Assembly: GCF_001462395.1 (NCBI RefSeq)
Contig: NZ_LNTB01000001.1
Span: 1,170,001 to 1,202,000 of the forward strand
DNA from: Pyrodictium occultum
GTDB lineage: Archaea > Thermoproteota > Thermoprotei_A > Sulfolobales > Pyrodictiaceae
Length of the DNA stretch: 32,000 bases
Direction: 5' to 3'
Of this stretch, positions 1 to 32,000 are shown piece by piece. The notes below the pieces were generated by a model. It was not told the origin of the DNA. It did no database searches and saw nothing but the letters and a program-made list of their open reading frames with translations. Numbering within the stretch: the first letter of the stretch is position 1; each line of letters opens with the position of its first letter. A program made the translations under genes and the position numbers.

Positions 1-278
1 AGATCTAGGGGGCCGAAGAGCTCGCTCGGCTCCGTATACTTGGTTAGCAGGTACTTGAAGAACTTGGCGTTTATTAGCTCGGCGCTGCGCCTGGCCATGG
101 CTGACTTTGCTGTGCCAGGCTCCCCGATAAGTACTGTGTGCTCTCTGGCTATAATGGCTAGTGTGATAACTCTAGCCTCCTCCTCCCTCCCCACGAAGGG
201 CTCCGCTAGCGACGTATAGAACTGGTGTACACGGTTAAGCAGAGTTGATACCCGTGACGAGTCCGTATTGCCGGTCAA
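1..278 (-). CDS. RavA/MoxR-like AAA+ ATPase, N-terminal fragment (gene runs off the window at position 1)
   Basis: Absent from the ORF track because it is open-ended. My reverse-strand translation from TTG at 278-276 reads [92 protein letters not shown]. Walker A GEPGTAKS followed by T-x-PSELFGP is the pattern I associate with RavA/MoxR (COG0714) ATPases. Confidence 0.6.
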
Positions 279-344
279 ACTAGCACTGCCCGAGAGTAGA
301 CACCTCTTTCTCATTCATAGGGAAAATATTTACCGCTCCCCCAT

Positions 345-685
345 AGCGTGGGGCCCCCCTCCCCCAGGGCGGCTGGCTGGGATGAGCCCGGTTTTCAGCT
401 GACATGGTGACGAGGAGTTGCTCTGCCGATGCCAGCCGCCCTCTAAGACACGTAGCCAGCCGGCCAGGGTGCATGATTTTATTGAAGAGGGTCAGTAACC
501 GGTGCACTCTTCACCGCCGGAGGGGCTCGCGAGACGGGGTTTATCATCACTCCCCGGCCGGCCAGTGGCCCGGGCTTCCTCCTTATTAGGCTGGGTTATG
601 CTGTGGCTCACATACGGGATGAAGAAGATTGCACGTCTACAAGCCCCGCAGCCTAGGGGCGATGAGTGGCCTCCACCGGTTCTGA
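345..685 (-). ncRNA. rnpB: RNase P RNA (archaeal type A-like); ends approximate
   Basis: The reverse strand contains GGAGGAAGCCCGG (CR-I-like) and CAGCUGAAAACCGGGCUCAUC (CR-V-like). AGCCCGG and CCGGGCU can pair as P4. GGCGGUGAAGAGUGCACCGGUUACUGAC resembles the conserved GGUGAAA...GGUAA region. A GUGAUGA K-turn-like element is present. 5' CCCCUAGG pairs with 3' CCUGGGGG, extended by GUGGAGGCC/GGCCCCAC (P1). A T-rich stretch follows the 3' end. The only ORFs here are four mutually overlapping short ones with R/G/P-rich products. Confidence 0.7.
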
Positions 686-708
686 CCGTCAATGTCGCAG
701 CCTCCAGG

Positions 709-718
709 TTAAATATAG
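709..718. promoter_or_regulatory. TATA-like box TTAAATATAG between the divergent RNase P RNA and the 743 CDS
   Basis: It is the only AT-rich patch in the spacer. It lies about 27 nt from the inferred RNase P RNA 5' end (about 686) on the minus strand and about 29 nt from ATG 743 on the plus strand (leaderless geometry). Confidence 0.35.
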
Positions 719-742
719 GAGCTCTCCCCTCAGTATAATGGG

Positions 743-1108
743 GTGGAGTACATGACCCAGTCTGGAGACATTGTTGAGCAGTTGGCCGAGTGCATGTACT
801 ACAGGGTGGAGGGACCCTATATAGTAGTTGTTAACGGCTGCAAGGAGGGCTTGGACCTCAAAGCTGTTGAGGTAAAGTATAGTGTAAGGGTGTTGAAAAG
901 CGAGCATCTTTCCGGCGAGGTTGAGGCGAAAACCATCCGGAGGGAAATAACAGAGCGCATAACGCTTGGCAGGAGAGTTGCCCCTGGGTCGAGCGTTGAG
1001 ATATACTTTGGCCCCGTAGAGGATCTAGATGAGGTCTACGCGATAATTGCTGTAGGCGACAGGGAGTATCGCATAGGCCTCCGTCGCCACTCCGAGAAGC
1101 AAGATTGA
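743..1108 (+). CDS. hypothetical protein (121 aa)
   Basis: ORF track. The composition is balanced and protein-like, and a TATA-like box sits about 29 nt upstream. I recognised no motif. Confidence 0.5.
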   Translation: MEYMTQSGDIVEQLAECMYYRVEGPYIVVVNGCKEGLDLKAVEVKYSVRVLKSEHLSGEVEAKTIRREITERITLGRRVAPGSSVEIYFGPVEDLDEVYAIIAVGDREYRIGLRRHSEKQD

Positions 1109-1292
1109 CCATTCCCGTCCTTGCATTGTAACTAGATGCCTTGCGACTGATTGTCCTGGGGCTCCCCAGTTAACCGCAACAGAATGATTAGTCATTATAA
1201 ACGATTATGGCTCTGAGTTTTTGCTACTGTTATCCCTTGTTTGAATGCTTATATTGTGGATCTCCCGCTAGAGGAGGCCCCGGGATGGGGTC

Positions 1293-3719
1293 TTGGCCGG
1301 GCAGAGGCCTCTCGTTGTATGGATCGAGGAGCTACGTGCTAACGATGTTGAGCTTGCTGGTGGCAAGGGTGCAAACCTCGGCGAGCTCGTCTCGGCCGGT
1401 GTCCCTGTCCCGCCCGGCTTTGTTGTCACGACTGAAGCATACAAGAAATTCATCGAGAGCACCGGGCTCCGGGATAAGATTAAGAGCATTCTCGAGAACC
1501 TTGATGTGAACGATACCAGAGCCCTTGAGGAGGCTAGCAGGAAGATAAGAGAGATGATAATGGCTGCTGAGATGCCAAGAGAGATAGCAGAGGTTGTGAA
1601 GAGCTATTACATCGAGCTGGGCAAGCGCGTCGGTATCGAGGAGCCTCTCGTCGCTGTTAGGAGCAGCGCTTCCGCAGAGGATCTTCCGGAGGCCAGCTTC
1701 GCAGGGCAGCAGGACACCTATCTAAACGTTAAGGGTGCCAACCAGGTTGTTGAGAAGGTTAAGGCCTGCTGGGCTAGCCTCTTCACTGCCCGCGCCATAT
1801 TCTACAGGGCACAGCATGGGATAGACCATTTCAAGACTGCTATGGCCGTTGTAGTCCAGAAGATGGTTAACGCCCGCTCCGCGGGTGTCATGTTCACGCT
1901 TCACCCGGTCACGGGAGATACTAGCGTTATCGTCATAGAGTCAAGCTGGGGTCTGGGCGAGGCTGTCGTGGCGGGTAAGGTGACGCCGGACGAGTTCGTT
2001 GTAGACAAGAAGACCCTGGAGATAGTTGATAAGAAGATAAGCCGCAAGGAGATAATGATAACCTATGACCCGGAGACCGGCGGGACGGTTGAGGTAAAGC
2101 TCCCCGAGGATAAGGCAACCGAGCCTAGCCTGAGCGATGACGAGGTAAAGGCCCTGGCCAGGTATGGGCTAATGATAGAGAAGCACTACAATCACCCAAT
2201 GGATATTGAGTGGGCCATCGATAAGGATATTCAGCCTCCCAACAACATATTCATAGTACAGGCTAGATACGAGACGGTCTGGAGCAGGAGAAAGGCCGAA
2301 GCCGGCGAAGCGAGGGAGGCCGAGGCTAAGGCGGCAGAGGAGACCGGCGGCAGGGTACTGGTCCGCGGCCTCCCTGCAAGCCCTGGCGTAGCTACTGGCG
2401 TAGCCAGGGTAATCCTTGACCCCCATAGCCCTGAAGCGCAGGAATTCCGTGAAGGCGACGTACTGGTAACCAGGATGACCGATCCCGACTGGGTTCCTTT
2501 GATGAAGAAGGCGGCCGCCATAGTCACCGACGAGGGCGGTATGACGAGCCACGCCGCCATAGTCTCCCGCGAGCTCGGTATACCCGCTGTGGTCGGCACA
2601 GGAAACGCTACAAAGGTCATTAAGACGGGCACCCTGGTAACGGTTGATGGCAGCCGCGGCGTGGTCTACGAGGGGAGAGTCGAGATATCCAGGAGCAAGG
2701 CAGGGGAGGAGGCCGCCGCAGCCGCTGCAGCCATAGACCCTGAGACCCTCCGCAATCTCTACCCCGTCACGGGCACCAAGATATACATGAACCTCGGCGA
2801 GCCCGACGTTATAGACAAGTATGTGCACCTCCCGTTCGACGGCATTGGGCTGATGAGGATAGAGTTCATACTCACCGACTGGATAGGCTATCACCCGCTC
2901 TACCTCATAGAGACCGGTAAGGCCGACTTCTTTGTAGACAGGCTCGCAGAGGGTATAGCTAAGGTTGCTAGCGCGATATACCCGCGGCCTGTTGTTGTGA
3001 GGTTCAGCGACTTCAAGACCAACGAGTACCGCGGGCTCAAGGGCGGCGAGAAGTACGAGCCTGAAGAGCGCAACCCAATGCTGGGCTGGCGCGGCGTCTC
3101 TAGGTACATCCACCCTGCCTACGAGAAGGCTTTCCGCCTCGAGGTAAGGGCGATAAAGAAGGTTCGCGACGAGATGGGCCTGAAGAACGTATGGGTGATG
3201 CTGCCCTTCGTGAGGACCACGTGGGAGGTTGAGAAGGTCCTCGAGATAATGGCTGACGAGGGGCTTCAGCGGGGTAAGGACTTCAAAGTATGGATAATGG
3301 CTGAGGTGCCTAGCGTAGTACTGCTTGCCGACGAGTTCTCGAAGCTTGTGGACGGATTCAGCATAGGCAGCAACGATCTAACCCAGCTTGTGCTAGGTGT
3401 TGACAGGGATTCGCAGCTGCTGGCTGGTATGGGCTACTTCGACGAGCGTGACCCCGCTGTGCTGAGGGCGATAAAAATGCTCATAGACGCCGCCCACCGC
3501 CACGGCCGTACGGTATCGATATGTGGGCAGGCTCCGAGCGTCTACCCGGAGGTTGTTGAGTTCCTCGTTGCCAGCGGTATTGATAGCATCAGCGTGAATC
3601 CCGACGCGGTGATACCCACTAGGCGTCTCGTGGCTTCGATAGAGCGCCGCCTAATGATGCGCAGGCTTGAGGAGGTAGAGAAAGCTCTCCGTGAGCTTAA
3701 AGGGGGCATGGAGCTCTAG
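1293..3719 (+). CDS. ppsA: phosphoenolpyruvate synthase (pyruvate, water dikinase)
   Basis: 808 aa with a TTG start. The N-terminal ATP-grasp signature is [15 protein letters not shown]. The phosphohistidine swivel motif is [24 protein letters not shown]. The C-terminal PEP-utilising TIM-barrel motifs are [12 protein letters not shown] and ICGQAP. TTATATT lies about 40 nt upstream. Confidence 0.95.
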
Positions 3720-3733
3720 CCTTTAGCAAGCTA

Positions 3734-3756
3734 AGAGTGTTTTTCTGCTAAACTCT
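3734..3756 (+). terminator. putative terminator: AGAGU/ACUCU hairpin containing a T5 run
   Basis: AGAGTgtttttctgctaaACTCT lies immediately after the ppsA stop. Oligo-T (3740-3744) is the usual archaeal termination signal. Confidence 0.3.
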
Positions 3757-4382
3757 TACCCTGCCTCGTTCATGGCTTCTATTATCCCTTCTCGTATCAT
3801 GGCAACCGCTATTGCGGCTAGGAGTATCGACATAATCTTGGATAGTGCTATTGCACCATTGCTACCAAGCAGCTTCATCAGCTTATCGCTGTTTATGAGC
3901 GTTATGAAGGTTATAATGGTGTTGACTAGTATGGCGGTGATCGCGTACAGTATGCCGTATACGGCCTTGACGTATAGCACGGTAGCTATTGCAGCGGGTC
4001 CTGCTAGCAGAGGCGTCGCCAGGGGCACTATGGCTATGGTTTCGGCGTCTTCTGGGCGTTGGAGCATCGTTGCCTCCGTCCAGCCGAATATGCCAGCTAT
4101 GCCGTAGATGAGCAGTATTATGCCGCCGGAGATGCGGAAGTCTGCTAGCGATAGCCCGAAGTAGTAGAGCAGCATGTCTCCGCCCAGCGCGAATGCTATG
4201 AGTATCAGTGTTGCTACCTCGCAGCTCTTCTTTATTATCGTGCTGCGCCTCTCGTCGGACAGGGTTGCGGTGAGCCCGTAGAATAGTGGAGCATTCCCCA
4301 GCGGGTCTATTGCTATGAAGAGTACCAGGAGAGAGCGGATAAGCGCGTTAAGGCTTACCATGCCCACGTCTGGAGCCGGCAT
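3756..4382 (-). CDS. MarC-family (UPF0056) integral membrane protein
   Basis: 208 aa and multi-TM. Family motifs are IDPLGNAPLF near the N-terminus and VPLATPLLAGPAAI. The start may instead be the Met at 4361. Confidence 0.8.
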   Translation of the reverse strand: MPAPDVGMVSLNALIRSLLVLFIAIDPLGNAPLFYGLTATLSDERRSTIIKKSCEVATLILIAFALGGDMLLYYFGLSLADFRISGGIILLIYGIAGIFGWTEATMLQRPEDAETIAIVPLATPLLAGPAAIATVLYVKAVYGILYAITAILVNTIITFITLINSDKLMKLLGSNGAIALSKIMSILLAAIAVAMIREGIIEAMNEAG

Positions 4383-4734
4383 ACTTTTCCAGCGCCTCCA
4401 CTATTCTTTCTACAGTCCTTGACCTGCACTCGTTCATGCACTTGTTTATGCATTCGCTATCATTAGGCTTGCAGCCTCTTTCATAGGTGCATTCGGTCCT
4501 GCAGGCCCTATCGTTCGGGAGCAGCGCGTATATTCCATGCTCCTGGCTTAGGACAATATTGTTCAGTAGCATGCCTATGCCGCTGGACCTTGCTACCGCT
4601 AGTACATCTCTCGGATCGTCTATTCCCCGCTGGTAGATAAACCCCTGGAAGGATTTGAATGCTCTGGCCATGCGCAGGGCAAGCTCAGCGAGCTTATCGC
4701 TGCCCTCCACGGTGCTGCCGCCCCTGGAAGGCAT
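4348..4734 (-). CDS. hypothetical Cys-rich protein (start uncertain; track ORF extends to 4824)
   Basis: The C-terminal cluster is CRTECTYERGCKPNDSECINKCMNEC (six Cys). The N-terminal 30 residues of the track ORF are P/G/C-rich and look non-coding, so I prefer ATG 4734. TATATTATA at about 4830-4838 on this strand could be its promoter. Confidence 0.4.
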   Translation of the reverse strand: MPSRGGSTVEGSDKLAELALRMARAFKSFQGFIYQRGIDDPRDVLAVARSSGIGMLLNNIVLSQEHGIYALLPNDRACRTECTYERGCKPNDSECINKCMNECRSRTVERIVEALEKYAGSRRGHGKP

Positions 4735-5037
4735 CGCCCCGGGGCTGCTAGCTAAAGTCGTTAAGCACCCCTCGGGGTGGGGGCAGCCTGGAGGCTGGGC
4801 CCCCCTTGTGCAGCGGCTCGGCACTTGCTATAATATACGCGGGTACTGTACTTCTCGCTCTTACATCCGCCGCTCAGAGAATGCTTGTTCCACGCAGCGG
4901 TAGGCCGGAGGCGCTGCGCTCTGTTAACATGCTTGCTTCGCTAATAGCTCTAGCCTCAATTATTATATCACTAGTGCATTGCTGCGGCATAGCCTGAGGG
5001 GCTTAGACGCCAGTCGGAGGCCGGTTTGGCGGCAGAG

Positions 5038-5049
5038 TTTAATGATATA
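5038..5049 (+). promoter_or_regulatory. TATA-like box TTTAATGATATA upstream of the 5084 CDS
   Basis: An AT-rich box about 40 nt upstream of ATG 5084, with a purine-rich GGGGAAGGGGG between them (Shine-Dalgarno-like). Confidence 0.3.
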
Positions 5050-5083
5050 CCTGTGCATACCGATTACGGGGAAGGGGGTGTAC

Positions 5084-5374
5084 ATGACAGAGCAGCGTAG
5101 GCGTATTCACGTAGCCTATATGGAGGGTATGGCAGCCCTCGGCCTCATTAAGAGGTTCTGGGCCGAAGACTGCGACGCGCCTGGTATGAGGCGTATTATC
5201 GCCGAGGATGTTAATGGTGTACAGTACGAGACCAAGTGCATAGACTCGCGGGGCGCCAAGAAGGTCATCCTATACCTGGCCAATGGCAGCAGGTATAGTA
5301 GAGATCTCGTGCTCACCGGTGAATTCGATGAATTCGAGGAGGAGGTATTTGAAGGGGAGGAGGACGAGGGTTAA
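5084..5374 (+). CDS. hypothetical small protein with acidic C-terminal tail
   Basis: This is the internal ATG of track ORF 4979..5374, preceded by GGGGAAGGGGG. The product is MTEQRRRIHVAY...EFDEFEEEVFEGEEDEG. Confidence 0.5.
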   Translation: MTEQRRRIHVAYMEGMAALGLIKRFWAEDCDAPGMRRIIAEDVNGVQYETKCIDSRGAKKVILYLANGSRYSRDLVLTGEFDEFEEEVFEGEEDEG

Positions 5375-5415
5375 ACCCTGCTGAAGGAGGAGCGCTTCGG
5401 CAGCGGTGATGCATA

Positions 5416-5763
5416 ATGGGTAAGCGCATGCGTATGACTCTCCCTAAGAAGGAGGCAGACCTGCAGAAGGTGGTTGAGGAGGTCGCCGAGACCCATCACG
5501 AGCATGAGCACCACCACCATCATCATGCGGAGGGGCTTGATGAGCTGCTTCACACCATAGACGTATTGATGGATACTATGAATACGCGTATATCCGACCT
5601 AGAGGAGAAAACCGACAAGCTTAGGGGTGAGGTAGCCAATCTCTACCGCCTTTTCGCAGCGGTTGTGGATGCGCTGGCCGCGGGGAGCGAGGAGGAGAGG
5701 AAGAAGGCTCTGGAGCGCGCGGTAGAGATACTGCGGTCAAGCCTAGAGCATGCAACTACCTAG
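5416..5763 (+). CDS. His-tract coiled-coil protein (hypothetical)
   Basis: 115 aa. A natural HHEHEHHHHHH tract is followed by heptad-like helical sequence. A T5 run at 5787-5791 follows the stop. It lies 41 nt downstream of the previous gene. Confidence 0.55.
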   Translation: MGKRMRMTLPKKEADLQKVVEEVAETHHEHEHHHHHHAEGLDELLHTIDVLMDTMNTRISDLEEKTDKLRGEVANLYRLFAAVVDALAAGSEEERKKALERAVEILRSSLEHATT

Positions 5764-5838
5764 CAGCCTTGATAGGCTTGTTGACGTTTTTCATTAGCTC
5801 TCCAGCGGGCCGCGTTGCCAGGGGCATGGACTGCACTT

Positions 5839-6855
5839 CTATAATGGTTCTATGAAGGTTAGCGCTTCCCTAACCCCCACCACTACAGCCTCGGCGTCCC
5901 CCCCTGGGAGAGTTATTGTTGCAGCGAGCCCCCGCACCCTGAACACTCCCCCCTCGTATAGGGCCGGAAGGAACAAGCCATCATAGACAATTAGCTGTAT
6001 ACCTTCCCTAGTCTCAGCTATACCGGGGAAATCGGCTAGTCCCGGGCTAAGAGGCTCGAGACGTAGCTTCACCTCTAGGGGCCCTCCCGTCACATGGATG
6101 ATTCTCCTCTCCTCTCTCCAGCGGAGCCTCCATGAAGCTGCTGAGAATGAGATTGTTCTCCTTCCCAGTATGAACCGGGCCCAGGGGCGGTAGAGCCTAG
6201 CAACAGTGCTCGCGGGGAGGCTCCGGGCCCTTGCCTCCCTCAGGGCCCACTCTTCGAGCTGGCTTCTGGGGAGCGGCGTGACTCGGCTTTCCAGATGCTC
6301 TTCCAGTGCTTTTATGCAGGAGCTACTATCGATGACGTATACCACGTCTATGTCGGAGAATTCCCTTATTGATGCTGTGAGCAGCGATCCCGTAGGCTTG
6401 CCGCACTCGAGTAGCCCTGGCAGCCTCTCAGCAAGGAGCGACCAGTAGCCTCCAGAGATCTTATCCAGCTCGTTAATGTAATTCTCGACCGGCGGGCGTA
6501 GGCTGCATACAAGCCCTCGGTGTGAGGCCATGTCGTAGACGGGGGCTTCGACGCCGTAGTAGGGGAGATGCTCCTTATCAGTGAGATGGCTTAGCGAGGC
6601 CACCCCACGGGGAGAGTATGTGCCTATTACTCGTCTGAGGCTGGTTAGGCGGGGCAGTCTCCAGGGTCCTGGGCCGCTGATATACTTGGGGACCACCAGG
6701 ATCTTTGCGGCGTTGAGGCGGCGTACGTAGAGGAGTACCCGCCCATCTCCAGCCACTAGGATGTCGCCGGGGGATAGAGGAGTACTGGATGGTCTGCGGC
6801 CTGTACACCACGGGGGCAGCGTGGCAGCGTCTGGGTAGCCAGCCAAGACGGTCAT
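5839..6855 (-). CDS. predicted nucleotidyltransferase (Pol-beta superfamily minimal NTase motif)
   Basis: 338 aa. GSLLTASIREFSDIDVVYV fits hG[GS]-x9-13-Dh[DE]h. The rest of the protein is unrecognised. Confidence 0.5.
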   Translation of the reverse strand: MTVLAGYPDAATLPPWCTGRRPSSTPLSPGDILVAGDGRVLLYVRRLNAAKILVVPKYISGPGPWRLPRLTSLRRVIGTYSPRGVASLSHLTDKEHLPYYGVEAPVYDMASHRGLVCSLRPPVENYINELDKISGGYWSLLAERLPGLLECGKPTGSLLTASIREFSDIDVVYVIDSSSCIKALEEHLESRVTPLPRSQLEEWALREARARSLPASTVARLYRPWARFILGRRTISFSAASWRLRWREERRIIHVTGGPLEVKLRLEPLSPGLADFPGIAETREGIQLIVYDGLFLPALYEGGVFRVRGLAATITLPGGDAEAVVVGVREALTFIEPL

Positions 6856-6887
6856 CCATGCAGGTTATGAGCGGCGAGGATGTGCTG

Positions 6888-6965
6888 TGGCGGGCCCGCG
6901 GGGATTTGAACCCCGGACTACCGGCTCCGCAGGCCGGCGTCCTATCCTGGCTAGACTACGGGCCC
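6888..6965 (-). tRNA. tRNA-Arg (anticodon GCG), CCA encoded, no intron
   Basis: The reverse strand folds by hand as GGGCCCG UA GUCU AGCCAGGAUA GGAC G CCGGC CUGCGGA GCCGG UAGUC CGGGG UUCAAAU CCCCG CGGGCCC G CCA. That gives a 7-bp acceptor, 4-bp D stem, 5-bp anticodon stem, 5-bp T stem and a canonical T-loop. Confidence 0.9.
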
Positions 6966-7007
6966 GCCCGGGCCACTCCATCCATAGGCTCAAGGCGCTC
7001 CAGGCTC

Positions 7008-7017
7008 CTTTTAAACA
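7008..7017 (-). promoter_or_regulatory. TATA box (TGTTTAAAAG on minus strand), likely the tRNA-Arg promoter
   Basis: It is centred about 47 nt upstream of the mature tRNA 5' end, which implies a leader of about 20 nt. Confidence 0.4.
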
Positions 7018-7505
7018 TTACATGCAATTCTAAGGGACTCTGCGCGCGGCTTAGGTCACCCACCTTATACGGTGATACGTGGGAGCTGGATAGGGGGCGG
7101 TGCGTGGTTAGGCGCTCAAAGAGGCGTGGAGGGGAGCGCGACCTACTCGAGTTCCTAGCTGGTGGCGTAACCGGCGCCCGCAGGGCTAAGGGCCGAACCA
7201 CCGAGAGCGGGGATGGTACGGGCAGCGAGAGGGATGGTGCTAAGCCCCTCTGGGAGGGGAATACGGCCAGGAGGGCCGGGGTGGAGAGGCTATACGATAA
7301 CAGCCTCTACGAACTGTTATCGGAAATATCCTCATCTAGGAGACGCGGGTCTAGCCATCCAAGAGACGATGATCGGGAGGGGGCTGATCTCACTGGCGGC
7401 ATGAAGGCTCAGCCGCAGCTTGCTACGCACCAAGGGCTAACGACAGAGAAGGCCGTGGTGAACGTGGATGCAGAAACCTGGGCTGAGCAGCATGCATGGA
7501 GCACT

Positions 7506-10145
7506 ATGGTGCCTCAGAGCTCTACGCCCCCCGCGGGGTATGGAGATGATCTGGCAGGGAAGCTGGGTTCGCTGCTAGGGGGCTCACGGGGTGCCCTTGA
7601 GAGACTTTCCGCTCTCCCGCTTACGCGCAAACCCCTGGAAGCGCGTGATGGGGTTGAGGGTTTCCTGCTTCAAACAATGTATGACGGGGAGAGGGGTGTT
7701 GCGGCGGCTAAGATATATGACGACCGTAATGGCATTGTCTACGTCTACTTTGATAGGACTGGTTACATGCCATACTTTCTAACCGATATACCACCGGACA
7801 AGCTGCAGGAGCTTCACGAGGTGGTGCGGCATAAGGGGTTCGACCATGTTGAGGTTGTGGAGAAGTTTGATCTCCTGCGTTGGCAGCGTAGGAAGGTTAC
7901 TAAGATCGTTGTAAAGACCCCCGATGTGGTGAGGGTGCTCCGTGACAAGGTTCCACGCGCCTGGGAGGCCAATATAAAGTTTCACCACAACTATATATAT
8001 GATTATGGGCTAGTGCCTGGAATGAAGTACCGCGTCGGGAAGGGCAGGCTAATCCTCCTGGGGGGAGAGGCTAGCGGGGACGATGAGCGCCATATACGCG
8101 AGATATTCAGTGGTGAGGATGAAAGCACTATTGAGATGGCAGTAAAATGGCTCTCCCTGTTTGAGCAGCCTCCCCCTAAGCCTCGTAGACTTGCAGTGGA
8201 CATCGAGGTATTCACTCCCTTCAAGGGCCGTATACCAGACCCTTCCACAGCCAGCTACCCTGTAATCAGTGTAGCTATGTCCTCGGACGAGGGGTGGCGC
8301 GCGGTCTATGTGCTGGCGCGCCCGGGCGTGCCTATGAATCCCCCGCGTGGCCCATTACCCGAGAATCTACACGTAGAGATATTCGACGATGAGCGTGCAC
8401 TCATATTGGAGGCGTTCCGGCTTATATCAAACTACCCGGTGCTGCTCACCTTCAACGGTGATAACTTTGACCTCCCCTACCTCTACAACCGGGCAGTAAA
8501 ACTAGGCATACCACGCGAGTACATACCATTCCGTGCTAGAAGCGACTATGTGACATTGGAGTACGGCTTCCATATAGACCTCTATAAGTTCTTCAGCACC
8601 AAGGCGGTTCAGGCATATGCCTTCGGCAACGCTTACCAGGAGTTCACCCTTGATGCTATAGCCTCTGCGTTGCTGGGGGAGCACAAGGTGGAGGTCGAGT
8701 CTACTGTAAGCGACCTACCATTCTTTGAGCTGGTCAGGTATAATGTGCGTGACGCTGATCTAACCCTTAGGCTAACAACGTTCAACAACGACCTGGTATG
8801 GTCCCTTATCATACTGCTAATGCGTATCTCCAAGCTGCCTCTGGAGGATGTCACGAGAAGCCAGGTCTCAGCTTGGGTGAAGAGCTTATTCTACTGGGAG
8901 CATAGGAGGAGGGGCTACCTAATACCATCAAGGGAGGAGATAATACGGCTTAAGGGCACCACCCGCTCTGAAGCCCTGATAAAGGGTAAGAAGTATCAGG
9001 GGGCGCTAGTCCTTGACCCGCCTAGCGGCATATACTTCAACATAGTGGTGCTTGACTTCGCCAGCCTGTACCCCAGTATAATAAAGAGGTGGAACCTAAG
9101 CTACGAGACCGTAAACCCCGTATACTGCCCCGAATCGAAGCTAGTGGAGGTTCCCGATGTAGGGCATAAGGTGTGCATGAGCATACCCGGCCTGACCTCG
9201 CAGATAGTTGGCCTGCTTAGGGACTATCGAGTCAAGATATACAAGAAGAAGGCCAAGGATAAGAGTCTGCCGGATGATGTTAGAGCATGGTATAATACAG
9301 TCCAGGCAGCCATGAAGGTGTATATAAATGCCAGCTATGGAGTCTTCGGGGCCGAGAGCTTCCCGTTCTACGCGCCGCCGGTAGCGGAGAGCGTCACAGC
9401 CATAGGCAGGTATACTATCAAGCAGACGCTGCAGAAGGCTGGCGAACTAGGGCTCCGCGTGCTCTATGGCGATACGGACTCACTATTCATATGGAATCCA
9501 GATGAGGATAAGCTGCGGGAGCTGCAAGAGTATGTAGAGAAGAACTTTGGCCTAGACCTTGAGGTTGATAAGGTCTATAAATTCGTGACATTTAGCGGCC
9601 TGAAGAAGAACTATATAGGCGCCTACGAGGATGGAAGCATCGATGTCAAGGGTATGGTCGCTAAGAAGCGTAATACGCCGGAGTTCCTCAAGAAGGAGTT
9701 TAGCGAGATGCTAGCAGTTATAGGCTCTGTTAAGAGCCCTGAGGACTTCATAAAGGTGAGGAGAGTTATACGTGAAAGGCTGCGCAAAGTATACCATGGC
9801 CTGCGCGACCTGGAGTTCAACTTAGACGAGCTAGCCATAAGGATGGCTTTAAACAAGCCCGTTGAGGCCTATACCAAGAATACGCCCCAGCATGTGAAGG
9901 CTGCGCGGCAGCTCATAAGGGCGGGGGTGCAGGTGCTGCCAGGTGATGTCATATCCTTCGTTAAAGTGAAGGGCAAGGAGGGTGTTAAGCCGGTCCAACT
10001 CGCAAGACTGCCGGAGGTTGATGTAGAGAAGTATGTGGAGAGCATGAGGAATGTGTTTGAACAGCTACTGCTTGCAATAAGTATGTCGTGGGATGAGATA
10101 ATAGGCTCCTCGAGGCTTGAGGCCTTCTTTAGCCGCCGGGGCTAG
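7506..10145 (+). CDS. polB: family B DNA polymerase, crenarchaeal PolB1/Dpo1 type (start uncertain: 7506 preferred, 7401 possible)
   Basis: Motifs seen: Exo I VDIEVFTP, Exo II FNGDNFDLPYL, motif A DFASLYPSII, motif B KVYINASYGVFG, motif C YGDTDS, plus NTPQHVKAA. As far as I recall the Sulfolobus Dpo1 sequence, it appears collinear with it. The track ORF (6789..10145) extends upstream across the tRNA, so its first 240 or so codons are not credible. Confidence 0.9.
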   Translation: MVPQSSTPPAGYGDDLAGKLGSLLGGSRGALERLSALPLTRKPLEARDGVEGFLLQTMYDGERGVAAAKIYDDRNGIVYVYFDRTGYMPYFLTDIPPDKLQELHEVVRHKGFDHVEVVEKFDLLRWQRRKVTKIVVKTPDVVRVLRDKVPRAWEANIKFHHNYIYDYGLVPGMKYRVGKGRLILLGGEASGDDERHIREIFSGEDESTIEMAVKWLSLFEQPPPKPRRLAVDIEVFTPFKGRIPDPSTASYPVISVAMSSDEGWRAVYVLARPGVPMNPPRGPLPENLHVEIFDDERALILEAFRLISNYPVLLTFNGDNFDLPYLYNRAVKLGIPREYIPFRARSDYVTLEYGFHIDLYKFFSTKAVQAYAFGNAYQEFTLDAIASALLGEHKVEVESTVSDLPFFELVRYNVRDADLTLRLTTFNNDLVWSLIILLMRISKLPLEDVTRSQVSAWVKSLFYWEHRRRGYLIPSREEIIRLKGTTRSEALIKGKKYQGALVLDPPSGIYFNIVVLDFASLYPSIIKRWNLSYETVNPVYCPESKLVEVPDVGHKVCMSIPGLTSQIVGLLRDYRVKIYKKKAKDKSLPDDVRAWYNTVQAAMKVYINASYGVFGAESFPFYAPPVAESVTAIGRYTIKQTLQKAGELGLRVLYGDTDSLFIWNPDEDKLRELQEYVEKNFGLDLEVDKVYKFVTFSGLKKNYIGAYEDGSIDVKGMVAKKRNTPEFLKKEFSEMLAVIGSVKSPEDFIKVRRVIRERLRKVYHGLRDLEFNLDELAIRMALNKPVEAYTKNTPQHVKAARQLIRAGVQVLPGDVISFVKVKGKEGVKPVQLARLPEVDVEKYVESMRNVFEQLLLAISMSWDEIIGSSRLEAFFSRRG

Positions 10146-10156
10146 CTTGAAGAAAG

Positions 10157-10675
10157 CTATCTTTTCCGGCTTCTACGCCTCTTCTTAGGCCTCTCCTCTA
10201 GCTCTTCCAAGCCTTCCTCGAGTCGCTTGATCTCCTCTTCGCCAAGCGATAGCTGTGCCTCCCCGCCCATCTTCTTGGGCTCTTTTGTTGCCTCTATGGC
10301 GTACTCCTCTAGCTGTCGTTTTGCCGCCTCGTCAAGGTAGTAGGATATCACATACATGCGTCTGTCAAGGTATGCGTCCTCGAGCCATGCATTATCGAAG
10401 CTTATGGTCAGTACCGGTAGATTAACTACAAGCTCGTTACCTTCCCTCATGAGTTCTAGGTTGAGTTCTACCAGCTTATCATAGAGGTCGGGGTCTATTG
10501 GGAGCTTGTATCTTAGCTCAAACTTGGTCCGTAGGGCTGTTAGATCGCTTTCGCTAGGGTGCCACTCCTCCAGGGCTTTCCTTACTATGTCCTTCGCTAC
10601 TGTATTAAAATCGCCTTCGACTACGTCTGAGCGGGTTAGCTTGCCCTCATCGGATCTTATTACTAGGATTTTCAC
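10157..10675 (-). CDS. hypothetical protein with Glu-rich helix and KKRRRSRKR tail
   Basis: 172 aa with protein-like composition, convergent with polB (11-nt spacer). I recognised no motif. Confidence 0.5.
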   Translation of the reverse strand: MKILVIRSDEGKLTRSDVVEGDFNTVAKDIVRKALEEWHPSESDLTALRTKFELRYKLPIDPDLYDKLVELNLELMREGNELVVNLPVLTISFDNAWLEDAYLDRRMYVISYYLDEAAKRQLEEYAIEATKEPKKMGGEAQLSLGEEEIKRLEEGLEELEERPKKRRRSRKR

Positions 10676-10835
10676 GCCCTGTCACCCTTGGAGTTTAGCC
10701 CGTGTTTCTGCATACTACCTCTGAAGCGGCATTGCTAGGGTTTCCGAGGGCCTGGCTCAGCCTCTAGTCTTGTCCTAATATGGGTATAGGCTGCGCTCCA
10801 CCCTGTTACACTAGTTGCAGTAGTAAAACATATAG

Positions 10836-11165
10836 CTAAGGCTCTGGGGGGTTTTGCAGCTCTCTAATGTTTTTAAGTACTATGTGTTTAGCTTCCTCGA
10901 TATCAGGGTTTAGATCCTTTCCAAGAGGTAGGCGGGAGAGCAGGACCTGGAATGAGCCATCATCCAGCTGCACTAGGAGCTGTGGGAGCCAGGGCATGCC
11001 TAGATCATCGGTATCGCCGTGCTCTGTGAGCAGTAGGTAGTCCTCTATTCGTATCTCCTTTTCTAGGCCCGTCTCCTTGGCGACCTCCTCTAATAGCTGT
11101 ACCCATAGCCGGTGTTGCGGGTGATGTTCTGCTGTCACCAGCACGAGCTTGACGGGCTTAGTCAC
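10836..11165 (-). CDS. hypothetical thioredoxin-fold-like protein with HPQH where CxxC is expected
   Basis: 109 aa. KLVLVTAEHHPQHRLWVQLLEEV has beta-strand, motif, helix geometry, and MPWLPQLLV resembles a cis-Pro loop, as in the thioredoxin/glutaredoxin fold. There is no Cys. This is a fold inference only. Confidence 0.4.
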   Translation of the reverse strand: MTKPVKLVLVTAEHHPQHRLWVQLLEEVAKETGLEKEIRIEDYLLLTEHGDTDDLGMPWLPQLLVQLDDGSFQVLLSRLPLGKDLNPDIEEAKHIVLKNIRELQNPPEP

Positions 11166-11166
11166 C

Positions 11167-11385
11167 TTAACCGCTCACCTCGTAGCGGCTTGGAAGCTCA
11201 AGCTTATATGCTCTTCTGCTCCATCGTCTGGCCAGCCCACGCCTAGCCATCTCCGCCAGAATCCTGCCGGCGGTCCGTGTGGAGACTCCAAGTATGTAGG
11301 CCAGCTGGTCAACCGTTACATATATATAGCCTAGCGTTAGTAGTGTGGACGCAAGCCTGCTAACATCAATCCTCACGCGCGGCAT
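11167..11385 (-). CDS. small winged-helix/HTH DNA-binding protein
   Basis: 72 aa. VDQLAYILGVSTRTAGRILAEMARRGL is a typical HTH recognition segment. Its stop is 1 nt from the start of the next gene (10836..11165). Confidence 0.5.
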   Translation of the reverse strand: MPRVRIDVSRLASTLLTLGYIYVTVDQLAYILGVSTRTAGRILAEMARRGLARRWSRRAYKLELPSRYEVSG

Positions 11386-11533
11386 CTCCTCCCCATTAGC
11401 GTCGGCGGTCCTGCGGCTACGCTTCTGGGAGGCAGCCGAAGCTAATGGCTACGCCTCCTCTCTGCTGAGAGAATTAGAGCTTTAGAGCCTCTCCAGGTGG
11501 TACTATGCATCATAGCGGGGGCTGCATGGGGCC

Positions 11534-13093
11534 GTGTACACTCTAGAGCATGTGCCAGTGTATGTGCCGGATACAAGCGTCATTGTGGAGGGCGTGGTCT
11601 CAAAACTCATTAGTGAGGGAAAAATAAGGGGCAAGATAATAATCCACAGAGCCGTCATAGCCGAGCTTGAGAGCCAGGCCAACAAGGGGAGGGCCACTGG
11701 CTACGCAGGCCTTGAGGAGATACGCAGGCTAAGAGAGCTAGCCGAGAAGGGCCTCATAGACCTCGAGCTGGCTGGCCAGAGGCCAAGCCTGCAGGAAATC
11801 AGAGGCGCTGGGATAGGCGCGATAGATGCCATCATAAGGGACTATGCCTATGAGGCGGGTGCAACTCTCATCACAGCCGACCGCATACAAGCGCTAGTAG
11901 CCGAGGCAATAGGAGTAAGTGTAATATACATACAGCCGCATGGGGAGGAGAAGCTACGCCTTGAAGAATTCTTCGACGAGAACACTATGAGCGTCCATCT
12001 CAAAGAGGGGAGTCCTCCCCGGGCAAAGAAGGGCACCCCCGGCAACTGGGTCCTCGTAGACCTGTCCGCTAAGCCGCTAAGCAGGGAGGACGTGGAAACC
12101 ATAGCCCAGGAGACCGTTGAAGCCGCTAAACGCCGCCCGGACGGGTTCATAGAGATAGACCGGGAAGGCTCAACCATAATCCAGCTCGGCAGCTACAGGA
12201 TAGTGATAACTAGGCCGCCACTAAGCGAGGGCTGGGAGATAACGGCAGTAAGGCCCGTGAAGAAGCTCCACATAGAGGACTACAACTTGCCGTCGAAGCT
12301 CCTGCGCCGGCTTGACGAAAGAGCGGAGGGCATACTAATAGCAGGGGCGCCGGGCATGGGCAAGACAACCTTCGCCCAAGCTCTTGCAGAGTACTATGCG
12401 CGTAAAGGCAAGGTGGTTAAGACAATAGAATCGCCACGCGACATGATACTGCCTCCGGACATAACGCAATACTCAAAGAACTGTGCTGACATAGGAGAGC
12501 TCCATGATATACTCCTCCTCAGCAGGCCCGACTACACGGTCTTCGACGAGCTCCGCGACGACCAGGACTTCCGCCTCTACATAGACCTACGCCTAGCAGG
12601 CATTGGGATGATTGGAGTAGTTCACGCTACCACGCCGATAGACGCGGTGCAGCGGTTCATCCGTAGAGTAGATATAGGCATGCTCCCAAGCATAATAGAC
12701 ACTGTGATATTCATAAACAAGGGACGCGTGGAAACCGTATACGAGCTCCGTATGACGGTGAAGCTGCCCACGGGGCTCCGGGAAGCAGAGCTTGCTAGAC
12801 CGGTTGTAGAGGTTCGTGATGCTCTCACCGGCGAGTTAGCCTACGAGATCTACACATTCGGAGAGCAGACCGTAGTAGTGCCCGTGAAACAGGTATCATT
12901 TTCAGCGTTCGGAGAAAGGATAAAGAGGCTAATAGAGCGTATGCTTCCTGGAGCCGAGGTGGAGGTGAAGGACAACCTAGTAGTTGTTAACGTGCCGAGG
13001 GTTGCGGCTAAGGCACTCATGAAGAAGATGAAGAAGATAAAGAAGCTCGAGGACAAGTACGGGGTATCCATAAGGGTCAATATGACGGGCTAG
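11534..13093 (+). CDS. PIN domain / PilT-like P-loop ATPase / KH-like domain protein (COG1855-type)
   Basis: 519 aa with a GTG start. The N-terminal PIN has VPDTSVIVEG. Walker A is GAPGMGKTT and the Walker B-like segment is DYTVFDELRD. The C-terminal basic KH-like tail is KKMKKIKKLEDKYGVSIRV. Confidence 0.8.
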   Translation: MYTLEHVPVYVPDTSVIVEGVVSKLISEGKIRGKIIIHRAVIAELESQANKGRATGYAGLEEIRRLRELAEKGLIDLELAGQRPSLQEIRGAGIGAIDAIIRDYAYEAGATLITADRIQALVAEAIGVSVIYIQPHGEEKLRLEEFFDENTMSVHLKEGSPPRAKKGTPGNWVLVDLSAKPLSREDVETIAQETVEAAKRRPDGFIEIDREGSTIIQLGSYRIVITRPPLSEGWEITAVRPVKKLHIEDYNLPSKLLRRLDERAEGILIAGAPGMGKTTFAQALAEYYARKGKVVKTIESPRDMILPPDITQYSKNCADIGELHDILLLSRPDYTVFDELRDDQDFRLYIDLRLAGIGMIGVVHATTPIDAVQRFIRRVDIGMLPSIIDTVIFINKGRVETVYELRMTVKLPTGLREAELARPVVEVRDALTGELAYEIYTFGEQTVVVPVKQVSFSAFGERIKRLIERMLPGAEVEVKDNLVVVNVPRVAAKALMKKMKKIKKLEDKYGVSIRVNMTG

Positions 13094-13132
13094 CCGCCCC
13101 TCCATCCCTCAGAGGGAGCGGGCGGATACGCA

Positions 13133-13591
13133 ATGAGCGATACTAGGCGGAGGAGGGGTTTTGAAGCTGAGCGGGAGCTTGTGAGGAAGCTCTGGGGCAG
13201 CGGCTTCGCTGTCGTGCGCGCACCCGCTAGCGGCGCCCGTGTGAGGAAAGCCGTGTACCCGGATATAGTGGCCATGTTTAAAGGCAAGATATTCGCGCTT
13301 GAGGTTAAATACCGCAGTGACAACTCCCCCATCTACATCGAGAAGGAGCAGATACAGAAACTCCTAGAGTTTGCTCGCAGGGCAGGAGCCACACCCTTGA
13401 TAGCAGTTAAGAGGCCGCATCAGGGCTGGCGCCTAGTACCGCTAAGAGTGGCCAAGGAGACCTCCTCCGGGAGAATAAGGATAGACGAGGAAGTGCTCAA
13501 GAAGGCCATGAGCCTGGAAGAGTTCGTAACCTACGCTACGAATACTAGCCTGGAGAGCTTCATGAAGAGGGGCCAGGACTCAGCTGGGTAA
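13133..13591 (+). CDS. hjc: Holliday junction resolvase Hjc
   Basis: 152 aa. RRGFEAERELVRKLWGSGFAVVRAPASG ... PDIVAM ... ALEVKYR carries the E-x-D-x-E-x-K nuclease core arrangement of archaeal Hjc. Confidence 0.85.
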   Translation: MSDTRRRRGFEAERELVRKLWGSGFAVVRAPASGARVRKAVYPDIVAMFKGKIFALEVKYRSDNSPIYIEKEQIQKLLEFARRAGATPLIAVKRPHQGWRLVPLRVAKETSSGRIRIDEEVLKKAMSLEEFVTYATNTSLESFMKRGQDSAG

Positions 13592-13650
13592 GTTATCTTC
13601 ATCCCCCACATGCTTATCCGTCCGGGAGTAACTCATCACGCACCTATGCC
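13571..13650 (-). ncRNA. candidate C/D box sRNA
   Basis: The reverse strand reads GGCAUAGGUGC GUGAUGA(C) GUUACUCCCGGA(12 nt) CGGA(D'-like) UAAGCAUGUGGGGG AUGAAGA(C'-like) UAACUUACCCAG(12 nt) CUGA(D) GUCCUGGCC. Both guide spacers are exactly 12 nt. The flanks GGCAUAGGUGC/GUCCUGGCC can form a terminal stem of about 9 bp with two bulges. It lies 16 nt downstream of the stop of 13667..14740 and overlaps the last 21 nt of hjc antisense. Confidence 0.4.
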
Positions 13651-13666
13651 TAGCGGCCGGTGAGCC

Positions 13667-14740
13667 CTAGTCAGGCCTAAGCCTTATATCCCTGAACATA
13701 AGCTTGCCACGATGCCTCCATATCACACGCACTGTGTTCGTAGAGCCTGGCTTCAGCCTTAGATTGAGCGTCTTTGACTCGCCTGGCTTCAGCTCGCCCA
13801 CCACAGCCCTGTCGACCACGTTTCCTACCGCGAATACTGTCACGACAAGATTCTCGGCCCTATCGTCGCCGGCATTGGACACTTCGAGCTTTAAAGCATC
13901 AGCGCTAACACTGTAGCTGGCTTCTATCCTAGGCTCCGGTGCTTCGATGCGGTACACGAGTATCGAAGACACTAGCAGCTCCCTGGGATAGTACTCGCCG
14001 GTGCCTTTATGCTCAAGCCTAAGTTGTACTGCATCGCCTATATCCAGGGCAAACTCGTTTGTACCAACGCTTTTGCTTATCGTTGAAGTACCCTCACCGG
14101 TGCTAACTACAAGGCTCGCACTCGTGTGTGGTATGTAAGCCACTATTCTAGCCTTCATACCGCTGAGCCGCCCCGGTAGGCTCAGCTCAATGACATCGCC
14201 GGGTTTGAGTGATATCGCACCGCTCCAGAAATGGTAAAACGAGCGGACTGTATCATAGGATCCCATGAGCAGTAGACCTACATGGTCTACCACAAACTCT
14301 CTTACACCCATATACTCGATGCCCACAGTGTGATCCTTGCGTCGCTTCGAGTTGACTATGGGTGTGACATCGAACACCAGCTTACAGAAAAAGCCATCCC
14401 CCATTCTGGCACATATACTCGGCTTAAACTCTCTCGTAACTACAACACCGTTAAATAGCACCTTCCACCGGGGTATCTCCATGGTAGCGCTCCTTGCCCC
14501 AACCTCGAGCAGCGCCTTGTCCACAGTGGCGGATCTTATGCCATGCTCGAATGTTGTCGAGTAGGTAGTTGGGTGCCCGGAACCCCCTAACGTGACCTCG
14601 GGCAAGCTATTCTCATACACTAGATCCATGTTACCCTGGCCGCTAACGTATAGTTGCAGACCTCCATCACTCATAGAGTAGTCCCTCCTTCCAGCATTCT
14701 GGTGATAACGTTCCACTTTTAGTACATTACGTGCCTCCAT
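13667..14740 (-). CDS. hypothetical beta-rich protein, C-terminal CARDB-like repeat
   Basis: 357 aa with no obvious signal peptide or TM. The C-terminal LEVSNAGDDRAENLVVTVFAVGN...LKPGESKTLNLRLKP resembles CARDB/Ig-like domains. It lies 55 nt downstream of XPB on the same strand. Confidence 0.5.
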   Translation of the reverse strand: MEARNVLKVERYHQNAGRRDYSMSDGGLQLYVSGQGNMDLVYENSLPEVTLGGSGHPTTYSTTFEHGIRSATVDKALLEVGARSATMEIPRWKVLFNGVVVTREFKPSICARMGDGFFCKLVFDVTPIVNSKRRKDHTVGIEYMGVREFVVDHVGLLLMGSYDTVRSFYHFWSGAISLKPGDVIELSLPGRLSGMKARIVAYIPHTSASLVVSTGEGTSTISKSVGTNEFALDIGDAVQLRLEHKGTGEYYPRELLVSSILVYRIEAPEPRIEASYSVSADALKLEVSNAGDDRAENLVVTVFAVGNVVDRAVVGELKPGESKTLNLRLKPGSTNTVRVIWRHRGKLMFRDIRLRPD

Positions 14741-14795
14741 GGATCAAGAGCCTGGCAGGCCGGGCAAGGCTGGAACTACGACATGCTACTAGCGG

Positions 14796-16394
14796 TCAGA
14801 GGGAGCGTAGCAGCTTTCTTAGAGTAGCCTCCTCTTGAGTGCCTCGTATTGCTATATAGTAGAGTTTTGCAGATTTGCCGGGTTTCGGCCTGAGCAGTCT
14901 TCCAAGCCTCTGTATAAACTGTCTTCTTGAGGCAGTGCCGGAGAGCACCACGCCTACATTAGCATCAGGTATATCTATACCCTCATCCCCTACAGTTGTG
15001 AGTACAAGCGCTTTTAACCTATTATGCTTAAATAGCTCGAATATGATTTTCCTCTTGCTTTTCTCCGTCTTTCCAGTCACCACGGGGATTCCAAGCTCTT
15101 TTCCAACAGCCTGGGCCTGGTCAACATACTGCGTAAATACTATTATCTTCGAGCCTCTCATGTACTCAGCCTCTATAATGCTCCGAGCCTTCTCAAGCTT
15201 GGACTTTGACAGTGCTAGTATACGCCTAATCCGAGCCAATAGCTGCAGAGCTTTACGGGCCGACTCGTCGCCCATCGACGCAGCCTTTACGAGTTCCTCT
15301 ACCCTCCTACCCCTAGCTAGTACTAGGTAGTCCTTACGGAGCCTCTTGTACTCCTCCAGCTCCTTCCGGCTAAGATCCACAAGCACGGGAATTATTTCGA
15401 ATGATGCTATGTACCCAGCAGACATGAGGTCCTCGATAGAACGTTCATAGACTACTCCGCCTACGAGCCGGAAAAGCTCCTCATGTTTACCATCCTCCCG
15501 GTATGGTGTAGCCGATAAACCAAGCCTATAGGGTGCAAGCACGGATTCTGCAATAGCCCTAAACTTATCAGCAGGCAGGTGGTGAGCCTCATCAACTACG
15601 AGGAGAGAGAACTTATCAAATAGCAAGCCGATGTTACGGAAGGCGGACTGATAAGTAGCGATAGTAACAGGCTTCACGCTCTTCTCGTCAGAGTAGAAGG
15701 CACCGACAGACGATTTGGAGAGGGAGGTGAACTTTTCTATCTTATCCATCCACTCCACGAGCTGCTCACGGGTGTAAACTACTATGAGTGTAGGCACAGA
15801 GAGCCTGGCCATGGCCGCCAGCGCTACCACCGTTTTGCCGGCTCCAGTGGGCAACGCGATAACTCCACGATACCCGTTACGTATCCAAGTATCTACTGCC
15901 TCCTCCTGGTAGTCACGCAGTTTTCCCCTGAACGAGATAGGGTAGCTGCCTGTCCCGAGAAGCCCTGTACGGTCATGTATACTGAAGCCTTCATGCCGTA
16001 GCCTCTCAATTACATCAAGCAGCGCGTAAGGCTTCACTACGAATCCTCTAAGAGCCCTAGAGTATCTGACGACCCCTTTATCCCTAAATACGGCAAGATA
16101 ATCTGTTAGGAGGCGTTTTGATCGTAGAAGGAATCCCTTGGGGGATGCATATATCTCAACTATGCTTGACTCTTCAAGGAGCTTTTCAAGAACGCTGCGC
16201 GAGTCTTTGTCAAGCTCCGCGCCATAGGACTTCAAGGTGTCAATAATATCTGTTAGTTTGTCAACATTACTTATGTCCGTTGTTAGCTCGAACCAGCTAC
16301 AGCCATCACGTCTGCCTAGATAGGATGCCATGCTGGCTATTCGGCGGAAATCTTCTCTATCAAGCCATCGGCATATTCGGAACCGCAGATACAA
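14796..16394 (-). CDS. xpb: XPB/Rad25-type SF2 DNA repair helicase
   Basis: 532 aa. Motifs: LRDYQEEAV, motif I LPTGAGKT, motif II VVDEAHHL, motif III LGLSATPYREDG (includes the XPB RED motif), motif VI FIQRLGRLLR. An N-terminal damage-recognition-like domain is present. Confidence 0.9.
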   Translation of the reverse strand: MYLRFRICRWLDREDFRRIASMASYLGRRDGCSWFELTTDISNVDKLTDIIDTLKSYGAELDKDSRSVLEKLLEESSIVEIYASPKGFLLRSKRLLTDYLAVFRDKGVVRYSRALRGFVVKPYALLDVIERLRHEGFSIHDRTGLLGTGSYPISFRGKLRDYQEEAVDTWIRNGYRGVIALPTGAGKTVVALAAMARLSVPTLIVVYTREQLVEWMDKIEKFTSLSKSSVGAFYSDEKSVKPVTIATYQSAFRNIGLLFDKFSLLVVDEAHHLPADKFRAIAESVLAPYRLGLSATPYREDGKHEELFRLVGGVVYERSIEDLMSAGYIASFEIIPVLVDLSRKELEEYKRLRKDYLVLARGRRVEELVKAASMGDESARKALQLLARIRRILALSKSKLEKARSIIEAEYMRGSKIIVFTQYVDQAQAVGKELGIPVVTGKTEKSKRKIIFELFKHNRLKALVLTTVGDEGIDIPDANVGVVLSGTASRRQFIQRLGRLLRPKPGKSAKLYYIAIRGTQEEATLRKLLRSL

Positions 16395-16454
16395 ACTACC
16401 ACCGCATCGCTACCGCAGGTATAGCGGCCCGGAAGCCGTCATTGCCGATACTCG

Positions 16455-16973
16455 CTATGCAGCATTACGGCTCGGTAATACAGTAAATGCCTTATCCCGC
16501 AGCTCGCTGAATGAGGACACACACATATAGCCTATGCTTCCGGCATGCACGTCCCTCGCGACGCTCCTCTCAATAATCTTTGAAGGCTCGGAATCATTCT
16601 CGACTATTGCAATGAATATCTTGCTATCTCTATCAACGTATAATATGTCAGTAATGCTAGCCCTCTCCTCAAGTAGATCTATGGCCCGGCTTGGCGGTCT
16701 AGCGGCAATGAGCAACCCCTCTAGAATTATCCTCGGCGGCCCGTCTTCGCTGAGAGGCTCTAGCGGCATTAGAACTCGGAATACGCAGCCAACTAGTATG
16801 TCGGAGCCCTCGAGTCTCCCAAGGGTATATGCGATAACATATTTACAGTCATTTAGCTCTGCAAATGCGCCTATGTAAAGACCTCTATGTTTCTTCAGTA
16901 TGGCGCAGAAAGAGGCTCCCTGCGTGGGTTCCACATCATCTCTCTTCTTCTCAGTGTTTAAAACCTCGGTCAT
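16455..16973 (-). CDS. hypothetical protein (start uncertain; track ORF extends to 17030)
   Basis: Track ORF of 191 aa. The internal Met (MTEVLNTEKK) at 16973 removes the 22-nt overlap with the upstream gene. I recognised no motif. Confidence 0.4.
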   Translation of the reverse strand: MTEVLNTEKKRDDVEPTQGASFCAILKKHRGLYIGAFAELNDCKYVIAYTLGRLEGSDILVGCVFRVLMPLEPLSEDGPPRIILEGLLIAARPPSRAIDLLEERASITDILYVDRDSKIFIAIVENDSEPSKIIERSVARDVHAGSIGYMCVSSFSELRDKAFTVLPSRNAA

Positions 16974-17008
16974 CGCCGCCTCTTCGGTAGTACCGCACAC
17001 AGGCATAA

Positions 17009-17689
17009 CTACCCTACTATAAGTCCGCACAAGGCACCGCTATTCGCTTCACCCCCTCTACATATGGGCGAAGCTACATACACTTGCCCGAAGAGATCAA
17101 GGAGTCTCTCCCTTACATAGGGCATGTACCTTGCGGGAAGAGTTAGAGGCTGGATGAAGAGTACACTTAATCGACGTAGCCTGCCGACGCCCTCTATATT
17201 AAGACATAGAGTGAGTGAACTAATGTACTGGCCTATGGTCACGCATGTTGTAGCTCCGGGAGGCGCAAGGGGAGGGATGAACCCTATCATAAGGGGGATC
17301 GCTAGCTTCTGTGACACACGGAGCCCTATTACGGATGACAAATCGTTCACTACCAGGACGCGATCAAATATTTGCCCCGCTTCACGTACACGCTCCGTGA
17401 GCATAAACGCGAGGATCTCGAGAACTTCCATGTCCCCGACTATGTCGTCTATAGCTTCCGACGAGATTATTCTAGCTAGGTACCTCTTCACGTTAGTATC
17501 GCCCGTGAACAACTTGATTATTAGCTCCGCATGCTTCATACTAGGCAGGGTGTGGCCACGCAAATACCTGCTTATCATAGATGGTGGTATTGAGAGCTTG
17601 CTGCTCAGCTCCCTGTAGGTGTAGAAGCGGTGCAGAAACCGGAGCATGCTTATAGATATGGTTCTCCTCGCCAACTCGTCAATCCTCAT
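17009..17689 (-). CDS. putative regulator: N-terminal HTH plus degenerate phosphoribosyltransferase-like domain
   Basis: I prefer the start at MRIDELARR (ATG 17689), because the upstream 46 codons are Cys/His/Trp-rich. YRELSSKLSIPPSMISRYLRG is an XRE-like HTH. FDRVLVVNDLSSVIGLRVSQKLAIPL resembles the PRTase hood/first strand region, but the PRPP loop is degenerate. Confidence 0.45.
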   Translation of the reverse strand: MRIDELARRTISISMLRFLHRFYTYRELSSKLSIPPSMISRYLRGHTLPSMKHAELIIKLFTGDTNVKRYLARIISSEAIDDIVGDMEVLEILAFMLTERVREAGQIFDRVLVVNDLSSVIGLRVSQKLAIPLMIGFIPPLAPPGATTCVTIGQYISSLTLCLNIEGVGRLRRLSVLFIQPLTLPARYMPYVRERLLDLFGQVYVASPICRGGEANSGALCGLIVG

Positions 17690-17856
17690 AGTGTTAGCCC
17701 TCCCCAGATAATGTTGCCAGTCAGTGCCATGGCAGCATGTGTTGTACGTCGCCTGGCAGTGGAGGTGTGAAGCGAGTATGCTAAATATTAACGTTCCTCG
17801 GGAGTATGTAGAAATACTAGGCCACACTCACAAGCACTTATGGAGAGGGGGCTGCG

Positions 17857-18729
17857 GTGTCCTCCCAGGCAAGGATTCCTCCAGAGGTCAAAGCGCGTAT
17901 AGAGGCTTTCAAGAAGATACGCGAGCAGGAGAAGAAAGTAGAAGAGAATATGAAAAAGATAAAGTACAAGATAGCAGTATTGAGCGGTAAGGGTGGCGTC
18001 GGGAAGTCCTTTATCACAGCGAGTCTCGCATTCGCTATGAGCTATCTAGGGCGCAAGGTAGGTGTTCTAGATGCTGATATATACGGGCCGTCAATACCCA
18101 AGATGATGGGTGTGCAGGGCCAGTCGGTTATGGCTACATCGGATGGAAGAATTATACCAGTTACAGCCCCTCTAGGCGTCAAGGTAATCTCCATAGGCCT
18201 GCTCCTACCGGAGGAGGATGTGCCCGTTATCTGGCGCGGCCCGCTCTCAACCTCGGCCATCCGGGAGATGCTAGCCTATACTGACTGGAGTGAGCTCGAC
18301 TACCTCTTCATAGACCTGCCTCCGGGCACTGGGGACGAGCAGCTCACTATAGCTCAGTTGATAAAGGATCTTACCGGCACGATAATAGTCACCATACCCT
18401 CTGACGTGTCTAGGGTTGTCGTAGCGAAGGCTGTTAATTTCGCACGTAAGCTGAACGTCCCAATAGTAGGCATTATAGAGAATATGAGCTACTTCGAGTG
18501 TCCTGATGGATCTAAACACTACATATTTGGAGAGGGCGTGGCTAAGAAGATAGCGGAGAAGTATGGAATAAGATTCCTAGGCGAGGTACCTATAGACCCT
18601 CGCATATCCCGTGCCAATGACGCGGGGGAGCCTTTCTTCGTAAAGTACCCGGACAGCAAGGCTTCTAAGGTTATACTGGAGCTGGCTAAGACCATAGCAG
18701 AGATCGTAGAACAGGGAACCGGTGGGTAG
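17857..18729 (+). CDS. mrp: Mrp/NBP35/ApbC-family Fe-S cluster carrier ATPase
   Basis: 290 aa with a GTG start. It has the deviant Walker A KIAVLSGKGGVGKS, DLPPGTGD, and IVGIIENMSYFECPDGSKHYIFG. Confidence 0.9.
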   Translation: MSSQARIPPEVKARIEAFKKIREQEKKVEENMKKIKYKIAVLSGKGGVGKSFITASLAFAMSYLGRKVGVLDADIYGPSIPKMMGVQGQSVMATSDGRIIPVTAPLGVKVISIGLLLPEEDVPVIWRGPLSTSAIREMLAYTDWSELDYLFIDLPPGTGDEQLTIAQLIKDLTGTIIVTIPSDVSRVVVAKAVNFARKLNVPIVGIIENMSYFECPDGSKHYIFGEGVAKKIAEKYGIRFLGEVPIDPRISRANDAGEPFFVKYPDSKASKVILELAKTIAEIVEQGTGG

Positions 18730-18742
18730 ATGGTTGGCAAGA

Positions 18743-18762
18743 CTTATATTTCAATATATTTC
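18743..18762 (+). promoter_or_regulatory. tandem TATA-like boxes (CTTATATTTCAATATATTTC) upstream of the AbrB-ACT gene
   Basis: An AT-rich element centred about 29 nt upstream of GTG 18786, which fits leaderless geometry. Confidence 0.35.
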
Positions 18763-18785
18763 TGCATGTCGAACGGTGGACTTAG

Positions 18786-19196
18786 GTGCGACTTGCCGAG
18801 ATAGTAAAGGTTGATAGCAAGGGCAGGGTCACAATCCCCCTAGTGGTGCGCGTGGCCCTCAATATAGTCGAGGGTATGAATCTAATCCTAATCGCCGACC
18901 CAGACAAGCGTGAGATTGTCCTAACCCCGCTGCCCAGTGCGGAGAGCAGGCTCTATGAGCTACGCATAGAGTTCAAAGATGTACCAGGGGCTCTGGCGAG
19001 AGCCTCGGAGAAACTAGCCGAGTTAGGAGTTGACCAGGTTACTACGCAGTGCACCACAGTCAAGCGGGGAGAGTATGCAGAGTGCATAATAATTATAGAT
19101 CTCTCCCACAGTGATAAGAACATAGAAACTGTAAAGAAGGAGCTATCCTCGCTCGAGGAAGTCCGTTTTATACAGGCCAGACCTCTCCAGCGCTAG
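18786..19196 (+). CDS. AbrB/SpoVT-type DNA-binding domain fused to an ACT-like domain
   Basis: 136 aa. VKVDSKGRVTIPLVVRVAL is the swapped-hairpin AbrB signature. The C-terminal half (YELRIEFKDVPGALARASEKLAELGV) is ACT-like. Confidence 0.7.
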   Translation: MRLAEIVKVDSKGRVTIPLVVRVALNIVEGMNLILIADPDKREIVLTPLPSAESRLYELRIEFKDVPGALARASEKLAELGVDQVTTQCTTVKRGEYAECIIIIDLSHSDKNIETVKKELSSLEEVRFIQARPLQR

Positions 19197-19211
19197 GTCC
19201 CCGGGGCCCCC

Positions 19212-20009
19212 ATGGCGCCTGCCGCGGTTTTTGTTGGATGCTGCGGCTTCCCATTCTCTAGGAAGAAGTACTACGAGTTGTTCTCCACGGTTGAGCTGCA
19301 GCAGACCTTCTACGATCTCCCCGAGAGGAGCCTTGCCGAGAAATGGCGTAGAGAGGCGCCCAGCTCCTTCATATTTAACATGAAGGCGTGGCAGGTCATA
19401 ACGCACCCCCCTACAAGCCCCACATGGAGACGCATGAGGAGGCGTCCTCAGGGCAGGCTGGAGAACTATGGCTACCTGAGACCTACCCCTGAGAACCTTG
19501 AAGCGTGGCGTAAGAGCGTGGAGATCGCGGAGACGCTGCGGGCAAGGGTTATGGTCCTGCAGACTCCCCCGAGCTTCGGTTACAGCGGCGAGAACGAGCG
19601 TAACGCTAGGGAATTCTTCTCCAGAGCGTTGGAGGCAGTCGGGGACGCCATGCTTGTAGGCTGGGAGCCTAGAGGTAGTTGGCTCGAGAACTATGATGCT
19701 ATAAAGGATATAGTTTGTGGCAGGCCCGGCCTCATACATGTTGTTGACATTCTTAGAAGGCCGCCGGTTGTATGTGAGGGACAAGAGCTACTATATTTCC
19801 GTCTTCATGGCCTCGGGGGGAGGGAGGTGAACTACCGGTACAAGTATAGAGATGAGGACCTGGCCAGGCTTGCATCCATCCTGGCCAGCATATTAGAGGA
19901 GTATGACAGTGTAAGGGAAGTCTATGTTATGTTTAACAATATCTATATGGGGGAGGATGCCCAGAGGTTTAGGGAGATAGCCGCGGGCATGGGACTCCGG
20001 GTAATCTAG
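19212..20009 (+). CDS. DUF72 (UPF0759) family protein
   Basis: 265 aa. VGCCGFPF...YYELFSTVELQQTFY...W......FIFNMKAWQVITH matches the DUF72 N-terminal pattern. Confidence 0.7.
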   Translation: MAPAAVFVGCCGFPFSRKKYYELFSTVELQQTFYDLPERSLAEKWRREAPSSFIFNMKAWQVITHPPTSPTWRRMRRRPQGRLENYGYLRPTPENLEAWRKSVEIAETLRARVMVLQTPPSFGYSGENERNAREFFSRALEAVGDAMLVGWEPRGSWLENYDAIKDIVCGRPGLIHVVDILRRPPVVCEGQELLYFRLHGLGGREVNYRYKYRDEDLARLASILASILEEYDSVREVYVMFNNIYMGEDAQRFREIAAGMGLRVI

Positions 20010-20186
20010 TCCAGCTACCTACCTGGTACCCTGGGGCCACTCAGCCGGTGGTATTGCTCTTCACAGCCCGCGCGCTCCAGGCGGGTAGAGCTGCATCACA
20101 GCGGCCCCCAGGGTACTAAGGTGCCCGGAAAATAGTGAAAGCCTGCCCATCCCTACAAACCTATTCCCGGGGCAGGGTGGTCTACG

Positions 20187-20948
20187 TTGACCTTCAGGGC
20201 GGTCTATCCTGCAGCTACGAAGTTTAAGTACATAGTCCAGTCGATAGTTAAGGTTATGGATGAGATACCCTTCACAGCGACCCATGAAGGGCTCGATGTG
20301 AGAACGCTGACCCCTGACAAGACTACAATGATTGTAATGAGACTCCCAGTAACGACGTTCGAGGAGTACGAGCTCACGGAGGATAAGAAGACGTTTATAG
20401 TACCCTCTGACGAGCTTAACCGTATAGCCAAGAGGGGTACCCGTAACGATCTTGTAGAGCTTAAGCTCGACGAGGAGCATCGCCGTCTCGAAGTGAACTT
20501 CATAGATAAGAAGACGGGTGTTGTGAGAAGCTTCTACGTGCCGCTGAGGGAGGGTGTTGTCGAGGAGCTGAGCGAGCCCCAGGTAGAGCTTACAGTCACT
20601 GCCAGAATGGTTGCCGACGACTTCAAAAACATTATAAATGATGCCAAGGTGGTGAGCGATGAAGTGGAGTTCAGCAGCTACGAGGATAGAATGGAGGTTT
20701 ATGCGGAGTCCGCTCAGAAACGCTATCATGGTGTATTCCGTGTAGGCGAGCTCCTCATCAGCCTAGAGGTTGAGGGTAGCACTCCCGTGAAGGCTAAGTA
20801 CTCTATAGACTTGCTGAAGGCCAGTGTAAAGGCGACATCTGCTGCAGACACCGTGACCATCCAGTACGGGGAAGCTCTCCCTATGAGGATAAGCTTCGAT
20901 CTACCCAGCGGCGGGCTGCTGATATACTGGGTGTCACCGAGAATATAG
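20187..20948 (+). CDS. pcn: DNA polymerase sliding clamp (PCNA)
   Basis: 253 aa with a TTG start. Typical PCNA length and pattern: FKYIVQSIVKVMDEIPFTATHEGLDVRTLTPDKTTMIVMRLP...KAKYSIDLLK...PMRISF. Confidence 0.9.
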   Translation: MTFRAVYPAATKFKYIVQSIVKVMDEIPFTATHEGLDVRTLTPDKTTMIVMRLPVTTFEEYELTEDKKTFIVPSDELNRIAKRGTRNDLVELKLDEEHRRLEVNFIDKKTGVVRSFYVPLREGVVEELSEPQVELTVTARMVADDFKNIINDAKVVSDEVEFSSYEDRMEVYAESAQKRYHGVFRVGELLISLEVEGSTPVKAKYSIDLLKASVKATSAADTVTIQYGEALPMRISFDLPSGGLLIYWVSPRI

Positions 20949-20980
20949 CTAGGTATGGCTGCATTCTAAAATGTAAAATG

Positions 20981-21235
20981 CTAGGGCGACTCAAGCCTTT
21001 TCAACAACTCTTCTAGCGCCTTCTTGGCCTCAGTCCTCTCCTCCTGCCTCCTTCTCGCGTAGAGCCTGCGCAGCTTTGGAAACCATACAGGCTTCGGGCA
21101 GATACTGCGCTCGGGACAGGCTAGGCAGCAGTAGGGGCAGACATTCCGCTCACTGTGAAGCCAGCACTGCTTCACTGGGTAGTGGCGCCCGCATATACTG
21201 CAGCGCTCCCAGAATATGCTCAATACTTCAAGCAC
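20981..21235 (-). CDS. small Cys-rich zinc-ribbon-like protein
   Basis: 84 aa. CSICGRHYPVKQCWLHSERNVCPYCCLACPERSICP (nine Cys) is followed by a basic/acidic helix. TTTATAG lies about 33 nt upstream (21266-21273), which fits a leaderless start. Confidence 0.5.
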   Translation of the reverse strand: MLEVLSIFWERCSICGRHYPVKQCWLHSERNVCPYCCLACPERSICPKPVWFPKLRRLYARRRQEERTEAKKALEELLKRLESP

Positions 21236-21319
21236 CCGGTACGGTGTATGCCCCCGCGTCCCAAGCTATAAATGCCATGAGGCCCCGGGTTGACTAGATA
21301 GGGTTTATCCCGGGTGTCT

Positions 21320-21434
21320 CCGCGCTGTACTGGCGACGGCTGACCGATGAGTAGCCAGTAATCGCGGCGGGGCACAGCTCTCGGGGCTCTGCCGCCCCGT
21401 GGTGTAGGCTGGCACGAGGGATGATGCCGTAGCC
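21320..21434 (+). ncRNA. candidate structured RNA or leader: three consecutive stem-loops, the first capped by a K-loop-like CUGA..GAUGAG
   Basis: Hairpin 1 (21320-21367): CCGCG-CUG-UACUGGC[GACGGCUGACCGAUGAGUA]GCCAGUA-AU-CGCGG. Hairpin 2 (21366-21398): a GC-rich stem of about 14 bp. Hairpin 3 (21407-21434): GGCUGGCA[CGAGGGAUGA]UGCC-GU-AGCC. TATAAAT lies at 21266-21273 upstream and TTATTT at about 21454 downstream. Strand and function are unproven. Confidence 0.3.
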
Positions 21435-21492
21435 GCCTTGTGCGGTATAAGAGTTATTTGCGCGTTAACTCTGGGCTAGCTGGGATGCCTCC

Positions 21493-21873
21493 ATGCAGCG
21501 CGTAGTGGTAGAGGTCGATATGGCTAAGTACAAGATGGTGGATCTTCCAGGCGATGAAGCTCTAAAACTTCTAGAAAAGATTGGTGAGCTTAGAGGTGGG
21601 CTTACGCCGGATATGCAGGAGGTTATAAGGTATATTAGGAATTTCGACGAGTTCTACACGTATATGCGCAAGAAGTTCAAGGACTATATTGCGCCGCCGC
21701 ACAAGCCGGAAGACTATATCAGGGGTGCAGTAGTTGTGGACAAGATCAAGCTCTATAAGGAGGACGAGGAGAAACGGGTTGTAATAGTGTTTGATAGGAG
21801 AGTAGACGTTGACATCATTGTCGACGCGCTACGGGCGCTGGGCTACAAGGTCGAAATAAAGAAGGTGTTTTAG
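21493..21873 (+). CDS. hypothetical protein (126 aa)
   Basis: ORF track, protein-like composition. The alternative start MAKYKMVDL is at 21520. It is not L7Ae despite the similar size. Confidence 0.5.
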   Translation: MQRVVVEVDMAKYKMVDLPGDEALKLLEKIGELRGGLTPDMQEVIRYIRNFDEFYTYMRKKFKDYIAPPHKPEDYIRGAVVVDKIKLYKEDEEKRVVIVFDRRVDVDIIVDALRALGYKVEIKKVF

Positions 21874-21898
21874 CTTGCAGGCCCGGAGGTTATGCAGG

Positions 21899-22123
21899 CT
21901 ATTTCCTTCTACGTCTCCTACCCAGGGTAGGCACTTTCACCGCACTAAGCATGCTAGTGGCTTCGGCCTTCCCGACCTCCCCCTTTACATACTTCTCAAG
22001 TATCTCTGTGCGCTTAACCATGGCCTCGAGGAGAGCTGCGTTAATATCGATAGCCTCCTCCTCAACTTCTTCCTCACTCTCGTGGGCCTTCTCGCTGACT
22101 TCCTCGAATACCTCCTCCGACAT
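21899..22123 (-). CDS. small acidic protein with RRRRRK tail (possibly Rpo13-like)
   Basis: MSEEVFEEVSEKAHESEEEVEEEAIDINAALLEAMVKRTEILEKYVKGEV...GRRRRRK. The layout is an acidic N-terminus, a helix-turn-helix-sized core and a basic tail, which resembles crenarchaeal RNA polymerase subunit Rpo13 as I recall it. GTTTATTG lies about 45 nt upstream. The overlapping plus-strand ORFs look like shadows. Confidence 0.4.
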   Translation of the reverse strand: MSEEVFEEVSEKAHESEEEVEEEAIDINAALLEAMVKRTEILEKYVKGEVGKAEATSMLSAVKVPTLGRRRRRK

Positions 22124-22215
22124 TGCCGCCCTCACCCTAGCGTACCCGCCATCCCCCGGGTTTCCGGCAATAAACTCTTACCTAAACCTCTTCAATCACA
22201 ACTCCCGGATAGTGA

Positions 22216-24093
22216 TCACCGAGCAATATTTACTAGCAGTGGCGCGTCTAACCCTACATCGCCTACAACCACGTAGCCTTTCGGCAGCCTCGCTATTGTG
22301 TAAGCGAGCGCCTCTGGGGAGTCGTCGGCAGAGTTCTTCGAGATGGCCTCTGCCGCGAATTTTGCCTCTGCAGGATCTGTATGCCTAAGGCATATCACTG
22401 TACCCATGTTGGCCGCCACTGTCTTATCTATCTCGCTCGCTCTCTGGGTTACAAGAACTAGCATTACCCCATACTTCCTAAGCTCAGCAGCTATGAGGGC
22501 TACTATGTTACGTTTTCTCGTCTTGCGCGCGAAGAGGTGTGCCTCGTCTATAAGGAGTATGTAGCGCAGCTTGTCCGAGGGGCCTAGCCTCTTAACCATG
22601 TAGTACAGTTTGTAAAGTAAGGTGTCCGTGTATAGTATCATTTGCTCCCTCGTAGCCAGCCGGGATAGGTCAAAGACTATGGCTGCTGTCCTGCTGCCAG
22701 GCAGGGGGAACGGCACACTGCTCCCTCCGAATGCCGTGGCTAGGGACGACAGGTACATAGCTACTATGCCGGCCCTGGGCTCCTTCTTGGCCATACCCTC
22801 TAGTATCTTCACTACGTCGGTAATTGTTGGCAGCTTCCTGTTCCACGTTGAGGGATCGTCCTCCCTTATCCCGGCATTCTCGTAGGCGAGCAGGATGGCT
22901 TCTTCGAGTATTCTAGACTGTATCGGGCCCAGCTGGTAGAGCTCTGCTATGAGTTCTACAAGCTCCAATGCCCTCTCTCGGGGGCTTTGCCCTGTGAAGT
23001 CAAGGGGGTTGGGTGCCTCCTTGGAGGCGTCTACTATCCTCACGCCGGGTACCCCGCCGAGCATTGTGGAGTATTCTCCATGGGGGTCTATGACCAGCAG
23101 TATTGGGCTCTTGGCTTCCTCCAGTATTGATCTTGCTAGCCGGATTGCTGTGGACGACTTGCCCGCCCCCGTCGTTCCTGTTATCAGCACGTGAGGGTTC
23201 TCTCGTGTTGTGGCTGTGGCCAGGCGGTAGTCCACCCTCGGGTAGCTCGGCGCCCACCAGGCGCCTGTTATCGGCTGCGTCTGTGTTATAGTGTAGCGTA
23301 TGGTGGGGGCATAAACCATCACGGCTTCAAGGACGCCTAGCCGGTAGCCGGTGCGCTCGGCGAGCCTTAGTGTAGTGGGTAGTGCTTCGACGGGGAGTAC
23401 TGATACCATTGCCACTAGCAGCAGTGGTTGTGGCAAGGCGAGCGCGGCGACGAGCACCGGGAGGAGGAGGCCGGCTGTTAACGTGTCTAACGAGGATACA
23501 AGGGACACCGGTACTGCGAGGACCGCTGATGAGAGAAGCAGTGCCTGGTAGAGGCTCTGCCCGATGTAGTTTACCGGGTTCACCATCTCCTCTACAGGGA
23601 AGGCCAGCAGGGATGAAGTTATCAGTATGATGGCTGCATTTCTGCGTGCCGTGCAGAGGCTGTATTCCAGCAGGCTCGGCTTAATAGCCTGTAGGAGGTT
23701 CCTTGCCGCCACATCTATGTATGGCCTTGAGCGTATCAGCGATACAAGTCTCGCTATGAATACAGCTCCCGAGGCTACTAGAGCCAAGAGTAGGGGTATG
23801 TCTGAAGCAAAGCCTCTCCAGAGAGCCTCGATGCCGCCTTGGAGTGTGCCGGCCTGGCTCGTCCCGGGTTTTGAAATGCTTGATGCGAGCGAGTAGATGC
23901 CTATAGCCGCGTTGTGCAGCAGCGCGATTACCGCTATGGCGAGGGATCTTGAGAGGAGTGCAGCTACTACAGCTATGAGCGTCATCGATGATGTATAGCC
24001 TGTAGAGCCGCCCCAGGCGCTGAGGAGCGTGGAGACCAGCGAAAGTAATACTAGCGCTAGCACCCATGAACGGACTCTGGCGGTGGCGTCCAA
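22216..24093 (-). CDS. polytopic-membrane-anchored HerA/VirB4-like P-loop ATPase
   Basis: 625 aa with a TTG start (GTG 24063 possible). Residues about 10-250 contain at least six long hydrophobic stretches. Then come HVLITGTTGAGKSS (Walker A), LLVIDPHGEY, ILLIDEAHLF (Walker B) and LVTQRASEIDKTV...ICLR, the HerA/DUF87-VirB4 pattern. Confidence 0.8.
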   Translation of the reverse strand: MDATARVRSWVLALVLLSLVSTLLSAWGGSTGYTSSMTLIAVVAALLSRSLAIAVIALLHNAAIGIYSLASSISKPGTSQAGTLQGGIEALWRGFASDIPLLLALVASGAVFIARLVSLIRSRPYIDVAARNLLQAIKPSLLEYSLCTARRNAAIILITSSLLAFPVEEMVNPVNYIGQSLYQALLLSSAVLAVPVSLVSSLDTLTAGLLLPVLVAALALPQPLLLVAMVSVLPVEALPTTLRLAERTGYRLGVLEAVMVYAPTIRYTITQTQPITGAWWAPSYPRVDYRLATATTRENPHVLITGTTGAGKSSTAIRLARSILEEAKSPILLVIDPHGEYSTMLGGVPGVRIVDASKEAPNPLDFTGQSPRERALELVELIAELYQLGPIQSRILEEAILLAYENAGIREDDPSTWNRKLPTITDVVKILEGMAKKEPRAGIVAMYLSSLATAFGGSSVPFPLPGSRTAAIVFDLSRLATREQMILYTDTLLYKLYYMVKRLGPSDKLRYILLIDEAHLFARKTRKRNIVALIAAELRKYGVMLVLVTQRASEIDKTVAANMGTVICLRHTDPAEAKFAAEAISKNSADDSPEALAYTIARLPKGYVVVGDVGLDAPLLVNIAR

Positions 24094-24138
24094 GCCCCTG
24101 GCCCCTGGTGGTGGCCCGGAGCACCGGCTGCGGCCTAA

Positions 24139-24153
24139 GGGTGAAATAGTATA
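24139..24153. promoter_or_regulatory. single AT-rich element (GAAATAGTATACT) in the 62-nt divergent spacer
   Basis: It is the only TATA-like sequence between the divergent ATPase and helicase genes. The geometry fits the minus-strand gene better (about 50 nt to TTG 24093) than ATG 24156. Confidence 0.25.
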
Positions 24154-24155
24154 CT

Positions 24156-27017
24156 ATGACCAGGCGTAGTGATGGAAGAATCCGGGGCGCCTTCCGGCTG
24201 CTGCACCCCGTTCTCCAGAAGGTGCTAGCCCGCTATGGGTACATAAGGCTGACCGAGATTCAGGAGAAGGTGATACCGGAGGTTCTGCGCGGCAACCATG
24301 TGCTAGCGATAGCCCCCACGGGTAGCGGGAAGACTGAGGCAGCCCTCTTCCCGGTTTTCTCGAGCCTTATAGGTGCCCGGCCTGGCAGCGTGTACGCTGT
24401 CTACATAACCCCCTTGCGCAGCCTTAACCGCGACATATTCAAGCGCATGAAGTCTATAGCGGCAGCTATCGGGCTCGAGCTAGTGGTACGTCACGGCGAC
24501 AGCACGGCTAGCGAGAAGAAGAGGTTCCTCGAGAACCCTCCGCACATAATGGTTACCACTCCGGAGTCCTTCTACTTCCTCCTGAGTGTCGATCGATTCC
24601 GCCAGAGTATAAGGGGGCTCAAATACATAATAGTTGACGAAGCACATGAGCTTGTCTCGGATAAGCGTGGTGCAGAGCTATCCCTGGCCATAGAGAGAGT
24701 GGCTAGACTCTATGCTAGGTCAAGGCTTCAGATAATAGGTCTCTCCGCTACTGTCAGCGACCCCTTCACCATTGCAAGGCTTCTCGCGGGCGATAGGTAT
24801 GTACGCATCGTAGAGGCCGACGGCGCTAAGCGATACCATGTAACGGTTACGGCACCGCCGGCCTCTACGAGTGGTGATCCACAGAGAGAGCTTGCCTCAA
24901 GGATAGCGATAATAAAGAGGATAATAGAGGGGACTGGAGGCAATGTTCTGGTGTTCACAAACACGCGAGACACTGCCGAGGTACTAGGTGCCCTGCTCAA
25001 GCAGGCTCTCGGCGAGAATGCAGTAGAGGTTCATCACGGTAGTCTAAGCCGTGAGAGGAGGGTTGATGTTGAGCAGAGGCTCCGAAGCGGTGAAGTGAAG
25101 GCTGTTGTGGCCACGTCAAGCCTCGAGCTGGGTATAGATGTTGGCGCGGTAAGCAGGGTTATCCAGTACATGTCTCCGAGGCAGGTTGTGAAGCTTGTTC
25201 AGCGCGTAGGCAGGGCGGGGCACCGAGTGTCGGATGTGTCTAGGGGCGTTATAGTAGCTGCGGGCAATGTGTTTGACGTGCTTGAGTCTGCGGTTATAGC
25301 TGCAAGAGCTATGAGAGGTAATTTGGAGAAGTTTTGTTACCCAAGGAAACCCTATGACGTCCTTGTGCATCAGATTGCGGGGATGCTCGTAGAGCTGGGC
25401 GAGACAAGCATAAACACCATATATAATGTTGTGTCCGCTAGCGGCTATTATAGGGAGCTCAGCCTTGACGAGCTCCGTCAAGTGTTAAGCTACATGGAGG
25501 CTGCAGGTCTCGCAAGGGTTAGAGGGCATAGGGTCAGACTCGGCCCCGCCACGAAGAGCTACTACTTCACGGTCACAATGATACCGGATACCAAACAGTA
25601 CAATGTATACGAGGTGGGCACTGGCAGGAAGATCGGTGTGCTCGACGAAGAGTTTGTAGCAACCCTAGAGCCTGGCTCGAAGTTCGTCCTGGGCGGGCAG
25701 ACCTGGGAGGTGGTAAATGTAGAGGAGGCTGGAGTAAGAGTTAGGCAGACGAAGGAGGAAAGGCTGATCCCGCCTGCATGGGAGGGCGACCTAATCCCGG
25801 TAGAGTATAGCGTCGCACGTGAGATAGGTAGCGTGCTACGGCGCTACGAGAGGCTGGGAAGCAGTGTACTAGGCCTATACCCGCTTGACCCTAATGCTAG
25901 GCGTCTTGTCGACGAAACGCTGTCTAGGCACATTTCGAGAGGGCTGCCGCTGCCGAGCGACAGAAGGGTGGTAATAGAGCATTATGGAGACACCTTCATA
26001 ATCTATAGTATGCTTGGGAGCAGGGGGAACAAGGCACTGGAGTACGTTATATCAGCCTATATATCGGAGATTAAGGGCTACTCCCCAGTAACTGCAAGCA
26101 CACCCTACATTGTCGCAGTCCGGCTTGCATCCCGCGAGCACGCCGGCTTTATGGAGAAGGTGCTTCGTAGCATAGCCAGCCTGCCCCGGGACGAGGTGGA
26201 GAAGCTCCTGCATAAGGCGGTTCTGGGCAGCAGGCTATTCCAGTGGATTATGCTGCACGTTGCTGTGAGAAGCGGTGCCGTGCGGAGAAGTAGGGACATA
26301 GACATCAAGCGGGTTAAGTCGGTTATACAGAAGCTCAGGGACACCCTGCTAGGTATAGAGGCGTATCGTGAAATAGAGACACGGAAAATAGACTCCAGGA
26401 TACTCTTAAAGTTTCTCGAGGATCTTAGAAGGGGCCGGATAGAGCTAGCCGTAGTGAGCCTTAGGACACCTTCTCCTCTCGCAGAGCATGCTTTAGCCGA
26501 GGCCAGGCTTGGAGACCGTGTAGTATCGAATAGCATACCCTCAACAGTGCTTGTCGAAGCCGTTAAGCGTAGGATAGAGTCAAAGGAGATCCTGCTACTC
26601 TGCCTAATGTGCGGTAATGTTTGGAGAAGGCAGCTAAAGCACCTGGAGAATGAGGTGAAATGTCCTCGCTGTGCCGCCCGCCTCGTGTACCCAGCCCTCT
26701 CCCAGGACCGCATAAACATGGCTAGGAGGCTTCTTGAAAAGAGGAGGAGAGGATCTCGCCTCTCCCCCCAGGAGAAGAAGGCGTTGAACGAGGTCATGGA
26801 GTCTGCCAATCTAGTACTTAGCTATGGCAAAAAGGCGGTGGAAGCGCTTGTGTCAACGGGTATAGGGGCCCAGACTGCTAGACGGGTGCTCCAGAAGCTA
26901 GTGTTTGGCGAGGATGCATTCTACCGTGCCATAGTAGAGGCGGAGGCGAACTATCACCGGTATAAGCATCGGCTCGAGAAAGGCTCGAGAAAAGGCAGGG
27001 CTAGCGGCGCCATGTAA
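24156..27017 (+). CDS. lhr: Lhr-type large SF2 (DEAH) helicase with C-terminal zinc ribbon
   Basis: 953 aa. Motifs: LTEIQEKVIP, motif I APTGSGKTEAALFPV, motif II IVDEAHEL, motif III GLSATV, motif VI QRVGRAGH. A long winged-helix/domain-4-like extension follows, then CLMCGNVW...CPRCAARL. Confidence 0.85.
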   Translation: MTRRSDGRIRGAFRLLHPVLQKVLARYGYIRLTEIQEKVIPEVLRGNHVLAIAPTGSGKTEAALFPVFSSLIGARPGSVYAVYITPLRSLNRDIFKRMKSIAAAIGLELVVRHGDSTASEKKRFLENPPHIMVTTPESFYFLLSVDRFRQSIRGLKYIIVDEAHELVSDKRGAELSLAIERVARLYARSRLQIIGLSATVSDPFTIARLLAGDRYVRIVEADGAKRYHVTVTAPPASTSGDPQRELASRIAIIKRIIEGTGGNVLVFTNTRDTAEVLGALLKQALGENAVEVHHGSLSRERRVDVEQRLRSGEVKAVVATSSLELGIDVGAVSRVIQYMSPRQVVKLVQRVGRAGHRVSDVSRGVIVAAGNVFDVLESAVIAARAMRGNLEKFCYPRKPYDVLVHQIAGMLVELGETSINTIYNVVSASGYYRELSLDELRQVLSYMEAAGLARVRGHRVRLGPATKSYYFTVTMIPDTKQYNVYEVGTGRKIGVLDEEFVATLEPGSKFVLGGQTWEVVNVEEAGVRVRQTKEERLIPPAWEGDLIPVEYSVAREIGSVLRRYERLGSSVLGLYPLDPNARRLVDETLSRHISRGLPLPSDRRVVIEHYGDTFIIYSMLGSRGNKALEYVISAYISEIKGYSPVTASTPYIVAVRLASREHAGFMEKVLRSIASLPRDEVEKLLHKAVLGSRLFQWIMLHVAVRSGAVRRSRDIDIKRVKSVIQKLRDTLLGIEAYREIETRKIDSRILLKFLEDLRRGRIELAVVSLRTPSPLAEHALAEARLGDRVVSNSIPSTVLVEAVKRRIESKEILLLCLMCGNVWRRQLKHLENEVKCPRCAARLVYPALSQDRINMARRLLEKRRRGSRLSPQEKKALNEVMESANLVLSYGKKAVEALVSTGIGAQTARRVLQKLVFGEDAFYRAIVEAEANYHRYKHRLEKGSRKGRASGAM

Positions 27018-27076
27018 TACTTGCGGCCGCCCCCGGCTCAATACGCTTCCTAAAGGCGGGGCATGTGTAGGGGCGC

Positions 27077-27352
27077 ATGAACAACATAGTGGAGTTTATC
27101 AACACACTTACAATAAAAGTGATAAGTATAGCATGGGGCCTCTTTCTGCTGACATGGAGCATAGGCTGGCTCCTCAGGGGAGCGCCGATACCCCTCCTAA
27201 GAGTCAAGAGGGTAGGTCAAGACTTCGTGGAGGACGCTGTTTGGGCGGCCTTCTGGCTAGCCCTGGGTTCCTCAATATTCGCCCTCGTATCCCACATAGT
27301 GAGCTCTATCGCGTCACCTCCCCCAGTACCCTTCAACGCCACCGCCGGCTAA
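27077..27352 (+). CDS. cedA1: VirB2-like two-helix pilin candidate (CedA1-like)
   Basis: 91 aa. Hydrophobic helix KVISIAWGLFLLTWSIGWLL, basic loop RGAPIPLLRVKRVGQD, hydrophobic helix AVWAAFWLALGSSIFALVSHIV, and a Pro-rich tail. The call rests on architecture and gene order, not on sequence identity to a known pilin. Confidence 0.6.
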   Translation: MNNIVEFINTLTIKVISIAWGLFLLTWSIGWLLRGAPIPLLRVKRVGQDFVEDAVWAAFWLALGSSIFALVSHIVSSIASPPPVPFNATAG

Positions 27353-27365
27353 GAGGGACCCTCCT

Positions 27366-28823
27366 TTGATACTGACGGGCTACTTCCTCCTAATAACAGC
27401 CCAGCTCGCAGTACTGACATACTATCTGGGAGTACTGTTGTACATGTTACCCATACCAGTGCGGGGGGTCAAGCGCTGGGCTCCAACGCTGATACAGGAC
27501 AGCCTCTGGGCAAGCATATTGATGACACTATACTCGGCACTGCTCAGCTTCTCCGACAGCCTTGCCAGGCTTAGCGGCCACACCCTAAGCGAGATAATAG
27601 CATATATGGAGTTAACGCTCGAGAAATTCATACTAATGAACTATGCATTGCAGCTGCTTGTCGGTGTAGCCTCAATAGCCCATAGCCTCGTAGGCAGAAT
27701 CTTTAGCATAATCACATTTCCCTTCTCACTAGTGATCCAGGGCATAGTAACGACTGCAGCGACGGTAGTTGTGCTAGCAAGCATAATCTCAGCGGCTAAG
27801 GCTAAGCTCACAGCTCTCGCAATAGCACTAATATCTATACCATTCCGTATAGGTAGGAACGCTGGCGCCTCGCTCCTATCATTTATCCTTGTAAGCAACA
27901 TAATGCTCCCATTCCTACCTCAATGGATCAACTTGATATCTAGCAGTGTTGGCTCTGAGCAAACACTAGTGAGATCCAAGGCAGTGGAAGTCCTGCTAAA
28001 CAATACAGAGCCGGTACATGTGTGGGGGGAGGTAAAAGACGCCTATAACTACCGTCCACCTGTAGGCTTAGTCAAGTTTATAAACAGCAATGGCGCAGTG
28101 TTCCAGTTCATAATCCATGTAGACGGCTGCTACTATGTCACCAAGCCGCTCAAGATGCTGCCCAGTGGAAGCTACAGAGTAGAGGTAGAGTACCTATCTG
28201 TGCTTCTCAACTCTAGCAAAGCTATCGTGAATCTTCCACGAGACGCTAGGCTGACCTACGAGCTGGACGAGGCAAAGTACCGCATGGATATAACCGTTGA
28301 GAGGGATGCAGTATTCATCGAACCCATAGGCCTTATGATAGTCAAGGGATGCAATATAGAAAATGTGTACCAGTCCCTTAAGATGCTAAAGCTTAAGTGC
28401 ACACCGCTATCTGGCAACGTTAGGATCGACATATACTCCTTAGGCGCGAACGATGTCAAGCTGCAACCTAATACTCTAAACGGCGTCTACAACTACTATG
28501 TAAACATAAGCGAGAAGCCTTGGAGGGGCGTAAGAGTCTACGTAAAGACGATAACTCTAGAAATGGCTAATGCCTCAACAGCCCTCTCGCTAGAATTCTA
28601 TAAGAATATCGACTATCATGAGCTTTACCAGCTGAATGATCTCGAGCTCTCGGAAGGCATGATTTATCCTGAGCGCTCGCTGGAAGATATTGCGATTGAT
28701 ATAATAGTTAATGGGATAACTTTCCCTCTTGCGGTTTTCTCCTACCTAACAGTTATGTCGATGGTGTCTTTGAGCCTTGCGAGGGTGATCGGTGCCTCGT
28801 ATCCTCGTGTGATATTTGACTAA
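27366..28823 (+). CDS. cedA: polytopic membrane protein with large beta-rich ectodomain (CedA-like / VirB6-like)
   Basis: 485 aa with a TTG start. About 6-7 hydrophobic helices lie in residues 1-195. Residues about 200-440 are a hydrophilic beta-rich segment, followed by a final TM (ITFPLAVFSYLTVMSMVSLSL). It starts 13 nt after the pilin-like gene. Confidence 0.6.
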   Translation: MILTGYFLLITAQLAVLTYYLGVLLYMLPIPVRGVKRWAPTLIQDSLWASILMTLYSALLSFSDSLARLSGHTLSEIIAYMELTLEKFILMNYALQLLVGVASIAHSLVGRIFSIITFPFSLVIQGIVTTAATVVVLASIISAAKAKLTALAIALISIPFRIGRNAGASLLSFILVSNIMLPFLPQWINLISSSVGSEQTLVRSKAVEVLLNNTEPVHVWGEVKDAYNYRPPVGLVKFINSNGAVFQFIIHVDGCYYVTKPLKMLPSGSYRVEVEYLSVLLNSSKAIVNLPRDARLTYELDEAKYRMDITVERDAVFIEPIGLMIVKGCNIENVYQSLKMLKLKCTPLSGNVRIDIYSLGANDVKLQPNTLNGVYNYYVNISEKPWRGVRVYVKTITLEMANASTALSLEFYKNIDYHELYQLNDLELSEGMIYPERSLEDIAIDIIVNGITFPLAVFSYLTVMSMVSLSLARVIGASYPRVIFD

Positions 28824-29001
28824 TACCGTGCTGGTGGTGAATAAATTGAAGTTGGCGGTAACGTTTAGAAGATCCTTGTACATAGCTCTCGGCATCTCCC
28901 TTTATGGAGCCATGTATGGTATGCTATCAAAAAATATGTATCTATTTGTAATATCGGTAATAAATATAGTTATATTTATGCTTATAAGAAGTAGTTGGTG
29001 A
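28816..29001 (+). CDS. cedA2: 61-aa two-TM protein (CedA2-like / VirB3-sized)
   Basis: SLYIALGISLYGAMYGML and MYLFVISVINIVIFMLI are two hydrophobic helices. It overlaps the preceding gene by 8 nt and the next by 7 nt (track coordinates). The DNA here is very AT-rich. Confidence 0.45.
   Translation: MTNTVLVVNKLKLAVTFRRSLYIALGISLYGAMYGMLSKNMYLFVISVINIVIFMLIRSSW
28961..28988 (+). promoter_or_regulatory. possible internal promoter (TAAATATAGTTATATTTATGCTTATAAG) for the ATPase gene
   Basis: A cluster of TATA-like boxes 20-45 nt upstream of ATG 29007, which would give a leaderless ATPase transcript. Confidence 0.3.
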
Positions 29002-29006
29002 TAGCT

Positions 29007-30458
29007 ATGATAATTAGCAGAATTATATCTAGTATCACTAATCATATATCTAAACTACGTAGGAGCAGGAGTTGGGCCAGCGGGATAGCGAGGGTGGGAG
29101 GGTTATGCGTAACAAACATCGGCTCTGGTATCAGTGGCGTTGTTGCTGAAGTTAAGGGTGACGAGCTCTGTTTTAAAAAGCTCTTCAGCGACAGGCTCAG
29201 CCTTATTGATAGCAGGATATGCGGCATCTTCATACTATATAGGCGTGTTAGGAGCAGCTACGCAGCTAGGCTGCTTGAATCTAAAATACTAACTTATGAG
29301 GTAGAATTGGAAAGGAATCCCGAAAATATGCGTGCACGGGTGAAACTGGATACGCTACGAGAAATCTATAGGACGATAGTAGAGCGCGATGAGCCTGTTG
29401 AGCCCTCCCTCCATATAATGGTTTGCGGGGGGCCAGAAACCATAGTTGACGTCTACCGCGGTGTCGCAGACTCCCTAGCGCTGTTAGGGTGTAAGCTCCG
29501 CCCTAAATGTGTTAGCGTAAATTTTTTGAAAAGTTTCAATAAGAGGGTTATACAGCCTCGCGGCCTCATTCTGGGCAAGTTCTGGGAGCTAGTGGATTAC
29601 TTAGACTCTATGACACGGTATGTTGAGTCAGCGTTTGTGCCTATAGGCTATGACATCCTCCTGGGACGTATTGTAGGCATCCCGCTCTGGGATGACACTG
29701 GGGCGAGGCATACAGTTGTTGTAGGGCCTACCGGAAGGGGCAAGACGAGTCTTGCAGCACTGGTAGCTGTGCTCTCTTCTCTGCTGCATAACGCTACAGT
29801 GGTGGCGGTGGATCCCAAGGGTGATCTATGGAGCCTGTTATCCTGGAGCGGCCTAGCCGTCCATGTGGAGGTTGAGAGTAGCAGAGATGCAGCCTATCTT
29901 GCTTCTAGGATTCTTCGCGCCCTCGGCGAGAGCGTAGGAGGTATTGTGGTTGTGGACATACGGTACCTAAGTGAGGGGGAGAAATACCTGCATCTCGAAA
30001 CAGCTTTGTCAGACGCCTTCTCGCTACTGCAAGGCGTTGGTAGAAGATCGCTCCTCATAGTCGACGAGTTCTGGCGGGTTAAGGAGAGCTATGTGGTCAG
30101 GAAGATCGTGAGGGAGGGGAGGAGCAGCGGTATTAGCCTCATGCTGGTCTCCCAGCAGCCGGAGGATTTCGGCCCCGATGTATGGAGTAACTCAAGCAAC
30201 TCGGTGGTGTTCGGCTCTCACGACGAAACATATCTCGAGAGCATTAAGAGGCTTAGCGGGATGGCCTCTCAGGATGTCTCCTTTATCCGCCGTCTAGGGG
30301 TTGGAGAGGCGCTTGTGCAGTATCATGGCTCGCGGAGGGCTCTCCCGGTGAGAGTCCTCCAGGCACCGATAACAGTTAAGAATCCGGGTGTAGGCGGGAC
30401 GGGCAGCTGGGGTAGGGTACGTTATGGGCAAGCGGCTGATAGTGCAGCGCAGAGGTAG
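29007..30458 (+). CDS. cedB: VirB4/HerA-like secretion ATPase (CedB-like); alternative TTG start at 28995
   Basis: About 483 aa. An N-terminal domain of about 230 aa is followed by HTVVVGPTGRGKTS (Walker A), VVAVDPKGDL, LLIVDEFWRV (Walker B) and MLVSQQPEDF...VVFG. These motifs are paralogous to the membrane-fused ATPase at 22216..24093. Confidence 0.75.
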   Translation: MIISRIISSITNHISKLRRSRSWASGIARVGGLCVTNIGSGISGVVAEVKGDELCFKKLFSDRLSLIDSRICGIFILYRRVRSSYAARLLESKILTYEVELERNPENMRARVKLDTLREIYRTIVERDEPVEPSLHIMVCGGPETIVDVYRGVADSLALLGCKLRPKCVSVNFLKSFNKRVIQPRGLILGKFWELVDYLDSMTRYVESAFVPIGYDILLGRIVGIPLWDDTGARHTVVVGPTGRGKTSLAALVAVLSSLLHNATVVAVDPKGDLWSLLSWSGLAVHVEVESSRDAAYLASRILRALGESVGGIVVVDIRYLSEGEKYLHLETALSDAFSLLQGVGRRSLLIVDEFWRVKESYVVRKIVREGRSSGISLMLVSQQPEDFGPDVWSNSSNSVVFGSHDETYLESIKRLSGMASQDVSFIRRLGVGEALVQYHGSRRALPVRVLQAPITVKNPGVGGTGSWGRVRYGQAADSAAQR

Positions 30459-31140
30459 GGGGTCGCCGCTATATCGTAGCAGGCCCTGGCTCCATCCGGC
30501 TCCAGCCAGGTATCCGCCACTCGTGCCGGTGACGCTCCGCGGTCGTGTAGTGGAGCTAGTGCATGATCCTGGCCGCTGGGTTCCTCTAGCTCATGTGGTT
30601 CTTGAGAATGGCGAGGAGTTCTGGATACCCGCTGCTGAGGGCATGTATGTGGGCCAGATAATAGAGGTGGGCCCGGATGCCAAGCCCTCCAACGGCAACA
30701 TCCTCCCTATTGGCAAGATACCGGAGGGCACTCAAGTATACAATATAGAGGTAAGGCCTGGTGATGGCGGGAAGCTGGCCCGCTCCTCCGGCGCTTACGG
30801 CATCGTCCTCGGGCGTAGCGGTAATAAGACGATAGTCCAGCTGCCAAGCGGCAAGGTTAAGGAGATCCCTAATGACGCCAGGGCTACTGTAGGCATAGCT
30901 GCTGGGGGCGGCCGCCCCGAGAAGCCGCTGCTCAAGGCTGGTGCAGCCTACTACAAGTGGAGCGCGAAGCCGCACGTATGGCCACGCGTACGCGGCGTGG
31001 CAATGAACGCTGTGGACCATCCCCATGGCGGCGGTAGCCACCAGAGCCCAAGCTTCCCAACCACCGTATCGAGGAACGCTCCTCCAGGCAGGAAGGTTGG
31101 CCACATAGCTGCACGCTCCACGGGCCGCAGGAAGGGGTAG
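30424..31140 (+). CDS. rpl2: 50S ribosomal protein L2 (uL2)
   Basis: 238 aa. MGKRLIVQRRGRGSPLYRS..., GNILPIGKIPEGTQVYNIE, and VRGVAMNAVDHPHGGG, the signature of uL2. Confidence 0.95.
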   Translation: MGKRLIVQRRGRGSPLYRSRPWLHPAPARYPPLVPVTLRGRVVELVHDPGRWVPLAHVVLENGEEFWIPAAEGMYVGQIIEVGPDAKPSNGNILPIGKIPEGTQVYNIEVRPGDGGKLARSSGAYGIVLGRSGNKTIVQLPSGKVKEIPNDARATVGIAAGGGRPEKPLLKAGAAYYKWSAKPHVWPRVRGVAMNAVDHPHGGGSHQSPSFPTTVSRNAPPGRKVGHIAARSTGRRKG

Positions 31141-31189
31141 CGTTAAACCCCCTGCACGCGGCCCTGAAGCCGGCCTGGGGTGGGTATGA

Positions 31190-31654
31190 GTGCAGGCTAG
31201 GCCGCAGCTCGACGAAGAGATGAAAAAGTGGCTTGAAACGCTCCCGCCCGAGTGGCTTAAGTTCCGTTACCGCGGCTACACCTTAGAGCAGCTCCTCTCG
31301 ATGCCTATGGATACTTTCATAAAGCTGCTCCCCGCGAGGCAGAGGAGGAGCCTCCTACGAGGCCTTACCGACGCCCAGCGCAGGCTCCTATGGAAGATAC
31401 GGCGGGCCCGCCAGAAGATCTTGCAAGGCAAGAAGGTCGTGGTCAAGACGCACGTGAGGGATATGATAATACTGCCCGAGATGGTCGGCATGACCATAGC
31501 CGTCTACAACGGGAAGGAGTTCATCCCCGTGCGCATAACACCCGAGATGATAGGCCATTATCTCGGCGAGTTCAGCCCCACCTGCCGCCAGGTGCAGCAC
31601 GGCGAGCCGGGTCTAAAAGCTACGAGGAGCAGCCTCCACGTAGCCCTCAAGTAG
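31190..31654 (+). CDS. rps19: 30S ribosomal protein S19 (uS19); start GTG 31190 or ATG 31220
   Basis: [49 protein letters not shown] and GHYLGEF are typical of archaeal uS19. Confidence 0.9.
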
Positions 31655-31805
31655 CTCCTGGCGCCGTTTTCCCTACCCAGCAGACTTTCCCCTCCCTCCT
31701 CCCACGGTACTCCCGGCAGTCCCTGCATCCTACTCTCCGAGGCAAACAACTGGCGACAACGAGGTGCTGCAGCTTTTGGCATCCAAGAAGCCTATAAAGG
31801 CAGTG

Positions 31806-32000
31806 ATGCGGGAGAGGTACAACGTAACCAGCTCTGGCTACGACGAGCTTTATAGGAATGAGCAGTACGAGAAGTACAGGCTCGCTATGCGCCTCCTAGA
31901 GCCCCGGGGAAAGGTTCTCGACGACGGCTGTGGCACAGCCCTCCTCCTAGAATACCTATACACTACCGGCATGCTGGGAGGACTCCTCTACTACATTTGT
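31806..32000 (+). CDS. class I SAM-dependent methyltransferase, N-terminal fragment (runs off window)
   Basis: My translation: MRERYNVTSSGYDELYRNEQYEKYRLAMRLLEPRGKVLDDGCGTALLLEYL. VLDxGCGT is SAM-binding motif I. Upstream in-frame GTG/TTG starts (31764, 31776) are possible. Confidence 0.55.
   Translation, partial: MRERYNVTSSGYDELYRNEQYEKYRLAMRLLEPRGKVLDDGCGTALLLEYLYTTGMLGGLLYYIC

Follow-up and report, generated by a model that had tools for sequence, protein, structure and literature searches.

Among the known systems closest to the locus analysed here are the Ced machinery for DNA transfer and the archaeal helicase aLhr1. CedA1 is the building unit of the Ced pilus in A. pernix (PMC9905601). 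A membrane-anchored HerA/VirB4/VirD4-like protein, CedD, was published in 2025 as a second Ced ATPase, essential for import, and was reported from Desulfurococcales, co-occurring with CedB (PMC11868833, PMC11823120). A VirB4-N-terminal-like half of CedD lies between its membrane anchor and its ATPase, and the same work calls the export ATPase of the donor cell unknown and leaves it out of the published Ced model (PMC11868833). Screening with UV and NQO in Sulfolobales yielded CedD but no third ATPase (PMC11868833, PMC11823120). As to aLhr1, it is defined by a C-terminal cysteine motif (PMC8301817). It is near-ubiquitous in archaea, and no conserved neighbourhood emerged for it from an archaea-wide survey (PMC8301817, PMC10003305). 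S. acidocaldarius mutants of aLhr1 are sensitive to UV, 4-NQO, cisplatin and H2O2 (PMC10003305).

In a window of 32,000 nucleotides from Pyrodictium occultum, genes of both kinds adjoin the gene of a 625-aa membrane-bound ATPase, called TM-HerA below. According to the original prediction, neither such a motor nor such a helicase was known to belong to the described Ced core. For a second motor this has been outdated by the publication of CedD (PMC11868833, PMC11823120), and the second-motor idea is therefore not new.

Gene layout, the helicase and the ced genes

The coordinates bear out the gene layout described earlier, with open reading frames of 625 and 953 aa and gaps of 62 and 59 nt. Window coordinates of the features are as follows.

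20187..20948, plus strand: PCNA (Pfam PCNA_N and PCNA_C)
21493..21873, plus strand: o126, a 126-aa conserved protein without known function
21899..22135, minus strand: rpo13 (Pfam RNA_pol_Rpo13, 29.6 bits, cut-off 25), downstream of TM-HerA and co-directional with it
22216..24093, minus strand: TM-HerA gene, 625 aa, TTG start; membrane-embedded ATPase of the HerA/DUF87 clade
22219..23211, minus strand: P-loop ATPase domain of TM-HerA, HerA/VirB4-type, residues 295-625
22537-22557, minus strand: Walker B of TM-HerA, LLIDEAH
23155-23178, minus strand: Walker A of TM-HerA, GTTGAGKS
23356..24093, minus strand: N-terminal polytopic membrane domain of TM-HerA, residues 1-246, about 8 helices (hydropathy and AF2)
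24094..24155, no strand: divergent spacer of 62 nt between TM-HerA and lhr
24156..27017, plus strand: lhr, 953 aa, aLhr1-type; SF2 core, winged helix, domain 4 and C-terminal zinc ribbon
26601-26672, plus strand: zinc ribbon of Lhr, residues 816-839
27018-27076: gap of 59 nt from lhr to cedA1
27077..27352, plus strand: cedA1, VirB2-like Ced pilin, 91 aa (NCBIfam CedA1)
27366..28823, plus strand: cedA-like gene, VirB6-like channel (NCBIfam CedA), with a long C-terminal extension
28816..29001, plus strand: conserved 61-aa membrane ORF with two helices, between cedA and cedB
28995..30458, plus strand: cedB-like gene, VirB4/HerA-type ATPase (NCBIfam CedB); its stop overlaps the rpl2 start (30424)

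The divergent spacer is GC-rich apart from GAAATAGTATACT directly before the lhr ATG, which is the single AT-rich box noticed earlier. Roughly 20 nt ahead of the lhr ATG, CCTAAGGG occupies 24134-24141, and the AT-rich box comes next at 24143-24155. The 59-nt gap before the 91-aa gene holds CCTAAAGG and no T-run, in keeping with the claim that an oligo-T terminator is missing in front of the pilin gene. The motif CCTAARGG, located upstream of lhr and cedA1, occurs in the window at most as often as expected by chance. A scan with bacterial-type promoter and terminator models, which are not applicable to archaea, returned nothing relevant. GC content of the region (about 0.54-0.58) is similar to that of the remainder of the window. 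The window is rich in genes of replication and repair, namely PolB, PINA, Hjc, XPB and PCNA.

The 953-aa protein matches the Pfam families DEAD, Helicase_C, WH_Lhr and DEAD_assoc and is therefore Lhr; these four domains agree with the Lhr-type helicase originally predicted. Its nearest solved structures are those of M. smegmatis Lhr (5v9x, 7lhl). In addition to the Lhr core (RecA1, RecA2, winged helix, domain 4), it possesses the C-terminal cysteines of aLhr1, arranged as CLMCG...CPRC at residues 816-839, and the pattern CxxC...CPxC is kept in all eight orthologues examined from this position. Judged by its sequence, the protein is an aLhr1-type Lhr, a predicted general archaeal repair helicase. 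It shares the full Lhr core and the zinc ribbon with SacaLhr1 and SiRe_1605 of the aLhr1 family, which is implicated in repair of helix-distorting lesions (PMC10003305). It differs from aLhr1 in general by its place beside ced and by the conserved divergent TM-HerA neighbour, whereas the archaea-wide survey found no conserved neighbourhood (PMC8301817). The idea that Lhr is a Ced-specific accessory did not hold: a near-ubiquitous repair helicase is concerned (PMC8301817, PMC10003305), and three lineages do not have it at the junction.

Identity of the neighbouring ced genes was examined by comparison with NCBIfam. The 91-aa protein scores 126.7 bits as CedA1, above the cut-off of 100. CedA is the best family for the cedA-like product (137.9 bits over residues 1-216; cut-off 330) and CedB for the cedB-like product (72.4 bits; cut-off 700); both window proteins score below these equivalog cut-offs, which were tuned on Sulfolobaceae. 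The gene order cedA1-cedA-cedB equals that of Ced loci in relatives. All related loci show synteny of the cedA-like gene with cedA1 and cedB, and the position of cedB after cedA is conserved.

Family membership of TM-HerA

Residues 1-246 of TM-HerA are helical and hydrophobic. Hydropathy and the AlphaFold model both predict about 8 membrane helices, so the earlier count of at least six holds. A short beta linker of about 50 residues connects the membrane domain to the Walker A motif in the AF2 model, which has a pLDDT of 83 and a pTM of 0.81, with the ATPase domain mostly above pLDDT 90. Modelled alone, the membrane domain reached a pLDDT of 53 (the fold search was not based on this model). 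Top Foldseek matches of TM-HerA are the DptH C-domain, Sso HerA and VirB4 (E 1e-12 to 5e-15), and PDB profile matches of its ATPase domain are HerA, DptH, VirB4 and FtsK. Pfam recognises DUF87 (54.5 bits, cut-off 23.2) and HerA_C (32.4 bits, cut-off 22). The DUF87 score, the Walker A and B motifs with an arginine finger, and the RecA-type fold are those of the HerA/DUF87 clade (PF01935) of the FtsK-HerA superfamily. The DUF87 match, the helices and the AF2 model thus agree on a membrane-fused HerA/VirB4-type ATPase, as proposed at the outset.

Motifs quoted for this protein and for the CedB-like one were all found in the translations: HVLITGTTGAGKSS at 301-314, VIDPHGEY at 334-341 and LLIDEAHLF at 513-521 in TM-HerA; HTVVVGPTGRGKTS at 239-252, AVDPKGDL at 271-278 and LIVDEFWRV at 353-361 in the CedB-like protein. 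Over 77 family members, residues G306, G309, G311, K312, D336, H338, E340, E517, E537, R539, K540, Q550 and N562 are invariant, and D516 is nearly so (at least 90% of the 77 sequences). With its catalytic residues all conserved in the alignment, the motor is predicted to be intact. The membrane domain is strongly divergent among family members. It matched no Pfam or NCBIfam family, and its comparison with CedA by hhalign (probability 0.03) revealed no relation. A word-indexed protein search with the 77-sequence alignment returned five proteins. In a locus search with a 22-sequence alignment, the matches listed were mostly generic HerA-like loci, and known family members such as those of P. abyssi and H. 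butylicus were not among them. Among the family members retrieved, none was a named Sulfolobaceae protein; cluster look-ups yielded few organism names.

NCBIfam scores of TM-HerA (HerA 59.9, CedD 55.4 and CedB 32 bits) are all far under the cut-offs. We conclude that TM-HerA belongs to a crenarchaeal family of membrane-embedded P-loop motors that has no name as yet. Its relation to CedD, CedB and generic HerA is that of a paralogue, and it is an orthologue of neither CedD nor CedB.

The paralogy with CedB claimed earlier stands at the level of the superfamily (hhalign 99.5%, E 1e-22) but not in pairwise BLASTP against the CedB-like protein of the window (E 0.12, not significant), and the score with CedB (NF041017) is 32 bits against a cut-off of 700. 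CedB and VirB4 belong to the same superfamily as TM-HerA, whose gene adjoins the ced cluster, and T. pseudethanolicus VirB4 superposes on its ATPase domain (TM-score 0.74, target-normalised; rmsd 3.5). However, TM-HerA is devoid of the VirB4-type N-terminal domain, and among the groups compared CedB diverges most. HerA and the DUF87 HerA-like proteins, including DptH/DndH, are equally close in their core (hhalign E 5e-40). HerA, the helicase of archaeal double-strand-break repair, differs in having a HAS-barrel N-terminus; TM-HerA has no HAS-barrel, is membrane-embedded and has no nurA, mre11 or rad50 neighbour in the window. With the HerA equivalogs NF040819 and NF040937 it scores 59.9 bits (cut-off 970) and 53.3 bits (cut-off 800), respectively.

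The layout of a coupling protein or FtsK, also proposed for TM-HerA, was found only in part. As in FtsK/SpoIIIE and VirD4/TraG/TrwB, an N-terminal membrane domain precedes a RecA-type, putatively hexameric motor, but the Pfam resemblance to VirD4 and FtsK is confined to the P-loop region, where the FtsK_SpoIIIE and TrwB_AAD_bind matches cover 30-48 residues. TrwB_AAD_bind matches residues 295-342 only, TraD models give 20-25 bits, and neither a T4SS-DNA_transf Pfam match nor an all-alpha domain match was obtained. The FtsK/SpoIIIE family (PF01580) scores 24.9 bits over residues 296-325 only, FtsK matches in the PDB span about 70 residues, and the gamma (KOPS-reading) domain is absent. The clade of TM-HerA is HerA/DUF87, neither FtsK nor VirD4.

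Separation from CedD was examined in more detail. Both are membrane-anchored HerA/VirB4-clade ATPases of Crenarchaeota occurring in Ced-bearing genomes. CedD (SiRe_1715 / Saci_0667; NF053655) has about 2 membrane helices and a VirB4-N-terminal-like domain, or no anchor, whereas TM-HerA has about 8 helices and lacks this domain. For CedD, an essential part in DNA import is proven; the TM-HerA family is known here from sequence and gene context. Against the CedD equivalog cut-off of 600 bits, TM-HerA scores 55.4, while a control CedD (L086) reaches 771.7; 17 relatives give 41-104 bits, the ATPase part alone being matched. The control CedD and TM-HerA are 24% identical, over the ATPase domain alone. 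In hhalign, the CedD clade gives TM-HerA its best profile-profile score (E 8e-44), and the match begins at CedD column 217, so that the N-terminal domain of CedD has no counterpart in TM-HerA; the NCBIfam CedD match begins at model position 223. Ranked by a CedD-clade profile, the window protein comes 82nd among 95, beneath generic HerA-like proteins. In a distance-based tree of the ATPase domain (NJ, 306 columns, 100 bootstraps), CedD and CedD-like proteins form a clade with 100% support that leaves TM-HerA outside, and the broad TM-HerA clade has 88% support. Among members of the CedD clade are TM-less Staphylothermus proteins and others from outside Sulfolobaceae. Genes of the CedD-like kind adjoin tfb3-like and/or thermosome genes, those of TM-HerA adjoin Lhr and PCNA, and the two kinds occur together on contig JBPKUZ010000010.1 of a related genome, where the CedD-like gene scores 230.6 bits over N-terminal domain plus ATPase and the TM-HerA gene 90.5 bits over the ATPase alone.

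That TM-HerA is the Desulfurococcales/Pyrodictiaceae orthologue of CedD with a bigger membrane anchor is thus highly improbable and largely refuted. Among named NCBIfam families, CedD indeed comes first or second for TM-HerA and most relatives tested, the hhalign score points the same way, CedD occurs in Desulfurococcales with CedB (PMC11868833, PMC11823120), and a BLAST-based survey could have scored TM-HerA as CedD. Nevertheless, the scores (50-104 bits against 600, ATPase part only), the absent N-terminal domain, the fully supported CedD clade, the higher rank of generic HerA-like proteins and the unlike synteny all speak against orthology, as does the co-existence of both genes on one contig. 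CedD orthologue identity was rejected on the missing domain, the separate clade, the other neighbours and this contig. For annotation, BLAST evidence is insufficient for naming TM-HerA-like proteins CedD.

Conservation of the neighbourhood

Next, we compared the neighbourhood in Pyrodictiaceae, Desulfurococcaceae and related MAGs, with 13 loci in all; ced and aLhr1 could be assessed in 12 of them. The conservation of gene neighbourhood that the original prediction wished to see checked was confirmed, as the distance between the ced cluster and TM-HerA is at most about 5 kb in 8/12 assessable loci, from Pyrodictiaceae-like lineages and Desulfurococcaceae, and aLhr1 is the divergent neighbour in 9/12. 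In one locus (L103), cedA1 and TM-HerA are directly adjacent and divergent. Four loci (L008, L010-L012) have TM-HerA without a ced gene inside 9-10 kb. The most constant neighbours are not ced but PCNA, found within about 2 kb of TM-HerA in all 13 loci, and o126, which stands beside TM-HerA and PCNA in 12 and matched nothing in Pfam, NCBIfam or PADLOC. The rpo13 gene is found at the same place in P. abyssi, H. butylicus and L106.

Taken together, the block reads rps19-rpl2-cedB-small TM gene-cedA-cedA1-(PAPS-reductase-like gene)-(aLhr1), followed in divergent orientation by TM-ATPase-rpo13-o126-PCNA. It is old and vertically inherited, having been kept from Pyrodictiaceae-like lineages to Desulfurococcaceae while its flanking genes changed.

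Comparison of sequence identity to the window copies revealed that TM-HerA changes in step with CedB and CedA. Values for TM-HerA/CedB/CedA were 56/56/57, 37/36/39, 39/31/30, 37/34/33 and 29/29/30; PCNA identity over those loci ranged from 90 to 61%. The parallel rates could simply mirror weak constraint on membrane proteins.

Possible role in DNA transfer and competing explanations

From gene order alone we infer a functional link of TM-HerA to DNA transfer. The hypothesis that we prefer for the protein to any other single one is a Ced-linked DNA pump, a tentative proposal drawn from gene context only. Like other FtsK-HerA motors, TM-HerA would assemble into a hexameric ring, anchored on the cytoplasmic side of the membrane through its own membrane domain, and would use ATP to pump DNA. 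It would most likely be a third ATPase alongside the Ced conduit (CedA channel, CedA1 pilus, CedB) and could pass DNA into the channel or draw DNA from it. The 3'-5' helicase aLhr1 may process transferred or damaged DNA, in a role that would be general and not Ced-specific. A more specific version appears unlikely: that TM-HerA is a third Ced motor of Pyrodictiaceae and Desulfurococcaceae, either the export ATPase of the donor or a CedA-docking equivalent of a coupling protein, with aLhr1 supplying or processing the single strand.

Because the block also contains housekeeping genes (rpl2, rps19, rpo13, PCNA), adjacency may be inherited and not functional. A serious rival, if on balance rather unlikely, is a housekeeping membrane DNA translocase unrelated to Ced, working in FtsK/SpoIIIE-like chromosome clearing or segregation or in replication-coupled repair, with PCNA, o126 and aLhr1 as its lasting partners and the ced genes as mere co-residents of an ancestral gene block. 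The near-invariable presence of PCNA and o126 fits this well, and so do the divergent aLhr1, retained even in L010-L012 without nearby ced, the common direction with rpo13, the abundance of replication and repair genes in the window and the sensitivity of S. acidocaldarius aLhr1 mutants to DNA-damaging treatments (PMC10003305). On the other hand, the orientation of PCNA relative to TM-HerA flips between lineages, and the two are therefore not an operon; the evolution of TM-HerA keeps pace with that of CedA and CedB and far outruns that of PCNA or Lhr; the gamma domain is missing, with an FtsK Pfam match of 30 residues at the P-loop; and adjacency to ced has been kept across two orders, directly so in L103. 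Improbable in our view is a neutral adjacency combined with a motor for protein or peptide cargo, as in T7SS EssC/EccC and other DUF87 ATPases. Protein translocases do exist in the FtsK-HerA superfamily, weak NCBIfam matches to EccC and EssC were obtained, the membrane domain is unique and uninformative, and unrelated housekeeping genes share the block; but the nearest relatives (HerA, DptH, VirB4, CedD, FtsK) all serve DNA work or DNA transfer, and both conserved flanks are DNA-related, with ced and Lhr on one side and PCNA on the other.

The pairing of a HerA-type ATPase with an Lhr-type helicase also recalls defence modules (HerA-based, Dnd/Dpt, BREX BrxHI, Shango SngC). PADLOC matches TM-HerA to mad8, HerA and DndH (94, 86 and 56 bits) and Lhr to SngC and BrxHI (about 330 bits), and the DptH C-domain is the top Foldseek match of TM-HerA. 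Yet in two orders the pair occupies a fixed chromosomal site surrounded by core genes, and its inheritance is vertical; the GC content matches the window, the helicase has the zinc ribbon of archaea-wide aLhr1 (PMC8301817), a partner effector (SIR2, DUF4297, nuclease, TerB) is absent, and the plasmid matches are weak bacterial DUF87 or DptH genes matched in the ATPase part only. This core-genome synteny effectively refutes defence, which we regard as scarcely credible, and a defence island was rejected on the same ground. A plasmid-borne conjugation ATPase was rejected as well, no archaeal plasmid matches to TM-HerA having been found.

If TM-HerA is indeed a third Ced motor, Ced would be a three-ATPase machine, and the motor would offer a molecular handle on DNA export in archaeal chromosomal exchange. 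Conserved, predicted to be intact, located beside ced in two orders and distinct from CedB and CedD, TM-HerA is a concrete candidate to test. Even if unrelated to Ced, it would represent a membrane DNA translocase not described before, with links to PCNA and aLhr1, in organisms without FtsK.

Upon examination of the small membrane ORF between cedA and cedB, no family match of its 61-aa product was obtained. Along 50 aa it displays 48% identity to a P. abyssi ORF that had not been called as a gene, and a small ORF in the same place is annotated as a gene of 60, 81 and 53 aa in H. butylicus, L103 and L104, respectively.

The membrane ATPase and its locus

The open reading frames and gaps described in the original prediction are present in the sequence as it gave them, and all motifs that it quoted were found in the translations. 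The genes considered here are:

20187-20948, (+), PCNA gene
21493-21873, (+), o126, encoding a 126-aa protein
21899-22135, (-), rpo13
22216-24093, (-), TM-HerA, 625-aa membrane HerA/VirB4-type ATPase (ORF and translation)
24156-27017, (+), lhr, 953-aa helicase aLhr1 (ORF and translation)
27077-27352, (+), cedA1
27366-28823, (+), cedA-like gene
28995-30458, (+), cedB-like gene

The TM-HerA and lhr genes are divergent, with 62 nt between them, and 59 nt separate the helicase stop codon from the gene of a 91-aa protein that clears the NCBIfam CedA1 cut-off. For the two proteins following cedA1, the best families are CedA and CedB, both with scores under the Sulfolobaceae-tuned NCBIfam cut-offs. 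The end of cedB is overlapped by rpl2, and rps19 comes next. The nearest relatives of the window are Pyrodictium abyssi and uncultured Pyrodictiaceae.

Hydropathy and an AlphaFold model (22-sequence alignment, pLDDT 83, pTM 0.81) agree on the layout of TM-HerA. A helical membrane domain (residues 1-246), with about eight hydrophobic helices, is followed by a short beta linker (~250-291) and an ATPase domain (~295-622) that is confident in the model. Charged loops suggest that both ends of the membrane domain are cytoplasmic. Across 77 family members the motor motifs are preserved: Walker A, Walker B, the RK motif and the sensor glutamine, with D516 of Walker B present in at least 90% of the sequences and the other motif residues invariant. 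Sequence and fold matches point to DUF87/HerA, the C-domain of DptH and VirB4, whereas resemblance to FtsK and TrwB is confined to the P-loop. The membrane domain has no family match, and hhalign does not relate it to CedA. These features show that in TM-HerA a polytopic membrane domain is joined to an intact motor of the HerA type.

When 1.84 billion representative proteins were searched with a profile, 92 representatives fell below E 1e-30; many of these are 570-660 aa long and share the arrangement of membrane domain plus ATPase. Named members belong to Hyperthermus butylicus, Pyrodictium, Pyrodictiaceae, Desulfurococcales, Desulfurococcaceae and unclassified Thermoproteota MAGs. No homologues were found on archaeal plasmids, and no description of the family in the literature searched, which did not extend to the 2004 FtsK-HerA survey.

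Conservation of the neighbourhood

We compared 13 loci, whose PCNA identity to the window copy ranges from 90% down to 29% (L-numbers denote related loci in other genomes or MAGs). PCNA lies within ~2 kb of the TM-ATPase gene in all 13. In 12 of them o126 stands beside the TM-ATPase gene, between it and PCNA; the o126 protein has no match in Pfam, NCBIfam or PADLOC. aLhr1 is the divergent neighbour in nine of 12 assessable loci (Pyrodictiaceae, two Desulfurococcaceae/Thermosphaera, L010, L011/L012), and cedA1 together with cedA occurs within ~5 kb in eight of 12 (all Pyrodictiaceae-like loci, L103, L101, L104, L009). In L103, cedA1 and the TM-ATPase gene are divergent and side by side, without Lhr between them; at L008 and L010-L012 no ced gene lies inside 9-10 kb. 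The linkage to ced and to Lhr, which the original prediction proposed to check, is thus real.

Since genes beyond it vary by lineage, the block cedB-cedA-cedA1-(lhr) <> TM-ATPase-(rpo13)-o126-PCNA is selectively retained. At five loci, identities of TM-ATPase/CedB/CedA to the window copies are 56/56/57, 37/36/39, 39/31/30, 37/34/33 and 29/29/30%, PCNA being 90-61% identical at the same loci. This parallel divergence is compatible with co-evolution, and also with weak constraint.

Desulfurococcaceae loci contain an inserted PAPS-reductase-like gene. Its product of ~650 aa (NCBIfam PRK13795, 'hypothetical protein') is encoded between cedA1 and lhr or the TM-ATPase gene:

L009, 4369-6309, PAPS-reductase-like gene
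L104, 5159-7108, PAPS-reductase-like gene
L101, 8011-9993, PAPS-reductase-like gene, with 4Fe-4S ferredoxin domains, 8 nt upstream of the TM-ATPase gene on the same strand

Relation to CedD and possible function

The premise that no second motor had been described for Ced is outdated, since CedD joined the system in two 2025 papers, which place it in Sulfolobales, Acidilobales and most Desulfurococcales (PMC11868833, PMC11823120). As an authentic CedD control, we retrieved a gene from metagenomes, using the published qPCR primer for cedD as the query. Its protein reaches 771.7 bits with the CedD model (cut-off 600) and TM-HerA 55 bits; the two proteins share 24% identity, in the ATPase domain only. 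The CedD search led to a clade extending into non-Sulfolobaceae, for example to a TM-less 351-aa protein of Staphylothermus hellenicus, and no window-family member was among its results. With a profile of this clade, TM-HerA comes 82nd of 95 and is outranked by generic HerA-like proteins from euryarchaea and bacteria. In a neighbour-joining tree built on the ATPase domain, CedD and the CedD-like proteins group with 100% support, and the window family lies in a separate clade (88%). The profile-profile alignment of both proteins starts at CedD column 217, so the N-terminal domain of CedD has no counterpart in TM-HerA. From Saccharolobus to Staphylothermus, CedD-like genes adjoin tfb3-like and/or thermosome genes, not Lhr or PCNA.

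Contig JBPKUZ010000010.1 is decisive. It carries both a CedD-like gene (230.6 bits, N-terminal domain and ATPase covered) and a window-family gene (90.5 bits, ATPase only), and PCNA of this organism is 58% identical to that of the window. With scores, searches, tree, missing N-terminal domain and synteny in accord, we rejected TM-HerA as CedD; orthology is highly improbable, even with CedD at E 8e-44 in profile comparison, next to generic HerA-like proteins at 5e-40 and CedB at 1e-22. TM-HerA is thus a further paralogue, by profile comparison approximately equidistant from CedD and generic HerA-like proteins and more distant from CedB.

Outside Sulfolobaceae, CedD-like genes are immediately preceded, and often overlapped, by a tfb3-like gene (Zn_Ribbon_TF, ~224 aa); in S. 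islandicus tfb3 is likewise close to cedD (SiRe_1717, SiRe_1715). This neighbour helps to recognise true CedD by synteny:

L087, 3121-3795, tfb3-like gene
L100, 5337-6011, tfb3-like gene
L092, L097, L098, L099, tfb3-like gene also present

The 953-aa helicase contains DEAD, Helicase_C, WH_Lhr and DEAD_assoc domains, and its nearest solved structure is mycobacterial Lhr. It carries a C-terminal CxxC...CPxC zinc ribbon, which eight orthologues from the corresponding genomic position share; the aLhr1 group is defined by this motif (PMC8301817). Almost all archaea possess aLhr1. S. acidocaldarius without it is sensitive to UV, 4-NQO, cisplatin and H2O2 (PMC10003305). For both reasons the protein is a general repair helicase and not a dedicated transfer factor: its proposed Lhr identity holds, and the Ced-specific accessory gives way to general aLhr1.

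By analogy with its superfamily, TM-HerA would form a hexameric ring at the inner membrane face and translocate DNA. We tentatively regard it as a third, Ced-associated ATPase, because its adjacency to ced spans two orders, its divergence parallels that of CedA and CedB, and the published Ced model has no export ATPase (PMC11868833). The larger DNA-transfer machine originally envisaged is supported in part: the conserved linkage speaks in favour, but the novelty of a second motor is lost to CedD, and PCNA is a steadier neighbour than ced. A serious, somewhat less likely alternative is that TM-HerA acts in the membrane as a housekeeping DNA translocase connected with PCNA and aLhr1. The core genes in the block (rpl2, rps19, rpo13, PCNA) weaken any functional reading of adjacency. 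A non-DNA substrate, or neutral adjacency, is improbable. PADLOC matches (TM-HerA to mad8, HerA and DndH; Lhr to SngC and BrxHI) might recall a defence module. They reflect family resemblance, and the fixed core-genome position opposes a defence island, which makes this explanation the least credible of all.

The second Ced motor and aLhr1 as a general helicase were thus already known; the novelty lies in a third and undescribed family of membrane HerA-clade ATPases, distinct in architecture and conserved beside ced genes. A possible role of TM-HerA in Ced is directly testable.

Further features of the locus

The genes lhr-cedA1-cedA-small ORF-cedB-rpl2-rps19 run in one direction throughout, with gaps of at most 59 nt. 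The order rps19-rpl2-cedB is common to several lineages, and the overlap of cedB stop and rpl2 start (30424-30458 in the window) is also listed for L001, L102, L103 and L106. This arrangement suggests that the ced genes may be co-transcribed with ribosomal protein genes, i.e. constitutively, in contrast to the UV-induced ced genes of Sulfolobus. CCTAAGGG (24134-24141) and CCTAAAGG (27049-27056), each ~15-20 nt before the start codon of lhr and cedA1, respectively, might serve leaderless transcripts as weak TATA-like elements; this motif is not enriched in the window (3 occurrences, 3.5 expected by chance).

Between cedA and cedB, and overlapping both, lies a further small gene:

28816-29001, (+), ORF of 61 aa, two hydrophobic helices

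Its protein sequence is conserved in P. abyssi, whose annotation omits it, and gene calls of 53-81 aa occupy the corresponding position in H. butylicus, L103 and L104. The ORF has no family match. It may encode a small Ced component resembling CedA2 or VirB3; CedA2 itself is said to be missing from these lineages. In the CedA-like protein (485 aa; 27366-28823 (+)), the first ~216 residues alone match the 259-position CedA model; ~240 mostly non-hydrophobic residues and a terminal hydrophobic helix follow. The equivalent extension in L106 has a weak CarboxypepD_reg match. The extension possibly represents an extracellular domain joined to the channel.

Replication and repair genes are densely packed at 6789-16394 of the window: PolB, DUF2286, PINA-Hjc and XPB. 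PolB has 1118 aa, with ~390 residues ahead of the exonuclease domain, and synteny of this gene set is kept in P. abyssi and H. butylicus.

Follow-up and report, generated by a model that had tools for sequence, protein, structure and literature searches.

Very probably, the four-gene locus near the 3' end of the window (the whole 32-kb stretch of DNA that was analysed) encodes the Ced system (crenarchaeal exchange of DNA) of Pyrodictium occultum, in the form of a chromosomal operon for a domesticated apparatus that resembles type IV secretion. The comparisons made here show its four products to correspond to CedA1, CedA, CedA2 and CedB, either as orthologues or by position. Exact matches to P. 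occultum proteins were obtained for the 91-aa and 485-aa products and identify the window as part of the P. occultum chromosome. The Ced gene set of the Pyrodictiaceae is already catalogued in Table S1 of Recalde et al. 2024 (bioRxiv 10.1101/2024.09.27.615169) and in a preprint on cannulae; P. occultum itself is absent from Table S1. Ced genes are needed for DNA import in Sulfolobales, and CedA1 of Aeropyrum pernix forms pili (PMC9905601; PMC11868833; bioRxiv 10.1101/2024.09.27.615169). DNA import by the Ced systems of Pyrodictiaceae is presumed by extrapolation from the Sulfolobales.

Organization of the ced locus

The operon and the features that surround it are as follows.

22216..24093, - strand: membrane HerA-clade ATPase of 625 aa with an N-terminal polytopic membrane domain (hydropathy, Pfam, synteny)
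24156..27017, + strand: lhr, a 953-aa Lhr-type DEAD/DEAH helicase gene directly upstream of cedA1
27016..27026, + strand: degenerate DDRE-like element (aatACTTGCgg) that overlaps the stop codon of lhr and precedes the cedA1 start by 61 nt
27077..27352, + strand: cedA1, 91-aa two-helix hairpin pilin, VirB2-like Ced pilus subunit (NCBIfam and PDB matches)
27366..28823, + strand: cedA, long form of 485 aa (NCBIfam CedA match, AF2 model, hydropathy)
28816..29001, + strand: small membrane-protein gene, positional cedA2 counterpart, 61 aa with two hydrophobic segments (hydropathy, synteny)
29007..30458, + strand: cedB, VirB4/HerA-clade ATPase, 483 aa from the ATG at 29007 (487 aa with the TTG at 28995)
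30424..31140, + strand: rpl2, 50S ribosomal protein L2 (NCBIfam PRK09612, 360.7 bits)

All four ORFs of the operon lie on the + strand, cedA1 starting with ATG and both cedA and the small ORF with TTG, while the ATPase ORF was first called from a TTG (28995-30458, 487 aa). The tight packing described in the earlier note, a 13-nt gap between cedA1 and cedA (27353-27365) followed by overlaps of 8 nt between cedA and the small ORF (28816-28823) and 7 nt between the small ORF and the ATPase gene (28995-29001), agrees with these coordinates. Alignment with relatives of 468-471 aa favours the ATG at 29007 as the start of CedB over the 310-aa GenBank call, and with this start the 7-nt overlap becomes a 5-nt gap. 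Counterparts of all four ORFs occur in the unchanged order cedA1-cedA-small ORF-cedB in the related Desulfurococcales loci examined, and the arrangement is therefore not a matter of chance. Automated annotation of the locus is as poor as had been predicted. In GenBank, CedA1 and CedA are labelled hypothetical, the 61-aa ORF has no locus tag (it lies between CF15_06320 and CF15_06325) and CedB is cut to 310 aa; RefSeq does name CedA1.

Components of the Ced apparatus

The assignment of the crenarchaeal Ced gene set made in the earlier note is borne out by CedA1, which passes its equivalog cut-off, by best or partial family matches for CedA and CedB, and by a gene order that is the same as in published sets. 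With 126.7 bits, CedA1 exceeds the cut-off of 100 for NCBIfam NF041797, and it matches the A. pernix pilin determined by cryo-EM (PDB 8DFU) with E=3.7e-25, 39 of 73 residues (53%) being identical. Its sequence is exactly that of WP_058371033, which RefSeq names 'DNA import protein CedA1 [Pyrodictium occultum]'. Hydropathy places hydrophobic segments at about residues 7-33 and 53-79 with the basic loop RGAPIPLLRVKRVG between them, in agreement with the two-helix hairpin pilin that had been recognized from the sequence. The C-terminal tail carries one N-glycosylation sequon.

CedA consists of a polytopic membrane domain (residues 1-210) with about six TM helices, a tandem beta-sandwich insertion (about residues 211-438) and a last TM helix (residues 439-475). 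This architecture, which the earlier note had read as N-terminal TM helices, a beta-rich ectodomain and a C-terminal TM helix, is reproduced by the AlphaFold2 model (mean pLDDT 84.8; helices in 1-210, beta strands in 219-413, terminal helix 439-475), with which hydropathy agrees. The match to NCBIfam NF041796 (E=4.4e-40, 137.9 bits, cut-off 330) aligns residues 1-216 with model positions 1-218 of 259. The NCBIfam CedA1 model also matches CedA residues 10-62, and PDB 8DFU matches residues 3-66 (E=9.6e-8 with a family profile). Judged from these matches, the first hairpin of CedA is paralogous to CedA1, and a CedA1-like first hairpin has been reported previously for CedA proteins (PMC9905601). 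Lengths of 450-508 aa were found in 24 of 25 CedA matches, the remaining one being a short form of 289 aa (P0027). All four N-X-S/T sequons of CedA are in the ectodomain, and the charges of the loops follow a positive-inside pattern consistent with an ectodomain outside the cell; together with the topology of the AF2 model, these features fit a predicted placement of the beta domains on the cell exterior. Foldseek searches with the CedA model gave no more than weak Ig-like matches. The VirB6-like role that had been suggested for the 485-aa product did not find a structural counterpart, as no VirB6 structure was recovered with CedA by Foldseek or by profile search.

The 61-aa product has one strong hydrophobic segment (residues 41-59) and one weaker segment (about residues 20-38), which accords with the two-TM protein described earlier. 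Neither Pfam nor NCBIfam gave a match for it, and its exact sequence is absent from the protein collection. In all 18 loci inspected for this feature, cedA and cedB are nevertheless separated by an ORF of 51-69 aa with two hydrophobic segments; gene callers also give a small ORF at the cedA2 position in L021, L022 and L023, and an ORF left uncalled in L020, another Pyrodictium contig, is identical to the 61-aa product at 22 of 44 residues. For Pyrolobus, Staphylothermus, Thermogladius and Thermosphaera, Table S1 of Recalde et al. (2024) gives a CedA2 in the equivalent place.

The translation of cedB contains GPTGRGKTS, LLIVDEFW and SQQPEDF (Walker A, Walker B and SQQP motif). Its best NCBIfam match is CedB (NF041017, E=3e-20, 72 bits), a match that covers the N-terminal domain and is far under the cut-off of 700, while full-length matches to the CedB model (217 and 146 bits) were obtained for the positional orthologues in L011 and L015, two related loci. 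In a Foldseek search with the AF2 model (pLDDT 69.4), TrwK/VirB4 of R388 ranked first (8rtb_A, E=1.6e-13) with HerA just behind (4d2i, 2.5e-11), so that the family and structural rankings uphold the placement in the VirB4/HerA clade. By hydropathy CedB has no TM helix, and it is shorter than other CedB proteins, with internal deletions relative to longer relatives. CedA (138 bits, NCBIfam equivalog cut-off 330) and CedB (72 bits, cut-off 700) both stay far below their thresholds and are hence divergent.

Alternative explanations for the locus

The homology of the components to VirB2/VirB4-type conjugation proteins and the G+C content of the operon, which is lower than that of its flanks (0.43-0.49 in cedA and 0.34 in the small ORF vs 0.55-0.62 in lhr and rpl2), would suit a remnant or integrated conjugative element, i.e., a plasmid or ICE T4SS for export of the element's own DNA, as opposed to a domesticated host system. 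Such an origin is very unlikely. As the earlier note had it, no relaxase, integrase, replication or partition gene was found among the large ORFs of the window, nor was a VirD4-type coupling gene. The sole ParA-named Pfam match (PF10609), 9 kb away, is described as a NUBPL iron-transfer NTPase and was taken to be an Fe-S carrier rather than a partition protein. The operon is flanked by the core genes lhr, rpl2 and rps19 in an order conserved across Pyrodictiaceae, in keeping with the domesticated chromosomal apparatus that had been proposed. That the order lhr-ced-rpl2-rps19 is kept across genera in which CedA is merely 31-57% identical argues for vertical inheritance, and cedB overlaps a ribosomal protein gene; synteny thus largely refutes a conjugative element. 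A generic HerA-type repair helicase that adjoins unrelated membrane-protein genes by coincidence is a hardly conceivable reading of the ATPase. The best PDB matches of CedB by sequence are HerA proteins (4d2i, E=1.4e-6) and its Pfam matches are HerA_C and DUF87, but the HerA equivalog models score 25-31 bits (cut-offs 800-970) and rank below the CedB model, and TrwK/VirB4 is the best structural match. No nurA, mre11 or rad50 gene adjoins cedB, and in every related locus the ATPase gene keeps its place 3' of cedA and the small ORF. Family ranking and synteny refute the coincidence.

Alternatively, the CedA1 pilus could be made but serve mainly in adhesion or cell-cell contact, or in DNA export or donation, in Pyrodictiaceae. 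DNA import has been demonstrated in Sulfolobales only, CedA1 (and CedE) contribute to export as well in S. islandicus (PMC11868833), and A. pernix pili were observed without UV induction (PMC9905601). In addition, the long CedA bears Ig-like surface domains typical of adhesive structures, and the DDRE of P. occultum is degenerate. A main role other than import is still unlikely, as CedA1, CedA and CedB, all core import components, are kept together with intact Walker motifs, most relatives retain a DDRE-like motif upstream of cedA1, and DNA repair genes (lhr and those for Hjc, XPB, PCNA and PolB) are abundant nearby.

Comparison with known systems

The A. pernix Ced system (CedA1 APE_0220a, pilus PDB 8DFU; CedA APE_0220; CedB APE_0219; Beltran et al. 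2023, PMC9905601) belongs to the same order (Desulfurococcales) and has the same chromosomal cedA1-cedA-cedB cluster. The basic loop of the pilin is the same, the pilin lacks a signal peptide, and CedA begins with a hairpin homologous to CedA1. A. pernix is listed without CedA2 (Recalde et al. 2024, Table S1), whereas P. occultum has the small two-TM ORF between cedA and cedB. The published sets of Pyrodictiaceae, Pyrolobus fumarii Pyrfu_1644-1647 and Hyperthermus butylicus Hbut_1291/1292 (same table), have the identical four-gene order CedA1-CedA-CedA2-CedB. From the membrane ATPase gene through rps19, the window and the Hyperthermus locus (L001) are collinear, with identities of 73% for CedA1, 39% for CedA and 36% for CedB. 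The table does not mention the membrane ATPase and Lhr genes beside the operon.

The Sulfolobales system, which includes Saci_0567-0569, CedB (Saci_0748) and CedD (Saci_0667) of S. acidocaldarius and CedE of S. islandicus (van Wolferen et al. 2016), shares the pilin, the VirB6-like channel, the small two-TM protein and the VirB4/HerA-clade ATPase, and its role is presumed to be the same. With 259 positions in its NCBIfam model, CedA of the Sulfolobales type is short, and the extracellular insertion of about 225 residues seen in the P. occultum protein is missing from it. In Sulfolobales, cedB is unlinked from cedA and its product is listed with an N-terminal TM helix, whereas cedB of P. occultum is in the operon. 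Table S1 of Recalde et al. lists no Ups pili for Desulfurococcales, and no CedE paralogue is visible in the P. occultum window.

With the inner-membrane complex of bacterial conjugative T4SS (R388 TrwK/VirB4, TrwI/VirB6, TrwM/VirB3 and the VirB2 pilin; PDB 7O41, 8RTB), P. occultum Ced shares the structural likeness of CedB to TrwK/VirB4 and a pilin family structurally homologous to VirB2/TraA pili (PMC9905601). In contrast, VirB8-11 and outer-membrane core genes, like those for a relaxase and VirD4, were not found, the similarity of CedA to VirB6 was not recovered, and the system is chromosomal and vertically inherited. The studied Ced systems also move DNA in the opposite direction (import).

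Proposed working of the apparatus

The following steps draw on structural work with A. pernix and on Sulfolobales genetics. CedA1 would be pulled from the membrane as an unprocessed two-helix hairpin and polymerise with lipids into a thin, hollow, conjugative-like pilus. CedA (VirB6-like) may act as a membrane platform or channel, its first hairpin mimicking the pilin. In the long-form CedA of Desulfurococcales, two beta-sandwich domains would project to the cell exterior, where, purely by inference, they could present a contact surface to the partner cell or span the pseudo-periplasm and S-layer as a stalk. The small two-TM protein might be a minor pilin or a VirB3-like adaptor. Soluble hexameric CedB would dock at the cytoplasmic face and power pilus assembly and DNA uptake, and the imported DNA would probably enter homologous-recombination repair.

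Neighbouring genes and regulation

The 625-aa ATPase has about five to six hydrophobic segments within residues 6-242 and Pfam matches to DUF87, HerA_C and TrwB_AAD_bind. Members of its family are encoded 0.1-5 kb from cedA1 in 12 relatives, even where the intervening genes differ, and have CedD, CedB and HerA as best NCBIfam models, with merely 46-107 bits. CedD itself has been assigned at unlinked loci in Pyrodictiaceae (Pyrfu_0100, Hbut_0386; Recalde et al. 2024, Table S1). The 625-aa protein is a candidate for an additional Ced-associated motor, and the linkage of a polytopic-membrane HerA-clade ATPase to ced across Desulfurococcales may be a new observation. Lhr matches PRK13767 (E=9.7e-139) and the ligase-associated DEXH helicase model (6e-115) of NCBIfam, and its gene also adjoins cedA1 in Pyrodictiaceae and Staphylothermus-like loci.

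The hexamer of the DDRE-like element in the window has one mismatch to ANTTTC, the promoter element of the Sulfolobales type. ANTTTC is present upstream of cedA1 in 15 of 22 relatives (e.g., atAGTTTCgc), against a background rate of 0.0011 per nt. It lies at -60 to -62 in about half of the carriers and at -32 to -103 in the others, distances that partly depend on the start-codon call. The motif in relatives matches the Orc1-2 site AATAGTTTCRG of S. islandicus (PMC6061795), and the occurrence of a Sulfolobus-type damage-response motif upstream of cedA1 in most relatives may not have been noted before. At the other end of the operon, the first 35 nt of rpl2 lie within the 3' end of cedB, and the corresponding junctions in relatives have overlaps of 8 nt and 29 nt or gaps of 34 nt and 52 nt. 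Given this overlap, regulation may differ from that of the UV-induced Sulfolobus system; the cedB-rpl2 overlap may itself be newly observed here.

Organization and chromosomal context of the ced locus

The four genes at 27077-30458 are supported as the Ced (crenarchaeal exchange of DNA) system of Pyrodictium occultum, which is how the earlier note had interpreted them. In a six-frame ORF list of the window, all four genes run in the same direction on the plus strand, and the spacing claimed for them previously, a 13-nt gap followed by overlaps of 8 nt and 7 nt, is matched exactly.

Genes of the ced operon
27077-27352, plus strand: cedA1, 91 aa
27366-28823, plus strand: cedA, 485 aa
28816-29001, plus strand: small ORF, CedA2 counterpart by position, 61 aa
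28995-30458, plus strand: cedB ORF, 487 aa, start taken as the ATG at 29007

Scans with Pfam and NCBIfam models assign the other large ORFs of the window to PEP synthase, MarC, a family-B DNA polymerase, Hjc, XPB helicase, a NUBPL-type ATPase (PF10609), a DUF72 protein, PCNA, a 625-aa DUF87/HerA-type ATPase on the minus strand and an Lhr helicase, with rpl2 and rps19 following the ced genes on the downstream side. No genes for integrase, relaxase, VirD4-type coupling, replication or partition proteins were found by these scans among the window ORFs of at least 100 aa. The gene order PCNA-orf126-Rpo13-membrane ATPase (divergent)-lhr, continuing with cedA1-cedA-small ORF-cedB-rpl2-rps19-methyltransferase, is kept in Hyperthermus butylicus and several Pyrodictiaceae contigs. 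A conjugative type IV secretion system of the bacterial type, or an integrated conjugative element, is rejected for this locus, since the characteristic genes were not found among these ORFs and the operon is flanked by core genes whose order is conserved. The ced locus is chromosomal and inherited vertically, and the proposal that it represents a domesticated apparatus stands. The PF10609 match at 17857-18729 (321 bits), whose family is named after ParA, was considered as a partition or VirC1-like gene and rejected, because the description of PF10609 is that of a NUBPL iron-transfer NTPase and the gene is 9 kb distant.

The pilin CedA1 and the membrane protein CedA

The 91-aa product passes the equivalog test for CedA1, scoring 126.7 bits against NF041797 (the NCBIfam CedA1 model, cut-off 100), and matches 8DFU, the pilin of Aeropyrum pernix solved by cryo-EM (E=3.7e-25; 53% identity, 39 of 73 residues). 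Hydropathy indicates a two-helix hairpin with a basic loop, the pilin layout suggested from the sequence. The product is an exact match to KSW12351/WP_058371033, which RefSeq names 'DNA import protein CedA1'. A CedA1 family, PF27251, is listed in the precomputed Pfam tables, while the Pfam copy that was scanned holds no CedA1 or CedA model.

Residues 1-216 of the 485-aa protein align with positions 1-218 of the 259-position CedA model NF041796 (E=4.4e-40), at a score of 137.9 bits, which is short of the equivalog cut-off of 330. NF041796 mirrors the short form of CedA. Residues 3-66 are also matched by the CedA1 model and by 8DFU, indicating that the first hairpin is homologous to CedA1, a relationship that Beltran et al. 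(PMC9905601) reported for CedA proteins. The topology first proposed for this protein, with N-terminal transmembrane helices, a beta-rich ectodomain and a C-terminal transmembrane helix, agrees both with hydropathy, which gives several hydrophobic segments at the N-terminus and one at the C-terminus, and with an AF2 model (23 homologues, mean pLDDT 84.8). The helices of the model extend to residue 210, a linker of low confidence leads to beta strands at 219-413, and a final long helix covers 439-475; we read the predicted strands as two beta-sandwich domains. They correspond to an extracellular insertion of about 225 residues that precedes the last transmembrane helix; all four N-X-S/T sequons of CedA fall in the beta region, and the alternation of basic loops fits a location of that region outside the cell. 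Since 24 of the 25 matches in one CedA search are 450-508 aa long, the sole short form being the 289-aa P0027, the insertion is the usual form of CedA in the Desulfurococcales and not an oddity of one genome.

A link between CedA and VirB6 has been reported through HHpred (PMC9905601). Neither Foldseek with the full-length CedA model, whose matches come mainly from the beta domains, nor a profile search against PDB sequences returned a VirB6/TrwI match. Foldseek matches in the PDB were non-significant and Ig-like only, among them the BcpA pilin (E=3.8e-3) and antibody Fabs, and a profile of the CedA family aligned the first beta-sandwich (27996-28220, residues ~205-279) with the subunit of Sulfolobus acidocaldarius 'threads' (8RZL, 7PNB) at a likewise non-significant E=0.026. 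Because these structural and profile matches are weak, the ectodomain is labelled here simply as a tandem beta-sandwich. One may speculate that it serves as a stalk spanning the S-layer or as a surface for contact with a partner cell. The GenBank entry for this product, KSW12352, is named 'hypothetical protein'.

The small ORF and the ATPase CedB

The 61-aa ORF encodes one strong and one weaker hydrophobic segment and has no family match in Pfam or NCBIfam. In all 18 loci examined, an ORF of 51-69 aa that encodes two hydrophobic segments separates cedA from cedB, and gene callers report a small ORF at this place in three of the related loci (L021, L022 and L023). The product shares 22 of 44 residues (50%) with its uncalled counterpart in another Pyrodictium contig (L020), which is close to the 57% identity of CedA and CedB to proteins of related Pyrodictium-like contigs (P0004, P0029). 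For Pyrolobus fumarii and several Desulfurococcaceae, a CedA2 has been listed at the corresponding place (Recalde et al., bioRxiv 10.1101/2024.09.27.615169). The gene is uncalled in the public P. occultum record, where CF15_06320 and CF15_06325 are consecutive locus tags.

The ATPase has intact Walker A and B motifs (GPTGRGKTS and LLIVDEFW) together with SQQPEDF, so all the motifs quoted for it earlier are present in the translation, and its assignment to the VirB4/HerA clade is borne out by both family and structure searches. CedB is its top NCBIfam match (E=3e-20), at 72.4 bits against an equivalog cut-off of 700 for NF041017. Members of the Pyrodictium clade have a shortened CedB with internal deletions and no transmembrane helix, and the positional orthologues from two loci of more distant relationship cover the full length of the CedB model with 217 and 146 bits. 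Foldseek with an AF2 model of CedB (pLDDT 69.4) ranks R388 TrwK/VirB4 best (8rtb_A, E=1.6e-13; also 7O41), with HerA (4d2i) next at E=2.5e-11. The alternative that the protein is a generic helicase of HerA-NurA end resection, which would have spoken against the original assignment, is rejected on model scores and neighbourhood, as the two HerA equivalog models give 30.7 bits (cut-off 970) and 24.9 bits (cut-off 800) and the Pfam and NCBIfam scans found no nurA, mre11 or rad50 in the window.

The GenBank version of CedB comprises the C-terminal 310 aa only and is missing about 173 conserved N-terminal residues (28995-29528 affected). The ATG at 29007 is taken as the cedB start because relatives of 468-471 aa align from there. 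A scan of the genome collection with an alignment of CedA gave 16 loci, and the scan with CedB alone yielded no confirmed relatives.

Relation to described Ced systems

The Ced system was first defined in Sulfolobus. The pilus structure comes from A. pernix (PMC9905601), and two further components, CedD and CedE, date from 2024-2025 (PMC11868833; bioRxiv 10.1101/2024.09.27.615169). Pyrfu_1644-1647 and Hbut_1291/1292 are listed as Ced genes of Pyrodictiaceae (bioRxiv 10.1101/2024.09.27.615169, Table S1), and all Pyrodictiaceae genomes have CedA1 homologues according to the cannulae preprint; the supplement of PMC11868833 has no Pyrodictium entries. Since Ced genes of this family are already published, the assignment made here is correct but already known, and it confirms that P. 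occultum has the Ced system described for Pyrodictiaceae, a domesticated, conjugation-like apparatus that probably imports DNA. Three annotation corrections follow for this species, namely to name CedA, to add the 61-aa gene and to lengthen CedB by about 173 residues. Pyrodictium makes cannulae, and a complete Ced gene set helps to tell Ced-mediated DNA transfer from any transfer mediated by cannulae.

Homology and gene order follow from the present comparisons, and the steps of the mechanism are inferred from published work with other species. By analogy, CedA1 would polymerize with lipids to form the pilus, CedA would act as the platform or channel, the 61-aa protein may be a minor pilin or an adaptor, and CedB would be the motor for both assembly and uptake. 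Imported DNA would then serve recombinational repair.

A neighbouring membrane ATPase, the cedA1 upstream region and a possible larger module

The 625-aa ATPase at 22216-24093 on the minus strand has about 5-6 hydrophobic segments at its N-terminus followed by an ATPase domain of the HerA clade, and its best matches among PDB sequences are DptH and HerA, with VirB4 at 7e-17. An identification of this protein as CedD was rejected as unproven. The CedD model NF053655 matches the ATPase domain alone with 55 bits (cut-off 600), orthologues score 80-92 bits, and none of the scored family members reaches the equivalog score for CedD, CedB or HerA, the low scores being split among these models; moreover, the published CedD genes of Pyrodictiaceae are at other loci (Hbut_0386 and Pyrfu_0100; bioRxiv 10.1101/2024.09.27.615169, Table S1). 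Homology of its membrane domain to CedA was likewise rejected (hhalign probability 0.3%). A word-based search with the protein returned close relatives only, and a profile search with the family gave 92 cluster representatives at E≤1e-30. Source names were uninformative in ten sampled clusters, one of which was labelled EcfA2, evidently wrongly.

Members of the membrane-ATPase family (~600-650 aa) at related ced loci
L001 (Hyperthermus), 824-2749
L011, 3758-5602
L020 (Pyrodictium), 1730-3550
L021, 1967-3793
L022, 9001-10845
L023, 9001-10902

Across the Desulfurococcales, members of the family lie 0.1-5 kb from the cedA1 promoter despite differences in the intervening genes. In other loci, such as L011, a PAPS-reductase gene alone stands between the two. 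Two distant members were retrieved independently and both are beside ced operons, one directly divergent from cedA1 (L022) and the other with both lhr and a PAPS-reductase/4Fe-4S gene in between (L023). The linkage outlives changes in the intervening genes, which suggests that the membrane ATPase is functionally tied to ced. Alternatively, the linkage could stem from conservation of the whole block from PCNA to ced. Any role of the membrane ATPase or of Lhr in Ced is a matter of speculation.

In the Sulfolobales, the Orc1-2 damage-response element is ANTTTC, with the consensus AATAGTTTCRG in S. islandicus (PMC6061795). Of 22 related loci, 15 have an ANTTTC motif, usually as atAGTTTCgc, upstream of cedA1, among them L001, L002, L004-L007, L013-L015, L017, L018 and L021-L023; the background rate is 0.0011 per nt. 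Relative to the cedA1 start, it is located at -60 to -62 in about half of the 15 and at -32 to -103 in the others, positions that depend partly on the start call. Five loci lack the motif and carry a TATA-like box near -35. The equivalent site in P. occultum (27016-27026) reads ACTTGC and that in L020 AGTTAC, each with one mismatch. The motif of the relatives is the only hint, and an indirect one, that the system may be damage-induced. To judge by titles and abstracts, the other publications found with the motif string either deal with Sulfolobales or are unrelated, and the one checked for other orders does not extend it to them.

At the other end of the operon, cedB and rpl2 share 35 nt (30424-30458), the 3' end of the former running into the start of the latter. 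The junction is an overlap in two relatives (8 nt and 29 nt) and a gap in two others (34 nt and 52 nt). The rpl2 gene is either transcribed together with cedB or driven from a promoter within cedB. The G+C content of the operon is below that of its flanks, with a dip within 27366-29001; cedA segments have 0.43-0.49 and the small ORF 0.34 (GC3 0.40), compared with 0.62 for rpl2 and a window mean of 0.54. The membrane-ATPase linkage, the ANTTTC motif, the cedB/rpl2 overlap and the base composition are side observations beyond the main finding, the first three being possibly new. Leads for further work are the membership of the membrane ATPase and Lhr in Ced, the ectodomains of long-form CedA in species that lack Ups pili, and the reach of damage-responsive control through ANTTTC past the Sulfolobales.

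It is conceivable, though unlikely, that ced in the Desulfurococcales is the core of a larger, ancestrally linked and undescribed module in which a third motor in the membrane is combined with Lhr, with a CedA exposed at the cell surface and with conserved damage control. The membrane ATPase, being neither CedB nor the published CedD, might in such a module pump DNA in the manner of FtsK and perhaps supply the missing motor for export or donation, and Lhr would process the transferred strand. Partner recognition, a task of Ups pili in Sulfolobales, would fall to the beta-sandwich domains of CedA. ANTTTC would be a DNA-damage switch of the Orc1-2 type common to several orders; in Pyrodictium the switch would have decayed, and the operon would have become transcriptionally fused to rpl2.

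Other features of the window and of related loci

The lhr gene (24156-27017, plus strand) encodes a 953-aa Lhr-type helicase and is followed by a 59-nt spacer before cedA1. Its position upstream of cedA1 is kept in Pyrodictiaceae, and Staphylothermus-like and Desulfurococcaceae loci (L014, L015, L023) have lhr in the vicinity. In several loci outside the Pyrodictiaceae, a PAPS-reductase-domain protein of 649-663 aa is encoded divergently from cedA1 and next to it; the gene replaces lhr or adjoins it, and the L011 and L015 copies also have a 4Fe-4S dicluster domain.

PAPS-reductase-domain proteins at related ced loci
L011, 5607-7598, minus strand
L015, 3649-5640, minus strand
L023, 4159-6108, plus strand

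A cluster of genes of the DNA-repair type occupies 11534-17827, upstream of the ced region.

Genes of the upstream cluster
11534-13093: PIN-domain protein; its T2SSE-type ATPase match is weak and below threshold
13133-13591: Hjc resolvase
14796-16394, minus strand: XPB/Rad25 helicase
17009-17827, minus strand: HTH protein

A scan for sigma-70 promoters and terminators gave counts equal to those of shuffled sequence and was set aside, as the bacterial model is inapplicable to an archaeon. The rpl2-rps19 pair is without other adjoining ribosomal-protein genes in the window and in the relatives checked, and a methyltransferase gene follows it in L001, L002, L020 and L021. In the 1118-aa family-B DNA polymerase (6789-10145, plus strand) the recognized exonuclease domain begins only at residue 392, preceded by about 390 residues without an assigned domain.
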